Origin: Ignavibacteria bacterium
GTDB lineage: Bacteria > Bacteroidota > Ignavibacteria > Tepidaquicellales > OLB5
Assembly: GCA_030835085.1 (NCBI GenBank)
Contig: JAUQWQ010000158.1
Span: 1,125 to 65,124 of the forward strand
Length of the DNA stretch: 64,000 nt
Reading direction: 5' to 3'
Shown here: positions 1 to 64,000 of the stretch, piece after piece
How the letters are laid out: each line of letters begins with the position of its first letter
Position numbering within the stretch: position 1 is the stretch's first letter
Notes under the pieces: model-generated
Databases searched by the model: none
What the model saw: only the letters and a program-made list of their open reading frames with translations
Told to the model about the DNA's origin: nothing
Program-made: the position numbers and the translations under genes

Positions 1-44
1 CAGATAAGATAATAGAAATTATTAAGAACGGGAATTAGTATATC

Positions 45-1463
45 TTGACGGATTTCATAGGATCAAATATTATATTAAAAAGAATATCAAGAATTGCAGT
101 TAAAGCTGATATTCAGGCTTTTGTTGTCGGCGGTTATGTAAGGGATAAGCTTTTAGGTCTTGATAAAACTGATATTGATATTACGGTAGTCGGAGATGGA
201 ATTGCGTTTGCTGAGGTTGTTGCTAAAGACTATAATCAAAATCTATCAGCTGTATATAAAAAATTCGGTACTGCCCTGCTTGAAATTAATGATACCAAAA
301 TAGAATTTGCAACAGCCAGAAAAGAAAGTTACAACATTAATTCGCGCAAACCTATTGTTGAATATGCTGATCTGACCGAAGACCTATCAAGGCGTGACTT
401 CACGGTCAATGCCTTGGCGGTATCACTGAATAACGATAAAAATGAAGTAATTGATATGTTTGAGGGTCTTACAGACCTGAAGGAAAAAGTGCTTCGCACT
501 CCTTTGGAGCCTGAAAAGACATTCAGTGATGATCCATTGAGAATGATGCGCGCATGCAGATTTGCTTCTCAGCTTGGTTTTGAAATAGCGGGTGATACAT
601 TCCATGCGATGAAGCTGATGAAAGAAAGACTCCGAATTACAGCAGGTGAAGATACAGTTGTATCACAGGAGAGAATAACAGATGAGTTCCTTAAGATAAT
701 AGCATCTCCAAAACCTTCAATAGGTTTAAGCAGACTGTTCAAATCAGGTTTAATGGAGATCATATTTCCTGAAGTGAATAATCTTGAAGGAATTGACCAG
801 CGAAAAGACTTTCACCATAAAGATGTTTTCTGGCATACGCTGCAGGTTGTAGATAATATTTCAGCAAGGACAGATAAACTATGGCTGCGTTTTGCCGCAC
901 TGATGCATGATATTGCCAAGCCTCCCACCAAGAGGTTTGTTGAAGGAACCGGGTGGACCTTCCACGGGCACGAAGATCTTGGGGCACGCTGGCAGAAAAA
1001 GATATTTGCCCGAATGAAGCTGCCATTTGATAAATTACCATATGTGGAAAAGCTAGTTAGACTCCACCTTCGTCCAATTGCCCTTGTAAATGAACAGGTT
1101 ACTGATTCCGCAATTCGCCGCCTGATATTTGATGCCGGAGATGATATCGAGGATCTGTTTACCTTATGCAGGGCAGATATTACTTCAAAAGACCCTTCTA
1201 AAGTTAAAAAGTATCTTGAGAATTTTGATAAAGTTGAAAAGAAAGTAGCCGAAGTTGAAGAGCGTGATAAAATACGCAACTTCCAGTCACCTGTAAGAGG
1301 CGAAGAGATAATGAAGATATGTAATCTACAACCTTCAAGGGCTGTAGGTATGCTTAAAACTGCCATTGAAGAAGCAATACTGGATGGTGTTATACCCAAT
1401 GATTATGATGCGGCTTTGGACTATTTGTATAAAATAAAAGATGATGTGCTTGCTAAGCAGTAA
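45..1463 (+). CDS. cca: CCA-adding tRNA nucleotidyltransferase / poly(A) polymerase family protein with HD domain
   Basis: 472-aa ORF with TTG start. N-terminal nucleotidyltransferase signature GGYVRDKLLG...DIDI and RRDFTVNA. C-terminal HD-type region (HDIAKP, HGHEDLG). Confidence 0.85.
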   Translation: MTDFIGSNIILKRISRIAVKADIQAFVVGGYVRDKLLGLDKTDIDITVVGDGIAFAEVVAKDYNQNLSAVYKKFGTALLEINDTKIEFATARKESYNINSRKPIVEYADLTEDLSRRDFTVNALAVSLNNDKNEVIDMFEGLTDLKEKVLRTPLEPEKTFSDDPLRMMRACRFASQLGFEIAGDTFHAMKLMKERLRITAGEDTVVSQERITDEFLKIIASPKPSIGLSRLFKSGLMEIIFPEVNNLEGIDQRKDFHHKDVFWHTLQVVDNISARTDKLWLRFAALMHDIAKPPTKRFVEGTGWTFHGHEDLGARWQKKIFARMKLPFDKLPYVEKLVRLHLRPIALVNEQVTDSAIRRLIFDAGDDIEDLFTLCRADITSKDPSKVKKYLENFDKVEKKVAEVEERDKIRNFQSPVRGEEIMKICNLQPSRAVGMLKTAIEEAILDGVIPNDYDAALDYLYKIKDDVLAKQ

Positions 1464-1531
1464 TGCTCCGGCTGGATGCTCTTATTCATCATGTTGCACG
1501 CTGAAAACAAGTACTTCGTTCAGGTTTTAAC

Positions 1532-2458
1532 TTACCCTCTCGGATGGAATTCCTTATGAACCTGTTTTAAATATGAAATATCGACGTGAGTGTAAATTTG
1601 TGTTGTGCTGATATCAGCATGACCCAGCATTTCCTGTATGCTGCGCAGGTCTGCGCCGCCTTCAAGCAAGTGTGTCGCAAATGAGTGCCTGAATATATGC
1701 GGGTGAATTTTCTTGGCAATTTTCGCCATCTTTGAGTATTTACTGATTATATCCCATATCGCCATTCTTGAAAGTGACTTACCCCGCCAGTTCAGGAAAA
1801 GGTAATCCTCAGAATATGGTTTTGCAAGCGTACTTCTTGATTTGGTAATATAAAGCTTTATCCATTCAAGTGTAGATGAAGCTATTGGTACAATCCTCTC
1901 TTTTGAACCTTTCCCTATAACCCGGACCACTTCATCTTCATACAGAACATTGGAAGTTTTGATAGTCAATACTTCGCTTACCCTTAAGCCGCAGGCATAC
2001 ATAACTTCAAGTATGGTTTTATCACGTAAACCCAAAGGAGTGTTCACATCTGGCTCTGAAAGGATTTTTTCAATTTCTTCTATAGTCAATACATCAGGCA
2101 AAGAGCGGGTTAATTTGGGTGAATCGAAAAATTCCAGCGGATTTAATTTAATACTGTATGATTTGGTATCAATTAAATATTCATAAAACTGCCTGAGTGA
2201 TGAGAGCAGCCTCGCAGTAGATGAAGCTTTATATTCTTTTTTAAGCAGCGCAAGGAATTTTTCTATATGAGTATCCTTAACATCTTCAAATCCATTTAAC
2301 TCCTGTTCCTCTATAAACAGTCTGAATTTTTCGAGATCAAAAGCATATGAATTAATTGTATTGGCTGAAAGAGAACGTTCTAATTCTAAATACAGTAAAA
2401 ATCCCTGCACCTGTGAAAGTTTCACATCCTTTACTGCAGAGAGGTCAGTCTTCTTCAT
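1532..2458 (-). CDS. xerD: site-specific tyrosine recombinase XerD/XerC
   Basis: Catalytic C-terminus GLRVSE...HIFRHSFATHLLEGGADLRSIQEMLGHADISTTQIYTHV and N-terminal core-binding domain (LELERSLSANTINSYAFDL). ATG at 2458 is preferred over the TTG at 2500 in the ORF track because it overlaps the upstream gene less. Confidence 0.85.
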   Translation of the reverse strand: MKKTDLSAVKDVKLSQVQGFLLYLELERSLSANTINSYAFDLEKFRLFIEEQELNGFEDVKDTHIEKFLALLKKEYKASSTARLLSSLRQFYEYLIDTKSYSIKLNPLEFFDSPKLTRSLPDVLTIEEIEKILSEPDVNTPLGLRDKTILEVMYACGLRVSEVLTIKTSNVLYEDEVVRVIGKGSKERIVPIASSTLEWIKLYITKSRSTLAKPYSEDYLFLNWRGKSLSRMAIWDIISKYSKMAKIAKKIHPHIFRHSFATHLLEGGADLRSIQEMLGHADISTTQIYTHVDISYLKQVHKEFHPRG

Positions 2459-4670
2459 CGGCTGTTTCAGGGTACTTAATTCTGTGGTGATGAATTCCAA
2501 CTATTGTTTTCAGGAAACTTTGTTTTATTTTGATAAGATCCTTAAGAGTAAGGTCACATTCATCCAGTTCTCCGTCAAGGAATCTCGCGCGGATAATTTC
2601 ACTGATCTGTGTTTCCAGCTTCGCAGGTGTCGGGTCTTCAATTGAGCGGGTGGCTGCCTCAACGGAATCAGCAAGCATTACAATACCTGTTTCTTTGGTC
2701 TGGGGCTTTGGCCCCGGGTAACGGTAAATGTATTCATGACTGGTATCTATTTCACCTTCATCTGTCCGTGCCTTTTCATAAAAATACGATACAAGGTTAG
2801 TTCCATGATGCATAGGAATAAAATTAATTATCTCCCTGGGCAGACGGAATCTTTCTGCAAGCTTAATGCCGTTTTTCACATGGGCAATTATCATTTTAGC
2901 GCTAAGTGATGGGTTAAGCTCTTCGTGTTTGTTGGAATCCATCTGGTTTTCCACGAAATAATCGGGATTGACTATCTTTCCTATATCATGGTAATAACAG
3001 CCAACCCGCGCGAGAATCTGGTTTGCTCCAATTTCTTTTGCAGCCTGTTCAGATAGATTACCCATAATTATGGAATGGTGGAATGTGCCTGGTGCTTTGG
3101 AGGAAAGATCCCGCAGCAGCGGATTGTTAAAATCGCTCAATTCAAGAAATACCAGGTCAGTTGCCACGCGAAATACTTTTTCATAGAAAATTAACAGCCC
3201 GTAAGCAAGAATTGGGGAAAGAATTGCGTTCAGACCCGCCCCGATAAGCTGGTTCTTTACAATATTAATATCATCATAGCGCTCAAGTCCTATAGCAATG
3301 ATAGCCACAAAATACCCGATTAATATATAAATCATTGAAACAAAGATCTGAGATCGTTTTTTAATATCGCGCACTGAATAAACCACAAGTACTGATGCAG
3401 CAAAATTAGGTATCAAAATATCATAATCACCGCCTCTTACAGCTGAAACAAGAATGCAAATTACCATTATAGCATATACTGCCACACGTGAATCAAAAAT
3501 TATAGTAAGCAGCATAGCTGCAACAGGCACAAAAATAATATATTCTATTGGGTAATTAATTTTAAGCTGCAGGCTTAAATAAGAAAGAAGGCATTGAAGC
3601 AGAATGATAGTTGAAATGAGTATCAGCTTCATGTTATCTTCAAAGATGGAGAGCCTCATTTTATAAAGGAATATCCCAAGCAGGAATATCATTAGCGTTA
3701 CAAACAGGAAACGGCCAAGCTGCTGAAGATAAAAATCACTTGAGCCCATTTGCTCATTCCTGATCCGCTTATATGATTCAAGTTTTAGCTTAGCTGCTTC
3801 ATTGATAGGTTCATGTTTGCTTATAATCCTCTCATTTTCACGTACTAAACCGAAAGTCTTGGGCACCGCTTCTGTAACCGAGGTAAGGATCTTCTGAGTT
3901 TCCGGTTCATTATAAATGAAATCAGGGTAAACATACAGTCTGGCAATTTTAAAAGAAACACCGGCAAGCTCAGGATTCTTATAAAAACTTGTGAAATCAT
4001 TATTCAGGATCTTTTCAACTTCTGAAATATCCCGAACTTCGTTCAGATCAATGCTTTCTTCAACTTTATTTTTAATAAAAGATATTTTACCTGATGTGAT
4101 CCTTGATTTTGGAAGGTCAATAATTTTTTTATCATAAACCTGGTTTAAAGATTGTATTATCTTCTTTTTAAATGCATCGGAAACCGCTGGATTATTCAGA
4201 GTACTTCTAATACTGCTCCATTCAGCTTCGGTTAATGTAAAACTTAATTCTGATTTTAGTTTATTTAAAGCCTGCTCATTTGTAGTACGTTTTTCTTCAG
4301 GGAGTGATTTTTCCTTTTCGAATTCACTTTCATAACCGGCAATCCTGGTAAGTTTTGTAAACTGGGAGTTAATCGAGTCCAGCCAGTTGCCTGAGCCGTT
4401 CCTTTGAATATTAACATCAAATAACGGAAAAACCCTGGATGCAGCGTCATCAACTTCCTTTTTATAAACCGTTTCACTTTTATAAACCGGGAAACTGAAA
4501 GGAGCGATAAGATCTTCTTTGCTCCAAACCATACCGGTCATATAATCGGTTTCAATCGTTTCGTATTTTGGAAACATTGCAGTTATTAATATAACTGTAA
4601 TAAAGGCAATGAAGAATTTAACCGTTTTATCGGATTTAAACTCTGTTTTATTTTTACTGAGTTTTGCCAA
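2445..4670 (-). CDS. 7TM-receptor HD-domain phosphohydrolase (PgpH/YqfF-like, candidate cyclic-di-AMP phosphodiesterase)
   Basis: 741 aa. Long extracytoplasmic N-domain, about 7 TM helices in the middle, C-terminal HD domain (HHSIIMGNL, YYHDIGK, MHHG). TTG start. The next in-frame Met would delete the first TM helix. Confidence 0.85.
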   Translation of the reverse strand: MAKLSKNKTEFKSDKTVKFFIAFITVILITAMFPKYETIETDYMTGMVWSKEDLIAPFSFPVYKSETVYKKEVDDAASRVFPLFDVNIQRNGSGNWLDSINSQFTKLTRIAGYESEFEKEKSLPEEKRTTNEQALNKLKSELSFTLTEAEWSSIRSTLNNPAVSDAFKKKIIQSLNQVYDKKIIDLPKSRITSGKISFIKNKVEESIDLNEVRDISEVEKILNNDFTSFYKNPELAGVSFKIARLYVYPDFIYNEPETQKILTSVTEAVPKTFGLVRENERIISKHEPINEAAKLKLESYKRIRNEQMGSSDFYLQQLGRFLFVTLMIFLLGIFLYKMRLSIFEDNMKLILISTIILLQCLLSYLSLQLKINYPIEYIIFVPVAAMLLTIIFDSRVAVYAIMVICILVSAVRGGDYDILIPNFAASVLVVYSVRDIKKRSQIFVSMIYILIGYFVAIIAIGLERYDDINIVKNQLIGAGLNAILSPILAYGLLIFYEKVFRVATDLVFLELSDFNNPLLRDLSSKAPGTFHHSIIMGNLSEQAAKEIGANQILARVGCYYHDIGKIVNPDYFVENQMDSNKHEELNPSLSAKMIIAHVKNGIKLAERFRLPREIINFIPMHHGTNLVSYFYEKARTDEGEIDTSHEYIYRYPGPKPQTKETGIVMLADSVEAATRSIEDPTPAKLETQISEIIRARFLDGELDECDLTLKDLIKIKQSFLKTIVGIHHHRIKYPETADEED

Positions 4671-4792
4671 ATTTAATTTGATATTTCCGGACTAAATTAA
4701 CAATAAAAATGTTTTTTAAGTGTCCAGATATAAAGGTATACGCGCTTAATTGCCGTTTCGCATATTATACCGGGAGATGAAGAAAATAGTAA

Positions 4793-5092
4793 CTAATTCA
4801 CTTCGTAAAAAGTGGAATACCTTGTTTTCCCGTCAACAAACTGGCTTAAGATCTTGGTTGTCAGGCTGTAAATGGTATCATCCATTTCATCTTCCAGGCC
4901 TTCAAATTCAGCTTCATCTTTTAGAATATAAACTTCTGTAAAACTGTTAGTTTTATTCTTATCTTCAACAACCATATAATTATGGTCAGTATGTGATTTC
5001 ATGTAAGCTTCAAGTTCTTTTATCGTAACCAGATAATCATCCCTTTTTTCGGGATGTACATCGTAATTAATTTGAAATAATATTTTACTCAT
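4793..5092 (-). CDS. hypothetical small cytoplasmic protein (99 aa, acidic)
   Basis: Clean ORF with ATG start and protein-like, non-repetitive composition. No motif recognised. Confidence 0.5.
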   Translation of the reverse strand: MSKILFQINYDVHPEKRDDYLVTIKELEAYMKSHTDHNYMVVEDKNKTNSFTEVYILKDEAEFEGLEDEMDDTIYSLTTKILSQFVDGKTRYSTFYEVN

Positions 5093-5403
5093 AATAATGT
5101 AATATAATTTTCTCCTTTTTTAATTGAAAGTGCAAAAATTTTTGATATGAAGAAAATATTTTATGTCAAAAATATGCTTTTTTAATTTAATTTCTTAAAC
5201 TGAACCTATTGTATATCCAGTATCATAATTTATAGAATTCCCTTCGTTAAATGCTGTTAAATATAGCTTTAGATGCGATGATTAATATTTATTAATTGGT
5301 TTTTTTATGAATAGGTTTTTGTTAACTTTGTAATACCGGTTTAATTCATTTTTTGAAATTTCTGAATGTATAATTAAATTTACGAAGAATAAGTACAGAA
5401 CAT

Positions 5404-7299
5404 ATACATAATCCCGCTGAACAAGACAGCACGACAAAGAGAAACTACAAATACCTGCTATATCTTTCATTAGGAGCATTAGGCGTTGTTTACGGCGATA
5501 TCGGAACAAGTCCTTTATATGCTCTCAAAGAGTGTTTTTCACCTGCTCACGGTGTACCTCCTACTCATGATAATGTTCTTGGTGTTCTATCGCTGGTTTT
5601 TTGGGCACTCATTATTGTAATTTGCGTTAAGTATCTTATAATTGTAATGCGTGCTGATAATGAAGGCGAAGGCGGAATACTGGCATTGATGGAACTTGTC
5701 AGACCGCGTAAACAAGGCTGGGGATTTATGATAATCATTAGTCTTGGACTATTTGGCGCTGCATTACTATACGGTGACGGAATCATTACCCCTGCAATTT
5801 CTGTCCTGTCCGCAGTTGAAGGTTTACAGATTGCAACACCAGCTTTCGAACATTATGTAATCCCGATCACGATAATAATACTTTTTCTATTGTTTTATTT
5901 TCAGAAAAGAGGGACAGGAAAAGTGGGGTCAGTTTTTGGTCCCATTATGATCATATGGTTCATTTCGATAGCAATACTTGGAGTAAGTGCTATCATTAAG
6001 AATCCTGAAGTGTTACATGCAGTATATCCAACGTATGCCTATAGTTTCTTTATAAATAACGGTTTCCACGGATTTGTTATACTTGGTTCTGTATTTCTGG
6101 TTGTTACAGGAGGAGAAGCCTTATACGCTGATATGGGGCATTTCGGTCCCAGACCAATTCGGTATGCATGGTTCATAATAGTTCTACCATGCCTTCTTAT
6201 GAACTACTTCGGGCAAGGTGCAATGATGCTGCAGAATCCGGAAGCTGCAAAGAGCCCTTTTTATTTCCTGGCACCCGATTGGGCACTTTACCCTATGGTA
6301 GTAATATCAACATTAGCAACAGTGATTGCATCCCAGGCACTCATATCCGGAGCATTTTCAATAACTCAACAGGCATTACAATTAGGTTATCTTCCCCGAG
6401 TAAGAATAATACATACATCCCAGGAAGAAAGAGGACAAATTTATATTCCTCAGCTTAATTGGCTGTTGTTCATTGGTACAATAATGCTCGTATTAAGTTT
6501 TAAAACTTCAAGTAATCTTGCAGCAGCGTATGGTATTGCGGTAACATCAACAATGGTAATAACAACTATTCTGGCATTTGTAGCAATGACCAAACTGTGG
6601 AAATGGTCAGTACCGCTTGCAATACTGATCTCGGTATTTTTTATTGTTATTGATCTTGCTTTCTGGGGAGCAAACCTGCTGAAGATACTACACGGAGGCT
6701 GGGTTCCGCTGGTGATTGGAATGGTTATTTACACTATAATGACAACCTGGAACTGGGGACGCAAAATTTTACTGCATAAAATTGAAGAAGAAACACAGCC
6801 AATTGAGAACTTTATAGATGAAGTAATGAGTGTAAGGCTTGTTTCAACGCCGGGTACTGCAATATATATGTCAAGTAACCCTAAAGGCACTCCTCCTGCA
6901 CTGGTAAAGAACATGAAACACAACAGGGTGCTTCACAAACAAATAATAGTGCTGAGTATAATTTTTAAAAAAGTGCCTCATATAAATATTGAAGATGGCA
7001 TAGAGATACAGAATCCGACTGATGGTTTTTTCAGGGTAATTGCTTCATACGGTTTTATGGATAACGCAAATATACACCAGATAATTGATGTACTCAATAA
7101 AAGCGGCATGCAGATCAATATGAACAAAACAACTTTCTTCCTTGGAAGAGAACTTTTGGTTGCAAAGGAAAAATACGGCTTATTAAGAGTACGCAAAAAG
7201 CTATTCATACTTCTTTCAAGAAACTCTCAGCGCGTAACTGAATTTTTTAATATTCCCAATGACAGGGTGTTTGAAGTTGGATCACAAATAGAAATTTAA
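5404..7299 (+). CDS. kup: Kup/HAK/KT-family potassium uptake transporter
   Basis: GALGVVYGDIGTSPLY, ADNEGEGGILAL and GGEALYADMGHFG motifs. Polytopic N-domain plus cytoplasmic C-domain. The ORF-track start (ATG 5647) removes about 80 conserved residues that are in frame upstream. The 5' end is placed provisionally at in-frame ATA 5404 (see finding). Confidence 0.85.
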   Translation: MHNPAEQDSTTKRNYKYLLYLSLGALGVVYGDIGTSPLYALKECFSPAHGVPPTHDNVLGVLSLVFWALIIVICVKYLIIVMRADNEGEGGILALMELVRPRKQGWGFMIIISLGLFGAALLYGDGIITPAISVLSAVEGLQIATPAFEHYVIPITIIILFLLFYFQKRGTGKVGSVFGPIMIIWFISIAILGVSAIIKNPEVLHAVYPTYAYSFFINNGFHGFVILGSVFLVVTGGEALYADMGHFGPRPIRYAWFIIVLPCLLMNYFGQGAMMLQNPEAAKSPFYFLAPDWALYPMVVISTLATVIASQALISGAFSITQQALQLGYLPRVRIIHTSQEERGQIYIPQLNWLLFIGTIMLVLSFKTSSNLAAAYGIAVTSTMVITTILAFVAMTKLWKWSVPLAILISVFFIVIDLAFWGANLLKILHGGWVPLVIGMVIYTIMTTWNWGRKILLHKIEEETQPIENFIDEVMSVRLVSTPGTAIYMSSNPKGTPPALVKNMKHNRVLHKQIIVLSIIFKKVPHINIEDGIEIQNPTDGFFRVIASYGFMDNANIHQIIDVLNKSGMQINMNKTTFFLGRELLVAKEKYGLLRVRKKLFILLSRNSQRVTEFFNIPNDRVFEVGSQIEI

Positions 7300-7674
7300 T
7301 CAGTAACCTGCAGCTCTTACCTGGTCCTCATCCATTCCAAAATAATGCGCAATTTCGTGAATAAGCACTTCTTTTATCTTCTCTCTTAATTCTGCTTCCG
7401 TGTTACAATATCTCTCGATATTCTTCTGAAACAGAATAATCCTGTCCGGCGTAGTATTCATATAATATGTATTTCTATTTGTGTAAGGAACCCCTGAATA
7501 AATACCGAGCAGCGAATACATGTCAGTCAGCCCAACTCTTCCCAGATCTGATTCACTGGGATAAGGTTCAACCATAAACACAAGATTTTCGATCTTATCT
7601 TTAAAAGGGGCTGGGATAGTATGCAATGCTTCCTCCATCAAATCTCCGAATTGTTCTTCGCTGACTGATATCAT
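7300..7674 (-). CDS. small zincin-like metallopeptidase family protein
   Basis: 124 aa with a C-terminal HEIAHYFG (HExxH) zinc site. ATGA start/stop overlap with the upstream gene. Confidence 0.7.
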   Translation of the reverse strand: MISVSEEQFGDLMEEALHTIPAPFKDKIENLVFMVEPYPSESDLGRVGLTDMYSLLGIYSGVPYTNRNTYYMNTTPDRIILFQKNIERYCNTEAELREKIKEVLIHEIAHYFGMDEDQVRAAGY

Positions 7675-8381
7675 TTATTCCCTTCTTTCACAAACGGCTG
7701 TGATATATTAACAATTCTGAACTTTTCGCTGTACTTATATTTTTTTGTGTATTGAGAAAGATGTTTTTTAACCCAATCACTCATACTATTATGCTCGCTA
7801 TATTGTGACCGGTGCGCTTCAATAAGTTTTATCTTATCATTAATTAATGACGTAATATTTTCAAAATGATTTGGTTTATCGCATCCAAAGAACCAGAACT
7901 TCTTAACTGAATGAGATATACCCGGAATTAGATACCTGTTTCTGGCTGCAAATACGGCATCAAAAACAGCTTCGGCTATCACCCTGTGATCTCTGTGAAG
8001 CAGATTCACACTTTCAAATGATTTATTCGAAGGGTCAAAAGAAAAAATTATTTCCGGTTTAACTTTTTTAATTATAACGGCAATTTGTTCTCTTAGTTTG
8101 TCATCATACTTGAGAAAACAGTCTTTATGGTTCAAGAAGAATACTTTTTTAACACCAAGTATTTTGGCTGCCATCAGCTGTTCATTATGCCTGGTTTTAA
8201 CTCTCACTGAACGTGGTTTATGATCTATCTTAAAACCATTTTCCCCATTTGTTGCTACAATAAAATAGATATCATAACCAAGTTTTTTGAATTTGAACAT
8301 TGTTCCCCCCGCAGCGAATTCAATGTCATCAGGGTGGGCTGATATTGCAAGCAATACTTTATTCTGTGTGGTACCTGTCAA
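7671..8381 (-). CDS. PIG-L/LmbE-family N-acetylglucosaminyl deacetylase
   Basis: AHPDDIEFAAGGT and HRDH motifs; 236 aa. Confidence 0.8.
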   Translation of the reverse strand: MTGTTQNKVLLAISAHPDDIEFAAGGTMFKFKKLGYDIYFIVATNGENGFKIDHKPRSVRVKTRHNEQLMAAKILGVKKVFFLNHKDCFLKYDDKLREQIAVIIKKVKPEIIFSFDPSNKSFESVNLLHRDHRVIAEAVFDAVFAARNRYLIPGISHSVKKFWFFGCDKPNHFENITSLINDKIKLIEAHRSQYSEHNSMSDWVKKHLSQYTKKYKYSEKFRIVNISQPFVKEGNK

Positions 8382-9102
8382 GTTTAAATGTCTCTCCTAA
8401 ATATAATTTTCTAACCATTTCATCTCCCGCAAGTTGTTCTGATGAACCCTGACGGAATATTTTACCTTCAATAAGTATGTAACCTCTATCTACAATTGAA
8501 AGAGTTTCATGTACATTATGATCCGTTATCAAAACTCCTATGCCCTTATTTTTCAGTTTTGCCACAATTTTCATTATTTCTTCAACTGCAATGGGGTCAA
8601 TTCCCGCAAAGGGTTCATCAAGAAGAATGAACTTCGGGTCCGACGCAATCGCGCGGGCAATTTCAGTTCTTCTTCTTTCACCGCCTGAGAGAACAAAACC
8701 CTTGCTTGATGCAATATGCGAGATACCAAATTCTTTCATTAACTCATTTGCTTTATCTTCTCTATCGGCTTTATCCATGGACATAAACTCCAGAACTGAA
8801 TATATGTTCTGATAAACAGTCATTTTCCTGAATATTGAAGCTTCCTGGGGAAGGTAACCAATTCCAAGTCTTGCCCTTTTATACATAGGTTCGTTTGAAA
8901 TATCATCTCCATCAAGCAGTATTTCACCGGAATTTGGTTTGATCATACCTGTTATCATGTAAAAAGTAGTTGTTTTACCTGCACCATTCGGTCCAAGCAG
9001 ACCAACTATTTCACCCTGTTTTACTGAAACAGTTACACCGTCAACAACAGCACGTTTGCTGTATTGTTTTACCAGTTCATTTGCTTTTAGAATTGAAGGC
9101 AC
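8359..9102 (-). CDS. lptB: LPS export ABC transporter ATP-binding protein LptB
   Basis: Walker A GPNGAGKTT, signature LSGGERRR, Walker B ILLDEPFAG and H-loop. The 247-aa length and C-terminal extension are typical of LptB. Confidence 0.85.
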   Translation of the reverse strand: MPSILKANELVKQYSKRAVVDGVTVSVKQGEIVGLLGPNGAGKTTTFYMITGMIKPNSGEILLDGDDISNEPMYKRARLGIGYLPQEASIFRKMTVYQNIYSVLEFMSMDKADREDKANELMKEFGISHIASSKGFVLSGGERRRTEIARAIASDPKFILLDEPFAGIDPIAVEEIMKIVAKLKNKGIGVLITDHNVHETLSIVDRGYILIEGKIFRQGSSEQLAGDEMVRKLYLGETFKLDRYHTE

Positions 9103-9106
9103 TGAC

Positions 9107-9847
9107 TCAGTTCCTTATCTTTTTAATTTTAAATAAAAGCTCATCCAGAATTTCACCGCTTTTGCCAGTAAGGATCTCATCAAGCTCTATGGAAATTGCT
9201 GTTGGTTTAGTATTTATTTCAATAACATATGCACCTGCCCTTTTGGCTATGATAGGAAGCATGGCTGCAGGATACACTTCAGCCGAAGTACCAATTGTAA
9301 AGAAAACATCGGCATTTGCCGCACTTTCTTCAGCTTTACGGAGCTCATTCACAGGCAGCATTTCACCAAACCATACAACATCCGGCCTGATAAGTCCCCC
9401 GCATTTTTCACATTTCAGAACTTTCTTTTCATTCAGATCAACTTCCTCATAAAATGTTCTGCACTTCATGCAGAAATTTCTTTCAATATTGCCATGAAGT
9501 TCTGTGACTTTTTTACTTCCGGCCCTGAAATGAAGGTTATCTATGTTTTGTGTTATAAGATTGAAATTCGGGAAAACATTTTCCATTTCTGCAAGTGCAA
9601 TATGTCCCTTGTTCGGTTTTACATCTCTCATAATTTCACGTCTGTGCTGGTACCAGCTCCATACAAAATCAGGATCATTCATAAATGCATCAAAATTCGC
9701 AAGCTGTTCCGGTTTAAATTTTTCCCAAATACCACCCGGGTCCCGGAATGTTGGCACTCCGCTTTCAGCCGATACTCCTGCACCGGTAAGTACAGCAACA
9801 TTTCCAGCTTTTTTAAGTTCCGCAAGAAGTCTTTCTGAGAAAATCAC
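9107..9847 (-). CDS. cobB: NAD-dependent protein deacylase, Sir2 family
   Basis: GAGVSAESGVPTFR, QNIDNLH and a Zn ribbon (CMKC...CEKC). The GTG start shares one nt with the pdxJ stop. Confidence 0.9.
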   Translation of the reverse strand: MIFSERLLAELKKAGNVAVLTGAGVSAESGVPTFRDPGGIWEKFKPEQLANFDAFMNDPDFVWSWYQHRREIMRDVKPNKGHIALAEMENVFPNFNLITQNIDNLHFRAGSKKVTELHGNIERNFCMKCRTFYEEVDLNEKKVLKCEKCGGLIRPDVVWFGEMLPVNELRKAEESAANADVFFTIGTSAEVYPAAMLPIIAKRAGAYVIEINTKPTAISIELDEILTGKSGEILDELLFKIKKIRN

Positions 9848-10569
9848 TATTGCCTGACTCTTCTGATTATTGTTAACATATCTTTAACCGCGCTCTCAAG
9901 TCCTGTAAATACTGCTCTTGCTATAATTGAATGCCCGATGCTGACTTCATCAATTTCAGAGATATTAGCAATTGCTGTGATATTATGATAATTTAAACCA
10001 TGGCCGGCATTAACACCTATACCAAGCTCCTTAGCCAGTTTAGCTGTCTGGCTTATTTTTTCAAGCTCCGCCAGTATATCAAGGGGTTCATTCAGCAGCC
10101 CGTACTTGCCGGTATGTATCTCTATCATATCAGCACCCATTTCAAGTGCCTGGTCAACACTTTCTGGATTTGGTTCAATAAATAAACTTGTTTTAATGCC
10201 TGCTTCTTTCAATTTTTCAATTGCAGGTGTAACTTTAAACTCAGTAGCAATCAGATCCAGACCGCCTTCAGTTGTAAGTTCCTGTCTCTTTTCAGGGACA
10301 AGAGTAGCCATGTAAGGTTTTATTTCACACGCTATTTTTACCATTTCATCAGTTGCAGCCATTTCAAGATCTAACTTGGTCTTGACTGTATCTTTCAATA
10401 TATACACATCCCTGTCTACAATATGTCTTCTGTCCTCCCGTAAATGGCATACAATGCCATCAGCGCCTGCCAGCTCACAAATATAGGATGCAAAGACCGG
10501 GTCAGGCTCCTTTTCCATTCTTGCCTGCCTTAGAGTTGCTATATGGTCAATATTTATACAAAGTCTCAT
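9847..10569 (-). CDS. pdxJ: pyridoxine 5'-phosphate synthase
   Basis: NIDHIATLRQAR, HLREDRRHI and GHGLNY motifs; 240 aa. Confidence 0.92.
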   Translation of the reverse strand: MRLCINIDHIATLRQARMEKEPDPVFASYICELAGADGIVCHLREDRRHIVDRDVYILKDTVKTKLDLEMAATDEMVKIACEIKPYMATLVPEKRQELTTEGGLDLIATEFKVTPAIEKLKEAGIKTSLFIEPNPESVDQALEMGADMIEIHTGKYGLLNEPLDILAELEKISQTAKLAKELGIGVNAGHGLNYHNITAIANISEIDEVSIGHSIIARAVFTGLESAVKDMLTIIRRVRQ

Positions 10570-10581
10570 TTCAGTGTAATT

Positions 10582-11349
10582 TTAATTTGTAAATAATTTA
10601 ATAAATGAATCAATACCTATTCCATAGGATTGTGATTTGTACCTTAAAACGGAAATCACATCAACAAAGATCATGACTGCCCAATGTACAAGGAAGCAAT
10701 AAATGAATGAATTTGCCCGCCATGCCTGTATTCCCAGGATCAGTCCCGCAAAAATTGATGCAAAAGTTTCAATATCCGGTTTACCCCTGTGTAATATAAA
10801 GAACGGGATCATTTGAATAAAAATTGCATAGAAACCGAACTTTTGTTTTAATCCAAATAACATATAACCGCGCCAGAAGAACTCCCAGGCAAGCATATAG
10901 AAACCTACAAAAAGCTCATAATATAATAAAACTGAAATATTTTCCCTGACAAATGGACCACCCTGCGGATAAGTTCTTGCAAAACTCTCATTTCCGGAAG
11001 CTATCCATAAGAATGGCAGCATGACAACAACGAAAAGTAAAGAAGATTTAAGCCCGAATTTATAATCTCCAATCCTTAAACCATATTCAGCCGGTTTCCC
11101 TTTTAACACAAGCGGTATTAAGATCATTGGAATTATGAACATCAGGATCCCGTCAGCGGAGCACCAGTATAAAAACGAATAGAACTTATCATCACTGGTA
11201 TCAAATACTTTCCTGAAAAAATTAGGCGACGCATAATGCATAGAAAGGAAAGTTATAATGGCTACAGAAACAAAAATAAACGTTTCCTTAAAACTAAGAG
11301 TTTTTATTGCTGCCCAAAGAGAACTTAATTCTGATTTTAATGAATTCAA
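10582..11349 (-). CDS. CPBP-family intramembrane glutamic endopeptidase (CAAX protease-like)
   Basis: Polytopic 255-aa protein with EFFWRGYM (EExxxR-type), FFILH and LVHW motifs. TTG start. Confidence 0.7.
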   Translation of the reverse strand: MNSLKSELSSLWAAIKTLSFKETFIFVSVAIITFLSMHYASPNFFRKVFDTSDDKFYSFLYWCSADGILMFIIPMILIPLVLKGKPAEYGLRIGDYKFGLKSSLLFVVVMLPFLWIASGNESFARTYPQGGPFVRENISVLLYYELFVGFYMLAWEFFWRGYMLFGLKQKFGFYAIFIQMIPFFILHRGKPDIETFASIFAGLILGIQAWRANSFIYCFLVHWAVMIFVDVISVLRYKSQSYGIGIDSFIKLFTN

Positions 11350-11363
11350 ATATTCTGTTTATA

Positions 11364-12287
11364 TTAATATTTCTTTTTTATTACGTACTGAATTGTTTCG
11401 GGTTTTATTGATATAACGGTACAGCCGGGCGGAATATCAAACACCGGAGTCAGTGACCCGGTTGAATCTGACAGGATTTTTCTGTAATCAATGAATGCTT
11501 TAATTCGGCCGCTTTCAATACCTGCAAGCTGATTTACACCTCCTTTTAGCTGAATAGATACAGATTGAGGGATAAGCAGTACTTCCTTATCTTCAGGCAA
11601 TTCAGTAACATTAATTTCTATATTAGTAAATTCTTTTTCTGCTGTAGGTTCTATATTGATCTTAAGATCAAGTTCACTTTGCGAAAACCAAAGTATGTTT
11701 GAAAGGCTGTCTGATACATTTATCTTTCTTGAAATACCTGCATTAACTTTATCAAACACCATGCTTTTAGTATTCAAGTGGTTAAGCATTTTAAGAATAT
11801 CAATAGCGCCACCTATCTTAATACTATCAGGCTTAAGTTCAGGCTTTCCTACTATTTGATATCCATCCATACAATTTATTTGAAGGTTTGGGTTTATCCT
11901 GACATATTTCTCTTCATAATTTTCTATTTTAACATATAATGTTTCGGGATAAACACCAGTGATCTGAAGATTTTGACTCAATCCCAGATTATTATCCAGA
12001 TATTCTTTTGTAACTATAATAAACTGGTCCTTTTTCTTGGAATTTATATCATATGTGAATTCAAGGTTAAAAGAAGTAAAAAGTCTGATGAGATTCCATC
12101 CAATACCCCGGAATTTTACATCAAGATTTAAGGGAATATTACCTGATACAGCAAATGGTTTATTGATCTTTATTTTAACGGGAATCGTTTTTTCAATTTC
12201 ATAATTCTGATTCAAATTCAAACTTATCCACAATACTGCAGATAACAGCAATGATGCAATTAATATGTGATATTTGAATTTAGACAA
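11364..12287 (-). CDS. YbbR-domain (CdaR-like) membrane-anchored protein
   Basis: Single N-terminal TM helix followed by repeated beta-rich modules of about 85 aa. Called from architecture only. TTG start. Confidence 0.55.
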   Translation of the reverse strand: MSKFKYHILIASLLLSAVLWISLNLNQNYEIEKTIPVKIKINKPFAVSGNIPLNLDVKFRGIGWNLIRLFTSFNLEFTYDINSKKKDQFIIVTKEYLDNNLGLSQNLQITGVYPETLYVKIENYEEKYVRINPNLQINCMDGYQIVGKPELKPDSIKIGGAIDILKMLNHLNTKSMVFDKVNAGISRKINVSDSLSNILWFSQSELDLKINIEPTAEKEFTNIEINVTELPEDKEVLLIPQSVSIQLKGGVNQLAGIESGRIKAFIDYRKILSDSTGSLTPVFDIPPGCTVISIKPETIQYVIKKKY

Positions 12288-12356
12288 AATTTGGCCTTGT
12301 ACTTATTTCTGCAAATATCAGTATATTATTTATTTGTTTAAATCCTAAAATTACCT

Positions 12357-12381
12357 CATAAAAAAGCCCCGCAAGCGGGGC
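12357..12381 (-). terminator. rho-independent terminator after GWxTD gene
   Basis: GCCCC-GCAAGC-GGGGC hairpin followed on the minus strand by TTTTTT. Confidence 0.75.
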
Positions 12382-12390
12382 TTAAACAAA

Positions 12391-13758
12391 TTACCTGATA
12401 TTAATTTTTTCTTTCCAGTTCTCATCACTGGATTCGTTTTGTGCGGTTGAATGAATCTGGACATAATCCCCGAATCCGGTACTGTTATCCATAAATACAA
12501 AGATCACACCTCCCTGAATTTTGTTGTAGGTCCATATCTCATATGCACGGGTTGAACCTTCATACGGGAACCGTTCAATTTCATCATATTTTCCGTAAAT
12601 CGCATATACTCTTCCCCTGTCAGTTTTCCAGCCCTCTCTCAGATCACTCTTAAAATTCTTGTTCGCATATTCGATCCTTGAATAGTATTCTTTTTTAGTA
12701 AGATATTGCGAGATAGCTTTCCAGTATTTGAACATATACATTCTTTTTTCATCAAGAGCTTTTAAAGATTCATATTTTTCTTTCTGCTGGTCACTCATTA
12801 TATATATAGCTTTATTAAAATCATCATCAACCTGTTTTTCGGTCATTTTTGCATATTCACTCAGCAGGTATTCATTTTCTATATCAGTTAACACCTGGTT
12901 ATTGTAATTCGTATCACTGCTGAAAATATAAAAATACTTATATGCTCTTAAGAGCTCTTTATCATTATTATCAAATAATTTAACAAATAGCTGGTAACTG
13001 TTCGAAGGAAGCCCTGTGATATCTACAGAACCGTATTCAACTTTCGATTCAGATTTAAGGTCATACTTTTTAGTGGATGATTTTATCTCTGACCCGTCCT
13101 TATTAGCAATTGTTATAGTTACTGAATATTTATCCCCCATTTCAAGTTTATTGAGGTTATATAGCTCTAAATAGTAATATAGTTTTGAAAGATTATTCCC
13201 GAATAAATTTCCCGGATTTGGTGTGACTTCCAGGGTATTTTTATAGAAAAGATTATTTTCATCAGTACTCTTAACTATTCCGGTACTGAGCTCAATGGTA
13301 CTCATCATTAGTTTCCCATCCTGAAATGCTTTAAGCTGAACCTCTTCTTCTGCAGAATTTATTTTAGAAGCATCATTAAAATCAGATGCTGTCATTTTCA
13401 GCAGATATGTACCTGAGTCAAGCAGCAGGTTGATCTGACCGGTTAGTTTAAAATCCTTTCCTGAGCCTCCTGTATCTGCTATTGTTACCGGTACTTTAAA
13501 ATCTTTAGCGACAATTGTTTTACCTGAAGTTCTGTTAATAACATCAAGCTGAAGCTTACCGCTTGCTTCATAACCATCTGAATTTTTCATGAACACAAGT
13601 TCTGAAGGCGAAAATGAATAATAAAGCTCAAGGTATACCTTGGTTCCTTCATCCCTGAATATAGCGTAGTCATAATCGAATGATAAATTGGGTTGTGCGA
13701 CTATAACTGATATGTTAAAAATTAATATGAGGAATTTTATTATATATCTTTTAGACAT
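12391..13758 (-). CDS. GWxTD domain-containing secreted protein
   Basis: Signal peptide. C-terminal REGWKTDRGRVYAIYGKYDEIERFP matches the GWxTD motif. Followed by a GC hairpin plus T-run. Confidence 0.75.
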   Translation of the reverse strand: MSKRYIIKFLILIFNISVIVAQPNLSFDYDYAIFRDEGTKVYLELYYSFSPSELVFMKNSDGYEASGKLQLDVINRTSGKTIVAKDFKVPVTIADTGGSGKDFKLTGQINLLLDSGTYLLKMTASDFNDASKINSAEEEVQLKAFQDGKLMMSTIELSTGIVKSTDENNLFYKNTLEVTPNPGNLFGNNLSKLYYYLELYNLNKLEMGDKYSVTITIANKDGSEIKSSTKKYDLKSESKVEYGSVDITGLPSNSYQLFVKLFDNNDKELLRAYKYFYIFSSDTNYNNQVLTDIENEYLLSEYAKMTEKQVDDDFNKAIYIMSDQQKEKYESLKALDEKRMYMFKYWKAISQYLTKKEYYSRIEYANKNFKSDLREGWKTDRGRVYAIYGKYDEIERFPYEGSTRAYEIWTYNKIQGGVIFVFMDNSTGFGDYVQIHSTAQNESSDENWKEKINIR

Positions 13759-13782
13759 AGCATTAAAATATTAGTAACAGAA

Positions 13783-13810
13783 AATGCCATTTACATAAGT
13801 AAATGGCATT
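13783..13810 (-). terminator. intergenic 12-bp hairpin between PorV-like and GWxTD genes (possible terminator/processing site)
   Basis: AATGCCATTTAC-ATAA-GTAAATGGCATT perfect stem. Only a short T-run on either strand. Confidence 0.4.
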
Positions 13811-13841
13811 TTCATTTTTATAAATTTATAATATTAATGAA

Positions 13842-14906
13842 CTAAAAGCCCATTGTGAATGAAAACCACTGATTAGGCTGGAACTTCTCTGTCATTCTGT
13901 ATGAATAATCAAGTCCAAGTTTTACTGTTCCAAAAGGATACTGTAAACCTACACCAAATGAAGGTCCAAAGAGATTCTGGTCTTTTCTTGTTAGACCGTC
14001 TTCAACTTTGTAATCAGGTGTAAATGCATAAGCACCTCTTAAAAATACATAGTTGCTGTAATTATATTCCAAACCAACTCTGTATTCATCGCTTGAAAAG
14101 TTATTATTCTGGAATGTAGTTGAGAACTGTACATTATTTTTCTTACCTATCGGCACATCGTAGGATATCCCTAATTCAAGTGTTGTTGGTAGTGAAAAAT
14201 CCTGTAAAGTTACCCTTCTTGGTTCTGCTGTAGAGCCAGAAGGAGTTCCATACGGCTCGTAATACTGATCGAGCCCGCTTCCATCAAATGTCATAGATGG
14301 TCCGAAGTTCTTTAAAGCAACACCAAACTTCAAACCTGATTTTCCGGCAAGATACTGAAGACCGAAATCTACAGCAAAACCGGTGGATGATACTGTAAGT
14401 ATTTGCTCATAGATTACTTTCACGGTAGCACCAAATAATATCTTATCAGACATTTTTCTTGCATAAGAAATTGATGTTGTAAGATAAGTTGGTGACCATA
14501 CTTCGCCGGTACCCATTGGACTTTCGAGAGTAGTAACAAGCTCATCACCAAAACTCAGTGATTTTAAACTTGCACCTATAACCCCAAGATTACCCATATC
14601 TACAGCACCTGCAACGTAATTTATGTTAATATCTGCAATATACTTCATATGTGAAGCAAGAACTTCCGTCTTATTATTCATAAGTGAAAGACCTGCAGGA
14701 TTCCAGTACATAGCATCTACGCCTGAAATAGAAGAGATCATGGAGCCGCTCAGAGAGGTACCCCTGGATCCTACCGGAATCAATAATTCCGGTGCTGCAG
14801 AAGTACCGTATTTACTACGGTCTCCTGCAAAACTAATGCTACCAAACAGCAGAGTAAATATCAATGCTGATTTAGCAGCGGTTTTTATTTTATGATATAA
14901 TTTCAT
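13842..14906 (-). CDS. PorV/PorQ-family outer-membrane beta-barrel (T9SS-associated, FadL-like)
   Basis: Signal peptide, YGTSAAPELLIPVGSRGTSLSGS...AMYWNPAGLS N-terminal motif, alternating beta-strand pattern and terminal ...FTMGF. Confidence 0.75.
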   Translation of the reverse strand: MKLYHKIKTAAKSALIFTLLFGSISFAGDRSKYGTSAAPELLIPVGSRGTSLSGSMISSISGVDAMYWNPAGLSLMNNKTEVLASHMKYIADININYVAGAVDMGNLGVIGASLKSLSFGDELVTTLESPMGTGEVWSPTYLTTSISYARKMSDKILFGATVKVIYEQILTVSSTGFAVDFGLQYLAGKSGLKFGVALKNFGPSMTFDGSGLDQYYEPYGTPSGSTAEPRRVTLQDFSLPTTLELGISYDVPIGKKNNVQFSTTFQNNNFSSDEYRVGLEYNYSNYVFLRGAYAFTPDYKVEDGLTRKDQNLFGPSFGVGLQYPFGTVKLGLDYSYRMTEKFQPNQWFSFTMGF

Positions 14907-14943
14907 TTTTTTAAGCTCCTTATTGATTTATTTACAATACTGT

Positions 14944-17900
14944 TTAGAACGAGTCAATTCTTTCTTCCGGTGTAAAGATAGCTAACTTGATAGTTTTTGT
15001 ACCTATACCGGGGGCATCGATAAATGCTATATAAATTCCGCTTGCTACCGGAATTCTATCAGTATTTGTCAGATCCCAATTGATCGAGGTTGTATTATCA
15101 TCTTTATTTATCTGTCTTACAAGATTTCCGTTCAATGAATATATGAAAATAGTAGCAGTTTTCGGCATATTCATGAATTTCACAAACCTGTCAAACGGGC
15201 TTGTTTCCTGTGCGTGACCGCCATAATACGGGTTAGGAACAACCCTTACAGTTGACAATTCACCTCTTGTTGTAGCTAATTCAGTACTGCCAATAGTCGG
15301 AGCAGTTGTATTTTGTGTTATTACTTCGGTTATTGTTCCAGGTGATTGCTGATACTGCAATCTTGTATAAGGTATAATCTCAAGAACATCACCATTGTTA
15401 TATGCAGGACCACTGTTAATTAATCTTGGTGTCCAAACATATTGAATATCCATCTGCCTGAAATTGGCAGAGAAACTGATATTCTTTGATGTATAGAATG
15501 AATTTGGATTCGGATCGTATGTTGAATACATAATATAAACATATTCAACTCCACCATCACCGGTTGCTTTTGGATTCCAAGTTCCGCTGCTGTCTCCATC
15601 AAAGAATGCAACATTGACCTGTCTTGGTACTGTTGAGTTTGTATCAAGCGGATCATCAATTTCCACCTTGAATGGAATATCAACATAATCCTGATATGGA
15701 GAATTTGTTACAGCTCCTCTGTACCGGTATGCTTTCTGAGTTGTACCGAAGGTAATTTTTACATTCTTTAAAGCTGATACTTTCAGGAATGCATTGTCAA
15801 TTTTCGAAGTATAATTTCCGCTTCTGTATACATTTCCTGAAGGCCAGCTAAGACCCATTGAAACGCTCTGGGGCGGCAGGTAATTGGCAAATACATTCTT
15901 TAACGCTGTTGTATCTGCTCCTGCTAAATTCAAAGTTCCGCCGGTATAGTTCCAGCCTCTTGATAATGACTGTGTTCCCGGTCCCGGATCTTTGATTACA
16001 CCATAATTCAAGCTGTTGATCGTATCAACCTTGAATAAGATACCATCAGCTAAATATGCACTGTTATCAAGTATTGAACGGTTATACATATTACCTAATA
16101 CTGTATCTACCTGAGCATTTTGTATCCTTACTACTTTCCAAGTAGTATCTGATGACCATACCATTTTATACGTAGCTGATAAGACCTTCATCGGGTCTAT
16201 TATCACAGGAATAAACACCTTATCTGGCCTGTTAATTGAAAGTGTATCAAGTGCTTTGTTAATGAAATTTGTACCCATCATCGGGGTATTTGGTATCACG
16301 TTTAATAACTGTGATGATACCGGATTTTCGAGTACTTTAAACGGTTTTCCTGCATTCAGATTTACACCGTAAGCTGTTATAGCAAATCTATATGATGTAC
16401 CGTTTATGAAGAAATCATTAACACCGGAAGGATAAGCATTTGAAGTTAATGTTATGATCCTTGAAACACCATTATCATTACCAAAAGCTACAGGTTTATA
16501 TTCATCCTGTGTTGTACCGTTTGGCTGGCCAACACGAATTGTATCATAAACTATCTTAATATTATCAACTATGTCATAAGTTGCCACTAATGTTCTGTCA
16601 GATTCATTATCACCTGAAGTTCCCGGTTTTATCTGGTAAACATTATATCCCTGGAATTTCCAGCGACCTGTAAGGCCTAATGAATCATATACATCATAAG
16701 ATTCTGATCTAGAACCCCAATATAATGTTATTTTTGCATCTCCATTTGCAACAACATTTACCTGCGGAGCAGGAGGTAACGGAGTAGCTGCAAAGTTTGA
16801 GTTATAGAACTTCTGTACCCTGGAACCTGCTTCAAGCAGTGCGCATACACTTTGATTATTTGTTGAGCCTCTTTCAATAAAAGCACCAATAACAATTATC
16901 TGTGTATCTAATGATTGCATTACAAACGGGCCGCTTACCTGAAGAAAACGTTTATCTCCAGGAAGACTATCATACCATCCGGTTTTTTGGCAAGCATCAC
17001 CATTGTATTTATATTTCGAAGGTCCCCCTGTTGTCCAGTTAATCAGCGGATTTGCACATCCCTCACCATATTTCATAAAGTTGTATGCGTTAACTGCCTG
17101 ATCAGGGTCACCCAAACATTCATTCTGTCCATTCAAAAATGTCGTAAAAAGTGAAAGACCTACTGATCTGTACCCAACAAGATTACCATAAGGTAATTTA
17201 GCAGTATCATTCGGGTCACCGGTGTAAACAATCGGGCTCTGTAAATATTTGAATCCAACTGCCGGCGGAGCTGAACCGTAATCCGGATCTTCATTATCCT
17301 GATTATAGCAGAAACCGATATCCTGTAGTGAATCGCAACCGACTGCATCATCACCTGAATTACCAAGATCAGGATCGCATGCAATAGCTGTAAATGTACT
17401 GTCCCAAACATCATTACTCTTGTTAATGATCTTCCATTTAACAAAATACATATTTAAAAGACCCGGTGCAAGAAATGCAAACGAAGTCTGCTGAACTTCA
17501 GCACCCATAGGTAAAGTACCTCCGGGTAATGAAAGCTCTGAAAAATGCTGGTTATTTGTACAGTTAGTATAGTCCATGAACACACTCCAGATAATTTCAT
17601 CCGGACGTGCTACGCTGTTACCTATACCCGGTCTGTCACCGTCAAATTCAGGCTGATATCCCGGAACACCGTTTACTTCTACATAAGGTGCGCCAAGATC
17701 AACCGGCCAGCTTGCCCATGAATCATAAACTATAGTGAATGTTCTTCCGCCTGCAATTTTCTGTCTTGTTCCGCCATTAATTAAACTTGGGTCATTTACA
17801 TTAACCTGGTAAGCTTTAAGTCTTGGATCGGAGCATACCTGTGAGCCAGGTACCTGGCCTACTACCGGAATATTACCCGGAGAAAAATGAGTATTGAACA

Positions 17901-18228
17901 TTGAAGCTGCAAGCCTGAGATCTCCGTTTACTTTTGCGCCTATATATATACCGGTCGTAAAAATAGCTGTTAATCTCTGTGATGCTGCAACAGGCCAAAC
18001 CATACCTGCAACAGCGCTTGAAAATGTTATTTTATCATAATTAAAATAACCGTCGCTTCTGAAAATTGCGTTAATATTATTTACCTGCAGAAAGTTATTA
18101 TTAACACCGGCATTCATCCTTACCGGAGTATAACCCTTTCGTTCTTTTGAAATTGTATCATTTACAGGGGCAAAACATATTACCCCTGTAATGATCAACA
18201 TTAATAATTTAAAAGTTATATTTTTCAT
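14944..18228 (-). CDS. large secreted protein of unknown function with divergent T9SS/FlgD-Ig-like C-terminal domain
   Basis: 1094 aa from ATG 18228 (the ORF track starts at GTG 18240). Signal peptide. Cys/Asp-rich N-domain (CDPDLGNSGDDAVGCD...PPAVGFKYL). FN3-like module (ITLYWG...FQGYNVYQ). C-terminal VVPNPYYGG...IFIYSLNGNLV...ASGIYIAFI beta-sandwich. Confidence 0.8.
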   Translation of the reverse strand: MKNITFKLLMLIITGVICFAPVNDTISKERKGYTPVRMNAGVNNNFLQVNNINAIFRSDGYFNYDKITFSSAVAGMVWPVAASQRLTAIFTTGIYIGAKVNGDLRLAASMFNTHFSPGNIPVVGQVPGSQVCSDPRLKAYQVNVNDPSLINGGTRQKIAGGRTFTIVYDSWASWPVDLGAPYVEVNGVPGYQPEFDGDRPGIGNSVARPDEIIWSVFMDYTNCTNNQHFSELSLPGGTLPMGAEVQQTSFAFLAPGLLNMYFVKWKIINKSNDVWDSTFTAIACDPDLGNSGDDAVGCDSLQDIGFCYNQDNEDPDYGSAPPAVGFKYLQSPIVYTGDPNDTAKLPYGNLVGYRSVGLSLFTTFLNGQNECLGDPDQAVNAYNFMKYGEGCANPLINWTTGGPSKYKYNGDACQKTGWYDSLPGDKRFLQVSGPFVMQSLDTQIIVIGAFIERGSTNNQSVCALLEAGSRVQKFYNSNFAATPLPPAPQVNVVANGDAKITLYWGSRSESYDVYDSLGLTGRWKFQGYNVYQIKPGTSGDNESDRTLVATYDIVDNIKIVYDTIRVGQPNGTTQDEYKPVAFGNDNGVSRIITLTSNAYPSGVNDFFINGTSYRFAITAYGVNLNAGKPFKVLENPVSSQLLNVIPNTPMMGTNFINKALDTLSINRPDKVFIPVIIDPMKVLSATYKMVWSSDTTWKVVRIQNAQVDTVLGNMYNRSILDNSAYLADGILFKVDTINSLNYGVIKDPGPGTQSLSRGWNYTGGTLNLAGADTTALKNVFANYLPPQSVSMGLSWPSGNVYRSGNYTSKIDNAFLKVSALKNVKITFGTTQKAYRYRGAVTNSPYQDYVDIPFKVEIDDPLDTNSTVPRQVNVAFFDGDSSGTWNPKATGDGGVEYVYIMYSTYDPNPNSFYTSKNISFSANFRQMDIQYVWTPRLINSGPAYNNGDVLEIIPYTRLQYQQSPGTITEVITQNTTAPTIGSTELATTRGELSTVRVVPNPYYGGHAQETSPFDRFVKFMNMPKTATIFIYSLNGNLVRQINKDDNTTSINWDLTNTDRIPVASGIYIAFIDAPGIGTKTIKLAIFTPEERIDSF

Positions 18229-18248
18229 ATTTATTAACACTCCGATAA

Positions 18249-21191
18249 TTAATTAAAGAATAATCTGAATCCGAGCCTTACCTGCCTTGGCGGACCGTAG
18301 TTATTAATAGCATGTGACCTTATTTTATAAAGTTCTACTGCCTGCGGGCCAACTGTATTTGCCCACTGCCTTCCTGGATAACTATCCAAAAAGCCTGTAT
18401 TACCGGCTTCACCGGAGGTTGCAAATACATCACTGATAAGTTCCTGATCAAGTACATTAATTGCTAAAATGTACAGATTAGCATTCAGTTTATTGAAGAT
18501 TTTGAATGTCTTATCAATTTTGAGGTCAAGTCTTAAATTCCATGGTGAATAAGCTGAATTCAATGGTGCAATTGGAGTATTTCCACCGGGTGACTGAACC
18601 ACCTGAAGAACATCATATGAATTATTTGACGGAGTGTAAGGCCTACCGCTGTTAAAACTAAACAAAGTATTTATTCCTAATCTTGATAAAACACCGCCCC
18701 AGAAACCTTTGGGTACATCTGTTGTTCCCCATCTGTAATCAAGTTCAATTGAACCTGTATGTCTCTGGTCGTAATCCAGTGCTGTTGGAATTTTAGGAGG
18801 TTCATCACCATTATAAGCAATGTTACTCTGTGAATTGATATTTGAACCTGTTCCGGAAGCAAATGACAAGCCATAAGAAATTGAAGCTCTTAGCCTGTTA
18901 ATTCTTCTGAGATCCAGACTGAAATCAATACCTCTTACTATACCAAAGTCACCGTTATCATATATTGCGAAACTATATGAGTTATCCTGAGCTTTTATAT
19001 TTACAGCCTGGATAAGATCTGAAGTCTCTTTATAATAAGCTGTAAGGCCCAAAGTTACATAATCACCTGCTGAGTGTTTTACACCAAGTTCATATGCTGT
19101 TGTTCTTTCAGGTTTCAATAACGGGTTATTGAAAACTGTAAAATATCCTACGCCGCCATCAGCTAAATCTCTGATAACTCTCTGGTTCTCATACAGATTC
19201 TCTAAAGCAGGAAGCTGTATAAATTTACCATATTGTGCATGGAATACTGTTTTATCGGTTATCGGGAATGAAAAACCAAGTCTTGGACTTACTTCAATAG
19301 TTTTTTCAACTGTTTTATAGTCTGCTTCGTTTAAAATTCCGTCTGCGCCTTTTAGGTTTTCATAATCTATAGGTACAAGAGTATTAGGATCCATATAATC
19401 TACCCTGATACCTAAGTTTGTATTAAAATAATCAAACTCCATTTTATCAAGGAAGTAAAAAGCACCGATCCTTGGTTTCTTTGGAGCTTCAGTTACGTTC
19501 AAACCGTTTACAACATAATCTTCTTCTATTTCATTTCCATAAACATCATATCCGTAAGCTTCCATAAAATTGGAATTTGCGCCATTTTCATCAATTACAG
19601 GGTTGTTAATAACATTACCGCTTGTATTGATATACTTATTTGGATTTGGAAGCGAACCAAAACCAATTACGTTGGCATAATAATTCCTTACCTTAAACTG
19701 CTTGTACTCTCCGCCAAATTTCAACTCATGATTACCAAGTTTCTTAGTAAGAAGCTGATGAGTAAAATTCAGATTAAAAGATAAAGCCTGAGTTTTCTGT
19801 TTGTAATAATTACCGCTGACAGTTCCGGGATTTCTGAAAACCCTGAAATTAGCTGCTGATGATACTGTACCGCCCATACCTGAAATTCCGAGAACAGTAT
19901 TTGTATCGCCGTAAGCCAAGATTGAAGGATAAAGGAATCCATCTTCACCAGGTAAGCTCTGGATAAAGTCATCTACAAAAAAGATACCGTCACCTTCTTT
20001 ATATGAACTTTCAAGATAGGATGCCTGAAGATCATAAAAAGTTTTTGAACCGAATAACTGGTTTATTTTTACATAACCCTGCTGGTTATTATGTTTAACC
20101 AAAGGATTATGATATGAATTGAATTTTCCAAATGAACCAAGCCAAGTTCTTGATGTTTCATCATTACCAAAATAACCGCCGGTTAAAGTTAAATTTAACT
20201 TACCTTTTGTCATTTCGCTGATACTGATAATAGTTTTACCTGACCATGACTGACCATTCCTTGAGAAATTAGGAAGAATTCCGTCATCTGCCCATAGTTT
20301 AGCTACATCCTGGCTAACGGGCTGATCTACTAAATTAAAATTCTTTTCGTAACTTCCGAAAATTGACCAGTATTTGCTTAATTTTTTTGTAGGGATTACA
20401 GGTCCGCCTAAGCTTATACTGTAAACATTATAACCCTGTGAAGTTGTATTGATATAATCACCTGCAATCACATCAGAAATAACTTCTACTGAACCTGTAT
20501 AACTTGGAGCGGATTTAGTTGTTACATTGATAACACCGCTGAGTACGTTGCCGTATTCTGCACTGAAACCGCCTGTTAATACAGCCAGTTCCTGCAATGC
20601 ACCATTTGATACATTAGCCGTAGAGCCTCTGTCTAATGGATTATTGGTAACAACACCATCAATTATGATCTGGGTTTCGCCATCTCTGCCGCCCCTGATA
20701 TTGATGTTCTGACCTTTTTCATCCTGAACAACGCCGCTTGTTTTGGCAACAATGTTCTCTATGCCTCTGATACCGGTGTTTTCGATAAACTCAGTATTAA
20801 TGATCTTCCCGCTATTATCTACAACTTTTCTTTTTGCAATAATAATAGTAGTATCTAATACAACACCTCCCTGAGACATTGTAAAATCAATGTTCGCAGT
20901 GATACCAACACTTACACTGATATTTGATTGAATCTGTGCATCATAGCCAACATATGTACACTTTACAGAATATGTACCAACCGGTACATTAAGTATAGCG
21001 TACTGTCCGTTTTCATCTGTACCGCTTCGTAATTGAGTACCCTCAACTTCGACCCTGGCACCGATCAAAAGTTCGCCTTTATCATCTCTCACAACTCCGG
21101 CAATCTTTCCGGTTGTTTGAGAGATAAGGTCAACTGTGGCAATTGTGAAAATAAGAAGAAGGGCTAAGAAGAAATGGTTAAATAGCCTCAT
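18249..21191 (-). CDS. TonB-dependent receptor with N-terminal carboxypeptidase-regulatory-like domain
   Basis: Signal peptide. CarboxypepD_reg-like domain (GKIAGVVRDDKGELLIGARVEV...GTYSVKCTYVGY). Plug (NINIRGGRDGETQIIIDGV...GGFSAEYGN). Beta-barrel of about 700 aa. Confidence 0.85.
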   Translation of the reverse strand: MRLFNHFFLALLLIFTIATVDLISQTTGKIAGVVRDDKGELLIGARVEVEGTQLRSGTDENGQYAILNVPVGTYSVKCTYVGYDAQIQSNISVSVGITANIDFTMSQGGVVLDTTIIIAKRKVVDNSGKIINTEFIENTGIRGIENIVAKTSGVVQDEKGQNINIRGGRDGETQIIIDGVVTNNPLDRGSTANVSNGALQELAVLTGGFSAEYGNVLSGVINVTTKSAPSYTGSVEVISDVIAGDYINTTSQGYNVYSISLGGPVIPTKKLSKYWSIFGSYEKNFNLVDQPVSQDVAKLWADDGILPNFSRNGQSWSGKTIISISEMTKGKLNLTLTGGYFGNDETSRTWLGSFGKFNSYHNPLVKHNNQQGYVKINQLFGSKTFYDLQASYLESSYKEGDGIFFVDDFIQSLPGEDGFLYPSILAYGDTNTVLGISGMGGTVSSAANFRVFRNPGTVSGNYYKQKTQALSFNLNFTHQLLTKKLGNHELKFGGEYKQFKVRNYYANVIGFGSLPNPNKYINTSGNVINNPVIDENGANSNFMEAYGYDVYGNEIEEDYVVNGLNVTEAPKKPRIGAFYFLDKMEFDYFNTNLGIRVDYMDPNTLVPIDYENLKGADGILNEADYKTVEKTIEVSPRLGFSFPITDKTVFHAQYGKFIQLPALENLYENQRVIRDLADGGVGYFTVFNNPLLKPERTTAYELGVKHSAGDYVTLGLTAYYKETSDLIQAVNIKAQDNSYSFAIYDNGDFGIVRGIDFSLDLRRINRLRASISYGLSFASGTGSNINSQSNIAYNGDEPPKIPTALDYDQRHTGSIELDYRWGTTDVPKGFWGGVLSRLGINTLFSFNSGRPYTPSNNSYDVLQVVQSPGGNTPIAPLNSAYSPWNLRLDLKIDKTFKIFNKLNANLYILAINVLDQELISDVFATSGEAGNTGFLDSYPGRQWANTVGPQAVELYKIRSHAINNYGPPRQVRLGFRLFFN

Positions 21192-21215
21192 TTATATTAC
21201 CTCCGATTTGTTATT

Positions 21216-21258
21216 CAAAAAAAACCCTGCCCATTATCATTCAATAACAGGACAGGGC
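21216..21258 (-). terminator. rho-independent terminator after 21274-23178, upstream of the TBDR operon
   Basis: CCCTG(T)CC...GG(G)CAGGG stem followed on the minus strand by T8. Confidence 0.7.
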
Positions 21259-21273
21259 TTTTTAAAAAATTTA

Positions 21274-23178
21274 TTATTTTACTAAAATCATTTTTTTAGT
21301 TTCTGAAAAATCTCCGGATGTTAATGTATAGAAATAAATTCCGCTTGCATATGAAGATGCATTGAAACTGATTTCATTAATACCGGCTGTTGCTAATTCA
21401 TTTTTAGCTAAAGTTTTTACAAGTCTGCCTGTTACATCAAATATTTCGAGTGTAACATTTGAATTTTTGGGAACTGAGAACCTGATCGTTGTACTTGGAT
21501 TGAATGGATTCGGGAAATTCTGTGATAGTGCGAATCTTTCCGGAATTTCATTCGATACATTGATAATACCGATAGGTGTAGTTACCTTCTTGAAGCTCTG
21601 ATATACAATAGCTGAAGGCGAAAGGTCAGTAAATACCTGTGCGCCAGGCTCTCTTGTACTCATATATGTAACATAAGCTGCATTATTTGTATTATTCTGA
21701 GCTGCTACAACCGGGTAAACTTCATCCCAGTTTGGCGTATTTGTTACATTTACCGGATTTGAATTCCATGTAGCACCGCCATCAAGTGACCAGCTTAAAT
21801 ATATATCATGGAAGTTCCAGTTCTGACCAACAACTGATGTTGCAGTATCAGGCTGAACAACTGAGTATGTACAGTACATAACACTTCCGTCAGCTGAAAA
21901 GCCGATAGCGGGATGACCAAAGATAGCTTCATTAACACCAAACATAAGCCTGGTGCCGTTTGACCTTAACATCTTACCCCAGTTATTGGTATCAGCCATA
22001 AAGCCAATTTTTGTCCAGTCAGCAACTACAACCGGATTTCCGCTGTTAACTGCAGGACTCCATAAAATAACCTTCCATGGTCTTCTCTGGTCAGCGAGTG
22101 ATACGTATGTTGTTGTATAATCAAATGTTGCAAAGCATACATACGGATTTGTTGTATTTTTCTTATAAATAGCATCAACGTGCCAGTATGGCTGCAATGA
22201 ATCGCCATTTAAGAAACCGTTACCTAAAATTTTCTGTGAAGCAGGCCAGGTAACGCCGCCATCTGTTGAAGTTGAATATCTGACTGATCTAAAAGGATCG
22301 CCGCCGCTTGTGGGTTCATTTACATAACTCCATGCAGCTGTAAGCTGATTAGCATTGCTGCTTGCTCCAATTGTATATGCCTGGACTGTATTTGAAAGTT
22401 CTCTTGTTTCAACGACCTTCAAAGGAGTAAAAGTACCTGCCGGCGGATCAAATTCTGTGAAGAATAAAGTATCTCTTATTAATGAAGTGCTTGATACACG
22501 CTGTAAAAAACAGCCTAACTTTCCGTTTGATTTTAAAGCTGAAAACAGATCTGTACCGGTAGTTAAACCAAGCGGAAGCAGGTTAACCGTTATACTTCCT
22601 GCACCTAATAATACATCATATCCAACACCGGGAGTTCTAACTGTTGAATTAAGCGGTTCCTGGTAATATCTTCCTGATGTAGCAATTGTTCTGTTTCCTG
22701 CTATTGTGAGCAAGCTTGCATCGGGATATCTTGATTTCTGGTTGTTTGACATGTCATTTGCGCCTGTCCATGTTAAACCGCCGTCTAAACTAACGTTATA
22801 TCTGATTTTCATTGAAGTACCTGCATTTGAATTAGGTATTTCAAGAGAATCAAGATATACTGCTGCAACAATAACTGTATCCCCGCTTACCAGTATCTGG
22901 CTTAAAGAATTACCGTTTGTTGCGTAATCATTAAATCCGGATAACCCGGGTACACTATCTGCGGGAGGTGGAGGCATAACCATATCTTTCTGATTATTTG
23001 CCACGAGATTTACATGCGGTGTATTCCCGTCACTCTCTATAGTTCTTTCAATAATTGTGTTATAATTCAAAGATTTTGTCAGCTTATCGTTTCTCCAGCC
23101 TTTATCTACGTAATTACTCGCAACAAAAGCTAAAGTTACACAAGCAAGAATGACAAAAAATGTAATTTTAATTCTCAT
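21274..23178 (-). CDS. BNR/Asp-box beta-propeller protein with T9SS type-A C-terminal domain
   Basis: Signal peptide, SLDGGLTW / STDGGVTW / SLDGGATW Asp-boxes, and C-terminal SQNFPNPFNPST...GIYFYTL...KKMILVK-stop. Confidence 0.85.
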   Translation of the reverse strand: MRIKITFFVILACVTLAFVASNYVDKGWRNDKLTKSLNYNTIIERTIESDGNTPHVNLVANNQKDMVMPPPPADSVPGLSGFNDYATNGNSLSQILVSGDTVIVAAVYLDSLEIPNSNAGTSMKIRYNVSLDGGLTWTGANDMSNNQKSRYPDASLLTIAGNRTIATSGRYYQEPLNSTVRTPGVGYDVLLGAGSITVNLLPLGLTTGTDLFSALKSNGKLGCFLQRVSSTSLIRDTLFFTEFDPPAGTFTPLKVVETRELSNTVQAYTIGASSNANQLTAAWSYVNEPTSGGDPFRSVRYSTSTDGGVTWPASQKILGNGFLNGDSLQPYWHVDAIYKKNTTNPYVCFATFDYTTTYVSLADQRRPWKVILWSPAVNSGNPVVVADWTKIGFMADTNNWGKMLRSNGTRLMFGVNEAIFGHPAIGFSADGSVMYCTYSVVQPDTATSVVGQNWNFHDIYLSWSLDGGATWNSNPVNVTNTPNWDEVYPVVAAQNNTNNAAYVTYMSTREPGAQVFTDLSPSAIVYQSFKKVTTPIGIINVSNEIPERFALSQNFPNPFNPSTTIRFSVPKNSNVTLEIFDVTGRLVKTLAKNELATAGINEISFNASSYASGIYFYTLTSGDFSETKKMILVK

Positions 23179-23472
23179 CTTTTTGGCTCCTTAATTTCAT
23201 GAAATTTGGTTTATTACTGCTCTAATATAATAGAACTTATACGTGATGTCAAGCGAAAATTAACTGAATATTAACAAATTTTTCAATTTTTTTGCAACCA
23301 CAATAATGGTATTGCTTAAATTTATTTTATATAGTAGTTAGAATATTTTCAACTTTTTAAACAATACTTAATAACTGTATACGGAGCTTATTAAAAGTAT
23401 GTGAACCATATAGCACCAAATAAAACCGCAAAATATTTTTTGATAAATTAAATCCGAAGGGCAAAAAAGGAT

Positions 23473-23500
23473 TAAAAAGGGGGATAATTGCTTATCCCCC
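23473..23500 (-). terminator. rho-independent terminator after 23517-25343
   Basis: GGGGGATAA-GCAA-TTATCCCCC followed by TTTTT on the minus strand. Confidence 0.8.
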
Positions 23501-23516
23501 AAATTTTAAAAATTAA

Positions 23517-25343
23517 CTATTTAACCAGGATCATTTTCTTTGTATCAGTAAAATCACCTGCTTTAATCTTATAGATATAAATACCGCTTGGTAAATTCTC
23601 TGCATTAAATTCCATTGATTTTACACCTGCAGTCTGCACATCATTTACTAATGTAGCAACTTCGCGGCCTAAAACATCATAGACTTTTAATGATACGAAT
23701 CCGGCTTTTACCAGGTTATATTCAATCTTTGTAACCGGGTTAAATGGATTCGGATAATTCTGTGCAAGATGGTAATCTTTCAGAATGTTCTGATTATTAC
23801 CAATACCAATTGGATTTGTTCCGGTAAGTTTCCTGAATATCAACTGATTTCTGGAAGGAGCAGCAAGTGTTCCGTTACCGTTAAATGAAGCAGGTCCAAC
23901 ACCAGGATCCTTCATATAAACAAGGTTCAATTCATAGTTTCCGCCCGATGTACCGGGATTCCATAAAGAAACCGACGGATATGTTTCATCTATTGTCGGG
24001 GTATTTGTTAATCTTACCGGGGTTGACCAGGTTGTTCCATCATTTAATGAATACTGAATGTAGAGATCTCTCTGGTTAAAACCGCCGTTTGATGTATCTG
24101 ATTTCACAACGCTATATACGCAATATAGAGTACTGCCATCAGCTGACCAGCCAAGAGCAGGGAAATCTATTGTAAATACGAAAGCAAGTGATTGTGACAT
24201 TGTTGTTGCTCCGCCAACATCAGCAACTGTGCAAATAGTTGTATGAGTTCCGTCACTTTTTGTTAACTGCAGCTTTCCGTTTGCAAAAAGATTATCAGTA
24301 GTTATAGGATAAGCAAGATACCAGTTATTAGTGTTCTTTTTGTATACAAAGAAAGAACCTCCGGCAGTAGCAACTGTATCCTGTCCGCCATTTACAGTAT
24401 ATGGAGCAAATGCGGTGTTAACAGGACCCCATGTGGTGCCGTTATTTGTTGATGTAATTTCGAATATTTTACTGTTTTCAAGTGTATCATTTTCATTAAC
24501 CGGGGCAATGATAACTGTTACTCTTCCCTGGTTATTGTTGGCAATATGATATCGTGCATTACTTCCAACTGTGCCGATAAAGTTCATACCACTGATCCAC
24601 AACGGAGTTCTGTCGCTCATTTGAGTTCCGCCGGTATATACTGAATAATACAAAGTTTCGGGAGGAACTGTTGAACTTACATTTCTTCTTGAAATTAAAC
24701 CAACATTACCATTATTATAAACGGAGATCTGAGGCCATATTCCAAAAGGTCTTGTTGTTGGATTCGGATGCGAATATTCATTGAAAGTTGCTGCTAAAGG
24801 AGCAACATCAATATATAAGTTTGCATCAAGCCTGTTGCCTGCATTAGTACTGTGATTTGAGATCACTGCAGCACCATCTTTTAACTGAAGAACTCCGAAA
24901 CCGGATCTGACATTAGGAACATCAACGCTTAATTCCCAAGTTAAACCACCATTAGTTGAAAATGAATATTTTGTTCTTCTGGTTGTTGCACCTGCCTGAT
25001 CAAGAGAATCTGACTGGACATCAATTACATGAATATTAAGCGGGTTCAGAGCATCAACCTGTATATACTCATTAGTTTCACCATTAGTCTTAAAATCATA
25101 GAATCCTGAAATTCCTGTAAATACTTCAGGTCCTACAAGAATACTGTCTGTTGCAAATCCCTGTGCCAAAGGAGCGGTAAATACAATAGATTGCGGTGCA
25201 ATATTGTATGGAATAAAACTCACATTGGAACCGTCCATTTGAGAAACATTTCTGTTGAGCCTTGTCTGGTTTCTATCACCTGATGAAACCTGGAAGGACA
25301 CAAATAAAAGTAGTAAAAAAATAACTGAAGCTTTTGCTCTCAT
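23517..25343 (-). CDS. BNR/Asp-box beta-propeller protein with T9SS type-A CTD (paralog of 21274-23178)
   Basis: STNGGLTW, STNNGTTW and SLNDGTTW. Block LYCVYSVVKSDT...SLNDGTTWSTPVRLTNTPTIDETYP is collinear with the neighbouring gene. CTD AQNYPNPFNPVT...KKMILVK-stop. Confidence 0.85.
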   Translation of the reverse strand: MRAKASVIFLLLLFVSFQVSSGDRNQTRLNRNVSQMDGSNVSFIPYNIAPQSIVFTAPLAQGFATDSILVGPEVFTGISGFYDFKTNGETNEYIQVDALNPLNIHVIDVQSDSLDQAGATTRRTKYSFSTNGGLTWELSVDVPNVRSGFGVLQLKDGAAVISNHSTNAGNRLDANLYIDVAPLAATFNEYSHPNPTTRPFGIWPQISVYNNGNVGLISRRNVSSTVPPETLYYSVYTGGTQMSDRTPLWISGMNFIGTVGSNARYHIANNNQGRVTVIIAPVNENDTLENSKIFEITSTNNGTTWGPVNTAFAPYTVNGGQDTVATAGGSFFVYKKNTNNWYLAYPITTDNLFANGKLQLTKSDGTHTTICTVADVGGATTMSQSLAFVFTIDFPALGWSADGSTLYCVYSVVKSDTSNGGFNQRDLYIQYSLNDGTTWSTPVRLTNTPTIDETYPSVSLWNPGTSGGNYELNLVYMKDPGVGPASFNGNGTLAAPSRNQLIFRKLTGTNPIGIGNNQNILKDYHLAQNYPNPFNPVTKIEYNLVKAGFVSLKVYDVLGREVATLVNDVQTAGVKSMEFNAENLPSGIYIYKIKAGDFTDTKKMILVK

Positions 25344-25368
25344 AGTATTTCCTTTTTAGTTTATAAAA

Positions 25369-28203
25369 TTACTTTATTAAAATCATTTTTTTAACTGATG
25401 TAAAATAACTCGATTCAAGTTTGTAAAAATAAATTCCGCTTGCAAGATTGGTACCGTTAAAATCGTATTTATATTCACCAGGAGTTAATAAACTGCTGAA
25501 ACTTGCAGTTTCTCTCCCGATTATATCATAAATTTTCAATTTAACTATATCGGTCTTTGCAATATCAAACTTAATAGTAGTAACAGGGTTGAACGGATTT
25601 GGATAATTCTGATAAAGCTCAAATTTTTCCGGAATAATGCTTGAAATCGGCTCAATTCCAATTACATTAAATCTGTTCTTGGCTGCATTATTGTTAGTTC
25701 TTAATTCATTAAGATCGTTGCCCTTTACAACGGCAAATCCGACAACTATGCTGTCATTGTTATTCAGGTTATATGGTCCCCCTGATATAACAAAACAGTT
25801 GGCACCGGGTCCAATGTTCCCGTTCACAATACCATTGCTCATTGCATCCCATTTTTCCTGGGTTGTAAAACCGGTTAAAACTTCTGCAGCATTTAATGCT
25901 TTAAAATTGAGATTTTGAGATGACAGCAAACTTACCCCAAGATATGGGTTAGTAGTTGTATTATTATAGGTATAACCTATTTTATTCAGTGTATCAAGCG
26001 CAGAAATCGCTCCTCCATTAATACCATTCGGGGTAAAATATAAATATATACCTGAAAAAATATTTGAAAGCGGTCCGCCGCTTGTATTTTTAATTGTATA
26101 CCGCAGAATAATGTAGTTAGCGTCTGGTGCACTGTTCCATGCAAAACTTTCAGATCTTACAGTAACACCGATCTTATTCACTCCCGCGCCGTTATCATTG
26201 AAATAACCTTTTCCGTCTTCATTCGAAAAAACTCCGGGCATCTGAAGAGTATATGGATTGATCGCAGTAAAATCTGTATCAGATATATTAATCGGTGAAC
26301 TTCCCCTTCTGCAATCATCTGATACTTTTGTATTGCTTATACCAATCATCAAACCGCCTTCAAGCATCTGGTTTCCGGTATATCCCGGGATATTCAGTCC
26401 ATTACCATATGCCTGGGTTTTCTTTCCAACAGCACCGTCTTTTGTTAAAGAAAGTTTCATATTGTTAACAGAATGTGTTGCCCAGCCCTGTCTGAATGTA
26501 ACAGTAAAGGTTGCTGTTGCACCGTCATGATATGCGTTTGCAGAAGTTCTTAAATTAAATGTCACAACTTTATCGTATGGACAGGAAGGTTTTGCTTTAA
26601 CCCTGAAAGTGTTTGATGGCTGGGTACTGTATGAAGTATATGCGTTAAGATTCCCGACATAAACAGAATCCTGAACGATTTCTACATCCGGGTCAGCAGT
26701 AGTGAGCCTTAATGAAACGTTATTGCCGGCAATCCAAATATTCCTGTAATCAATTGCAAAAGTAACAACTTCGTTTATATCAAAAGCTTTATCATTGTTT
26801 CCGTATAATGAATCGCTGGCAGTTTTTGAGATCAATGAAATGATCGGGAAATCCGCTACGCATTTAAAAGCATTAACTCTTCCCGTTCCTAATAGTCCAA
26901 TATATGCCGGATTCAAATGATATATACTGTCAACACCAAGCTTCAGCCTGTCAACTACCTGTGCATTTGTCCAAGAAGGATACTTTGACCTTATCAAGCC
27001 AACAACACCGGCAGTAACCGGCGATGACATTGATGTACCGTTAAAAACTGCATATGAATTATCATATACTGTACTTAAAATTCCTTCTCCGGGTGCAATT
27101 ACGTCAACTGTAGTATGATAATTGGAAAAACTGGCTTTTAAATCAGCGGAATTTGACGCTGCAACATTTACAACATTATCGTAAGAAGCCGGGTATCTGG
27201 GAGTATTTAAACCATCATTACCGGCTGAAGCAACTATAACAACTCCTGCTGCCCATGCATCGTTTATAATATTTTGAGTACCTGCACTGAAGGTAGAACT
27301 TCCAAAGCTGCAATTGATGACTTTAGCACCGTTTTGGTACAAGTAAACAATACCGCTGTTCGAATTGTAAATATTGTTATCGGGAACATCGGGAGCATGT
27401 TTGCTGATACGCAGCTTGCATTTAAATCCCGGTCCGGCACCATGAACATTATTATTTGCTACCTGTGAAGCACAGCCTGATACATGCGAGCCGTGATCAC
27501 TTCCGCCTAAAATATTCGGGTCATTATCATAATAATAAAAATCCCATCCTTTGAAGTCATCAATATAACCGTTACCGTCATTATCAACTCCGTCAACAGG
27601 ATCAGCGTAATTATACCTGATATTTGCACCAAGATCCGGATGGTCAAGATCGCTTCCGCTATCTACTATTCCAATAACAACATTTGTATCACCCTGGGTT
27701 ATATCCCACGCCTGGAATGAATTTATCTTGCTTATATGATACTGCTGCGGGATCGAAGGGTCATTTGGTACGAATAATGCTTCATAAACAAATTCGGGCT
27801 CAGCCCATTCAAGAATATCTTTGTTTTTTTCAAAAATTTCTGCAGATAGATCGGTAGGGTCGATATTTCCATCGTATTTAATAGTAAAAAATCTCGCAAG
27901 ATCTTCGTCACCGTTCATTCTTAATTTCACATCTTTTTTCAATGGAAAAGGAGGGTAAACACTTTTTACATCATATTGTGAAATTATATTATCAATAGAG
28001 CCAAATCCAGTGGTAAAACGTGTATAAATTTCATTGTGGGTTTTAAATTTAATATTAATCATTCCCGGCTGATACTTTGCACCATCCTGGACCCTTAATA
28101 TTACTCTTTCACTTATCCTTTTGTATTTAACTTCAGGATTATCCGTGAAACTAAAAAAGGCTAAAAAAACGGGCATTAAAAAAAATAGGAATATTTTTTT
28201 CAT
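25369..28203 (-). CDS. subtilisin-family (S8) serine peptidase with T9SS type-A CTD
   Basis: Catalytic triad contexts GIVDSGSDLDHPDL (D), HGSHVSGCAS (H) and NGTSMSSPVTAG (S). Long beta-rich C-terminal region. CTD YQNYPNPFNPVT...KKMILIK-stop. Confidence 0.9.
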   Translation of the reverse strand: MKKIFLFFLMPVFLAFFSFTDNPEVKYKRISERVILRVQDGAKYQPGMINIKFKTHNEIYTRFTTGFGSIDNIISQYDVKSVYPPFPLKKDVKLRMNGDEDLARFFTIKYDGNIDPTDLSAEIFEKNKDILEWAEPEFVYEALFVPNDPSIPQQYHISKINSFQAWDITQGDTNVVIGIVDSGSDLDHPDLGANIRYNYADPVDGVDNDGNGYIDDFKGWDFYYYDNDPNILGGSDHGSHVSGCASQVANNNVHGAGPGFKCKLRISKHAPDVPDNNIYNSNSGIVYLYQNGAKVINCSFGSSTFSAGTQNIINDAWAAGVVIVASAGNDGLNTPRYPASYDNVVNVAASNSADLKASFSNYHTTVDVIAPGEGILSTVYDNSYAVFNGTSMSSPVTAGVVGLIRSKYPSWTNAQVVDRLKLGVDSIYHLNPAYIGLLGTGRVNAFKCVADFPIISLISKTASDSLYGNNDKAFDINEVVTFAIDYRNIWIAGNNVSLRLTTADPDVEIVQDSVYVGNLNAYTSYSTQPSNTFRVKAKPSCPYDKVVTFNLRTSANAYHDGATATFTVTFRQGWATHSVNNMKLSLTKDGAVGKKTQAYGNGLNIPGYTGNQMLEGGLMIGISNTKVSDDCRRGSSPINISDTDFTAINPYTLQMPGVFSNEDGKGYFNDNGAGVNKIGVTVRSESFAWNSAPDANYIILRYTIKNTSGGPLSNIFSGIYLYFTPNGINGGAISALDTLNKIGYTYNNTTTNPYLGVSLLSSQNLNFKALNAAEVLTGFTTQEKWDAMSNGIVNGNIGPGANCFVISGGPYNLNNNDSIVVGFAVVKGNDLNELRTNNNAAKNRFNVIGIEPISSIIPEKFELYQNYPNPFNPVTTIKFDIAKTDIVKLKIYDIIGRETASFSSLLTPGEYKYDFNGTNLASGIYFYKLESSYFTSVKKMILIK

Positions 28204-28368
28204 TTGACAGAAATTATTTTAGAATTTGTTTTAAATTAAATATAAATTTTCTTTCTTGCAATGCTTAATTTTTTTATCAATTTAATAAATTTTTCAATCT
28301 TTTGTTTAACATATACTTTTTAATTGTAATTCTTTATGAATTGATAAACTACACTATAATATCCATAT

Positions 28369-29151
28369 TTGCAGGATATGGGCAGACTTTTTGATTGGTT
28401 TATAAATAGAATTGAGTTCTTTTTCCAGGAAGTAGGCAGTATCTCTATATTAACGTGGGGTATTATTATAAGTTTTCCGCGTGTTTTCAGAGATAGAAAG
28501 CTGATACTTGACCAAATGGAGCATATTGGGGTTGGTTCAATCCCGCTTGTTATTATAATCGGATTCTTTACCGGTGCTGTTTCAGCCTGGCAGGCTGCTT
28601 ACCAATTCCAGGGATTCATTTCTTTATCTTATCTAGGCTCAGCAGTAACAAAAGCTATTTTTATAGAACTTGGGCCGGTACTTACAGCTATTGTACTTGC
28701 AGGAAGAATAGGCGCATCAATTGCTGCTGAACTTGGGACTATGAAAGTTACTGAGCAAATAGATGCTCTTGAATCTCTGGCTATAAATCCTGTAAGATAC
28801 CTTGTGATGCCAAGATTTCTTGCAAGCATTTTAATGCTGCCAATACTTACTATCATTGCAAACGCTATAGCTATTCTTGGAGCTTTCGGAGTTTCCTATT
28901 TTTTTATGGATGTATCTTTCCAGGTTTTTTTCACAAGTGCAAAAAGAGTTTTTGAATTCAAGGATATTTTAGGCGGGCTCATAAAAGCTTTTTTCTTCGG
29001 TGCATCGATTTCAATTCTTGGCTGTCATGTTGGTCTGAATGCAAAAGGCGGTGCATTAGGAGTTGGTAATGCAACTATCAGAGCATTTGTACTTGCCGCC
29101 TCAATGACACTGATACTTGATTATATTCTCTGGACAACAATTTTCGGTTAA
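28369..29151 (+). CDS. mlaE: MlaE-family ABC transporter permease (phospholipid/lipid asymmetry)
   Basis: GPVLTAIVLAGRIGASIAAELGTMKVTEQIDALESLAINPVRYLVMPRFLA is the MlaE/Ttg2B hallmark block. Start is TTG 28369 or ATG 28378. Confidence 0.85.
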   Translation: MQDMGRLFDWFINRIEFFFQEVGSISILTWGIIISFPRVFRDRKLILDQMEHIGVGSIPLVIIIGFFTGAVSAWQAAYQFQGFISLSYLGSAVTKAIFIELGPVLTAIVLAGRIGASIAAELGTMKVTEQIDALESLAINPVRYLVMPRFLASILMLPILTIIANAIAILGAFGVSYFFMDVSFQVFFTSAKRVFEFKDILGGLIKAFFFGASISILGCHVGLNAKGGALGVGNATIRAFVLAASMTLILDYILWTTIFG

Positions 29152-29181
29152 TACAACTAATAAATCAAAATTTTATTTAAC

Positions 29182-29219
29182 AAAAAAAATCCGTTCAGGA
29201 CATTTGAACGGATTTTTTA
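29182..29219. terminator. bidirectional terminator between convergent mlaE and acyl-CoA dehydrogenase genes
   Basis: A7-ATCCGTTCA-GGACATT-TGAACGGAT-T6. Confidence 0.8.
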
Positions 29220-29283
29220 TTTTCTTCCTTAAATATCAATCAGAATAATGTGGCTTTTTGATATTTGTTATTTGATATTTGCC

Positions 29284-30429
29284 TTAGTACATTTCAACAA
29301 GTGCTCTTGCCATGATCATCTTCTGGACTTCACTTGTACCTTCACCAATAGTTGTTAGTTTTACATCACGGTATAATTTTTCAACAGGGAATTCTTTAAT
29401 AAACCCGTATCCGCCGTGTATCTGTATTGCTTCGTTGGTTGCTTTGGTAGCAATTTCGCTGGCATAATATTTTGCAAGTGAAGCTGCGAATTTGAAGTCC
29501 TTTCCTTCATCTCTCATAACAGCAGCTTTGTAAGTCAGCAGCCTTGCCGCTTCAACTTCGGTTGCCATATCAGCAATCTTGAACTGTATTCCCTGGAACT
29601 CAGCAAGTGATTTGCCGAACTGCTTCCGCTGTTTGGCGTATTTTACCGAATGATCAAGCGCTGCCTGAGCAATCCCTACTGATAATGCTGCGATTGAAAT
29701 CCTTCCGCCGTCAAGTATCTGCATACACTGCTTAAACCCTTCGCCTTCTTTACCTATCAGATTCTCAACCGGTACTTTGCAGTTATCAAAGATAAGCTCA
29801 CAAGTATCGCTTGAGCGCATACCAAGCTTGTTCTCTTTTTTGCCCACGCTGAATCCTTCAAATCCCTTTTCAACAATAAAAGCCGATATGCCGCGTGAAC
29901 CCTTTGATTTATCAGTAATTGCCGTAACAACAGCTGTCTGGCCAACTCCGCCCTGTGTAATAAAACTTTTGCTGCCATTGAGTATGTAATAATTTCCTTC
30001 TTTCACAGCTGTTGTTGCCATTCCTGCAGCATCGCTTCCTGATACATTTTCAGTCAATCCCCACGCACCAAGCTTTCTGCCTGAGGCAAGATCCGGAACA
30101 TATTTTTTCTTCAGTTCATCATTCGAGAAAGTATATATATGATTTGTGCATAAACCGTTATGTGATGCCACGGTAAGCCCCATTGAAGGATCAGCCTTTG
30201 ATATCTCTTCCACAATAATAGCGTAATCTAAAATAGTAAGGTTTGAACCTTCATACTCTTCGGGGAACATGATACCTAAGAATCCCATTTCTCCAAGCTC
30301 TTTTGCAATTTCCCACGGAAATTCGGAAAACTCATCGTATTTCATTACATCAGGCGCAATCCTGTTCTGTGCAAAATCTCTTGCCAGTTTTTGTATCTCT
30401 AAGTTACTTTCCGATAAATTAAAATTCAT
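29284..30429 (-). CDS. acyl-CoA dehydrogenase (short/branched-chain type)
   Basis: 381 aa with GLTENVSGSDAAGM, the C-terminal YRDVKLTTIGEGTSEVQKMIMAR motif and full ACAD three-domain length. Confidence 0.9.
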   Translation of the reverse strand: MNFNLSESNLEIQKLARDFAQNRIAPDVMKYDEFSEFPWEIAKELGEMGFLGIMFPEEYEGSNLTILDYAIIVEEISKADPSMGLTVASHNGLCTNHIYTFSNDELKKKYVPDLASGRKLGAWGLTENVSGSDAAGMATTAVKEGNYYILNGSKSFITQGGVGQTAVVTAITDKSKGSRGISAFIVEKGFEGFSVGKKENKLGMRSSDTCELIFDNCKVPVENLIGKEGEGFKQCMQILDGGRISIAALSVGIAQAALDHSVKYAKQRKQFGKSLAEFQGIQFKIADMATEVEAARLLTYKAAVMRDEGKDFKFAASLAKYYASEIATKATNEAIQIHGGYGFIKEFPVEKLYRDVKLTTIGEGTSEVQKMIMARALVEMY

Positions 30430-30459
30430 GCTGTATAATATTTAAGTTATTAATTTTTA

Positions 30460-31392
30460 TTACAGAAAAAGCTCATCAACAAAATCATAAGGTGTAATTT
30501 CACGTTCGGATATTTTTGAAATTCTTTTTTCGAGCAGTTCTTTTTTATCCTCAGTCCAGAATTTATTTTCCAGTTTATTATTAACAAGTTCGTTGATCTG
30601 CTTTAAAAGATTTTCTCTTCTTTTTTTTGCAAGCTTGCCTTTGGTTTCCAGGTACTCTTTATGTCTAACAATAAAATCATAAAGTTCATCAATTCCTTTG
30701 TTCTTTGATGCAACGGTTTTTATAACAGGCACTTCCCTGTCACTCTCTCTTGTCATTTTGAGATGCAGCATTGTTCTGAGTGCTACACCTAGTGTTTCTG
30801 AACCTTCTCTATCCGATTTATTGATAACAAATATATCGCCAATTTCCATAAGACCGGCCTTCATTGTCTGTACTGCATCACCTGACTCTGGCACCAGTAC
30901 AACAATTGTTGTGTCAGCGGTTTGTGCTATATCAAGCTCACTTTGTCCCACGCCTACAGTTTCTATTATAATAAAATCCTTACCGCTGGCATCCAGAATT
31001 TCGCAGGCTTCTTTTGCTTTTTTTGCCAATCCGCCAAGGCTGCCGCGGGTTGCCATTGACCTGATAAATACATCTTTATCTGAACCTGATTCCTGCATTC
31101 TTATTCGATCGCCTAAAAGCGCGCCGCCTGTGAAAGGACTTGTAGGATCAACTGCGATAATACCAATTTTGTATCCTTTACCCCTCAGTACTTTTGATAG
31201 TGCATTAGTAATTGTGCTTTTTCCTGCCCCGGGTGGACCTGTAATTCCGATAAGGTAAGCTTTTCCTGTATTTTTATAAAGTAACTTAAGAAGTTCACCA
31301 GCCTGTTTTGATTCATTTTCGACCAGAGAAATCCCCCTGGCAATTGCGTTCTTTTCTGAATTAAGTATTCTCTCTGCTAAATGATCTAACAC
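30460..31392 (-). CDS. meaB: methylmalonyl-CoA mutase-associated G3E GTPase MeaB/ArgK
   Basis: GITGPPGAGKSTI P-loop, AVDPTSPFTGGALLGDRIRM, ETVGVGQSE and INKSD. GTG start. Confidence 0.88.
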   Translation of the reverse strand: MLDHLAERILNSEKNAIARGISLVENESKQAGELLKLLYKNTGKAYLIGITGPPGAGKSTITNALSKVLRGKGYKIGIIAVDPTSPFTGGALLGDRIRMQESGSDKDVFIRSMATRGSLGGLAKKAKEACEILDASGKDFIIIETVGVGQSELDIAQTADTTIVVLVPESGDAVQTMKAGLMEIGDIFVINKSDREGSETLGVALRTMLHLKMTRESDREVPVIKTVASKNKGIDELYDFIVRHKEYLETKGKLAKKRRENLLKQINELVNNKLENKFWTEDKKELLEKRISKISEREITPYDFVDELFL

Positions 31393-31407
31393 TATATTAT
31401 AAAATTA

Positions 31408-32328
31408 TCACTTCTTTTGCTTAAAAAATTCTGTTGTTATTTTTAAACCTGTTTCTATATCTGTTTCAGGCTGCCAGCCAAGCTCTGTACTTATCTTCTC
31501 AAAGCTCAAAACTGAACGCATCTGCTCACCAAGTTTGCCCGGACCGTGTTTCTCTTCAAATTTTGTGCCTGCATAATGATTAATTCTTTCAAATATATAA
31601 TTTACGTCAGTTTCACGGGTAGTTGCAACATTATATATCACGGGACCCTTAGCATCAACTGCAAGAACATTAGCATTTACAACATCCTTCACAAACACGT
31701 AATCCCGGGTCTGCTTACCATCCCCGTTAATCAATGGCTGTGTGCCGCCGAGTATCTTATCTGTGAATATTGCAATTACACCGCACTCACCATGTGGATT
31801 CTGCCTGGGACCGTAAACATTTGCATACCTTAACACAATGTAATCCAACCCATAAACAAGGTTATAATAGTACAAATACTTCTCAACGCAGTTCTTGTTG
31901 ATGCCGTACGGAGCACTTGGCCTTACAGGATGCTCTTCATCAGCAGGAAAGTAGTCATGCTCACCATATATCGCACCTCCGGTAGAGGCAAATATAAATT
32001 TCTTAACACCGTTTGCCCGTGCATTTTCCAGCAGGTTAACAGAGCCTGCTATATTCACATTTATATCAAACTTCGGATCTTCAACTGATTTCCTGAGATC
32101 TATCTGCGCTGCATGGTGATTTATGATTTCTATTTTATTTTCTTTGAATACCTGCGAAATATTGCTATCGCAAACATCCATTTTATAAAACTTAGCTTTC
32201 GGGTTGATATACTCCTTAACACCGGTTGACATATTATCAACTACTATAACATCATGCCCTTTTTCAATGTAGGCATCAACAATGTTTGAGCCAATAAAAC
32301 CTGCACCGCCGGTTACTAAAATATTCAT
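31408..32328 (-). CDS. NAD-dependent nucleotide-sugar epimerase/dehydratase (GalE-like SDR)
   Basis: ILVTGGAGFIGSN Rossmann motif and YGINK (YxxxK) catalytic motif; 306 aa. Confidence 0.85.
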   Translation of the reverse strand: MNILVTGGAGFIGSNIVDAYIEKGHDVIVVDNMSTGVKEYINPKAKFYKMDVCDSNISQVFKENKIEIINHHAAQIDLRKSVEDPKFDINVNIAGSVNLLENARANGVKKFIFASTGGAIYGEHDYFPADEEHPVRPSAPYGINKNCVEKYLYYYNLVYGLDYIVLRYANVYGPRQNPHGECGVIAIFTDKILGGTQPLINGDGKQTRDYVFVKDVVNANVLAVDAKGPVIYNVATTRETDVNYIFERINHYAGTKFEEKHGPGKLGEQMRSVLSFEKISTELGWQPETDIETGLKITTEFFKQKK

Positions 32329-32351
32329 TTAAGATTTATCCTTTATTAATT

Positions 32352-33626
32352 TTATAGACCCTTTAAGCCTATATCTGTTCTGTTATACTTATTTTCAAAA
32401 TTAATAATTTCAGCATTATGATAAGCAATGTTTATAGCTTCCTTTAAACCCAGCGGAGAAATTCCGGTAACATTCAAAACCCTGCCTCCGTTAGATAATA
32501 TTTTTCCATCAGCGGACTTTGTACCCGCATGAAAAACCACAGCATTATTGCTAATTTCATTCAAGCCTGTAATTTCCTTCCCTGTATCATACTTATCCGG
32601 ATACCCTGTAGAGGCCAGCACCACGGTACAGCAAAAATTACTGTTCAGTTTCAGTTCATACTTGCCTATGCTCCCCTTTGCCGATGCAACGAACATATCA
32701 GCAATATCGCTGTTTATCAAAGGCATTACAACCTGCGTTTCAGGGTCACCGAAACGAGTATTAAATTCAATAACATACGGGTTACCGGTTTTATCGATCA
32801 TCAGGCCGCAATATAAACATCCTTTAAACTCATTTCCTTCACTTTTCATATGTTTTAAAACCGGCTCAATGACTTTTTGCTTTATTTTATCCAAAATTTC
32901 ACGGCTAACTGCTTTATCAGCCGGCGCGTATGCGCCCATACCGCCAGTATTCTTGCCGGTTTCATCATCACCAATTTTTTTATGATCCTGCGAAGCCGGC
33001 AGTACTATATAATCCGTGCCATCACAAATCGCAAATACAGATGCTTCAACTCCTTCCAGGAATTGTTCTATGACAATGTTCTCACCTGCAGAGCCGAAGA
33101 TCTTATCATCAAACAATTCATTAACTGTCTTAATTGCCTCATCAATATTATTGCAAATTATAACACCTTTGCCTGCTGCAAGTCCATCAGCTTTTATAAC
33201 AAGCGGGTACTTAGCCTCACTGATAAAATCAAATACCTTTGCTTTATCGTTTAAGCTGAATGTTTCATATGCCGCAGTTGGGATATTATTGCGCTTCATA
33301 AAATCCTTGGCGAAGATCTTGCTGTGCTCAAGTCTTGCGGCGCTTTTTTGCGGACCGAAAATCAACAGTCCTTCTTTTGTGAACTCATCAACTATACCCT
33401 TTTCCAAAGGCACTTCGGGTCCAACTACGGTAAGCTCAATTCTATTATCTTTAACAAACTTCAGTAATCCTTCAATATCATCAGCTTTGATATCTAAACC
33501 AACCGCAATTTCATTTATGCCGGCATTGCCGGGTGCGCAGTATATTTCTGTGACTTTCGGACTCTGTTTCAGCTTCCATACTATTGCATGTTCTCTTCCC
33601 CCGGAACCTATTACAAGTACTTTCAT
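32352..33626 (-). CDS. purD: phosphoribosylamine--glycine ligase
   Basis: MKVLVIGSGGREHAIVWKL N-terminus, ATP-grasp core and EFNTRFGDPETQ; 424 aa. Confidence 0.93.
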   Translation of the reverse strand: MKVLVIGSGGREHAIVWKLKQSPKVTEIYCAPGNAGINEIAVGLDIKADDIEGLLKFVKDNRIELTVVGPEVPLEKGIVDEFTKEGLLIFGPQKSAARLEHSKIFAKDFMKRNNIPTAAYETFSLNDKAKVFDFISEAKYPLVIKADGLAAGKGVIICNNIDEAIKTVNELFDDKIFGSAGENIVIEQFLEGVEASVFAICDGTDYIVLPASQDHKKIGDDETGKNTGGMGAYAPADKAVSREILDKIKQKVIEPVLKHMKSEGNEFKGCLYCGLMIDKTGNPYVIEFNTRFGDPETQVVMPLINSDIADMFVASAKGSIGKYELKLNSNFCCTVVLASTGYPDKYDTGKEITGLNEISNNAVVFHAGTKSADGKILSNGGRVLNVTGISPLGLKEAINIAYHNAEIINFENKYNRTDIGLKGL

Positions 33627-34909
33627 TAAGCTTTCACCTCTTCCATTTTACAAAGCGCGCTGAACTCCTTAGCAAGCTTGCCTGCAAGCCGCCTGCGGTC
33701 ATACATTCCTGTTACCTGCTCATTTGGTACAGGCATGCTGCCTGCTTTAAACTTTTCGTAATAATTCAATATCGCATTTGCAATTGCCTGAGCGTCATCA
33801 GGCTCGGTCAGGATCACCGCGCCAAGCATATCAAGAGATCTGCGCGCAACGCCTTCAGGTACACATGCAAGTATGGGTTTATTTGCCCCGAAATATTCAT
33901 AGAGCTTACCGGTAGAGTGAAGGTCAGAGCGCTCGCTCTTATTTATCATCATCCACAGTACGTCTGATTCCGCCAGATACTTTGTACAGACTGAGTGCTC
34001 AACATATCCGACAATATTAACTGCTTCTTCAAGTCCCTGCTGTTTTATATATTCTCTGTACTGCTCAGGAAATGTACCGATAAAACATGCTTCTATATTG
34101 TTTTTTAACTCAGGCAATTTTTCAGAGGCAATCTTCAATCCGTCAATAAAATGTTTCGGAGTGTAGTAATTCAGAAAGCTTCCTGAATATGAGATACGCA
34201 TTTTTTTATTATTTCCGTTCAGCGTGTGATTCTCAAAATCTTCAGGATCAAAACCCTGAGGTATAACTGAGACTTTTTCATCTTTTACAAAAGGGTAACG
34301 CAAATGGATAAGCTCTTTTATCCTGTCATTTATTGTTATAACTTTATCAGCACACTCAAGTACGGCGGTTTCCATTTTTTTGTGTTTGCTCTTGTGCAGT
34401 GGAGTGGGATAAAAATTATTCGGGCAGTCTATCCATGAATCCCTGTAATCCAAAACCAAAGGTATATCAAACTTTTCTTTCAGTTCGCATGCAATTAAAA
34501 AATCAGTGTAAGGAGGCGCTGTAGCATAAAGCATATCTATATTATGTTCAGAAATAATTTTTGAAGCAAGCTCAATTGCTTTTGTTTTCCAGAATATTTT
34601 AGAATCAGGTATAAGGAAAGTCTGTGAAATATTACTTAATAATTTACGGTTAGAATCGTTTTTGAATTTAACAACTTTATGGCCATTGGTTTCTATCTCA
34701 CCTGAGCCGGTTCGGAAAATTTTCACTCCTGCTTTTTCAACTTCGTGCAGCAGGCAATAATCGCTTGCAAGGTATAGCTTTGGAGTTACAGTAAGTACAT
34801 AAGGCTGCCAGTCATACAGGTTTAAGTATTTTGCAAACTTTGCAGTCCGCTGTACACCACCCATACCCATTGGCGGAAAGTAATACGAAATTATTAATAC
34901 TTTCTTCAA
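33626..34909 (-). CDS. glycosyltransferase (GT4-like, GT-B fold)
   Basis: N-terminus (TTG)KKVLIISYYFPPMGMGGVQR, two Rossmann-like halves and C-terminal STGKLYEYFGANKPILA. Paralogous N-terminus to 40496-41857. An in-frame TAA two codons upstream forces the TTG start. Confidence 0.8.
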   Translation of the reverse strand: MKKVLIISYYFPPMGMGGVQRTAKFAKYLNLYDWQPYVLTVTPKLYLASDYCLLHEVEKAGVKIFRTGSGEIETNGHKVVKFKNDSNRKLLSNISQTFLIPDSKIFWKTKAIELASKIISEHNIDMLYATAPPYTDFLIACELKEKFDIPLVLDYRDSWIDCPNNFYPTPLHKSKHKKMETAVLECADKVITINDRIKELIHLRYPFVKDEKVSVIPQGFDPEDFENHTLNGNNKKMRISYSGSFLNYYTPKHFIDGLKIASEKLPELKNNIEACFIGTFPEQYREYIKQQGLEEAVNIVGYVEHSVCTKYLAESDVLWMMINKSERSDLHSTGKLYEYFGANKPILACVPEGVARRSLDMLGAVILTEPDDAQAIANAILNYYEKFKAGSMPVPNEQVTGMYDRRRLAGKLAKEFSALCKMEEVKA

Positions 34910-35060
34910 ATATTATCTTATTGCATGTGAAAAACACCTGCAATGGGGTTTATTTTATAAAAAAACCGCATTTTTGAGTAATTTCAAAGTTAATTAAAAT
35001 TAGGGTTTCATTCAATTTACAAAGAAATGCACTTAAATAGACTGACGGTATCTATAGATA

Positions 35061-35087
35061 AAGGCGGCCTTTTGTGGCCGCCTTTTA
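35061..35087 (+). terminator. orphan GC-rich hairpin + T-run with no upstream CDS
   Basis: AAGGCGGCC-TTTTGT-GGCCGCCTT-TT. No ORF on either strand ends nearby. Confidence 0.5.
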
Positions 35088-35786
35088 GTGAATGGCTTCC
35101 GAAGTTTGTAACCACCAGTGTTACAATGTTTCGGTCCATTCGGGGAAATTAGAAGGAAAAATATGTGTGTAATTACGGGGGATAAAATTTTATATTTTAA
35201 ATACCCGGTGAACCTTTTGAAATTTATGATCTTCCGGCTATCTGCCGGGTTCATTAATGGATACTTAGTTATCTTATTACTTCAGGATAACATCTGTATT
35301 CATATTTCGTTGTTGTAATATATGTACAGGCTCTAACCCCGCACGTATATTCCAGCTCAGCCCACCGGGGAATTATTGATTTTCCAAATCCTTCGTGAAC
35401 TTCTTTCTTAAAGAACAATTTAACTGTAAATACAAAATACAATTCGCATGCCAAAAAAAATTTCATTGCAGGAAGGAAATTTGGTCAGAATTTTATTTAT
35501 CTCACTCCGGCGTGACAAGGTTGATTGACAATTGTGTCATATGGCGCTAAGGCCTCAAAAAGTTTTTTACGAAAAAAAAATCCCAGATAAATGAAATTAA
35601 TTAATTTATGAATTTTTTTAAGAATGATATTACTTTTTTGAGAACTCAGAGTGTTTAGAGTCTGTTTCAATAATCAAACAGCAGAACCCGGAATTTAAGA
35701 CAGGATACTATTTATAAGAATTTTATACCGCTTTTAAGATAAAGCAATAAATAAACATTAACTAAAAATTCTTAAAGGATGGTAAA

Positions 35787-36149
35787 ATGAACAATTTCAT
35801 TTTTGCGGCATCGGTGCTAATCACACTATGCCTCTTCACCGCAGCTTCGAACGCCCAGATAACAACTTACAGCGTTACAAACAGTTCCGGTATGGTTGTC
35901 ACAGGCGTAAGCATTTCACCAAATGATGCAAATACATGGGGACTTAATCTGAACACTACCGGGAATGTTGCCGTGGATAAATCATTTGAATTTACGCAGC
36001 CGGTTGACAAAACAAATTGCATTTACGATATCCGCTACCAGGGCGAAGATGGTAAATACTATTATGTGCAGGATGTTGACCTGTGTAAAAGCACAACAAT
36101 TACGCTTCCGAATCCCGCCCAGGATGACAGAGGCAAAATGAATAAGTAA
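35787..36149 (+). CDS. small secreted protein, unknown function
   Basis: 120 aa. AGGA-type SD upstream (aaaggatggtaaaATG), signal peptide ending ASNAQ, two Cys, hairpin plus T-run downstream. Confidence 0.55.
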   Translation: MNNFIFAASVLITLCLFTAASNAQITTYSVTNSSGMVVTGVSISPNDANTWGLNLNTTGNVAVDKSFEFTQPVDKTNCIYDIRYQGEDGKYYYVQDVDLCKSTTITLPNPAQDDRGKMNK

Positions 36150-36257
36150 TGCAGAAGGATCATTCTAAATTCAGGCAGCCTGCCCGTGGGGGGCTGAAAT
36201 AACAAAACTGCCTGTTAAATAAAAAAAGGGGGTATTCTCTCCCCGTGATTCAATAAC

Positions 36258-36296
36258 CCCGCTTGTTTTCCCGATTGGAAATAAGCGGGTTTTTTA
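36258..36296 (+). terminator. putative terminator after small secreted protein gene
   Basis: CCCGCTT...AAGCGGG stem (18-nt loop) followed by TTTTTT. Confidence 0.5.
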
Positions 36297-36326
36297 TATG
36301 CGTGATATAATGTAAGCGATAAACAG

Positions 36327-36530
36327 TTATTTCTTTGGATCAAATATCCATGATAAATTTTCGGAGGGGTGATACAGGGGTGATGGATTATGGTAGTCGT
36401 TTTGTATGCTTGCTTTAAATTCAATTTCAACATCAGGAAGCATCGGAGTTGAATAGTAAGCACCTGTTAAACTAAAAAGCACAAAACCTAAGAAAATGAA
36501 ATGAGCGTAAAACTTTTTAATTGTTTTCAT
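36327..36530 (-). CDS. possible small membrane/secreted protein (67 aa)
   Basis: ATG start and hydrophobic N-terminus. No SD and no recognisable motif. Overlaps an alternative 82-aa ORF. Weak call. Confidence 0.3.
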   Translation of the reverse strand: MKTIKKFYAHFIFLGFVLFSLTGAYYSTPMLPDVEIEFKASIQNDYHNPSPLYHPSENLSWIFDPKK

Positions 36531-36651
36531 AGAACCTGACTGTTTGGTTATTCAAATATAATTCAGCAGATAAATGAAAACAAGAAGTAGAACTACTCAA
36601 AATGAACATCAGGAGGCCTACCTGTGAAAAGGTCGAGAAAACAAAACCGTA

Positions 36652-36689
36652 CATAAAATTTAAAAGAGACGACCCACCGGGTCGTCTCT
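36652..36689 (-). terminator. rho-independent terminator after glyQS
   Basis: 11-bp stem AGAGACGACCC/GGGTCGTCTCT followed on the minus strand by TTTTAAATTTT. Confidence 0.8.
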
Positions 36690-36780
36690 ACAGTTATCTT
36701 AATTTATTCAACACTACTCAGTTCAGTAACTTCAAATGTGAAGATATCTTGTCCGTTTATCAACTTTCCTACACAACAAC

Positions 36781-38244
36781 TTACCCCATCATCTTTTCCA
36801 TCACATACATCTTTATCTTATCCTTATGAATTCTCTCCTGCTGCATGCTGTCACGCTCACGTATAGTTACAGTATTATCTTTTAATGTATCATAATCCAC
36901 GGTTACGCAAAACGGTGTGCCGCATTCATCCTGCCTGCGGTAACGCCTGCCAACTGCACCGGAATCATCGTAAAACACCTTAAAAGTATTCTGCAGATCT
37001 GCCGTAATGTTCTGCGAAATCTCCTGCAAACCATCTTTATTAACCAGCGGGAAAACCGCGCACTTTATAGGCGCAAGTTTCGGGTGGAAATGTAGCACAG
37101 TTCGTACTTCTGATTTACCTTCTGAAGTTGGGGCTTCATCTTCATCAAATGCATTGCAGAGGAATGCCATAAATCCGCGCGTTGCGCCGGCTGATGTTTC
37201 GATGACGTATGGTATAAAACGCTCTTTGTTCTGCTCATCATAATAATCCAGCTTCTTACCGCTGAATTTTGTGTGCTGGCTCAGGTCAAAATCACTGCGG
37301 TTATGTATTCCTTCAATTTCACCAAAGCCAAAGGGGAATTTAAACTCAATATCAACTGCGGCTTTAGCATAGTGAGCTAATTTATCCGCCGGATGCGGAG
37401 CAAAATTCAGGTTCTCGCGCTTTATGCCGAGATCAACCCACCACTGAATGCGTCGTTCTTTCCACTCGTTATACAGCTCATCATCACTGCCCGGTTTAAC
37501 AAAATACTGCATCTCCATTTGCTCAAATTCACGCACACGGAAAAGGAAGTTCTTAGTGTTAATTTCATTCCTGAAAGCCTTACCGATCTGCGCGATTCCA
37601 AACGGCAGTTTCTGACGGGTTGATTCCTTTACATTTCCGTAATTTACAAAAATTCCCTGCGCAGTTTCGGGTCTGAGATATGCAATTGAATCTTCGCTTT
37701 CAATTGCGCCAATATAAGTTTTGAACATCAGGTTAAATTTGCGGGCATTTGTAAACGTTCCTGTATTTCCGCAGGTGGGACATGTTATATCCGCGGTAAA
37801 ATGATCAATATTATCACTGAAGTAATTATTTATGGTAATTTCATTTACTTCTGCAACTTCTGAATTCAAGGTAGCTTTTATTTTATCTTCAATGTGCTTT
37901 TTGCTTTTCTTGGGCAGCGATTCAAACAAAAGATCCACCCTGTAACGCGCTTTGCACTGCTTGCAGTCAACCATCGGGTCAGTAAAGTTTTCAACATGCC
38001 CTGATGCTTCCCAAACTTTCGGGTGCATGAGTATTGATGCGTCGAGTCCTTCTACATCATCGCGGTAAGTCATAGCCTGCCACCATGCCTGTTTAATGTT
38101 GTTCAGCAGTTCCACTCCAAGCGGACCAAAATCCCAGCAGCCGTTCAGACCCCCGTAAATTTCAGATGACTGGAATACAAATCCACGCCTTTTGGCAAGG
38201 GATACTATTTTATCCATAGGATTATTCTTTGAATCGTTTTTCAT
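36781..38244 (-). CDS. glyQS: glycine--tRNA ligase (homodimeric class II, GlyQS type)
   Basis: KIVSLAKRRGFVFQSSEIYGG N-terminus and class II motifs (LRPETAQGIFVNY, FRNE, ETSAGATRG). ATG 38244 is preferred to the track's upstream start at 38310. Terminator downstream. Confidence 0.92.
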   Translation of the reverse strand: MKNDSKNNPMDKIVSLAKRRGFVFQSSEIYGGLNGCWDFGPLGVELLNNIKQAWWQAMTYRDDVEGLDASILMHPKVWEASGHVENFTDPMVDCKQCKARYRVDLLFESLPKKSKKHIEDKIKATLNSEVAEVNEITINNYFSDNIDHFTADITCPTCGNTGTFTNARKFNLMFKTYIGAIESEDSIAYLRPETAQGIFVNYGNVKESTRQKLPFGIAQIGKAFRNEINTKNFLFRVREFEQMEMQYFVKPGSDDELYNEWKERRIQWWVDLGIKRENLNFAPHPADKLAHYAKAAVDIEFKFPFGFGEIEGIHNRSDFDLSQHTKFSGKKLDYYDEQNKERFIPYVIETSAGATRGFMAFLCNAFDEDEAPTSEGKSEVRTVLHFHPKLAPIKCAVFPLVNKDGLQEISQNITADLQNTFKVFYDDSGAVGRRYRRQDECGTPFCVTVDYDTLKDNTVTIRERDSMQQERIHKDKIKMYVMEKMMG

Positions 38245-38752
38245 TAGATATAAATATTTGATTTTTACGTGAAAGGCAAAGATAACGGTTTGGAGATTTT
38301 GAAAAAACACATATAAATAGTAGCAGTGAAAATCAAAAATACGATTTTATGGTGAGTTTTTAATATGCAACTCATAACCAGAACGGGTTCATTTGTAGCG
38401 GAGCTCTTTATTGATACGAATCACTCACCACAAAAAGTCCGAATCTAACTGAGCTGTTATAATCAAACCCCCTTCTATGATTTAACTAAGAATTTACATT
38501 CGCAATCGATCATCATTTTATGAAAATTGAAGCGCCCGTCCCCCCTTCAACTGAAGGGGGATGAGTTCTACAATTACCCAACTACTGATAATTGATCTAT
38601 TTTTACAATTTACGAAAATCCACCACGGGGGTTTTGATGTAAACGTTTGCAGCTTAACACCTGCCATAGGAGTGACAATGGTGAAGGCGAAACAAATTAA
38701 TTTTGAGATTGCCGCGTCGGTTTTGTTTTCTCAAAACCTCATCGCAAAAAAA

Positions 38753-39103
38753 TTACTCAGCTATAATATCACTCTTATCCTTGGGATTATAATACACAAC
38801 AACATTATCACCTTTCCTTGGAACATTAACACGCGAAACCACCATTTCAACCTGCGCGTCGAATGATGGTTCTCCCGGGGGCATTACTTCAAGATACAGC
38901 CTTACCATAGGGTTTTTGTTAACTGTTATATTCATATCCTCTACCTTAAGTATCTCAGCTTCACATTTAACGCCTTCTTTTTTAAGGCGTTTTATTTTCT
39001 CTTCATCGTGACCCGTTAATTTATTGACTTCTTTTTCAACGATATTACATGCCGAAGCTGCAAAAAGCAATATTAAAATACTTATGATATATTTTGTGTT
39101 CAT
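38753..39103 (-). CDS. small lipoprotein, unknown function
   Basis: MNTKYIISILILLFAASAC lipobox (ATG 39103 rather than the track's 39136) followed by a beta-rich domain of about 95 aa. Confidence 0.6.
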   Translation of the reverse strand: MNTKYIISILILLFAASACNIVEKEVNKLTGHDEEKIKRLKKEGVKCEAEILKVEDMNITVNKNPMVRLYLEVMPPGEPSFDAQVEMVVSRVNVPRKGDNVVVYYNPKDKSDIIAE

Positions 39104-39382
39104 ATTATTGTGTGAATTTTCACTAAAATAAATCAAATTGAATTAATAATCTATATTATATGATAAAGCACAAACAGGAATGTCTATGCTACCGGTTTCG
39201 GGAAAAGAGCCCTGAAAGGGCGAAAATATATCAGCGATGGGCAAAGCCCGTCGGAGTAATATCATGACGTAGGCAAGCCCTGTATGGGCGAAACAATTGC
39301 ATGAAGAAAAATAAGATTGTTTCCTTGCTTGCACTTCGTAGGTTTAATGAGTGGCGACACTATGTTCATCGCAGATGCTTTT

Positions 39383-39408
39383 TTTGCGCCTTTGCGGCTT
39401 TGCGTGAA
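39383..39408 (+). repeat. three tandem octamers TTTGCGCC-TTTGCGGC-TTTGCGTG
   Basis: Read directly. Lies 64 nt upstream of the 39472 start. The first 12 nt are identical to 63785-63796. Confidence 0.5.
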
Positions 39409-39471
39409 TTGTTCATAATCATAAATTGGTATGTCAATTTTCCATTGTAACTATACACTATATTAGATATT

Positions 39472-40311
39472 TTGCGCAATTATTCAATTAAAATTAATAA
39501 TTTGCACTACGACCCGATTAAAGATAAAATTGGCGGAATTGTTAAAAGATCGCCCTTTTTAAGGAAAATTTTCTATAAAATTCTTGGTTTAATGTTCCTA
39601 AGGGAATGGTACGTAAAGCGGAAAATTAAAGAGCTCTACGGCAAAACACCCCCGGATGATATTCTTGATGCCGGATGCGGATTCGGACAGTATTCATATT
39701 TTATGGCGAAGAAATTCCCTAATATGAAAATGCTTGCCGTCGATGTTAAAGTAGATTACCTTGAAGACTGCAAATATTTCTTCGATAAATGCGGCATCAA
39801 AAATACAGAATTTGAATACGCAGATCTTACACAAATTGAATTCAAGAACAGGTTTGATTTTGTACTTTCAGTTGACGTAATGGAACACATCGAAGATGAT
39901 ATCGGTGTATTCAAAAGATTCTACGCTGCATTAAAACCCGGCGGCAGGGTCATGATAAACACTCCCAGCAATATTGGCGGCAGCGATGCGGAGCATGAAG
40001 ATGATGACAGCTTTATTGGCGAGCATGTAAGGCTGGGTTACTCAAAAGAAGATATATGCACAAAGCTTGAAGGTGCGGGATTTAAAATTGAAAGTTTTGA
40101 TTATACATACGGCAAATGGGGTAATCTTTACTGGAAGCTTGGAATAAAATATCCGATGCTGATGCTCAATAAATCTCAGCTGTTTTTTATTATACTCCCT
40201 TTCTATTATTCATTAACAATATGGTTGACCCTGTTATTCATGTGGCTAGATGTGAACGATAAAAACAAACCCGAAGGTACCGGTGTCCTGGTAGTTGGCA
40301 AAAAGTTATAG
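39472..40311 (+). CDS. class I SAM-dependent methyltransferase with C-terminal membrane anchor
   Basis: ILDAGCGFGQY motif I, LKPGGRVMINTP, and two C-terminal hydrophobic helices. TTG start (alternative Met 41). Confidence 0.78.
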   Translation: MRNYSIKINNLHYDPIKDKIGGIVKRSPFLRKIFYKILGLMFLREWYVKRKIKELYGKTPPDDILDAGCGFGQYSYFMAKKFPNMKMLAVDVKVDYLEDCKYFFDKCGIKNTEFEYADLTQIEFKNRFDFVLSVDVMEHIEDDIGVFKRFYAALKPGGRVMINTPSNIGGSDAEHEDDDSFIGEHVRLGYSKEDICTKLEGAGFKIESFDYTYGKWGNLYWKLGIKYPMLMLNKSQLFFIILPFYYSLTIWLTLLFMWLDVNDKNKPEGTGVLVVGKKL

Positions 40312-40352
40312 AAACCGGTGAATAACTGAAATTCAACAAATTGCTTCTCCAA

Positions 40353-40436
40353 TGTCAAATGTCAAAATCCGAATGCCAAAGAAATTGATATTACTACTTA
40401 ACCGCTTTGACATTTGAGCTTTGGAATTTGGCATTT
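40353..40436. repeat. two opposed arrays of four phased heptamers (NNNCAAA x4 ... TTTGNNN x4)
   Basis: 40353-40380 is TGTCAAA TGTCAAA ATCCGAA TGCCAAA. 40406-40433 is TTTGACA TTTGAGC TTTGGAA TTTGGCA. About 25-nt spacer. The right array ends 60 nt upstream of the 40496 start. Confidence 0.5.
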
Positions 40437-40495
40437 AAACAGCAAACAACAATTGAAGCAAATCTTCCTCATTCCGGAAGTAATTAATTAATCAT

Positions 40496-41857
40496 TTGAA
40501 GAAGGTTTTAATCATATCATATTACTTTCCGCCATCAGGGGGTCCCGGGGTGCAGCGTGTACTCAAATTTGTTAAGTACCTTCCTGAATTCGGCTGGAAG
40601 CCCATTGTACTCACCGTAAAAGACGGCGACTTCCCGGCAAGGGATGAATCGCTGCTTAAAGAGGTACCTGATGATGTTGATGTACACCGTACTGATATAT
40701 TTGAACCATATGACCTTTACCGCAAGCTGACAGGTAAATCCAAATCCACCGCCGTTGACGTAAATAATATAGATGGCGGCAGCAAAACGCGAATGAGTGA
40801 CAAGATTGCAGAATTCATAAGGGCTACTTTCTTCATTCCTGATGCAAGAATAGGCTGGAAAAAACATGCGGTAAAAGAAGGTAAAAAGATAATCGAAACG
40901 CAAAAACCCGACATAATATTCTCATCCTCACCCCCATATACTTGTGCATTAATTGCTATGGAGCTAAAAAAGTACGCGGAAAAAAAGTACGGAAAACCCA
41001 TTCCATGGGTATCTGATTTCCGCGACGCATGGACTGATTATTTGACCACACCTAACCGGTGGTTCTTACCCAAAAAAATTGACAGGAAATATGAGCGCAC
41101 AACTCTGGATAAAGCTGATGCAGTTACAATAGTTGCCTCCGGTATGAAAGATGACTTCGAAAGAAAGTACCCCGAAGTATCGGCCAAGACTGATTTTGTT
41201 TTGCTGCGAAATGGATTCGATTCCGATGACTACAAACACACAAAGCTAAACGAAGCGAAGAATGAAAAGTTCACAATTGTATATACAGGCTCAATGTACG
41301 GAAAAAGAAATCCGTATTACATGCTTGATACGATTGTTGAGCTTGTTAACGATGGCAAAGTAGATAAGAACAAGATCAAATTCATCTTCGTGGGCAGGCT
41401 GGGCAGCGATATAACAGAATACATAAATAATTCACCATTGAAAGATACTATTGAAATTATTTCATATGTTCCTCACTCTGTAAGTATTGATTACCTGATG
41501 AAAGCCGATGCAATGCTTCTGCTGATAGATGAAGATAAGTATTCCAAAATGATATTAAGCGGCAAGGTGTTCGAGTATCTTGGCGCAAGCGCTTTAACAG
41601 GCAAACCTGTATTTGCAATCACTGGCGAGGGTGAAGCCCGTGACCTGCTGGTTGAGACCGGTGCAGGTATTATTAATCCACACCACAAACCTGAAGTACT
41701 CAAAGAAAACTACCTTAAATTATATAATGGTTTTTTTGAAAATAATACTGCAATTTTACCAACTTCAGATAAAAAAACGATTGAAGCTTATGAAAGAAAA
41801 CTGCTGACCAAAAAGCTGGCAGAAGTTTTTGATAAACAATTAAAAATTACGAATTAA
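40496..41857 (+). CDS. glycosyltransferase (GT4-like, GT-B fold)
   Basis: (TTG)KKVLIISYYFPPSGGPGVQRVLKFVKYL and C-terminal GKVFEYLGASALTGKPVFA. An in-frame TAA two codons upstream forces the TTG start. Confidence 0.8.
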   Translation: MKKVLIISYYFPPSGGPGVQRVLKFVKYLPEFGWKPIVLTVKDGDFPARDESLLKEVPDDVDVHRTDIFEPYDLYRKLTGKSKSTAVDVNNIDGGSKTRMSDKIAEFIRATFFIPDARIGWKKHAVKEGKKIIETQKPDIIFSSSPPYTCALIAMELKKYAEKKYGKPIPWVSDFRDAWTDYLTTPNRWFLPKKIDRKYERTTLDKADAVTIVASGMKDDFERKYPEVSAKTDFVLLRNGFDSDDYKHTKLNEAKNEKFTIVYTGSMYGKRNPYYMLDTIVELVNDGKVDKNKIKFIFVGRLGSDITEYINNSPLKDTIEIISYVPHSVSIDYLMKADAMLLLIDEDKYSKMILSGKVFEYLGASALTGKPVFAITGEGEARDLLVETGAGIINPHHKPEVLKENYLKLYNGFFENNTAILPTSDKKTIEAYERKLLTKKLAEVFDKQLKITN

Positions 41858-41881
41858 GAATTACGAATTTTCTAATACATA

Positions 41882-44473
41882 ATGGCAAAACCACAATCAT
41901 CAACAGGTAAGACTCAGGCTAAAACATCACCGTTAAAAAAAGATGTTTCAAGAAGTTATACAGTAGATTTTATTCCGCAAAAGTGGCAGACACCGGTTTT
42001 CCTTGCGGTGATACTGATACTTATAATGATATTTTTCAACTCAGGGTTGTTTGGCGGTAAGGTATTCTCATCTGCGGATAACGTCGCCTCCGGCAGCTTT
42101 AAAACATTCCTTGATGATGCCAAAGCCAAAGGTGAATTTCCGTTGTGGGTACCGTATATATTCAACGGTATGCCAAGCTTCGCAGCCCTGGTTCCCCATT
42201 TGGAAAGAACATACGACCTTTCACACGCAGTATGGGTATATCTGAGGGATGCATTGTACCTGCTGTTTTCAGGCAATGATGTTTGGGCAATTGTTCTGTT
42301 TTATATTATATTCGCATTTTCATTTTATTTTCTCATTGAGTATAAGTTCAAAGATAAGCTTATTGCGCTTTATGCCGCAATTGCGGCGGTGTTTATAACA
42401 CCGATTATCCAGATGATAATCGTCGGACATAACAGTAAAATGATTGCTGTAATGATGTTCCCTGCCGTTTTTCTTATGCTTGAAAAATTATACGATTATA
42501 TCGCAGCAGGTAAAGTTAAAGAAAACATTTTTAAGATCCTTCTATACTTCGGGATCCTGGTATTTTTCATTCACGTACAGATGAGTTCTAACCACGTACA
42601 GATGCTGTTCTATTTCTTTTCCGGAATAGGCATATACCTGGTTTACAGGCTGGTGTATAATTTAGTGAAGAAAATTGATTTTAAACCTGCCCTGATATTA
42701 CTTGTGGTATTTGGTTTGGGAGTTGGCTTAAGCGCAATGATGTACGCTGATTCTTACCTATCAAGCAGGGAATATAACAAATACTCTATCCGTGGTGTAC
42801 CGCCAATTACACAGGCACCGGGCGAACAGAAAACTTCAGGCGCTGCTGATTATGACTACTCAACTAACTGGTCATTTTCACCCGTTGAAGTAATGACATT
42901 CTTCGTTCCGTACTGGGTTGGCTTTGGTGATGTTGAAGTTAAGGGTCAACGTTCAAATACATATTGGGGACAAATGCCGTTCACTACTTCACCAATGTAT
43001 TTTGGTATCATAACAATACTTCTGGCATTCATAGGCATTTATTATAATTTTAAAAAGAACGCGCTTGTTCAGGCAATGGTTGTGATTTCATTTATCGCGC
43101 TGCTGTTATCGTTCGGCAGAACGTGGCCCCTGCTATATGACATTTTATTTTACAATCTCCCCTACTTTTCAAGTTTCCGCGCACCGGTTATGATACATAT
43201 ACTTATCAATGTTGCTTTTGTGATTCTTGCTGCATTCGGGTTAAAATCAGTAATAGAGATCACCAAAGATAAGGCCAGGACTGCCGGATTTTTAGGTTCA
43301 GCAAAATTCGTTTTTCCTATACTTGCACTGCCTGTTGTCTTTTCGCTGATCGGTTTTCAGGATTACTATACGTCACAGGTATCATCAAGTCCGCTTGTGC
43401 AGAAACTGACTCAGCAGGGTGCTAATCAACAGCAGATACAGCAGTATGTTTCCCAGATCTCGCAAATTGCATATGATAATGTAAAATCAGAGCTGCTTAT
43501 TGTAGGCTTGCTATTACTCGTTTCATTTGGCCTGTGTTATATGTATGTTAAGGGCAATATTAAATACCAGCTTTTCCTGCTGGCGATCATTCTGATAACT
43601 ATTGTGGACCTTTGGCACATTGATTTTAAAACACTACACTGGGATAACAAAACTGATATTGAATCATACTTTAAAACCCCCGATTATGTTGACTGGATCT
43701 TAAAGAATGAAAAGAATACCTATGATTTCCGTGTTCTGAATTTGCAAAAAGGTCAGCCTGTAAGGGAGAACACTCTCGCCTACTGGCGTCTGCAGAATAA
43801 TTACGGATACCAGGGCGCAAAGCTGCGTATATACCAGGATATGGATGATGTTGTTGGATTGTCAAATCCCGCTGCATGGCGCCTGATGAGCACAAAGTAC
43901 ATCATTACAGATCAGCCATACAATGATTCTATGTTTACCACAGTATTCAAAGGCAGCAAATATGTTTTGCGCAATAACAATTTTTATCCAAAAGCATTTT
44001 TTGTTAAGAACACAAAAACTGCCACAGGACTTGAGATACTGAACACGATCAAAACGGGCACGGTGAATCCGCAGGAAACCGCATTTCTTGAAAAGGACCC
44101 GGGTGTAAAAATTGATGCGGCTGATTCCACAGCAACTGCACAAATTACTGCATACGATATTCACAGCATTACAATTGATGCTGAGGCATCGGGAAATAAC
44201 CTTTTATATTTAAGTGAAGTTTATTACCCTGACTGGAAAGTATATATTGACGGGCAGCCGGCAGAAATTCTGAAGACGAACTATCTGTTCCGCGGAGTAG
44301 TTGTTCCGAAAGGCAAACATAAAATTGAATTCAAATTCGAGCCTCAAACATATTACACCGGCAAAAATATTGCGATGGGAACAAACATTCTGCTTGTTGC
44401 AATATTTGGTGTAGCAGTAGGCGGCATGTATTTCCGCCGCAAAAGGGCTCAGGAAATGCCGGAAAAGAGCTGA
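41882..44473 (+). CDS. YfhO-family polytopic membrane protein (putative extracytoplasmic glycosyltransferase)
   Basis: 863 aa. More than 10 TM helices, a large C-terminal periplasmic domain ending EVYYPDWKVYIDGQPAEILKTNYLFRGVVVPKGKHKIEFKFEP, and a final TM helix. Confidence 0.78.
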   Translation: MAKPQSSTGKTQAKTSPLKKDVSRSYTVDFIPQKWQTPVFLAVILILIMIFFNSGLFGGKVFSSADNVASGSFKTFLDDAKAKGEFPLWVPYIFNGMPSFAALVPHLERTYDLSHAVWVYLRDALYLLFSGNDVWAIVLFYIIFAFSFYFLIEYKFKDKLIALYAAIAAVFITPIIQMIIVGHNSKMIAVMMFPAVFLMLEKLYDYIAAGKVKENIFKILLYFGILVFFIHVQMSSNHVQMLFYFFSGIGIYLVYRLVYNLVKKIDFKPALILLVVFGLGVGLSAMMYADSYLSSREYNKYSIRGVPPITQAPGEQKTSGAADYDYSTNWSFSPVEVMTFFVPYWVGFGDVEVKGQRSNTYWGQMPFTTSPMYFGIITILLAFIGIYYNFKKNALVQAMVVISFIALLLSFGRTWPLLYDILFYNLPYFSSFRAPVMIHILINVAFVILAAFGLKSVIEITKDKARTAGFLGSAKFVFPILALPVVFSLIGFQDYYTSQVSSSPLVQKLTQQGANQQQIQQYVSQISQIAYDNVKSELLIVGLLLLVSFGLCYMYVKGNIKYQLFLLAIILITIVDLWHIDFKTLHWDNKTDIESYFKTPDYVDWILKNEKNTYDFRVLNLQKGQPVRENTLAYWRLQNNYGYQGAKLRIYQDMDDVVGLSNPAAWRLMSTKYIITDQPYNDSMFTTVFKGSKYVLRNNNFYPKAFFVKNTKTATGLEILNTIKTGTVNPQETAFLEKDPGVKIDAADSTATAQITAYDIHSITIDAEASGNNLLYLSEVYYPDWKVYIDGQPAEILKTNYLFRGVVVPKGKHKIEFKFEPQTYYTGKNIAMGTNILLVAIFGVAVGGMYFRRKRAQEMPEKS

Positions 44474-44487
44474 ATTTGTTAATTCCC

Positions 44488-44531
44488 GCATTATATGTAG
44501 TTCTGCCGAACTACATATAATGCTTTGGTTT
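44488..44531 (+). terminator. terminator-like 15-bp perfect hairpin after YfhO gene
   Basis: GCATTATATGTAGTT-CTGCCG-AACTACATATAATGC followed by TTTGGTTT. Confidence 0.65.
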
Positions 44532-44626
44532 ATTGATTTTACGAAAGTAATGTATTATTTTAGTATATTACATTTCAAGCTATTGATTTAATAAGCATTT
44601 TTTCTTTCAATTTATCTTACATCACA

Positions 44627-46351
44627 ATGAAAAAGATCATAATACTTTTTATTGTCCTTTCTTTCAGCTTAACAATCAACTCTCAGGTATTCCAAAAAAT
44701 TACAGGGCAGCCCCTAGTAAGTGAAAACGGTTATGGTTCAGGCTGCGCGTGGGGTGATTACAACAATGACGGCAAGTTAGATCTTGTTGTTACTTCATAT
44801 AATGATTTTGGCTCAACAACTTATCCCCTGCTATACAAGAACATGGGTAACGGTAATTTCCAGTTGGCAACAGATAATACTATAATGACTAACAGTCTGT
44901 ACCAGACTTTAGCATGCGCATGGGGAGATTACAATTACGATGGCAGAATGGATCTTTATATTGCAACCGGGCAGAATCAACCGGACCTGCTTTATAAAAA
45001 TAATGGAGGCGGTAATTTTACAAGAATAACAAACTGCGTACCGCTGGTTAGCGGTCACAGCGGCGGTGTTTGCTGGGCTGATTATAACAAAGACGGATAT
45101 CTTGATATCCTAAGTGTTCAGCATGGTTATAACCTGTTGTATAAGGGTTTGCCAAACGGCGATTTCGCACAGGTTACAACAGGACCGATTGTAACCGATT
45201 ATGGTATTCACCGCAGAGCAGCATGGGGTGATTACAACAATGATAAATACCCCGATCTGTTTGTAGCAAATGGAGATTTCCAGAACGACGATCTGTATCT
45301 TAACAATAAGAATGGTACTTTCACAAAGATTACAAGCGGTGATGTTGTAAACTCCGGCGGATATGGATCAGGTTGTTCATGGGGCGACTATAATAACGAT
45401 GGCTGGCTTGACCTTTTTGTAACTAACAGCGGACCAAACTTCCTGTTTAAAAACAACCGGAATGGAACATTTACAAAAATAACTACCGGTGCAATAGCCA
45501 CTGACGCTGATAACAGCTTTGGTTGCAACTGGGGTGATTATGATAACGATGGCGACCTTGATATGTTTGTTGCCAACAATGAAAACCAGCTTAACAGGCT
45601 TTACAGAAATGATGGCGGTGATAACTTCACCAAGATCACTAACGAAGTTGTTGCAAACGAAATCAGCTCCAGCGTTGGCTCAGCATGGGGTGATTACAAC
45701 AATGACGGTAAACTTGATCTGTTTGTAGTTAACCAGGGTTACAATGCTCCACCTCAAAGCGATTTCCTGTATAAAAACGTTGGTGCTTCTCCATGGTACT
45801 TAATGATAAAGTTCTGGGGCGGCGGTATAGGCACAAGAGTTAAATTAAGAATAGGCAGCTACATTGCAATCAGGGAAGTATCAGGCGGCAACAGCTGCAG
45901 TTCACAGGATATGCCCTGGGTTCATTTCGGGTTGGGTTTCCTCTCTGATAACCCAGTGACTGTTGCAGATTCAGTAATTGTTGACTGGCACGACGGAACA
46001 ACAGAAATAATGACAAATGTTCCTCTTAACCAGGAACTCGATTTCTATGGTGTAGTACCTGTTCAGCAGATAAGCAGTGAAGTTCCTTCAAAATATTCAC
46101 TTGAACAGAACTATCCAAATCCGTTCAACCCAACAACTAATATAAACTATTCAGTTGTAAGTGCAGGTGAAGTCAAACTTACAGTTTTTGACGTTTCGGG
46201 CAAAGAAGTTGATGTTTTAGTGAACGGAGTACAAACCCCCGGAGTGTACACAGTTAAATACAATGCTTCAAAGCTTCCAAGTGGTGTATACTTCTACAGG
46301 ATCCAGACAGAAGGTTTTACTGATACCAAGAAAATGATATTGGTTAAGTAA
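44627..46351 (+). CDS. CRTAC1-family FG-GAP/VCBS beta-propeller protein with UnbV/ASPIC region and T9SS type-A CTD
   Basis: Seven W(G/A)DYNNDGxLDL blades, GTRVKLRIG...SGGNSCSSQDMPWVHFGLG, and CTD EQNYPNPFNPTT...KKMILVK-stop. Confidence 0.88.
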   Translation: MKKIIILFIVLSFSLTINSQVFQKITGQPLVSENGYGSGCAWGDYNNDGKLDLVVTSYNDFGSTTYPLLYKNMGNGNFQLATDNTIMTNSLYQTLACAWGDYNYDGRMDLYIATGQNQPDLLYKNNGGGNFTRITNCVPLVSGHSGGVCWADYNKDGYLDILSVQHGYNLLYKGLPNGDFAQVTTGPIVTDYGIHRRAAWGDYNNDKYPDLFVANGDFQNDDLYLNNKNGTFTKITSGDVVNSGGYGSGCSWGDYNNDGWLDLFVTNSGPNFLFKNNRNGTFTKITTGAIATDADNSFGCNWGDYDNDGDLDMFVANNENQLNRLYRNDGGDNFTKITNEVVANEISSSVGSAWGDYNNDGKLDLFVVNQGYNAPPQSDFLYKNVGASPWYLMIKFWGGGIGTRVKLRIGSYIAIREVSGGNSCSSQDMPWVHFGLGFLSDNPVTVADSVIVDWHDGTTEIMTNVPLNQELDFYGVVPVQQISSEVPSKYSLEQNYPNPFNPTTNINYSVVSAGEVKLTVFDVSGKEVDVLVNGVQTPGVYTVKYNASKLPSGVYFYRIQTEGFTDTKKMILVK

Positions 46352-46373
46352 ATTTCTTGAACAATGATTTTTA

Positions 46374-46400
46374 AAGGCAGGTTTAAAATCCTGCCTTTTT
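46374..46400 (+). terminator. rho-independent terminator after CRTAC1-like gene
   Basis: AAGGCAGG-TTTAAAAT-CCTGCCTT-TTT. Confidence 0.75.
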
Positions 46401-46437
46401 CATTTTAATAAAGCAATTAAGTTAATATTTTTGCAGA

Positions 46438-47907
46438 TTGTTAAAAGATATTAAAAATACAGTAAAGCAATCTGCCGTTTACGGCCTAAGCCGTATTTCA
46501 ACAAAGCTAATCGCATTCATACTGCTGCCGCTTTTAACCCTCAATTTCAGTGTTTCTGAATATGGTGTTTATGTCTTAACAGAAAGTCTCTGGCAGATAC
46601 TTTGGGCTGTTTTTCTCTTCGGGTTTGAGTCTGGGGTAGTAAGATGGTACCTTGAGATAGCTGATGAGATAAAACGAAAACGCTTTCTTTTTTCAGTAGC
46701 GTCATTTCTTTTAGTGTTCAATTCCATTCTGCTTGTTTTTGTATACGTGTTTTCCGGAAGTATTTCTGTTCTGGTTTATGAAAACACAGGGTTATCCCGG
46801 TTTGTAGTTTACGCGGCATTGATTGCCGCTGTTGAATCGTTCTCATTTATTATTTTCCTGCTTCTTCGTATAGAAGAAAAAGCGAAAATGTATTCAATTC
46901 TTGCAGTACTTTCTACATTGATTTCACTTGTCCTGCAGATCTATTTTCTTCAGTATTCAACTATCAAACTTGAAGGTGTATTCCTAGCAAAAATAGCAGC
47001 TCCGCTGCTGATAATACTTGTGCTGCTTCCCTATTTTATCAGTCACATAAAGATCGGCTTCGAGAGATCACTGCTTACTGACCTGTTAAAATATTCTTTC
47101 CCTGTAATGATAGCGAGTCTTGTAATTACACTGTTAAATCAGTCTGACAGGTATATACTGGGATACATAAACGGTCTAAAGGATGTCGGCATTTACGGGC
47201 TGGCTTATAATATCTCAGGGTTGATAAATTTTCTTGTAGTTTCACCATTCTCTCTCGCTTTCACGGTAATTTCATGGAAAAAGCTTAAGGACGAAAATGC
47301 AAAAAGATTCTTTACTAAAACTACAACATATCTTTTTCTGACGGTCATTTATATTTCTCTCATTATTGCACTGTTCACACCCCACCTTATAAAGATCTTC
47401 GCAATGAAAACTGATTACTGGACCGCAAGCAGGTATGTACCATGGATCATCCTGGCAATGCCGTTTTACGGTATTCATTTTGTGGGGGTCTTCAGTTTCT
47501 ATGTTACAAAAAAAACCAAATACGTATTTATGAGTTACCTTATTGCTCTTGCTGTCAATATTGTATGTAATTTCATCTTTATTCCTGTATTCGGGATTTA
47601 CGGGGCAAGTTTTGTTAATCTCGTGAGTTTTATAGTTTTGTGTATAGCCATATATATCTTCTCTAAGAAGAATTATTTTTTTGAGTATGAATGGTATAAG
47701 ATCTTTCTCATGATCTTAGTTTATGCAGCTTTAGCTGCCCCATTCTTCTATTTTGATTTTACCAGCAGGATTCTGGAACTTGTGCTCAAATCTTTAGCAG
47801 TACTAGCATACCCTCTTGTTTTGTATGTTTTCAAATTCTATGAGCCGGTTGAGATAAAAGCATTCAGAGGTTTTATTAATAAATATTTATTCAGGATTAA
47901 AGTTTAA
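46438..47907 (+). CDS. Wzx-like oligosaccharide/polysaccharide flippase (MOP superfamily)
   Basis: 489 aa with about 12-14 TM helices and a typical N-terminus (SAVYGLSRISTKLIAFILLPLLT). TTG start is forced by an upstream in-frame TAA, and the next Met is about 150 codons later. Confidence 0.8.
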   Translation: MLKDIKNTVKQSAVYGLSRISTKLIAFILLPLLTLNFSVSEYGVYVLTESLWQILWAVFLFGFESGVVRWYLEIADEIKRKRFLFSVASFLLVFNSILLVFVYVFSGSISVLVYENTGLSRFVVYAALIAAVESFSFIIFLLLRIEEKAKMYSILAVLSTLISLVLQIYFLQYSTIKLEGVFLAKIAAPLLIILVLLPYFISHIKIGFERSLLTDLLKYSFPVMIASLVITLLNQSDRYILGYINGLKDVGIYGLAYNISGLINFLVVSPFSLAFTVISWKKLKDENAKRFFTKTTTYLFLTVIYISLIIALFTPHLIKIFAMKTDYWTASRYVPWIILAMPFYGIHFVGVFSFYVTKKTKYVFMSYLIALAVNIVCNFIFIPVFGIYGASFVNLVSFIVLCIAIYIFSKKNYFFEYEWYKIFLMILVYAALAAPFFYFDFTSRILELVLKSLAVLAYPLVLYVFKFYEPVEIKAFRGFINKYLFRIKV

Positions 47908-47918
47908 TTTTCTATTTT

Positions 47919-48638
47919 ATGGGATACAAAGGACTGCCAAAAGATGTGACAAGAGTTATAGCCCCGCCTATGTGGGATTCTTACCACTTCGTGAGTGTGC
48001 TAACAAGAAAAGCTTATGAAAACACTATACCTTCTCTTTTGGAATCAGGGCAGAAGTACAGAATACTTGACTACGGCTGCGGAGCCAAGCCATATGAATA
48101 CCTTTTCAAAAATCATGTTTCTGAATACATTGGGGTCGATGTCGGTGATAATCCAAAAGCTGATTTTTCGATCGTACCCGGTGAACGGCTTAAGTTTGAG
48201 GATAATAGTTTTGACTTTGTTTTATCCTCACAGGTATTAGAGCACGTTAAAGATGTTGAACAGTATATGGGTGAGTGCCTTAGGGTGCTGAAGCCGGGGG
48301 GAATTCTTCTGCTATCAACTCACGGTACATGGCAGTTCCACGCATCGCCATATGATTATAACCGGTGGACTTGCATGGGTCTGGCTTACCTGATTGAACG
48401 TACGGGATTTGAAGTAATTGAATACAAACCTATACTGGGTCAGTTAGCTGTTACATCCCAGCTGAGATTAAGCTTCTTTGATTCTTTTGCCAACATGATA
48501 GGAACTGCTGGCAGAATATTGCTTGCTCCCCTTGCATTGTTTTACCAGTTCAAAATGATGCTAGAAGACGCAATTACTCCCGCCAGGGTTAAAAAACGTG
48601 ATTCGGCAATTTTTCTTTTTATTGCAAAGAAAAAATAA
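47919..48638 (+). CDS. class I SAM-dependent methyltransferase
   Basis: ILDYGCGAKPY motif I, FDFVLSSQVLEHV and LKPGGILLLSTHG. Confidence 0.8.
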   Translation: MGYKGLPKDVTRVIAPPMWDSYHFVSVLTRKAYENTIPSLLESGQKYRILDYGCGAKPYEYLFKNHVSEYIGVDVGDNPKADFSIVPGERLKFEDNSFDFVLSSQVLEHVKDVEQYMGECLRVLKPGGILLLSTHGTWQFHASPYDYNRWTCMGLAYLIERTGFEVIEYKPILGQLAVTSQLRLSFFDSFANMIGTAGRILLAPLALFYQFKMMLEDAITPARVKKRDSAIFLFIAKKK

Positions 48639-48646
48639 CAGGGCCA

Positions 48647-49747
48647 TTGAAAAGCAGGAAGAAAATACTTTTTATCAAAAATCTCTACCAGAACCCCAAA
48701 TTTATAACAAATGATCTTGAAATTCTATCAAGAGAATTTTCAGTAAAGCTCTTGAATTTCAAAAGCAGAAAAAATGCACTTATATTATTTTCAATGACCT
48801 ATCAGTTCTTTTATCTTCTGATTAATTTATGGCGCTATGACATTGTGTATATTTGGTTTGCTGACTACCTTTCTTTCTACCCTGTGCTTTTCGCAAAAAT
48901 ATTCTCTAAAAAAAGTATAATCTGTGCCGGCGGTTATGAAGCTACATATATTCCTGAAATCAACATGGGAGTTTTCACGAATGCATCAATTTCAAAATCC
49001 GTGAGAGCATTCTGCGTCCGATACAGCCTGAAGAACTGCACGTATATCTTGCCTGTTGATGAAACGCTTATTGATCATACTAACAATTATATTTATTCCG
49101 ATATTCCCGGCAAAGTACCGCTGAAGGATGGTATAAAGCAATTTATTCCCGGTATAAAGGACAAATTTAAGACAATGTATCTGGGATACGATTCTGAACT
49201 CTTTAAAAAACCCCAAAATATCAACAAAGAAAGATCTATAGTAAGCGCAGGTTTGATCGTAAATGATGATGAATTCCGCAGAAAAGGTTTTGACCTGCTG
49301 ATAGAAGCAGCAAAGCAAATGCCCGATGTTAAGTTTGTGCTGATCGGATTCAATGAAGAATATCTGGCTAAATATAGAAAAATTGTTTCATCAAATGTTG
49401 AGCTGTTTGGTATTGTACCTTACTCGAAACTCATTGAAGAATACTGCAAAGCGAAAGTCTATGCACAGTTCTCCATGTTTGAAGGAATGCCAAGCTCTAT
49501 ATGCGAAGCAATGTTATGTGAATGTATCCCGGTCGGTTCTGATGTTAACGGTATTCCCAAGATAATCGGAAATTGCGGATTTGTTACCGCTAAGAAAACT
49601 GTGAATAATGCTGTTAGCTCTATGATGGATGCGGTTAATTCAGATGGGTCACTTGGCAGGAAGGCACGTGAACATATTATGAAACTGTTCCCGCTAAGCA
49701 AGCGAGAGAACGAACTTCTTCTGTTTGTTAAAAATATACTCCGCTAA
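48647..49747 (+). CDS. glycosyltransferase family 1/4 (GT-B)
   Basis: C-terminal EGMPSSICEAMLCECIPVGSDVNGIPKII (E-x7-E region). TTG start. Confidence 0.8.
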   Translation: MKSRKKILFIKNLYQNPKFITNDLEILSREFSVKLLNFKSRKNALILFSMTYQFFYLLINLWRYDIVYIWFADYLSFYPVLFAKIFSKKSIICAGGYEATYIPEINMGVFTNASISKSVRAFCVRYSLKNCTYILPVDETLIDHTNNYIYSDIPGKVPLKDGIKQFIPGIKDKFKTMYLGYDSELFKKPQNINKERSIVSAGLIVNDDEFRRKGFDLLIEAAKQMPDVKFVLIGFNEEYLAKYRKIVSSNVELFGIVPYSKLIEEYCKAKVYAQFSMFEGMPSSICEAMLCECIPVGSDVNGIPKIIGNCGFVTAKKTVNNAVSSMMDAVNSDGSLGRKAREHIMKLFPLSKRENELLLFVKNILR

Positions 49748-49861
49748 TTCCTTTTACTCTCCCAGCTCAAATCAATTCCTGGTATTCATGTAAGCCTATG
49801 TTAATACAATGAATGTAACCTTGATTTATAAATTGAAAAAACATAAATTTAAAAATACCTA

Positions 49862-49869
49862 AAGGAGGT
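49862..49869 (+). promoter_or_regulatory. Shine-Dalgarno site for cytochrome c gene
   Basis: AAGGAGGT 4 nt upstream of ATG 49874. Confidence 0.7.
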
Positions 49870-49873
49870 AAAC

Positions 49874-50854
49874 ATGAAAAAATTATTTAAAATTCTGGGC
49901 ATATTGCTCATAATTGTTGTTCTCTTTGCTGCAGGCGGGTATATTTACCTTCAGGCAGCATATCCAAAGGTGAGTGCGGCACCTGAACTGAAAATTGAAC
50001 CAACCCACGAAAGGCTTGAGCGCGGCAAGTATCTTGCCAACAGCTATGCTTTCTGTATTGAATGCCACAGCAGTAAGGATATTACTAAATTCAGCATGCC
50101 GGTAGTGCCCGGAACTGAAGGCAAAGGCGGTGATAATTACGGGGAAGGAGCAGGTTTTGTACCCGCATCAAACATAACCGGTGATAAAGAAACGGGACTT
50201 GGTAACTGGACAGATGGCGAAATTTTCAGGGCTATAACTTCTGGTGTGGATAAAGAAGGTAAATTCCTGGCTCCCATGATGCCCTACCCCTTGTTTGCGA
50301 AGATGGACAAAGAAGACCTTTATTCAATAATTGCATATATAAAAACACTTAAGCCTATAAGCAATAAAGTACCGGAAAAGAATTTGAAATTCCCTGTGAA
50401 CCTGATATTCAGAACCATACCTTCTGATGTTTCCAGTTTCGGAAAAAGACCGGACGGAACAGATAAGATCAAGCTGGGAGAGTATAATGGGGTAGCCTGC
50501 AAGTTCTGTCATTCACCCAGTGATAAAGGTGAATATATCCCGGGGAAGGAGTTTTCAGGCGGGGTAGAATTCCCGATGCCTGACGGTACTATAATCAGGT
50601 CATCAAATATTACTCCGGATAAAGAAACGGGTATTGGAAATATGACCAGGGAGCTTTTTATGGCTAAGTTCAAATCATGTATTGATGACTCTGCTCTTGA
50701 TCCAAAAAGCCGCGGATTTAATACACCTATGGCATGGAATTTCATTGCAAAATCATCAACAGATGACGACCTTTTAGCGATCTATGAATATTTAATGTCA
50801 CAAAATCCCGTGAACAATAAAGTAGAAAAAATTACACTTAAGGGATTGAAATAA
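49874..50854 (+). CDS. membrane-anchored dihaem c-type cytochrome
   Basis: N-terminal TM helix, two CxxCH sites (CIECH, CKFCH), strong SD and terminator downstream. Confidence 0.85.
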   Translation: MKKLFKILGILLIIVVLFAAGGYIYLQAAYPKVSAAPELKIEPTHERLERGKYLANSYAFCIECHSSKDITKFSMPVVPGTEGKGGDNYGEGAGFVPASNITGDKETGLGNWTDGEIFRAITSGVDKEGKFLAPMMPYPLFAKMDKEDLYSIIAYIKTLKPISNKVPEKNLKFPVNLIFRTIPSDVSSFGKRPDGTDKIKLGEYNGVACKFCHSPSDKGEYIPGKEFSGGVEFPMPDGTIIRSSNITPDKETGIGNMTRELFMAKFKSCIDDSALDPKSRGFNTPMAWNFIAKSSTDDDLLAIYEYLMSQNPVNNKVEKITLKGLK

Positions 50855-50883
50855 CGGAAATCATAGATAATGCTGTTAATTTT

Positions 50884-50907
50884 AAAAGGGGCTGTTGCCC
50901 CTTTTTT
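50884..50907 (+). terminator. rho-independent terminator after cytochrome c gene
   Basis: GGGGC-TGTT-GCCCC followed by TTTTTT. Confidence 0.8.
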
Positions 50908-50974
50908 ATATGTGGAATTTGCATAAAACTCACGTTAAATTAGTGTATCCAACCAAAACAAAATCGATAAATAT

Positions 50975-53431
50975 ATGAAATTTTTCTTAATTTTATTTTC
51001 ATTTGTCCTCTCCTTTTATAACTATTCAGTTTTTTCCCAGGAACTGTTCATTCAAAACAATCCATATGAAAAAGCGGATGATTATACTAAAACAAAAAAA
51101 TCGTTCAATCGTGAAAGATGGTTCTATGAACAGAGGATGTTCCCTAACAATTTTATCCCTGATGACGCCTATGGAAAAGCTATTGAACAACGTGATGCAA
51201 TGCGCATTTCCAACGGTTTCGCATTTGATAATACGGTAACATGGACAAATATAGGTCCAACACCGGGATATTATTTTGCATACTCAAATATTTCCGGAAG
51301 GATCACAACTGTAAGATATGACCCTGTTAACCCTAATATAGTTTATTTAGGTGCAGCCTTCGGTGGTGTGTGGAAATCAACCAATGGGGGCAGTAATTTT
51401 TCACCAATATCAGATAATGAAATTTCAATGTCGTCCGGTTCAATTTTTGTTGACCCGGCAAATACAAATATTGTATATTACGGAACAGGCGAAGCAACAT
51501 ACAGCGGCGCATCATATTACGGCAGAGGAATACTGAAATCCACGAACGGCGGTGCAACATGGACCAATTACACTAGCGGATTGCCGAGTCTGACATACTG
51601 CTCAAGAATTGTTATAAGACCCGGATTTTCTAACCAGTTGTTTGCTGCAATGGGTACTTCAGGTTTATATAAATCAACTGATGCCGGTGTAACATGGTCA
51701 CAGGTTATCCCGGGCAGATGTGACGATGTTATATTTTCACCCAACGGGAACAACGCCTATATAACAGGAAGCGGAACAGGCTACAGGATTTCTACAGATG
51801 GCGGAGCTACTTTTAATCCCAATGGTTCAATGGTAATGGGTACAAGGAACCATATTGCAATATGCAGAAATGTACCCTCAGTATTATATTGCGCAGTATA
51901 TTCAGGAAGTACAATTACTACTTATAAATCAACTGATAGCGGTGCCAATTTTTCACAGATAGCCTCAGGTCATAATTTTAACGGAGGTCAGGCATGGTAT
52001 GATTTTTACATGCAGGTCAATCCGTTCGATCCGGATTATGCCTATGTGGGTTCTATTGATATCTGGAGAACAACTAACGGAGGAACAAGCTTTGAAAATA
52101 TAACAAACGGTTATGCAGGCGGAGTTGTACATGTGGATGAACATAACATGGATTTTAATCCTGCAAACTCCAATGAACTTATGGCGGTTAATGACGGCGG
52201 TATATGGAAATCTACAAACCGCGGGACCAACTGGATAAACCTGAATGAAGGATTAACTTTAACGCAGTTCTACAGGATAGCCAGTGACCCGAATAATGTT
52301 GATCATCTTGCAGGCGGCACCCAGGATAACGGCACACAAAGAACTACCGGCACAACAAACTGGGCAGCGGCATTTGGCGGAGACGGCGGAGAAGTATGTT
52401 TTAATACTCCAAACTCCCAGTTTATACTTGGTGAAACCCAAAACAACGGTGTTCAGCGCTCACAAAACGGCGGTGTAAGCTGGCAGAGTGCTACTAACGG
52501 CTTAACAGGTTCAGGAGCATGGGTCGGCCCGTTAATTTCACACCCAACAGAAGTTGGTAAATTTTTTACCGCAAGATCTCAGGTTTTTGTTACCACAAAT
52601 GCGGGTGCACTATGGACTCCAATTTCATCAGGTACCAGCGGTACAATCAGAGAAATGGCTATTAGCCGCAGTAATCCTTCGATACTGTTTGCAACAACAG
52701 GTTCTGTAATATATAAATCAACAGATGAAGGAGTTACCTTTACAAACGTCACAACCGGACTGCCTGGCAGAGTGATTACAAGCATTTACGTACACCCTGA
52801 TTCTTCTAATGTTGCAGTGGTATCATATTCAGGTTTTGGTGCAGGAAAAGTTTACAAAACAACTAATGGCGGCACATCGTGGAATAACATCAGCGGAAAC
52901 CTGCCTGACTCACCTGTAAACGACGTACTTATTTATTATCCCGGAACACCTACAAGTATTTACTATGCAGCAATGGATATCGGGGTATTTTTCACAAATG
53001 ATTACGGCACAACCTGGGTAGAGCTTGCCGATGGTTTGCCAAATACAGTAGCAATGCATCTCGATTATCACCAGGCAACTAACAGGCTTAGAATCGGTAC
53101 CCACGGAAGAGGTGTATGGGAAACTGCAAACCCGATTGGGTTGATAAATTACAGCAGCCAGGTACCATCTTCATTTTCACTTCAGCAGAATTATCCGAAT
53201 CCGTTTAACCCGGTTACAACAATCAAGTATGATATATTAACCGAAGGTTTTGTAAAGCTGGCTGTATACGATATTCTGGGCAGGGAGCTTAAATCTATAA
53301 TCAGCGGGAACCAGAAACCTGGAACCTATACGGTTCAGTTTGACGGTTCGAATCTTTCAAGCGGTGTTTATTTTTATAAACTATTGGCAAACGGCTTTAC
53401 TGAGACCCGGAAAATGATGGTAACAAAATAG
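50975..53431 (+). CDS. Sortilin/Vps10- or GH74-like tandem BNR beta-propeller protein with T9SS type-A CTD
   Basis: About a dozen S/T-x-D/N-x-G-x-T/S-W/F Asp-boxes (STNGGSNF, STNGGATW, STDAGVTW, STDGGATF, TTNGGTSF, STNRGTNW and others). CTD QQNYPNPFNPVT...TRKMMVTK-stop. Confidence 0.85.
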   Translation: MKFFLILFSFVLSFYNYSVFSQELFIQNNPYEKADDYTKTKKSFNRERWFYEQRMFPNNFIPDDAYGKAIEQRDAMRISNGFAFDNTVTWTNIGPTPGYYFAYSNISGRITTVRYDPVNPNIVYLGAAFGGVWKSTNGGSNFSPISDNEISMSSGSIFVDPANTNIVYYGTGEATYSGASYYGRGILKSTNGGATWTNYTSGLPSLTYCSRIVIRPGFSNQLFAAMGTSGLYKSTDAGVTWSQVIPGRCDDVIFSPNGNNAYITGSGTGYRISTDGGATFNPNGSMVMGTRNHIAICRNVPSVLYCAVYSGSTITTYKSTDSGANFSQIASGHNFNGGQAWYDFYMQVNPFDPDYAYVGSIDIWRTTNGGTSFENITNGYAGGVVHVDEHNMDFNPANSNELMAVNDGGIWKSTNRGTNWINLNEGLTLTQFYRIASDPNNVDHLAGGTQDNGTQRTTGTTNWAAAFGGDGGEVCFNTPNSQFILGETQNNGVQRSQNGGVSWQSATNGLTGSGAWVGPLISHPTEVGKFFTARSQVFVTTNAGALWTPISSGTSGTIREMAISRSNPSILFATTGSVIYKSTDEGVTFTNVTTGLPGRVITSIYVHPDSSNVAVVSYSGFGAGKVYKTTNGGTSWNNISGNLPDSPVNDVLIYYPGTPTSIYYAAMDIGVFFTNDYGTTWVELADGLPNTVAMHLDYHQATNRLRIGTHGRGVWETANPIGLINYSSQVPSSFSLQQNYPNPFNPVTTIKYDILTEGFVKLAVYDILGRELKSIISGNQKPGTYTVQFDGSNLSSGVYFYKLLANGFTETRKMMVTK

Positions 53432-53452
53432 CTTATTCATTAATCTTAAATT

Positions 53453-53478
53453 AAAAAGGGGCATCTGCCCCTTTTTTT
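53453..53478. terminator. bidirectional terminator between convergent 50975-53431 and 53507-53857
   Basis: A5-GGGGC-ATCT-GCCCC-T7. Confidence 0.8.
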
Positions 53479-53506
53479 ATTATTCTATTTTCAGAAACAT
53501 TTAACT

Positions 53507-53857
53507 TCAATAATCAGCTGAAACTTCCGTAGCATGAAAATAATCACCGTGCAAATGTCCTGTAAGTGTAATTGTTCCGGCTTTCTTCAATTCACCCGGG
53601 AATTCCTTCCCCAGAGTAACTTTTTTAATTATTCCGCTTCTATCCTTTACATAAAATGAAACACCCCCATCAGGAGAAGATGTAAATCCTTTATCCACTA
53701 AAAGTTCTACTTTAATATTCTTGTTTGCTGTGCTGTTGATATCAAAATTTCCAAATGATTCAGTCCCCTCTTTGGACGTAAAATAAACACTGTATCCAAG
53801 ATAGATAAGGAACAGTACGACTATCCCTGCAATTATCAGCTTAACCTGCTTTGTCAT
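53507..53857 (-). CDS. small membrane-anchored OB-fold-like protein (CcmE-like architecture; function uncertain)
   Basis: 116 aa. N-terminal TM helix then a beta-rich domain (VSFYVKDRSG...TITLTGHL..DYFHATEV) resembling CcmE topology. No canonical haem-binding HxxxY seen. Confidence 0.45.
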   Translation of the reverse strand: MTKQVKLIIAGIVVLFLIYLGYSVYFTSKEGTESFGNFDINSTANKNIKVELLVDKGFTSSPDGGVSFYVKDRSGIIKKVTLGKEFPGELKKAGTITLTGHLHGDYFHATEVSADY

Positions 53858-53914
53858 AAATCATACCCCATTTTCTTTAATATTGTACATAATTAAATAA
53901 CTAATTACTGCAAT

Positions 53915-55819
53915 TTACTTATCTTTTACATTTTTATCCAGAAACTTTACTATCTTGGGATAAATATCAAGCCTGTTCTTTTGCTTTGAAATTCCATGCC
54001 CTTCATCTTCATAAATATGCAATTCTGATATTCCCCCGTTTGCAATAATAGCATCATACATCTGTTCTGCTTCACTAACCGGTACCCTGGGATCATTTCT
54101 TCCGTGTATTATCATCAAAGGTGCCGTAATGTTATTGACTTTCTTTAGCGGAGATATACTTTCAAGGAATTCCCTGTCATTATCAAGGCTGCCATATTCA
54201 CTTGCCCGGTTGTTTTTCCTGTAATCACCTGTATTCTGCAAAAATGTAACAAAATTTGAAATGCCAACTACATCTATTCCTGCAGCAAAAAGCTGTGGAT
54301 ATAACGTAAGGCATGCAAGTACCATATAACCGCCATAACTTCCGCCGTAAACTGCTATTTTATCCATATCAATGTAACTGATCGTTCTCAAATGGTCCAC
54401 AAGCGAAGCTATATCTCTCACAGAATTTTCCCGGTTTCTAACGTTATCCATTGATGCGAATATTTTCCCGTACCCTGTACTCCCCCTCACATTTGGTTCT
54501 ACAATAACATAACCGGCGCTCAATAAGTATTGGTATATTGGTGCGAAACCATATGTTGCCTGCCCTTCGGGTCCCCCGTGGATTGAAATTATACACGGCA
54601 TTTTTTTTCCTGAAGTATTTTTGGGTTTATAAATGAAAGCCGGTATTTTCAAACTGTCGTATGAGATATATGATATCAGTTCTGGTTCAATAAACGTAGA
54701 GGGGTCTATGCCTCCAAGGTAGGGTTCTGTAACCTGATCGATCTTACCGGCAGAATAATCCCACTGGTAAAGTATACTTGGATTTGCCGCGGAATTCACA
54801 CCGATAATAACTTTACTTCCTTTATTGGAAAAGCTGAGTGCCGTTATACTTAAAGTCTTTAATTTATCGGGTATATTTATTTCTTTGGAAGTATTCAAAT
54901 CATACATAAATATTCTGTCATAACCTTCATCATTAACCTGAACAATCAGTTTCGTTTTATCATCTGAAAAAACAAGACGAGATACTTCCCTGTTCCTGTA
55001 ATTTTTTAGGAATTCATAATCAGGATAAAGTACAGTGCGATCCTTTATATTATATATTCCTACTCTGAATAGGTCACTTTTACTGTTAGAAATAAAATAA
55101 AGATTCTCCCCCGGAGCGTCAAAAGATGCTGCATAAAATTCAGCAGGTTCATTAAAGTTATCATGAGTTGAAATAAGCTCAGTTTGTTTTGTAACCATAT
55201 CATACAGGTAAATATCGTTATCATATGTTGAATATGACCTTGTTATAACAAGCTTGCTGCCATCATTTGATATTACCGAAGGATAGTTTGTATGATCGCT
55301 TGAAAATATCATTTCGCTTAAGCCGCTTTCCAGATTATACACATATATATCATAAAAATAAGGAGTTCTTTTATTCGAGTAATATGTAAAATAACTCCCG
55401 TCCTCAGACCACCTGCCAAAGCCGTAAATCACTTTCGGAGCAGCATCCGTTATCATTCTTACATCCGAACCGCTGCCGTTCATCAGGTAAAACTGGCTGT
55501 ATTCTGAGCCGCCTTCATCACTTTGAGCAAGGATAATATCCTTTACTGGGTTAGGACTGTAACCTGTTATTCTCTCCTTAAAATCTGTTACCTGTACCGG
55601 ATCTACTCCCGGTTTATTTACGCTCCATATCTGGCTGGTGCCGGTACTATTCATCAAAAAGTAGATCTTTCCGTCATCAAAAGAATACTTAGGTGAAACT
55701 GCTCCGCGAATATTTAAATACTGTTCAATGCTGTATTGCTGGGAATATAAAGGAAGGATAAAAGTAATTACAGAAAAAATTAAAACGGATAATATAAAAT
55801 TGTATTTATATCTTTTCAA
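53915..55819 (-). CDS. S9-family serine peptidase (prolyl oligopeptidase/dipeptidyl-peptidase type) with N-terminal beta-propeller
   Basis: GGSYGGYM nucleophile elbow, HGRNDPRVP (Asp) and EGHG (His). N-terminal TolB-like propeller repeats. TTG start. Confidence 0.88.
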   Translation of the reverse strand: MKRYKYNFILSVLIFSVITFILPLYSQQYSIEQYLNIRGAVSPKYSFDDGKIYFLMNSTGTSQIWSVNKPGVDPVQVTDFKERITGYSPNPVKDIILAQSDEGGSEYSQFYLMNGSGSDVRMITDAAPKVIYGFGRWSEDGSYFTYYSNKRTPYFYDIYVYNLESGLSEMIFSSDHTNYPSVISNDGSKLVITRSYSTYDNDIYLYDMVTKQTELISTHDNFNEPAEFYAASFDAPGENLYFISNSKSDLFRVGIYNIKDRTVLYPDYEFLKNYRNREVSRLVFSDDKTKLIVQVNDEGYDRIFMYDLNTSKEINIPDKLKTLSITALSFSNKGSKVIIGVNSAANPSILYQWDYSAGKIDQVTEPYLGGIDPSTFIEPELISYISYDSLKIPAFIYKPKNTSGKKMPCIISIHGGPEGQATYGFAPIYQYLLSAGYVIVEPNVRGSTGYGKIFASMDNVRNRENSVRDIASLVDHLRTISYIDMDKIAVYGGSYGGYMVLACLTLYPQLFAAGIDVVGISNFVTFLQNTGDYRKNNRASEYGSLDNDREFLESISPLKKVNNITAPLMIIHGRNDPRVPVSEAEQMYDAIIANGGISELHIYEDEGHGISKQKNRLDIYPKIVKFLDKNVKDK

Positions 55820-55866
55820 TATTATGGCTGATTTGATTACTGATTTCAGAAAAAAAGCCGTGTCAA

Positions 55867-56205
55867 TTACCCGGGAGGCCAGTTCATAATCCTGCCGCCA
55901 AGTAAATGAGCGTGCAGATGAAAAACAGACTGGCCGGCAATTTCATTGCAGTTGAAGACTAAACGATAACCTTCAAGCTTCTGCTCTTTTGCAATTTCTG
56001 CAGCCAGGGCTATTATTTTTCCGGCAACAGTGCTGTTGCTGCTGTTTATTTCAAAAGGCGACTCGATATGTATTTTAGGGATAATTAGAATATGTACAGG
56101 TGCCTGCGGACTGATATCCCTGAACGCTAGCAATTCATCGTTTTCAAAAACAATTTCAGAAGGGATCTCTTTTTTGATGATCTTACAGAACAGACAATTT
56201 TCCAT
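55867..56205 (-). CDS. HIT-family (histidine triad) nucleotide hydrolase
   Basis: CLFCKI zinc-type N-terminus and HLHAHLLGG triad; 112 aa. Confidence 0.9.
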   Translation of the reverse strand: MENCLFCKIIKKEIPSEIVFENDELLAFRDISPQAPVHILIIPKIHIESPFEINSSNSTVAGKIIALAAEIAKEQKLEGYRLVFNCNEIAGQSVFHLHAHLLGGRIMNWPPG

Positions 56206-56225
56206 ATCATTCCAGCTTTTTATTA

Positions 56226-58511
56226 TCAGTTACCCGGCGGATTTTCTGTGGGTGATTCTCCGTCCTTGATTAGCTCTTCCTTTTTTAAGTTCTCTTCAGA
56301 TTTCTTTTGTTCATCGTTACCCTGGTCATCAATATTCACTTTTTTTTTGGGATCATTCTTTTCAAATTCTTTCTGAAGCAAAGTCGGGTCAATATCACCT
56401 TCTTTGGTTTCAACTTCCTCTTTCTTTTCAGGTTCGTTATTTATTTCATTGTTTTGCTGTGATTTTGTTCCTGAAGTATCAATTATATTTGTTTTATTGA
56501 ATGTTTCGTACTCTTCAACTTTCTGCATTACAATAGCTGCTGCTTCTGAATTTGGTACACCTTTTACCAGCGATGAATAATAATAATATGCACTGTCATT
56601 ATTATAAATAATATTTTCATATATCCAGCCTGCACCAAAATACGCTTTATCAAGGTGTACCGATGAGGGGTAAACTGATATCAGTCCCCTGAAATCTTCC
56701 AGCGCTGCCCGGTAATCTTTATTAATAAATTTATTTTCGGCTGAGCTGTATATGGAATCACTTGCATCACCTGTAAATTCATCAACCATAGACATATTAA
56801 GCAGTTTCCTGCTGGAATTTGCTACAGGTGATCGCGGATAATCACGAACAATGATATTTAAAACTTCTTCACTCTTTGCATTATCATTCTGTTTGCGGTA
56901 TAATTCTGAAAGCGCAAAAAGAACTTTCGCACTGAAATCATAATCAAAAGATTCATTTAGTGCCTGCTTCAGATATATTTCACTGGAATCCATTCTGTTC
57001 AGGTCATACAAAAACAGTTCGGCAAGCTCAAACTTTGCGGCTGATATCTGCTTTTCTTTTGTGTGTGATGTATCTACTATTGTAAATGTTGAATCTTCCC
57101 CGGTTAAAATACTGTCGGCTAAGTTATTACTCCTGTTACCGCCTGATTTGCCGTTATCAAGCCCCTTTAAAGGATCTTTGCTTGGATCACCTTTTTCAAA
57201 ATCCTTGGTAGTTTTTTTCCTGAACTCTTCATTGTATTCGGTATTTACCGGCTCACCGGTTATGATTCCCCGCAGTTCAAAATATCTTTTGAATATATTG
57301 GCTTTCTTAAAGGCATCCCTGTAATTTACTGCACCTGTATTTTGTTCGGTTGAAAAACGATAGTATAAGTAAGCATTAAGGTAATTATTTTTTGCTTCAT
57401 AATGCTTCCCTATCATGTAACTTGCATCTGCAGAAGGAATTGATGCGGGAAAATTCTTAATAACCTCGTAATACTGGTTAATAGAAAGTTTTTTATCTTT
57501 TTTCTCATCATAATAAATACCCCTCAGGTAATTAACCTGTCCTAAATTCGCAGGTACATCCTTATATTTGATCTGCAGGTCTTCTATTAGGTCATCGGCA
57601 TTACTAAAATCACCGCTTGCAACCAGGTTTTTTGCCCTGTTAAATCTTGCCAGGTACTCCAGGTCATATGATGCATCATAGTCAAGAACTTTATCAAATT
57701 CTTTTGCGGCAAGCTTGGTGTTTGATCTTGCAGTCACAGAAGCGACCAGGAACTGCATCTGCGCTTTGAATTCATTATCACCTGAATATTCTATGGCGCT
57801 TTTGAAATTTTTAACGGCGTTATCAAAATCTTTTTTGTTCAGGTAATATTCTGCAAGCGACTGGTAACTTTCTGATACTACATTTTTTTCTTTTGAATTC
57901 TTTATAAGGTCGTTAAATCTTTCGATAGCCGGTTTTTCATTATCAAGCCTTAGCTGAGTCTTTGCAAGGTAAAGCAATGCTTCATCTAAATATGCGCTTG
58001 ATTTTAGCTTTGAAATGAATTCACTGAATTTTCTTTCAGCTTTAAGGTAGTCTCCAAGGTAAAAATAAGATTTACCTATCAGCAGAACGGAGCGGTCCAT
58101 ATACTGGCTGCTTTTATGGTACTGTATTACCTTCGAAGCTTTTTCTATTGCAATGTTAAATTTATCTATGGATTCCTGCGAAAGGCGGGGCTGTGCGAAA
58201 ATAGAATCCTGCTTCTCGTTATAATTTGCAAGAACACGTGTTGCATAATCATTGTATGCATCATCAAAATTTTCACTTGCGTTAAAGAATGTATTAAAGT
58301 AAGTGCTGAAATTCTCTATCCTGTTGCCTATGAACATAAAGCCGGTGAAATCCTGGAAATTTCTGTCCAATGTTACATCATAATTAGGATCAGGGTCATC
58401 AATTCCCTTGTTCTGGTTTTCATCATAAGTTTTATAATTGAAAGAAGAACAGGCAGAAAGTGCCAAAAGCAGCAAAAAAACAACTATTTTAGGTATTATG
58501 GGGTTTTTCAT
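56226..58511 (-). CDS. large TPR-repeat outer-membrane/periplasmic lipoprotein
   Basis: Lipobox LLLALSAC. Many TPR-like helical repeats (...AL.YLAKTQL..., ...A.F.LAELF...). C-terminal low-complexity tail of about 90 aa, rich in K/E/N/D. Confidence 0.8.
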   Translation of the reverse strand: MKNPIIPKIVVFLLLLALSACSSFNYKTYDENQNKGIDDPDPNYDVTLDRNFQDFTGFMFIGNRIENFSTYFNTFFNASENFDDAYNDYATRVLANYNEKQDSIFAQPRLSQESIDKFNIAIEKASKVIQYHKSSQYMDRSVLLIGKSYFYLGDYLKAERKFSEFISKLKSSAYLDEALLYLAKTQLRLDNEKPAIERFNDLIKNSKEKNVVSESYQSLAEYYLNKKDFDNAVKNFKSAIEYSGDNEFKAQMQFLVASVTARSNTKLAAKEFDKVLDYDASYDLEYLARFNRAKNLVASGDFSNADDLIEDLQIKYKDVPANLGQVNYLRGIYYDEKKDKKLSINQYYEVIKNFPASIPSADASYMIGKHYEAKNNYLNAYLYYRFSTEQNTGAVNYRDAFKKANIFKRYFELRGIITGEPVNTEYNEEFRKKTTKDFEKGDPSKDPLKGLDNGKSGGNRSNNLADSILTGEDSTFTIVDTSHTKEKQISAAKFELAELFLYDLNRMDSSEIYLKQALNESFDYDFSAKVLFALSELYRKQNDNAKSEEVLNIIVRDYPRSPVANSSRKLLNMSMVDEFTGDASDSIYSSAENKFINKDYRAALEDFRGLISVYPSSVHLDKAYFGAGWIYENIIYNNDSAYYYYSSLVKGVPNSEAAAIVMQKVEEYETFNKTNIIDTSGTKSQQNNEINNEPEKKEEVETKEGDIDPTLLQKEFEKNDPKKKVNIDDQGNDEQKKSEENLKKEELIKDGESPTENPPGN

Positions 58512-58735
58512 CAGCTAAAATTAAGCTTTTATAATAGAAATTACAATGGATTATCTGGATTTTTAAACGAAATTTTAAGGTTAATAATTTCCTCTTTTTT
58601 CAATCTTCATGTAATTTTTAATTTTGTATTTTTTAAAACTCATAAATATGATTATATTAAGTTAATAATTTCAATTGATCTTAACAAACAATCTTATAAA
58701 AGATTGAATTATTAACTAATCATACCTAACTGGTT

Positions 58736-58741
58736 GGAGGA
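58736..58741 (+). promoter_or_regulatory. Shine-Dalgarno site supporting ATG 58749
   Basis: GGAGGA 7 nt upstream of ATG 58749. Argues against the TTG 58734 start in the ORF track. Confidence 0.6.
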
Positions 58742-58748
58742 TATTAAC

Positions 58749-61439
58749 ATGAAAACCTTCTTCAAAAAATGTTATTTCTTGATTCATCTCATTTCGTTTC
58801 TTTTTTCTCCCAATTTATTCACACAGACATTTACTCCAGTCGATTTCGAAGCGGCAGGATATGTTACTGAAGTTTATTTAAAACCGTATTTCAACTCATT
58901 TAATCTTTACGCAAGGACAGATATAGGTGGCGTGTATACTACCAGTTATATTTATGATATTGAACAGTCCAGATGGGAATGGGGTGACTGGACGCCATTG
59001 AACTCATTTGCCAAATCTCCTGCAAGTATGCATATCCAGGGATTTGATGCATATGGTTCAAAATTTGTTGCTTGCGGAACTGACTATCTGATCAATGATC
59101 CCGGCAGAGGGTTATGGAGGCAGGATGTGTATGGAAACTGGTCCAAAGTGCTTGATATTAATTATGGCGGTAATGTATTTCATTCAAAGGTCGGTGGAGA
59201 ATGTGTACTAATTGAATATCCGGATATTGGTGATTTCAATATTGTGTATACTGGAGGCAGAGAAATAACCGGGAACAGGAGTACTATCTACCGCTCGGAT
59301 AATGATGGAGTAAACTGGGTAGATATAAATCCTGCTTCGGGTTCATTCGTAACCGGAAATGTCAGTTCTATTATTCTTAACAGAACTGACCTGAATAATA
59401 TATGGGTAGGAACTGATAGAGGTCTCTGGTTTGGCGATAGAAACTCAAATGGAACATTTACATGGCATCAGGTAAAAAGTGCCGCACCGCCTGGTGATAA
59501 CTATGATTATGTTAAATTGTATCAACGTGGACCTAGATCAACATTGTTATATAGTTATGGCACCCCCATTCACCGAATTGTAATGACGCCTGATGGTACC
59601 AAAATATTCTTAAGTCAGGGTGAACAGATATGGAGAGGTGATATTTACTATACCAGAGAAGGAAGACAAGTTTCATGGACTGACCTTACCCCGGCATTTG
59701 ATGGTTATACTCCTACAGGTGATGGCACTAACCTGATTTCGGCAGTTACTTTATTTCCAAATCCTTTTTCCCCGATTATGGGTTTGGTAGTAAGCAGGAT
59801 TGATGTCCCTACTAAAATATCATATGATTATGGGCAAACGTGGTCTGCAGAAATTGACTGTCCCGTTGACCCGAATTCATTGCCGAAACATAAATGTTCT
59901 GCCTGGGATTATCACATTTCATATTCAAGAACAAATTTTACTTATACGGGTTTTGGCTGGTTTTCAAGCGGACCATTTAATCTATACAGATCTCAAACAA
60001 CTGATTTTACAGGTAACTGGGAATTTATGGGTGTAGACAATGAAAACTATACTCAGGGAATAAATTTTCCGGTTGTTTATGATATAACATTTGGACAAAG
60101 CAGTAATCCGTATATGTATATCGGGGTTTCAGATGTTGTTCAGGCTCGTTTCGGCAAAAATGCTTCAAGTAATGGTACGCCTAACAGGTACCATATCATT
60201 GATTACGCCAGGGAAAAGATTCCCGGAGGATGTGATGCTTATATGAGTAATGCCAATCGGATCCTGAATTCACCTGCAAATTCCTCTGCTGTTTTCATGG
60301 TTGGTGGAAACTTATATTCCGGATGGCAATATTCATTTGTAAGAAGTACTGATTACGGTGATAACTTTTCTATTCCTACAACAAACTTACCAATGTATGG
60401 TTGTATAATTGATGCATTGATATCTGATTCAGACCCAAATGAAATGCTGGTATTACTTGGAGGTAATGATAATGCTTTACCAATTGAATCATCGTTGCCA
60501 AGAGGATTATTCAGAACTACAAATGCACTTTCTTCACCTGTCAACTTCCAGCCATGCAGTCAGTTCCCGCTGGTTGGTTCATATGTTGGTGAAGCATTTT
60601 CTCACCAAAAAAACCTTGAAAAAGATCCGGTTTCTGTTAGCATTAAGTATCTTTACTTACAGCAGAATCCTTTTGATAACAACACCGGCGGATTTTTTAA
60701 AAGTACCGACTATGGAGTTACATGGAACTTTGTAACTCGTTCGTTTCCGGGAATTGGTTTTCTAGATGAAGGCTGTCTTGTAAGTACTACATATAATGGA
60801 AGCACTGTATTACTCCTTGCTATCAGAAACCAGGGATTGTTCAGGTCTTTTAACAATGGTTCGAACTGGGAAAAATTAAGCTTTTGGACCTCAGCTTCGC
60901 AGGTCGCAGCTAAAGATAATATTGTATATGTTTTCGGTGACCCTTCAACTGATCCTGAAGTTTTTAATAAGATTTTTAGGTCCGACAATCATGGAACAAC
61001 TTTTCCAAATGAACTTACCAATTCCCAGTACAAGCTGCCTACTGTAACTCATCTAACCATAGATCCATCTAATTCAAATAAATTATGGATAAGTACGACC
61101 GGTCAGGGGGTATACAGTTTCGTATCAAGTAATAACGAAGATGGAGACAGGGTAATAAAACATGAGCTAGCTCCTTTTGAATTCTCATTAAACCAGAATT
61201 ATCCGAATCCATTCAATCCAAAAACCACTATAAACTATTCTGTTGCGCATGGCACTAATATAGAAATCTCGGTTTATGATTTGACCGGAAAAGAAGTTTC
61301 AATTCTGGTAAATGAATATAAGGAAGCTGGCTACTATAAACTGGAGTTTGATGGAAGTAATTTTGCTTCGGGACTTTACTTTTACAAAATGAAAACCGAA
61401 AACTACAGCGAGGTAAAGAAAATGGTGCTAATTAAGTAA
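58749..61439 (+). CDS. Sortilin/BNR-like beta-propeller protein with T9SS type-A CTD
   Basis: Signal peptide. Degenerate Asp-boxes (SDNDGVNW, SYDYGQTW, STDYGDNF, STDYGVTW, SDNHGTTF). CTD NQNYPNPFNPKT...GLYFYKM...KKMVLIK-stop. Confidence 0.8.
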   Translation: MKTFFKKCYFLIHLISFLFSPNLFTQTFTPVDFEAAGYVTEVYLKPYFNSFNLYARTDIGGVYTTSYIYDIEQSRWEWGDWTPLNSFAKSPASMHIQGFDAYGSKFVACGTDYLINDPGRGLWRQDVYGNWSKVLDINYGGNVFHSKVGGECVLIEYPDIGDFNIVYTGGREITGNRSTIYRSDNDGVNWVDINPASGSFVTGNVSSIILNRTDLNNIWVGTDRGLWFGDRNSNGTFTWHQVKSAAPPGDNYDYVKLYQRGPRSTLLYSYGTPIHRIVMTPDGTKIFLSQGEQIWRGDIYYTREGRQVSWTDLTPAFDGYTPTGDGTNLISAVTLFPNPFSPIMGLVVSRIDVPTKISYDYGQTWSAEIDCPVDPNSLPKHKCSAWDYHISYSRTNFTYTGFGWFSSGPFNLYRSQTTDFTGNWEFMGVDNENYTQGINFPVVYDITFGQSSNPYMYIGVSDVVQARFGKNASSNGTPNRYHIIDYAREKIPGGCDAYMSNANRILNSPANSSAVFMVGGNLYSGWQYSFVRSTDYGDNFSIPTTNLPMYGCIIDALISDSDPNEMLVLLGGNDNALPIESSLPRGLFRTTNALSSPVNFQPCSQFPLVGSYVGEAFSHQKNLEKDPVSVSIKYLYLQQNPFDNNTGGFFKSTDYGVTWNFVTRSFPGIGFLDEGCLVSTTYNGSTVLLLAIRNQGLFRSFNNGSNWEKLSFWTSASQVAAKDNIVYVFGDPSTDPEVFNKIFRSDNHGTTFPNELTNSQYKLPTVTHLTIDPSNSNKLWISTTGQGVYSFVSSNNEDGDRVIKHELAPFEFSLNQNYPNPFNPKTTINYSVAHGTNIEISVYDLTGKEVSILVNEYKEAGYYKLEFDGSNFASGLYFYKMKTENYSEVKKMVLIK

Positions 61440-61463
61440 TTCCAGTTACAATAACAACATTTC

Positions 61464-61489
61464 AAACGGGGTTAATAACCCCGTTTTTG
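61464..61489 (+). terminator. rho-independent terminator after 58749-61439
   Basis: ACGGGGTT-AAT-AACCCCGT followed by TTTT. Confidence 0.75.
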
Positions 61490-61603
61490 TTTCATGTTTT
61501 GTTAACAGTTCAAGTTAGTAACTATACGTATTTAATGATTGTTTTTTGCGGGAAAATATAATATTATTCGGAATTAATTCGCAAATTAACAACAAAATCA
61601 CAA

Positions 61604-63580
61604 ATGAAAAGTAAAATTATTTTATTGTTTTTACTGGCTTTTTCCATTTGTGTCAATGCTTATTCACAGATTGACCCGAATGTACCCTTTTCAAATGAAA
61701 CTCATCAAATGAAACTGATACTTCCTAAAGTTCTTCCAACAGAACCGTACGGAATTGACGCAATAATTTCAGTAGGTGCGTTTGATAATTACCAGGTATC
61801 TTCTACCAATGGCTTCGCGGAAACCGATATCGCGGTAAATCCACGTGACCCGAATAACTTTGTTGGAACGGATAACCGGGTTATTACAGGGAGTCCGCTT
61901 ATTTATTATACAACGGATGGCGGTGTTACATGGCTGACTTCTTCTGTAAATGTAAGTCAGGGTGATCCTGTTTTCTGCGCAGATAGTTTAGGAAATTTCT
62001 ACTGTGCTGTACTTTCAAATGGAATCCGACTTCTTAAATCGTCAAATAAAGGCGTAAGCTGGACGAATTTAGGAAACATTGTTACAAACAGTAATGCTGA
62101 TAAAGAATGGATAGCAGCTGATCAAACAGGCGGTCCTTTCCAGAACCATGTTTACATGGCATATGTTAACTTTGCAACCGGGGCAAGTGTTGATTTCCAC
62201 AGGTCTACAAACAATGGCGCTACCTGGAGCTTTGTAGGCAACATGGGAACAGGTAATCCAAACCCGGGTCCGGATATCGCAGTAGGACCGGGCGGCAGAG
62301 TTTATCTTGCATGGTATAACGGCGGAACCGTGGTCAGGGTATCAACAGATGGCGGTGCATCATTCAACGCATCTGTTCAGGCTTCATTCCATTCAACTCC
62401 AGGTGCTCCTGTTGCACCATCAAACCGCTACATGTTAAAAACAAATATTCGTGTAAACGGAATGCCGCATATAGCTGTAGATATGTCATCAACATCAAGA
62501 AGAGGTTATATTTATAATGTTTACGCTTCGAACCCGCCTGGACCCGACGCAGCAGATGTATTCTGTACAAGGTCTACCGATGGCGGCGTTACATGGAGCT
62601 CCAGTGACCCGGTAAGAGTAAATAATGACGCAACATTCACAGATCAGTGGATGTGTGACGTTTCGGTTGATCTGCAGGGCCGAGTTTGGGCTATGTGGTG
62701 GGATTCCAGGAATGATGATCCGGGTAACCTTATGACAGAAACTTACGGCGCAGTTTCAACTGATGGCGGATTAACATTTACTAACTTTAAGATATCAAAC
62801 CAGAATTTTAATCCTGCGGCAGTTAAAATATTCCAGGAAACTAATCATTACTACTTAGGTGATTACCAGGGTATTGCCGGAAGAACAATGACATTCCCGT
62901 TCTATACAGGCCAGAACAATACTTTACAGGATTTCACTGCTTACCTGCCTGATTACGGTATTTCTTTCAATAAAACTATTGATAGCATCAATCCTACTTC
63001 AACATCTGTCGTAAGAATGAGAAACCCTGTTATGGGACCATATTCCGGACAGGTTACATATACAACCAGCATTACCCCATCACCATCACCGGGAACATTA
63101 ACACCGACATTTTCACCTGGTAATGTAAGGACATTTACCGGAGTATCTGACTCAGTATTAATAAATACTACTTCAACCGCAAATGTACCAATGGGCTTGT
63201 ATAATGTAGAAGTTACCGGAACTGAAACTGGTGGCCCAAGGGTACATAAAAGAACTTACCAGATAAGAATTGGTAACTTCGTAGGGATTCAGCAGACAAA
63301 CACTGAAGTTCCGCAGATGTATTCATTGCAGCAGAACTATCCTAATCCGTTTAACCCGGTAACAAATATTAAATTCGGATTACCAAAAGGTTCATTTGTA
63401 ACTTTAAAGATTTATGATATGCTTGGCAGAGAAGTTGCCTCTCTTATCAATAACATGAATCTTGCAGCGGGGAATTATACATATGATTTCAACGCTGTGA
63501 ATGTACCGAGCGGAATTTATTTCTATAAACTCTCCGCAGGTGAATTCTCTGATGTTAAGAAAATGACATTGATAAAATAG
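61604..63580 (+). CDS. sialidase-fold BNR repeat protein with T9SS type-A CTD
   Basis: TTDGGVTW, SSNKGVSW, STNNGATW, STDGGASF, STDGGVTW and STDGGLTF. CTD QQNYPNPFNPVT...GIYFYKL...KKMTLIK-stop. Confidence 0.85.
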   Translation: MKSKIILLFLLAFSICVNAYSQIDPNVPFSNETHQMKLILPKVLPTEPYGIDAIISVGAFDNYQVSSTNGFAETDIAVNPRDPNNFVGTDNRVITGSPLIYYTTDGGVTWLTSSVNVSQGDPVFCADSLGNFYCAVLSNGIRLLKSSNKGVSWTNLGNIVTNSNADKEWIAADQTGGPFQNHVYMAYVNFATGASVDFHRSTNNGATWSFVGNMGTGNPNPGPDIAVGPGGRVYLAWYNGGTVVRVSTDGGASFNASVQASFHSTPGAPVAPSNRYMLKTNIRVNGMPHIAVDMSSTSRRGYIYNVYASNPPGPDAADVFCTRSTDGGVTWSSSDPVRVNNDATFTDQWMCDVSVDLQGRVWAMWWDSRNDDPGNLMTETYGAVSTDGGLTFTNFKISNQNFNPAAVKIFQETNHYYLGDYQGIAGRTMTFPFYTGQNNTLQDFTAYLPDYGISFNKTIDSINPTSTSVVRMRNPVMGPYSGQVTYTTSITPSPSPGTLTPTFSPGNVRTFTGVSDSVLINTTSTANVPMGLYNVEVTGTETGGPRVHKRTYQIRIGNFVGIQQTNTEVPQMYSLQQNYPNPFNPVTNIKFGLPKGSFVTLKIYDMLGREVASLINNMNLAAGNYTYDFNAVNVPSGIYFYKLSAGEFSDVKKMTLIK

Positions 63581-63646
63581 CGCAGCTGTTTTTCATCCCC
63601 TTTGAGGGCAGGAAAACAATTCAGTTTTAAAATGATTTAAATTTTA

Positions 63647-63680
63647 AAAGAGCGTCCCAAACGGACGCTCTTTTTTTTAT
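63647..63680 (+). terminator. rho-independent terminator after 61604-63580
   Basis: GAGCGTCC-CAAAC-GGACGCTC followed by T8. Confidence 0.8.
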
Positions 63681-63784
63681 GTTTATCGCTGCTTTTTGTG
63701 GCACGAATCATTACAGCCTTATTGATTAAATTAAATATCCCATTTGCCAAAATTGTTTTTGACTTAAATACTTTTTGTGTTACT

Positions 63785-63810
63785 TTGCGCCTTTGAGCCT
63801 TAGTGTCACG
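63785..63810 (+). repeat. degenerate copy of the TTTGCGCC octamer array (TTTGCGCC-TTTGAGCC-TTAGTGTC)
   Basis: 20 of 26 positions match 39383-39408. Lies 100 nt upstream of ATG 63911. Confidence 0.4.
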
Positions 63811-63910
63811 CTTTTTATTTTAAATTGTATCGTCAGGATTCTGCTTACATCACTTTTCAAATCATAAATTATAGTTATATTTGAATACACAATTCCTAAA
63901 ATATATTATT

Positions 63911-64000
63911 ATGAAAAAAATTCCTGCTTACCCGGTATTATTTTTAGCAGTTTTACTTTTTTTATTTTCTCCCATTAAAATAAATTCCCAGGATTTTAAC
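63911..64000 (+). CDS. 5' end of a secreted protein gene (partial, runs off window)
   Basis: ATG followed by MKKIPAYPVLFLAVLLFLFSPIKINSQ signal-peptide-like sequence. TATATTTG (TAnnTTTG-like) box about 26 nt upstream. Confidence 0.45.
   Translation, partial: MKKIPAYPVLFLAVLLFLFSPIKINSQDFN

Follow-up and report, generated by a model that had tools for sequence, protein, structure and literature searches.

Organization of the locus

Three co-directional genes lie on the minus strand between positions 13842 and 21191 of the window, the 64-kb stretch of Ignavibacteria DNA analysed here. They encode a TonB-dependent receptor (TBDR; 18249..21191, 980 aa), a middle protein that we call MID (14944..18228, 1094 aa, within an ORF at 14944-18240) and a barrel of the PorV/PorQ family (13842..14906, 354 aa). 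The most likely start of MID is the ATG at 18228, with a GGAG just 5' of it, and the ORF coordinates leave gaps of 20 nt between the TBDR and MID genes (18229-18248) and 37 nt between the MID and barrel genes (14907-14943), as the preliminary description had stated. That description had also bracketed the three genes as one transcription unit, between a strong terminator upstream and a 12-bp hairpin at 13783-13810 downstream. The upstream terminator is real (21216..21258, minus strand; −23.7 kcal/mol, z = −4.5, a stem followed by U8), and its end lies about 24 nt from the TBDR start codon. It is the intrinsic terminator of an upstream T9SS cargo gene, at 21274-23178. No sigma-70-like promoter was found in the 82-nt spacer 5' of the TBDR gene. 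The downstream hairpin is instead a 15-bp, AT-rich structure at 13780..13813, not assigned to a strand (−22 kcal/mol, z = −5.8), in the intergenic region between the barrel gene and that of a GWxTD-domain secreted protein (12391..13758, minus strand, 455 aa). A U-tract is missing on the coding strand, so the hairpin is unlikely to act as a full transcription stop. Because, in addition, the GWxTD gene begins 22 nt on and a GC-rich intrinsic terminator lies past it (12364..12383, minus strand; an 8-bp stem with six GC pairs, then U6), where the unit probably ends, the transcription unit probably comprises four genes and spans 12391-21191. The tight, co-directional arrangement thus stands, but the unit is probably larger than the three genes.

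The GWxTD protein matches PF20094 (52 bits) and TIGR04514 (73.9 bits). Of 61 triad loci, 16 have its gene next after that of the barrel; of 44 metagenome loci centred on a GWxTD gene, 20 have a PorV-like gene immediately upstream. The GWxTD gene is often a fourth member of the module, as it is at the present locus.

The receptor

TBDR comprises a signal peptide, a CarboxypepD_reg N-terminal extension (aa 30-114; Pfam, 62 bits), a plug (aa 127-218; 34.6 bits) and a large TonB_dep_Rec barrel (98.6 bits), and no SusD-like gene follows it at the locus, the neighbour being MID; both points had been read correctly beforehand. Membership in SusC/RagA is rejected, as TIGR04056, whose cut-off is 368 bits, gives 35 and aligns with its N-terminal 216 positions only. 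A TonB-box-like motif, DTTIIIA, corresponds to the consensus V.IVA.RP of 60 triad receptors, which also share an IRGG motif and of which 48 end in F or Y.

Judged by its predicted domains, TBDR is of the Oar type, with extension, plug and barrel in the same arrangement. One could therefore propose that the receptor is a TonB-powered exporter of MID, with the barrel receiving and anchoring MID without the SprA translocon. The Oar architecture is matched exactly, TBDR nearly reaches the cut-off of PF25183 (28.5 versus 30 bits), and the PopC protease of Myxococcus depends for its secretion on Oar and on the TonB box of Oar (PMC6434023). This architecture is, however, also the one most often seen among Bacteroidetes importers (PMC6434023), and a folded multidomain protein of ~1000 aa poorly suits a plugged 22-strand barrel.

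The middle protein

MID has a Sec signal peptide, lacks a lipobox and is all-beta in an AF2 model (pLDDT 83.5). Among 60 homologs only two have a lipobox-like motif; with a signal peptide but no lipobox in the other 58, MID would need an anchor other than lipid. Apart from sub-threshold matches to T9SS sorting-domain models, no Pfam or NCBIfam family matches it, in keeping with its initial description as a protein of unrecognisable family, and we found no published description of the family or of the three-gene module in the literature. The homolog search gave 273 matches, and MID occurs at no fewer than 598 genome loci, at least, and in 6,492 representative clusters (50% identity, E≤1e-30).

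A CTD protein of ~1100 aa followed by a PorV-family gene resembles porU-porV, and MID and the barrel might accordingly be housekeeping attachment parts of the T9SS, a divergent PorU-PorV or PorZ-PorQ, with the receptor a mere neighbour. The best Foldseek match to the MID model is indeed PorZ (5m11, E = 3.5e-7), and the sole PDB sequence matches are the retained CTDs of PorU (E = 0.24) and PorZ (E = 0.63), both non-significant. The match to 5m11, however, has a TM score of 0.10-0.14 and an rmsd of 25 Å, so that a PorZ fold is rejected. So is an identity as PorU, the C25 sortase, which had been named as an outcome that would overturn the first reading: there is no Peptidase_C25 or NF033707 match and no invariant Cys or His across the 60 homologs, and the pair is thus not an ordinary porU-porV pair. 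We consider a housekeeping role very improbable, also in view of the barrel scores and copy numbers given below.

The head domain of MID, D1 (16789..18108, minus strand; aa 41-480), is a conserved beta-supersandwich: among homologs of less than 40% identity, 13% of its columns reach a conservation of 90% or more. It contains an invariant acidic cluster that includes DPDLGNSGDDAVGCD…YN…D…PPAVG; invariant positions of MID are D219, D285, D287, D294, Y308, N309, D314, D425 and R427, and six Asp, one Arg, one Asn and two Tyr in all are invariant in and around D1. In Foldseek, D1 matches the sandwich domains at the N-terminus of GH94 and GH116 enzymes with a probability of 1.0. The middle region (15274..16770, minus strand) consists of an FN3-like part (aa 487-650) and two variable beta-sandwiches (aa 655-985), with secondary structure taken from the AF2 model and Foldseek matches to FN3 arrays. 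In aa 655-985 only ~1% of columns are conserved, and the region is probably a stalk or specificity region.

These features would suit a barrel-anchored surface enzyme, cleaving for instance a glycan or other polymer at the D1 acidic cluster, with the receptor importing the fragments; MID would then be more than a lid that binds passively. Invariant residues of this kind, a supersandwich fold that accompanies many glycoside hydrolases and phosphorylases, and a conserved head on a variable stalk, as in anchored enzymes, all speak for it. The GH94 and GH116 domains matched are, however, the non-catalytic N-terminal ones, no catalytic family matches MID by sequence, and the acidic cluster might just as well bind a structural Ca2+; we regard an enzymatic MID as unlikely.

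The C-terminal domain (CTD; 14947..15249, minus strand; aa 994-1094) is a seven-strand sandwich that scores below threshold with both T9SS models, PF18962 (14.7 bits, cut-off 27) and TIGR04183 (18.6 bits, cut-off 23). It shares with the window's seven canonical sorting domains, to which it was aligned, the PNP, ASG-I-Y and K-x-A-x-F motifs as well as the seven-strand fold. The canonical domains all end in …KKM.L.K; the MID CTD has a family-specific insertion of ~10 aa (aa ~1000-1015) and a conserved tail of its own, TPEERIDSF, ending in F or Y in 52 of 60 members. The alignment bears out the proposal of an atypical, T9SS-like C-terminal beta-sandwich, and the CTD is homologous to the type A sorting domain, as a distinct subclass. 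It is also the best-conserved part of MID (14% of columns at least 90% conserved), and its insertion and tail have pLDDT <50 in the AF2 model; such conserved, family-specific, low-confidence segments are what one would expect if the CTD formed a lasting interface and not a signal to be discarded. Because the CTD lies below both model cut-offs, T9SS dependence of MID is assumed from homology together with an FCB-only distribution. These low scores would favour export through the receptor; the clear homology with type A sorting domains of its own genome speaks against it.

The PorV-like barrel

The barrel carries the motif GTSAA…VGSRG…MYWNPAGLS and scores 171.6 bits with the PorV/PorQ family model NF033709 (cut-off 90), which upholds its original assignment. 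The equivalog models are all sub-threshold (PorV, 56.9 bits against 250; PorQ, 85 against 220; PorV2, 85.5 against 325), and PorP_SprF is marginal (13.9 bits, cut-off 22.3). By these scores the barrel is a distinct PorV/PorQ subfamily and not PorV, PorQ or PorV2 itself, a further point against a housekeeping pair. Its AF2 model (pLDDT 81) is closest in structure to F. johnsoniae PorV (8gl6_F, E = 3e-15, TM 0.67) and 6h3i_F, then to FadL and TodX. That the top match is PorV from the SprA translocon complex counts against secretion of MID without that translocon.

FadL/PorV-like barrels also bind surface proteins without transport, as BamG-BamH do in the Bacteroidota BAM (PMC12578637). The whole module could similarly be structural, serving a surface layer, an adhesin or outer-membrane organisation, with the receptor-like barrel anchoring or signalling and no import. 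The BAM-associated barrels 9hjm_F and 9n2d_B are, however, poorer structural matches than 8gl6_F, and the plug and TonB-box-like motif kept across the receptor family argue for gated transport.

Conservation of the module

Of 71 judgeable loci, 59 show the order TBDR→MID→PorV-like, the genes lying between a few and some tens of nucleotides apart; about ten FCB phyla are represented. The taxa are Ignavibacteriota, Melioribacter, Kryptonia, Rhodothermales, Chlorobi-type MAGs, Eisenbacteria, Zixibacteria, Latescibacteria, Marinimicrobia/Fidelibacterota, Calditrichota, KSB1 and Handelsmanbacteria. Since this order recurs across many phyla, the grouping is beyond chance, and the adjacency on which the preliminary description depended is strongly conserved in related genomes. 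All loci observed belong to FCB lineages, a distribution that weighs against T9SS-independent export. The receptor link is kept in 63 of 75 judgeable loci, which is hard to reconcile with the receptor as a mere neighbour; ~17% of judgeable loci are without one partner, and some have tandem MID genes alone (L057, L078, L084).

Several genomes carry multiple or tandem copies of the module (L004, L035, L087), and one Melioribacter MAG has three triad loci. Several paralogs per genome are a pattern typical of uptake families, unlike a single-copy machine part, and multiple divergent ones fit different substrates better than one structure. The three proteins co-diverge (distance correlations r = 0.74-0.87; 0 of 2000 permutations as high), although shared species history can also explain this. 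The receptor-MID pair is the tightest (r = 0.87), as export of MID by the receptor would lead one to expect; taking both sides together, we hold such export to be improbable, slightly more so than an enzymatic MID.

The flanks of the triads (102 flanking proteins, 99 Pfam families) hold unrelated housekeeping genes, with no CAZymes, peptidases, regulators or TonB-ExbBD genes among them that would point to a substrate. With such neighbours, the three genes are a self-contained module. A PUL-like locus is rejected, as CAZymes and regulators are missing from the flanks. Neighbourhoods without catabolic genes or regulators, and the wide spread of the module within the FCB phyla examined, would be in line with a structural or envelope role, which we nevertheless judge unlikely, to about the same degree as an enzymatic one.

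A possible mechanism

The reading we favour, if at somewhat less than an even chance, is that the T9SS exports MID, that the PorV paralog retains it by its uncleaved CTD, and that MID serves the adjacent importer. First of all, Sec would carry MID over the inner membrane, for which the signal peptide is seen. Second, the CTD, as a specialised type A derivative, would route MID through the T9SS translocon, in line with its homology. Third, the adjacent cognate PorV-like barrel would take the uncleaved CTD and retain it, as PorV does for PorU and PorQ for PorZ, and thus become a permanent membrane anchor. Finally, the MID head would work with the plugged TonB-box receptor as a co-receptor, lid or processing partner for the imported substrate, with the GWxTD-domain protein an accessory in about a quarter of modules. 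The dedicated cargo/barrel pair coupled to a TBDR that had been suggested from the sequence fits the evidence, since the checks on PorU, barrel family and adjacency came out in its favour; overall it is partly supported. Besides the low CTD scores and the loci without one partner, the conserved head and variable stalk go against the favoured reading: paralogs that bind different ligands with the head would not be expected to show this pattern. If the favoured reading is true, the module would do for non-Bacteroidia FCB bacteria what the SusD, BtuG and TbpB lipoproteins do elsewhere, and may give a nutrient importer a lipoprotein-free surface partner.

Comparison with known systems

SusC/SusD and RagA/RagB likewise have a TBDR with a CarboxypepD_reg-type extension encoded directly 5' of a presumed surface partner, and many paralogs per genome. 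Their partner, however, is an alpha-helical TPR lipoprotein, whereas here it is an all-beta, non-lipoprotein protein of 1094 aa with a sorting domain; the receptor fails the SusC/RagA model, the PorV-like third gene is obligatory, and CAZyme and regulator genes are absent. The likeness to SusD would thus be functional only. The Myxococcus xanthus Oar/PopC system shares the receptor architecture and the functional link of a TBDR with a secreted protein (PMC6434023), but popC is not beside oar, PopC has no T9SS-type domain and there is no PorV-like barrel. The three-part logic of receptor, co-receptor and display barrel is that of Slam/type 11 loci in Proteobacteria, where the three are clustered (PMC8406197). 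The families there are unrelated (the barrel is of DUF560, and the cargo is a lipoprotein bearing a TbpB_B_D domain), the phyla are others, and the barrel is presumed to carry its cargo across by itself, not to take it over from a separate translocon. In BamG-BamH, the extracellular loops of a 14-strand FadL/PorV-like barrel bind a protein exposed on the surface (PMC12578637); BamG belongs to the BAM complex, in which it packs onto BamA, whereas the present barrel is encoded in a receptor operon and matches PorV much better than BAM barrels.

The closest parallels to the cargo/barrel pair lie within the T9SS. In PorU-PorV and PorZ-PorQ, a PorV-family barrel keeps on the cell surface a protein whose type A-like CTD stays uncleaved (PMC10202324), and in PorU-PorV a large CTD protein gene is likewise followed by a barrel gene. 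MID differs from these in having no C25 domain, Cys/His dyad or PorZ fold, its barrel matches no equivalog, and the module occurs in several copies and is linked to a TBDR. Type B CTD cargo such as SprB also has its carrier gene adjoining, here PorP/SprF, with a CTD that is probably unremoved and a carrier that acts as anchor (PMC10202324). The gene of the presumed cargo in the present module similarly sits beside that of its presumed carrier barrel, but the CTD is type A-derived, the barrel is of the PorV/PorQ family, and no receptor link is described for type B. Clustered cargo and carrier genes, and uncleaved sorting domains on cognate PorV-like barrels, are documented (PMC10202324). Cargo held in this way is thus already known, and what is new is its coupling to a TBDR together with a new cargo family.

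Organization of the module

The module lies on the minus strand at 13842-21191 and consists of a TonB-dependent receptor of 980 aa (gene 1, 18249-21191), a large secreted protein encoded by the middle gene (gene 2, hereafter MID; ORF 14944-18240) and a PorV/PorQ-family barrel of 354 aa (gene 3, 13842-14906). Translation of MID most likely starts at the ATG at 18228, 11 nt past a GGAG, giving a protein of 1094 aa; counted from this start, the gaps of 20 nt between genes 1 and 2 and 37 nt between genes 2 and 3 agree with the preliminary description. The strong terminator reported upstream of the triad is also borne out (-23.7 kcal/mol, z = -4.5, with U8 after the stem), and only ~24 nt separate it from the receptor start codon. 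The downstream hairpin is present as well, with an AT-rich stem of 15 bp instead of the 12 bp claimed and no U-tract on the coding strand. Because it lacks such a tract, because a GWxTD-domain gene (12391-13758, minus strand) follows 22 nt further on and because a GC-rich terminator stands directly 3' of that gene, the transcription unit probably ends at about 12364. The three genes are co-directional, as had been proposed for a unit spanning 13842-21191, and the 3' end of that unit probably lies further on, so as to take in the GWxTD gene. No sigma-70-like site was found in the spacer 5' of the receptor gene (21192-21273). The intergenic hairpins in 21192-21273 and 13759-13841 are each merely 22-24 nt from the next start codon, thus leaving no space for a promoter past either of them; either transcription of the upstream genes would read through, or promoters would overlap the hairpins.

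Conservation of the three-gene linkage

The linkage of the three families is tight and ancient. Distant MID homologs in one MAG each of Marinimicrobia, Eisenbacteria and Bacteroidota show the same trio, so that the adjacency is indeed conserved, and in the Bacteroidota MAG a further tandem copy is present. When each GTDB species was scanned through one genome, at least 598 MID loci were obtained, and the best 80, drawn from about ten FCB lineages, were examined by scoring their ORFs with the window's own proteins. Among these best 80 loci, MID is immediately preceded by a TonB-dependent receptor gene in 63 of the 75 that could be judged and immediately followed by a PorV-like gene in 68/80, and the full triad is found in 59 of 71 judgeable cases. 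The pairwise distances of the three proteins correlate strongly (r = 0.74-0.87; 0/2000 permutations), a co-divergence that is consistent with inheritance as a unit and is not separable from species history. Among the phyla in which the module is very common are Ignavibacteriota, Marinimicrobia, Zixibacteria, Latescibacteria, Calditrichota, Eisenbacteria and KSB1.

Complete triads also occur in tandem arrays (L004 4863-12646 and 13933-19552, with a Trans_reg_C-type regulator gene between the two triads; L035 1-15422; L087 1474-14448), and these arrays resemble the tandem expansion of uptake loci. Exceptions to the triad order are seen in some Melioribacter, Neomarinimicrobiota and KSB1 MAGs, where two or three MID-like genes stand in tandem (L057 5767-13567, L078 2896-9708, L084 5749-9703); these encode shorter variants, about 870 aa long, and have neither a receptor gene nor a PorV-like gene within 6 kb.

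The GWxTD gene encodes one of a group of secreted proteins defined by TIGR04514/PF20094. A gene of this group comes next after that of the barrel in 16/61 triads, and a PorV-like gene lies directly upstream in 20/44 GWxTD-centred metagenome loci. GWxTD genes following a PorV-like gene, sometimes as tandem pairs, were seen in loci L005-L011, L022, L033, L040, L051, L055-L064, L069, L079 and L087-L164. By sequence, the GWxTD domain has no significant relatives among solved structures. Otherwise, the triad flanks (alignment A5) hold 102 proteins spread across 99 Pfam families, with no CAZymes, regulators or TonB-ExbBD among them. No family but DUF4397 (5/102) and DUF6029 (4/102) turns up more than three times; these two may be chance neighbours or minor accessory genes, and with nothing else enriched, no PUL-like context was found.

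The receptor

Gene 1 had been described as a CarboxypepD_reg, plug and barrel TonB-dependent receptor, and all three domains are matched in Pfam (PF13620 62, PF07715 34.6 and PF00593 98.6 bits). It is not a SusC/RagA protein, since TIGR04056 reaches 35.2 bits against a cut-off of 368 and covers only the N-terminal positions 2-216. Nor is it followed by SusD, as had been noted: the next gene has no SusD match, and its product is all-beta and lacks a lipobox. Across 60 triad receptors, a TonB-box-like V.IVA.RP (DTTIIIAKRK in the window) sits between extension and plug, and an IRGG plug motif is common to all. The CarboxypepD_reg extension, plug and 22-strand-type barrel domains together conform to the Oar-type transporter architecture (PMC6434023). 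The same work is the basis for supposing that the receptor itself exports MID, as an Oar-type receptor might; we regard this as quite unlikely.

MID, a large family with a conserved head and C-terminal domain

MID has no family match in Pfam or NCBIfam, apart from sub-threshold matches to T9SS sorting domains. A search of 5.8 billion proteins found 273 relatives, from Ignavibacteria, Marinimicrobia, Zixibacteria, Eisenbacteria and Bacteroidota MAGs; these carry either no name or the label "T9SS type A sorting domain-containing". When a profile of 60 relatives (A1) was searched against 1.84 billion representatives at 50% identity, it recovered 6,492 clusters at E≤1e-30, most of them full-length (1000-1150 aa), and 12,043 at E≤1e-10. 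The AF2 model (pLDDT 83.5) is all-beta and shows, in order, a signal peptide, a large sandwich as N-terminal head (D1, aa 41-480), an FN3-like domain, two more sandwiches and a seven-strand C-terminal domain (CTD). The Foldseek relatives of D1 (probability 1.0) are non-catalytic supersandwich domains that form the N-termini of GH94 and GH116 enzymes. In homologs sharing less than 40% identity, columns conserved at ≥90% make up 13-14% of D1 and of the CTD, and about 1% of the two intervening sandwiches. The invariant columns in 60 homologs hold Asp, Gly, Pro, Tyr, Asn, Arg, Trp, Phe and Ala; Cys and His are absent from these and from the columns conserved at ≥90%. The invariant columns, the D1 fold and the conservation profile together form the basis for taking MID as an anchored enzyme instead of a binding lid, which we consider unlikely, with the match of D1 being to domains that are themselves non-catalytic. 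A lipobox-like motif occurs in only 2/60 homologs, so that MID was rejected as a lipoprotein and lacks a lipid anchor.

Two known T9SS proteins had to be weighed as identities for MID. First, MID could have been PorU, making genes 2 and 3 an ordinary porU-porV pair. This reading fails because MID matches no Peptidase C25 or NF033707 model at E≤0.1 in Pfam and NCBIfam and because its family has no invariant Cys or His, and hence no conserved Cys/His dyad; the module is, in addition, multi-copy. Second, PorZ, which consists of two beta-propeller domains and a retained C-terminal domain, is the top Foldseek match (5m11, E = 3.5e-7), but the TM score is 0.10-0.14 and the rmsd 25 Å, and as a fold match it was rejected too. 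At the sequence level, the MID profile touches only the retained CTDs of PorU (6za2, E = 0.24) and PorZ (E = 0.63) in the PDB, neither of them significantly. It is on the PorZ Foldseek match and these CTD matches that one could picture MID and the barrel as a divergent attachment-complex pair, which strikes us as highly improbable.

A distinct subclass of sorting domain

The MID CTD falls below both curated cut-offs for T9SS sorting domains (PF18962 14.7 vs 27 bits, TIGR04183 18.6 vs 23), although a few MID homologs are named type A sorting-domain proteins by NCBI. Seven other proteins of the window are canonical T9SS type A cargo, with sorting domains scoring 36-49 bits: three are encoded directly upstream of the triad on the minus strand (21274-23178, 23517-25343 and 25369-28203) and four on the plus strand (44627-46351, 50975-53431, 58734-61439 and 61604-63580). 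All seven end in …KKM.L.K; among them are an S8 subtilase, BNR/sortilin-type proteins and an FG-GAP/ASPIC protein. Secretion by the T9SS is thus heavily relied upon in this T9SS-rich genome. A surface-polysaccharide gene cluster at 33626-34909 and 40496-49747, with GT4 glycosyltransferases, a YfhO-like membrane protein, a Wzx-type flippase and methyltransferases, has a T9SS cargo gene interleaved. At 34910-35786, bounded by genes for a glycosyltransferase and for a small secreted protein, some 870 nt hold no convincing ORF, and there is no Rfam or tRNA match anywhere in the window.

Aligned against the seven canonical sorting domains, the MID CTD has in common with them the seven-strand fold and the PNP, ASG-I-Y and K-x-A-x-F motifs. 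What sets it apart is an insertion of ~10 aa past the first strand (aa ~1000-1015) and a conserved extra tail of 8-9 aa, TPEERIDSF, past the last strand, where canonical domains stop; the final residue of the tail is F/Y in 52/60 members. On these features we assign the MID CTD, a homolog of the type A sorting domain, to a distinct and specialised sorting-domain subclass. Despite their strong conservation, insertion and tail have pLDDT <50 in the model of the monomer, and we therefore read them as segments that may fold on binding a partner. An outer-membrane beta-signal was set aside as an explanation of the F/Y tail, since ER[IL]Dx[FY] does not have the alternating pattern of hydrophobic residues.

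The barrel

The assignment of gene 3 to the PorV/PorQ family holds: NF033709 scores 171.6 bits against a cut-off of 90 (aa 35-352 of 354) and Pfam PorV 39 against 27. Its conserved loops read ESPxGTGE and KNLGPSMKFDG. The AF2 model (pLDDT 81) is a FadL-type outer-membrane barrel, and Foldseek finds F. johnsoniae PorV as its closest solved structure (8gl6_F, E = 3e-15, TM 0.67), then 6h3i_F, followed by FadL and TodX at E ~1e-8 and TM ~0.5. It is not an equivalog of PorV (NF033710, 56.9 vs 250), PorQ (NF033711, 85 vs 220) or PorV2 (NF052325, 85.5 vs 325), and such scores place it in a separate subfamily within the PorV/PorQ family. Its 920 relatives are, where named, "PorV/PorQ family protein". 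A structural or envelope role for the module, comparable to BamG-BamH (PMC12578637), is to us as unlikely as the enzymatic one; the FadL-like barrels of the Bacteroidota BAM (9hjm_F, 9n2d_B) rank below FadL and TodX as matches to gene 3.

A proposed mechanism

An uncleaved CTD can be retained at the surface by a barrel, as happens with PorU on PorV, PorZ on PorQ and type B cargo on PorP/SprF (PMC10202324). By analogy, we propose that MID would be exported by the T9SS, received by its cognate PorV paralog and retained there through the uncleaved CTD, and would serve as the surface partner of the adjacent TonB-dependent importer. Bearing on the first step are the seven canonical cargo proteins of the window and the origin of all MID loci in FCB lineages. 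Taken as a whole, this reading, which draws on gene order and homology, is tentative, and we put it at slightly under an even chance. One could also imagine the triad as an autonomous surface-display machine, in which a TonB-powered Oar-type barrel moves the ~1100-aa MID outward and the PorV paralog captures the modified sorting domain and keeps MID on the cell. This would amount to a secretion route with borrowed T9SS parts that bypasses the SprA translocon, and we think it very unlikely. If, on the other hand, export by the T9SS and retention for the importer are correct, PorV paralogs would be able to anchor transporter partners permanently, the role of the T9SS would widen from secretion and gliding to the building of import machines, and there would be a handle on thousands of environmental "hypothetical proteins".

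Comparison with known systems

The kinds of component, namely a TonB-dependent transporter, a T9SS-type cargo and a PorV-family barrel, are already known, as is the principle of a cognate barrel as anchor. What is new is that a cargo/barrel pair of this kind has a conserved coupling to a TonB-dependent receptor, that the sorting domain of the cargo forms a subclass of its own and that the cargo family is uncharacterised and very large; full-text literature searches found no description of the triad, the MID family or the GWxTD proteins. The TonB-dependent transporters of Bacteroidia and Proteobacteria rely on lipoproteins at the cell surface, SusD, BtuG and TbpB among them. The triad has its closest functional parallels in SusCD and in the proteobacterial clusters that bring a receptor together with a TbpB-type co-receptor and a Slam/type 11 barrel (PMC8406197).

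Follow-up and report, generated by a model that had tools for sequence, protein, structure and literature searches.

PorU and PorZ are the two T9SS proteins with uncleaved CTDs, and porZ and porQ are unlinked single genes. For PorZ-PorQ, a pair within the T9SS attachment complex of Porphyromonas gingivalis, export via the T9SS translocon with PorQ as carrier or anchor has been proposed (PMC10947112). Type B cargo is likewise encoded beside a small PorP/SprF-like barrel of its own (SprB-SprF) and depends on this barrel to be secreted or anchored at the surface (PMC9143113, PMC10947112). In Myxococcus, Oar is required in a TonB box-dependent manner for secretion of the protease PopC (PMC6434023), and BamG, a FadL-family barrel of the Flavobacterium BAM complex, serves to dock extracellular BamH onto BamA (PMC12611786). 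SusCD, RagAB and BtuB-BtuG pair a CarboxypepD_reg-extended TonB-dependent transporter with a large surface-exposed partner.

Here we describe X, a predicted secreted, all-beta, multidomain protein encoded on the minus strand (14944..18228; 1094 aa plus stop codon) in a 64,000-nucleotide stretch of DNA (the window) from an uncultured Ignavibacteria bacterium. An earlier note on this DNA had reported the ORF without its strand; the ORF and every sequence string quoted from it are present and the observation as a whole was confirmed, although X is large rather than "giant". X is the middle gene of a triad on the minus strand, with gaps of 20 and 37 nt between the genes. The first encodes a TonB-dependent transporter (18249..21191; 980 aa) with the 'Oar/SusC-type' architecture of a CarboxypepD_reg N-terminal domain, a plug and a 22-strand-type barrel (Pfam CarboxypepD_reg 62, Plug 34.6 and TonB_dep_Rec_b-barrel 98.6 bits, all over cut-off); the plug is intact and its motifs are conserved. 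Membership of SusC/RagA was rejected (TIGR04056, 35 bits vs a cut-off of 368). The third gene, the PorV/PorQ-like neighbor already noted, does encode a PorV/PorQ-family 14-strand-type outer-membrane barrel (13842..14906; 354 aa; NF033709, 171.6 bits, cut-off 90), with scores for PorQ (85 bits), PorV2 (85.5 bits) and PorV (56.9 bits) that are all far under the equivalog cut-offs.

The N-terminus of X reads MKNITFKLLMLIITGV and is signal-peptide-like, with a predicted signal peptidase I type signal peptide at about residues 1-21 (18166..18228; MKNITFKLLMLIITGVICFA). This sequence contains no lipobox, and Cys18 is kept in 7% of family members. The AlphaFold2 model of full-length X (pLDDT 84.9) predicts a helix at residues 2-19 followed by a low-confidence linker, and holds three helices of at least ten residues, namely the signal peptide, 378-387 and 457-476. 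The predicted structure then comprises an N-domain (residues 37-487; 16768..18120), which is a beta-supersandwich closed by a long helix; an FN3-like beta-sandwich region after a Pro-rich linker (about residues 488-650; 16279..16767), delimited by the strand pattern of the model and by Foldseek; and a variable middle region of further beta-sandwich domains (about residues 651-985; 15274..16278), drawn from secondary structure and pLDDT, which has the lowest conservation in the family conservation profile. The CTD, a seven-strand sandwich of the T9SS CTD type and PorZ-like subtype by profile match (about residues 986-1085; 14974..15273), is followed by the nine-residue C-terminal extension TPEERIDSF (14947..14973), so that the protein ends ...IKLAIFTPEERIDSF before a TAA stop. 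Scanned whole and in pieces, residues 1-985 gave no Pfam or NCBIfam match, and the N-domains of six distant homologues gave no Pfam match. The top Foldseek match of full-length X is PorZ (5m11, E 3.7e-7). The FN3-like region matches the fibronectin type III arrays 6mfa, 6tpw and 5n47 (E 2e-5 to 4e-4), so the earlier term "FN3-like" holds at the fold level only and finds no counterpart in Pfam.

Modelled alone, the N-domain reaches a pLDDT of 93.5 and a pTM of 0.93. Its best Foldseek matches are GH94 cellobiose phosphorylase, GH15 dextran dextrinase, and GH116, GH149 and GH161 enzymes (E 3e-6 to 1e-3, probability ~1.0, TM 0.3-0.41, 8-10% identity), which appear to align through their non-catalytic N-terminal sandwich domains. 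These beta-sandwich domains are the nearest folds to the N-domain, whereas the (alpha/alpha)6 catalytic domain of the same enzymes is missing in X; Pfam, NCBIfam and Foldseek linked X to no catalytic domain, by sequence or by fold. The earlier note could assign the N-domain to no family, and neither Pfam, NCBIfam nor the Foldseek check supplied a characterized enzyme family. A conserved acidic cluster includes D285, D287, D293, D294, D299, D314 and D425 among others; among distant family members, conservation reaches at least 94% at 13 acidic positions, and about 13 conserved acidic residues lie together with R427, Y308 and N309 in adjoining hairpin loops. Conserved Asp is thus a family feature of the domain once described as "Cys/Asp-rich", but cysteine richness is not family-wide: six of the nine Cys are clade-specific, and outside the close clade only C298 (~81-86%) and C307 (~50%) are conserved. 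The fold is the carbohydrate-enzyme-associated supersandwich, which supports a role in uptake. The motifs of the N-domain are almost invariant from phylum to phylum. Substrate-binding proteins that serve diverse ligands rarely show this, and the invariance could instead reflect a common enzymatic, structural or transporter-docking role.

Scanned alone, the CTD matches positions 669-755 of the 757 in the NCBIfam PorZ model at 34.2 bits (E 9.7e-9), a match far under the equivalog cut-off of 260 bits and not reported by full-length hmmscan. The type A model TIGR04183 (cut-off 23 bits) scores 18.6 bits on the full protein and 21.7 bits on the CTD alone, Pfam Por_Secre_tail scores 14.7-18.4 bits (cut-off 27), and the type B model TIGR04131 has no match to the CTD. 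Seven other ORFs in the window end Q-N-(Y/F)-PNPFNP ... (K/R)KM-x-(L/V)-x-K-stop, the pattern that had been attributed to seven canonical cargo proteins; used as controls, these tails score 40.6-56 bits with TIGR04183, and just one of the seven matches the PorZ model, at 19.4 bits. X, for which PorZ beats type A, therefore does have the "different CTD subtype" claimed for it, and the alignment to the type A model proposed in the earlier note separates it from the seven type A tails. PorZ is also the best match for the CTDs of all 28 diverse homologues compared (best E 8e-13). The CTD of X begins VVPNPYYG and carries an insertion that follows the PNP motif. Searched against all PDB sequences, the CTD profile first finds PorU (6za2, E 0.0023) and PorZ (5m11, E 0.004), at E-values that are modest (0.002-0.004), and the PorZ alignment covers the whole CTD. 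Over 51 core columns the CTD aligns to the seven type A tails of the window with an hhalign probability of 95%, and its core is homologous to the type A core; the proposal that X is recognized "rather than by the general T9SS route" was thus overstated.

The nine extra residues ending in Phe are present and conserved. Across a 91-sequence alignment the tail follows the pattern x-(E/Q)-x-(E/Q)-(R/Q)-(L/I)-D-x-(F/Y/W), with I/L at the end in one clade, and a tail beyond the last strand with an aromatic or hydrophobic end residue recurs in about 90 homologues from several phyla. Because of this conservation the tail is neither chance nor the product of a mis-called stop. It is missing from PorZ, whose alignment stops within 1-2 residues of its C-terminus. 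In the model of X the tail has low pLDDT, which suggests that it is probably ordered only on binding a partner.

At E<=1e-30 the X family comprises 6,452 cluster representatives, and a word-index search gave 273 homologues. The family is confined to FCB-group phyla, where T9SS occurs, and no description of it was found in the literature. All three genes of the triad, identically ordered and oriented, are present at 58 of the 70 loci with both flanks assessable, in Ignavibacteria, Melioribacter, Kryptonia, Zixibacteria, Eisenbacteria and Latescibacteria as well as Marinimicrobia, Fidelibacterota, Calditrichaceae, Rhodothermales and Chlorobi-labelled MAGs. A PorV/PorQ-family gene lies directly downstream of X at 70 of 82 assessable loci in many phyla, so that homologues adjoin such a gene mostly, not always, and the suggested pairing of the variant CTD with a dedicated barrel is borne out. 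Of the 68 X genes that combine the variant CTD with an aromatic end, 63 are directly followed by the barrel; a paralogue of X whose tail is of the standard type A (L055; ...QNYPNPFNP...KKMVLLR) adjoins neither barrel nor transporter, and some X genes (L060, L079, L010) have the variant CTD and tail but no adjoining barrel. All 25 partner barrels tested belong to the PorV/PorQ family, with PorQ as best equivalog, and four of them weakly match the BamG model. Of the earlier interpretation, the distinct CTD subtype and the dedicated barrel therefore stand, while the non-general route and the cysteine richness do not.

An orthologue of the TonB-dependent transporter lies directly upstream at 62 of 74 assessable loci. 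The earlier note did not point out that this gene is as conserved a partner as the barrel, which changes the likely function of X. Pairwise-identity matrices of the three triad proteins co-vary (r 0.76-0.87, Mantel p 0.001; r 0.87 for X and the transporter), a correlation confounded by species phylogeny. Some genomes carry tandem copies of the module (L005, L037), and one Melioribacter MAG has three X loci; the tandem copies are easier to reconcile with a set of diversified uptake systems than with a single part of a machinery. Counting against uptake, the neighbors of the triads are often housekeeping genes (SecA, ClpP, ribosomal proteins), unlike those of nutrient-utilisation loci, which are typically found among enzymes and regulators.

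This conserved arrangement suggests that X, the transporter and the PorQ-like barrel form an undescribed cell-surface uptake complex. The specific reading we prefer, to which we give an even chance, is that X is a T9SS substrate held at the surface by the PorQ-like barrel through an uncleaved PorZ-type CTD, and that it cooperates with the transporter. X would be exported to the periplasm by Sec through its signal peptide; most simply, the normal T9SS translocon would then export it, the PorQ-like barrel acting as its carrier or anchor. It would retain its CTD, whereas the PorU sortase cuts the CTD off ordinary type A cargo, and the barrel, modelled on PorQ holding PorZ, would bind the CTD and the family-specific, aromatic-ended tail non-covalently and so keep X on the surface. 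The small barrel would sit beside the co-encoded transporter, positioning the large all-beta ectodomain over or beside the transporter mouth, where it would capture a ligand, most plausibly a glycan or other large or charged nutrient, and pass it to the transporter.

X resembles PorZ-PorQ in that its CTD is nearest to that of PorZ and its partner barrel nearest to PorQ. Unlike PorZ, X has no beta-propellers, its body being made of supersandwich, FN3-like and beta-sandwich domains; it carries the extra tail, is encoded next to its barrel in several copies, and has the transporter as a third conserved partner. Type B pairs also place a protein with a non-type-A CTD beside its own barrel, but the CTD of X has no TIGR04131 match, its barrel is of the PorV/PorQ rather than the PorP/SprF family, and the type B pairs include no transporter. 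Cooperation in uptake is suggested by analogy with SusCD-type systems, whose modules, like the X triad, are paralogous and sometimes tandem. In contrast to those systems, X is no lipoprotein, is all-beta rather than of the helical SusD fold, and would depend on T9SS to get to the surface and on a third protein to stay there, and its transporter falls outside SusC/RagA. BamG-BamH likewise uses a FadL/PorV-like 14-strand barrel as adaptor between an extracellular protein and a larger barrel. There, however, the docked protein BamH is a lipoprotein, BamA is the larger barrel, and the complex assembles outer-membrane proteins; the pair is an architectural precedent only.

It is doubtful that X is instead a surface enzyme or adhesin, with barrels purely for anchoring and no direct substrate hand-over. 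Such a protein might be a hydrolase or lyase of a new kind, glycan-active or metal-dependent, or belong to a matrix or be S-layer-like. The acidic residues cluster with R427, Y308 and N309 like a catalytic or Ca2+-binding site, the supersandwich is the catalytic domain of some carbohydrate-active enzymes (aldose epimerases, PL4 lyases), and the FN3 and beta-sandwich spacers resemble those in surface enzymes. However, X matches no catalytic domain by sequence or fold, the fold appears non-catalytic in the matched proteins, a conserved His/Ser/Cys-type nucleophile is not evident, and anchoring alone leaves the conserved plug-containing transporter encoded by the first gene unexplained. That transporter, conserved as tightly as the barrel, is also unexplained if X fills the role of PorZ in non-Bacteroidia FCB phyla, which we consider unlikely. 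PorQ-held X would then bind a surface glycolipid through its supersandwich and present it to the PorU sortase, and the neighboring transporter would be incidental or serve envelope biogenesis. The PorZ-like CTD, the top structural match to PorZ, the PorQ-like partner, the glycan-associated fold with its almost invariant motifs, and housekeeping neighborhoods suited to a machinery part are consistent with this role; the lack of the two beta-propellers that form the PorZ body, a score of 34 bits where the equivalog cut-off is 260, and several paralogous modules per genome, some tandem, argue against it.

Export of X by the Oar-type transporter itself, TonB-powered and followed by retention on the PorQ-like barrel, would make the triad a self-contained secretion and anchoring unit independent of the T9SS translocon. 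Though the transporter has the domain architecture of Oar, which PopC secretion in Myxococcus xanthus needs (PMC6434023), and strict adjacency and co-divergence (r 0.87) fit a dedicated exporter and cargo equally well, we regard this as improbable: X carries a domain homologous to T9SS CTDs, the genome clearly uses T9SS (seven standard cargo proteins in the window), the family is restricted to phyla where T9SS occurs, and a folded 120-kDa all-beta protein would need to pass through a plugged 22-strand barrel. PopC, moreover, has no T9SS-like CTD, is not encoded beside oar and has no PorQ-like barrel, and the Oar architecture is the commonest among transporters in Bacteroidetes. A few database entries do name homologues 'T9SS type A sorting domain-containing protein', and the CTD core is homologous to type A; still, the idea that X is ordinary type A cargo whose odd C-terminus stems from a mis-called stop, a frameshift or local divergence is scarcely credible and was refuted by the conservation of the tail and variant PNPYY start in about 90 homologues from several phyla and by a type A score under cut-off, against 40-56 bits in the seven neighbors. 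The stop codon directly follows ...IDSF. Both grounds on which the earlier note would have been abandoned, an enzyme family match and a type A-like tail, are thus absent.

Terminator-like hairpins flank the X transcription unit on both sides. Upstream, a terminator-like hairpin with an eight-T run (21217..21257, minus strand), read directly from the sequence and unreported by the pattern scanner because its loop is long, separates the upstream cargo gene from the transporter gene, whose ribosome-binding site (GGAGG) and ATG follow closely. Downstream of the triad, an optional fourth gene encodes a GWxTD-domain protein (12391..13758, minus strand; 455 aa; PF20094 52 bits, TIGR04514 73.9 bits), found after the triad at 13 of 70 assessable loci and close by at others, with a perfect 15-bp palindromic hairpin (13780..13813) between it and the PorQ-like gene. 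An intrinsic-terminator-like site just after the GWxTD gene (12364..12383, minus strand; 8-bp stem with 6 G-C pairs and a T-run) is likely the end of the transcription unit.

The gene for X, the secreted protein under study, is a 1094-aa open reading frame on the minus strand (14944..18228) of the window, which has a G+C content of 37.7%; the plus strand at this position is full of stops. X begins with a signal-peptide-like sequence, MKNITFKLLMLIITGVICFA, that is without a lipobox, and ends in ...IKLAIFTPEERIDSF, followed by TAA. Lipoprotein anchoring was rejected on the missing lipobox and a Cys18 that is not conserved. An AlphaFold2 model built from a 91-sequence alignment (pLDDT 84.9) is nearly all-beta, with only three helices of at least 10 residues (the signal peptide, 378-387, and 457-476). 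X is not a SusD protein: there is no lipobox, no SusD match, and the model is all-beta rather than helical. Searches with X found 6,452 family members at E<=1e-30 and 12,056 at E<=1e-10, counted as 50%-identity cluster representatives; nearly every one of the top 150 is a full-length protein. With 6,452 representatives, residues 1-985 of X still have no Pfam or NCBIfam model, an annotation gap, and family members are named "hypothetical protein" nearly throughout, occasionally "type A sorting domain-containing".

X is the middle gene of three on the minus strand. It starts 20 nt downstream of a gene for a 980-aa TonB-dependent transporter (18249-21191) with CarboxypepD_reg, Plug, and barrel domains (Pfam scores of 62, 34.6, and 98.6 bits against cut-offs of 32.3, 23.9, and 27, respectively). 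The transporter is not a member of SusC/RagA (TIGR04056, 35.2 bits vs 368, N-terminal part only). Beyond X by 37 nt is a gene for a 354-aa barrel of the PorV/PorQ family, matching NF033709 at 171.6 bits (cut-off 90) over model positions 1-322 of 326. The barrel scores below the equivalog cut-offs of PorQ (85 vs 220 bits), PorV (56.9 vs 250), and PorV2 (85.5 vs 325). It belongs to its own clade within the family, to which PorQ is closest.

The same gene order was found in all distant homologues first examined, from Marinimicrobia, Eisenbacteria, Zixibacteria, and a 'Bacteroidota' MAG, the last with two modules in tandem. A scan of other genomes, limited to one genome per species, returned at least 595 relatives, and neighbourhoods were inspected for the best 80 loci plus five fetched earlier. 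A transporter is encoded upstream of X at 62 of 74 assessable loci, and the full triad of transporter, X, and PorQ-like barrel, in the same order and orientation, at 58 of the 70 with both flanks assessable; several of the apparent exceptions are split ORFs. A PorV/PorQ-family barrel, whose constant presence beside homologues the earlier note had proposed to check, is encoded downstream at 70 of 82 assessable loci; exceptions include L060, L079, and L010. Loci come from Ignavibacteria, Melioribacter, Kryptonia, Zixibacteria, Eisenbacteria, Latescibacteria, Marinimicrobia/Neomarinimicrobiota, Fidelibacterota, Calditrichaceae, Rhodothermales, Handelsmanbacteria, and Chlorobi-labelled MAGs. The 25 partner barrels tested are all PorV/PorQ-family members, and PorQ is the equivalog that fits best. 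Conserved plug motifs were seen in 62 partner transporters. Identity matrices of the triad proteins co-vary (r 0.76-0.87, Mantel p 0.001), a correlation confounded by phylogeny.

Some modules are duplicated whole, in tandem. L005:4827-19552 carries two transporter-X units in tandem, L037:1-15423 has three X and three PorQ-like genes within 15 kb, and one Melioribacter MAG has at least three separate loci (L031, L060, and L068).

The C-terminal domain (CTD) of X was compared with models of known T9SS sorting domains and, as controls, with the C-termini of seven other ORFs in the window. This comparison set of the earlier note is real: the seven end in Q-N-(Y/F)-PNPFNP ... (K/R)KM-x-(L/V)-x-K-stop, and all match Por_Secre_tail. 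Against the type A model TIGR04183 (cut-off 23 bits) X scores 18.6 bits at full length and 21.7 bits for the CTD alone (last 109 residues), whereas the seven tails, cut to the same length, score 40.6-56 bits; the view that X differs from ordinary type A cargo is thereby confirmed. X also falls short of the PF18962 (Por_Secre_tail) cut-off (14.7-18.4 bits vs 27), and the type B model TIGR04131 and CHU_C gave no match at E<=10 with full X or at E<=1 with the CTD alone. The last 109 residues match the PorZ model NF052228 at 34.2 bits (E 9.7e-9, model positions 669-755 of 757), a model matched by only one of the seven standard tails, at 19.4 bits. This match is absent from a full-length hmmscan of X (NCBIfam, E<=10) and emerges only once the scan is confined to the last ~110 residues; full-length annotation pipelines would overlook it in X-type CTDs. 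A set of 28 diverse CTDs from homologues has PorZ as the top NCBIfam family without exception (best E 8e-13); 27 and 26 of them also match type A and the PorU tail, respectively.

A CTD profile run against all PDB sequences placed PorU 6za2 (E 0.0023) and PorZ 5m11 (E 0.004, whole domain aligned) at the top, and Foldseek with the full-length model ranked PorZ first (E 3.7e-7), with a low overall TM-score that reflects the different bodies of the two proteins. The CTD is modelled as seven strands at residues 995-1084 (pLDDT about 85-93), and its core aligns with the seven type A tails of the window at an hhalign probability of 95.3% over 51 columns. The seven-strand beta-sandwich core is homologous to that of type A, and the CTD as a whole is a distinct PorZ-like subtype, recognizable by PNPYY at its start, by an insertion, and by a tail of the ERLDxF kind. 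X itself was rejected as a PorZ orthologue, given a score of 34.2 bits against the equivalog cut-off of 260 and no beta-propellers in the model. Another lead, the M6/InhA-like inactivated protease (NF052323), was also discarded; only its standard tail matches, and ordinary cargo of the window matches better.

Nine residues, TPEERIDSF, extend beyond the last CTD strand (K-x-A-I-F), so that X does not end, as type A proteins do, with a last strand closing on a basic residue (local consensus KKMxLxK). The earlier note had pointed out this extension, and it is genuine: the 91-sequence alignment conserves the pattern x-(E/Q)-x-(E/Q)-(R/Q)-(L/I)-D-x-(F/Y/W), with a final I or L in one clade. PorZ has no comparable extension. 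Modelled in the monomer, the tail is of low pLDDT, as expected if it becomes ordered only on a partner.

Of 68 X genes that combine the variant CTD with an aromatic C-terminus, 63 have a barrel directly downstream. At L055, two tandem X paralogues (L055:3508-7590 and L055:7829-10975; E 5e-53 and 3e-63) have the standard tail of type A cargo (LEQNYPNPFNP...QVKKMVLLR) in place of the PorZ-like domain and extension, and neither a transporter nor a PorQ-like gene alongside. The count and this natural domain swap support a pairing of CTD and barrel, but on the strength of very few counter-examples. L060:5767-13567 encodes three tandem family members of ~870 aa, two of which have the variant domain and an aromatic tail (…IPDNF, …LPDRY), and no barrel or transporter lies within 6 kb; L079 and L010 are similar exceptions. 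Such barrel-less, tail-bearing genes may share barrels encoded elsewhere.

The N-domain (residues 37-487) was modelled alone with high confidence (pLDDT 93.5, pTM 0.93). Its best fold matches in the PDB are GH94 cellobiose and chitobiose phosphorylases, GH15 dextran dextrinase, GH116, GH149, and GH161 (E 3e-6 to 1e-3, TM 0.3-0.41, 8-10% identity). In these enzyme families a beta-sandwich at the N-terminus is joined to a catalytic (alpha/alpha)6 barrel. X is without the helical domain, and we therefore infer that the matching part is the N-terminal sandwich and that there is no catalytic domain. Membership in GH94, GH116, or GH15 is not indicated, there being no (alpha/alpha)6 domain in X and no sequence match. 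No Pfam or NCBIfam model matched the N-domain in searches (E up to 10) with the whole of X, with four pieces of it, and with the N-domains of six distant homologues, and phmmer and profile searches of all PDB sequences with X returned CTD matches only. The description of the N-domain as unassignable is thus borne out, since neither a sequence match nor a catalytic domain provides a clear enzyme hit. The next segment (488-650), called FN3-like in the earlier note, is so at the level of fold and nothing beyond; after it, residues 651-985 make up additional sandwich domains with poor conservation. The predicted body of X is made of a supersandwich and sandwich domains, not propellers.

The N-domain had also been described as rich in Cys and Asp, of which the acidic half applies family-wide. 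Distant members share thirteen acidic positions at a conservation of 94% or more (e.g. D219, E244, D285, D287, D293, D294, D299, D314, D374, D425, and D441), and R427, Y308, and N309 are conserved as well. Most of these positions are in neighbouring hairpin loops of strands 275-330, which suggests a Ca2+ or ligand site there. Of the cysteines, C298 is conserved, C307 partly, and no others family-wide. C132, C223, C371, C391, C413, and C462 are found in the close Ignavibacteria clade only (~30% of the alignment, 0% of distant members), where they may form three disulfides.

The known T9SS substrates with uncleaved CTDs are PorU and PorZ; PorZ is anchored on the surface by PorQ, which is proposed to replace PorV at the translocon and collect its own substrate (PMC10947112). 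By our proposal, X would reach the periplasm by Sec export and cross the T9SS translocon guided by its PorZ-type CTD. The CTD would escape cleavage by the sortase and, with the tail, would be captured permanently and non-covalently by the cognate PorQ-like barrel, placing the ectodomain at the co-encoded transporter, where it would capture ligand for TonB-dependent import. A structural precedent for a small barrel docking X beside the transporter is BamG-BamH-BamA, in which a small FadL/PorV-type barrel docks an extracellular protein onto a larger barrel (PMC12611786). The NCBIfam model of BamG, a FadL-family subunit in the BAM complex of Bacteroidota, is also matched by four of the 25 partner barrels (partner-barrel alignment A5; best E 6.5e-7). 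Anchoring of the CTD and tail by the barrel is probable; the whole chain through to uptake is the most likely course of events, at about an even chance of being right throughout. Its weakest link is the ligand, which the modelled N-domain fold hints may be a glycan. Counting against the mechanism are triad neighbourhoods that look housekeeping and not like nutrient-utilisation loci, N-domain motifs unusually invariant for diverse ligands, and the few tail-bearing X genes without an adjacent barrel (L060, L079).

Other explanations were weighed. X could be a surface enzyme or adhesin for which the barrel provides anchoring only, which we think rather unlikely. X could substitute for PorZ in the attachment complex, for which the CTD is of the right type; this reading is weakened by the presence of several copies per genome and by the conservation of the transporter, and is quite improbable. 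Export of X through the Oar-type transporter itself has a precedent in PopC (PMC6434023); we regard it as very improbable beside a CTD that matches T9SS models. That X is simply type A cargo whose end was wrongly annotated is refuted: a mis-called stop is excluded by conservation of the tail across the family and by the TAA directly after ...IDSF.

X lies outside type A (by score and terminal position), type B, PorZ, SusD, and any GH family. Its proposed anchoring is most like that of PorZ-PorQ, its gene logic is similar to that of type B cargo with PorP/SprF barrels, and its purpose may be similar to that of SusCD-type systems, a functional analogy only. No description of the triad arrangement was found in the open-access literature, where absence is not proof. 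Retention of the CTD by PorZ and PorU and the role of PorQ have been studied in essentially one organism. The hypothesis proposed here for the widespread, unannotated X family, whose function is inferred, is clear and testable and bears on PorQ, PorZ, and retained CTDs.

If the proposed mechanism is correct, PorZ-PorQ would be generalised, with thousands of natural PorZ-type domains having a cognate PorQ-like barrel next door. A CTD-barrel recognition code would be testable from the sequence signatures by co-variation, structure prediction, and domain swaps. The FCB phyla concerned (Ignavibacteria, Marinimicrobia, Zixibacteria, Latescibacteria, Eisenbacteria, and Calditrichaeota) abound in sediments, oceans, and bioreactors, and may do without SusD-type lipoproteins when they provide TonB-dependent transporters with a partner at the surface. 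It is possible, although we lean against it, that the triad is a superphylum-wide uptake machine in which the capture or lid protein of the transporter is a T9SS substrate and not a lipoprotein (SusD/RagB/BtuG), permanently tethered by an uncleaved PorZ-type CTD and aromatic tail to a dedicated PorQ-like barrel. PorQ-PorZ would then be one specialised case of a much larger, older type of anchoring by cognate barrel and retained CTD, and type IX secretion would be linked directly to TonB-dependent import.

The window encodes seven type A cargo proteins (21274-28203, minus strand; 44627-46351, 50975-53431, and 58734-63580, plus strand), including an S8 subtilase (944 aa), BNR/sortilin-Vps10-like proteins, and an FG-GAP/ASPIC protein; three of the genes immediately precede the triad and share its strand. 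Ten further window ORFs that were examined include no T9SS core gene. Next after the barrel gene on the minus strand is a gene for a 455-aa GWxTD-domain protein (12391-13758; PF20094/TIGR04514); GWxTD was not found mentioned in the open-access literature searched. Such a gene follows the triad at 13 of 70 assessable loci and is nearby at others, in several phyla (L002, L006-L012, L024, L031, L035, L042, L053, L058-L061, L066, L071, and L081). A hairpin and a run of eight T, read from the sequence, precede the transporter gene, and the GWxTD gene is followed by a strong terminator-like site. The interval from the PorQ-like to the GWxTD gene contains a perfect 15-bp palindrome (13780-13813; plus strand GAAAATGCCATTTAC-ATAA-GTAAATGGCATTTTC), which could be a bidirectional terminator, an attenuator, or a protein-binding site.
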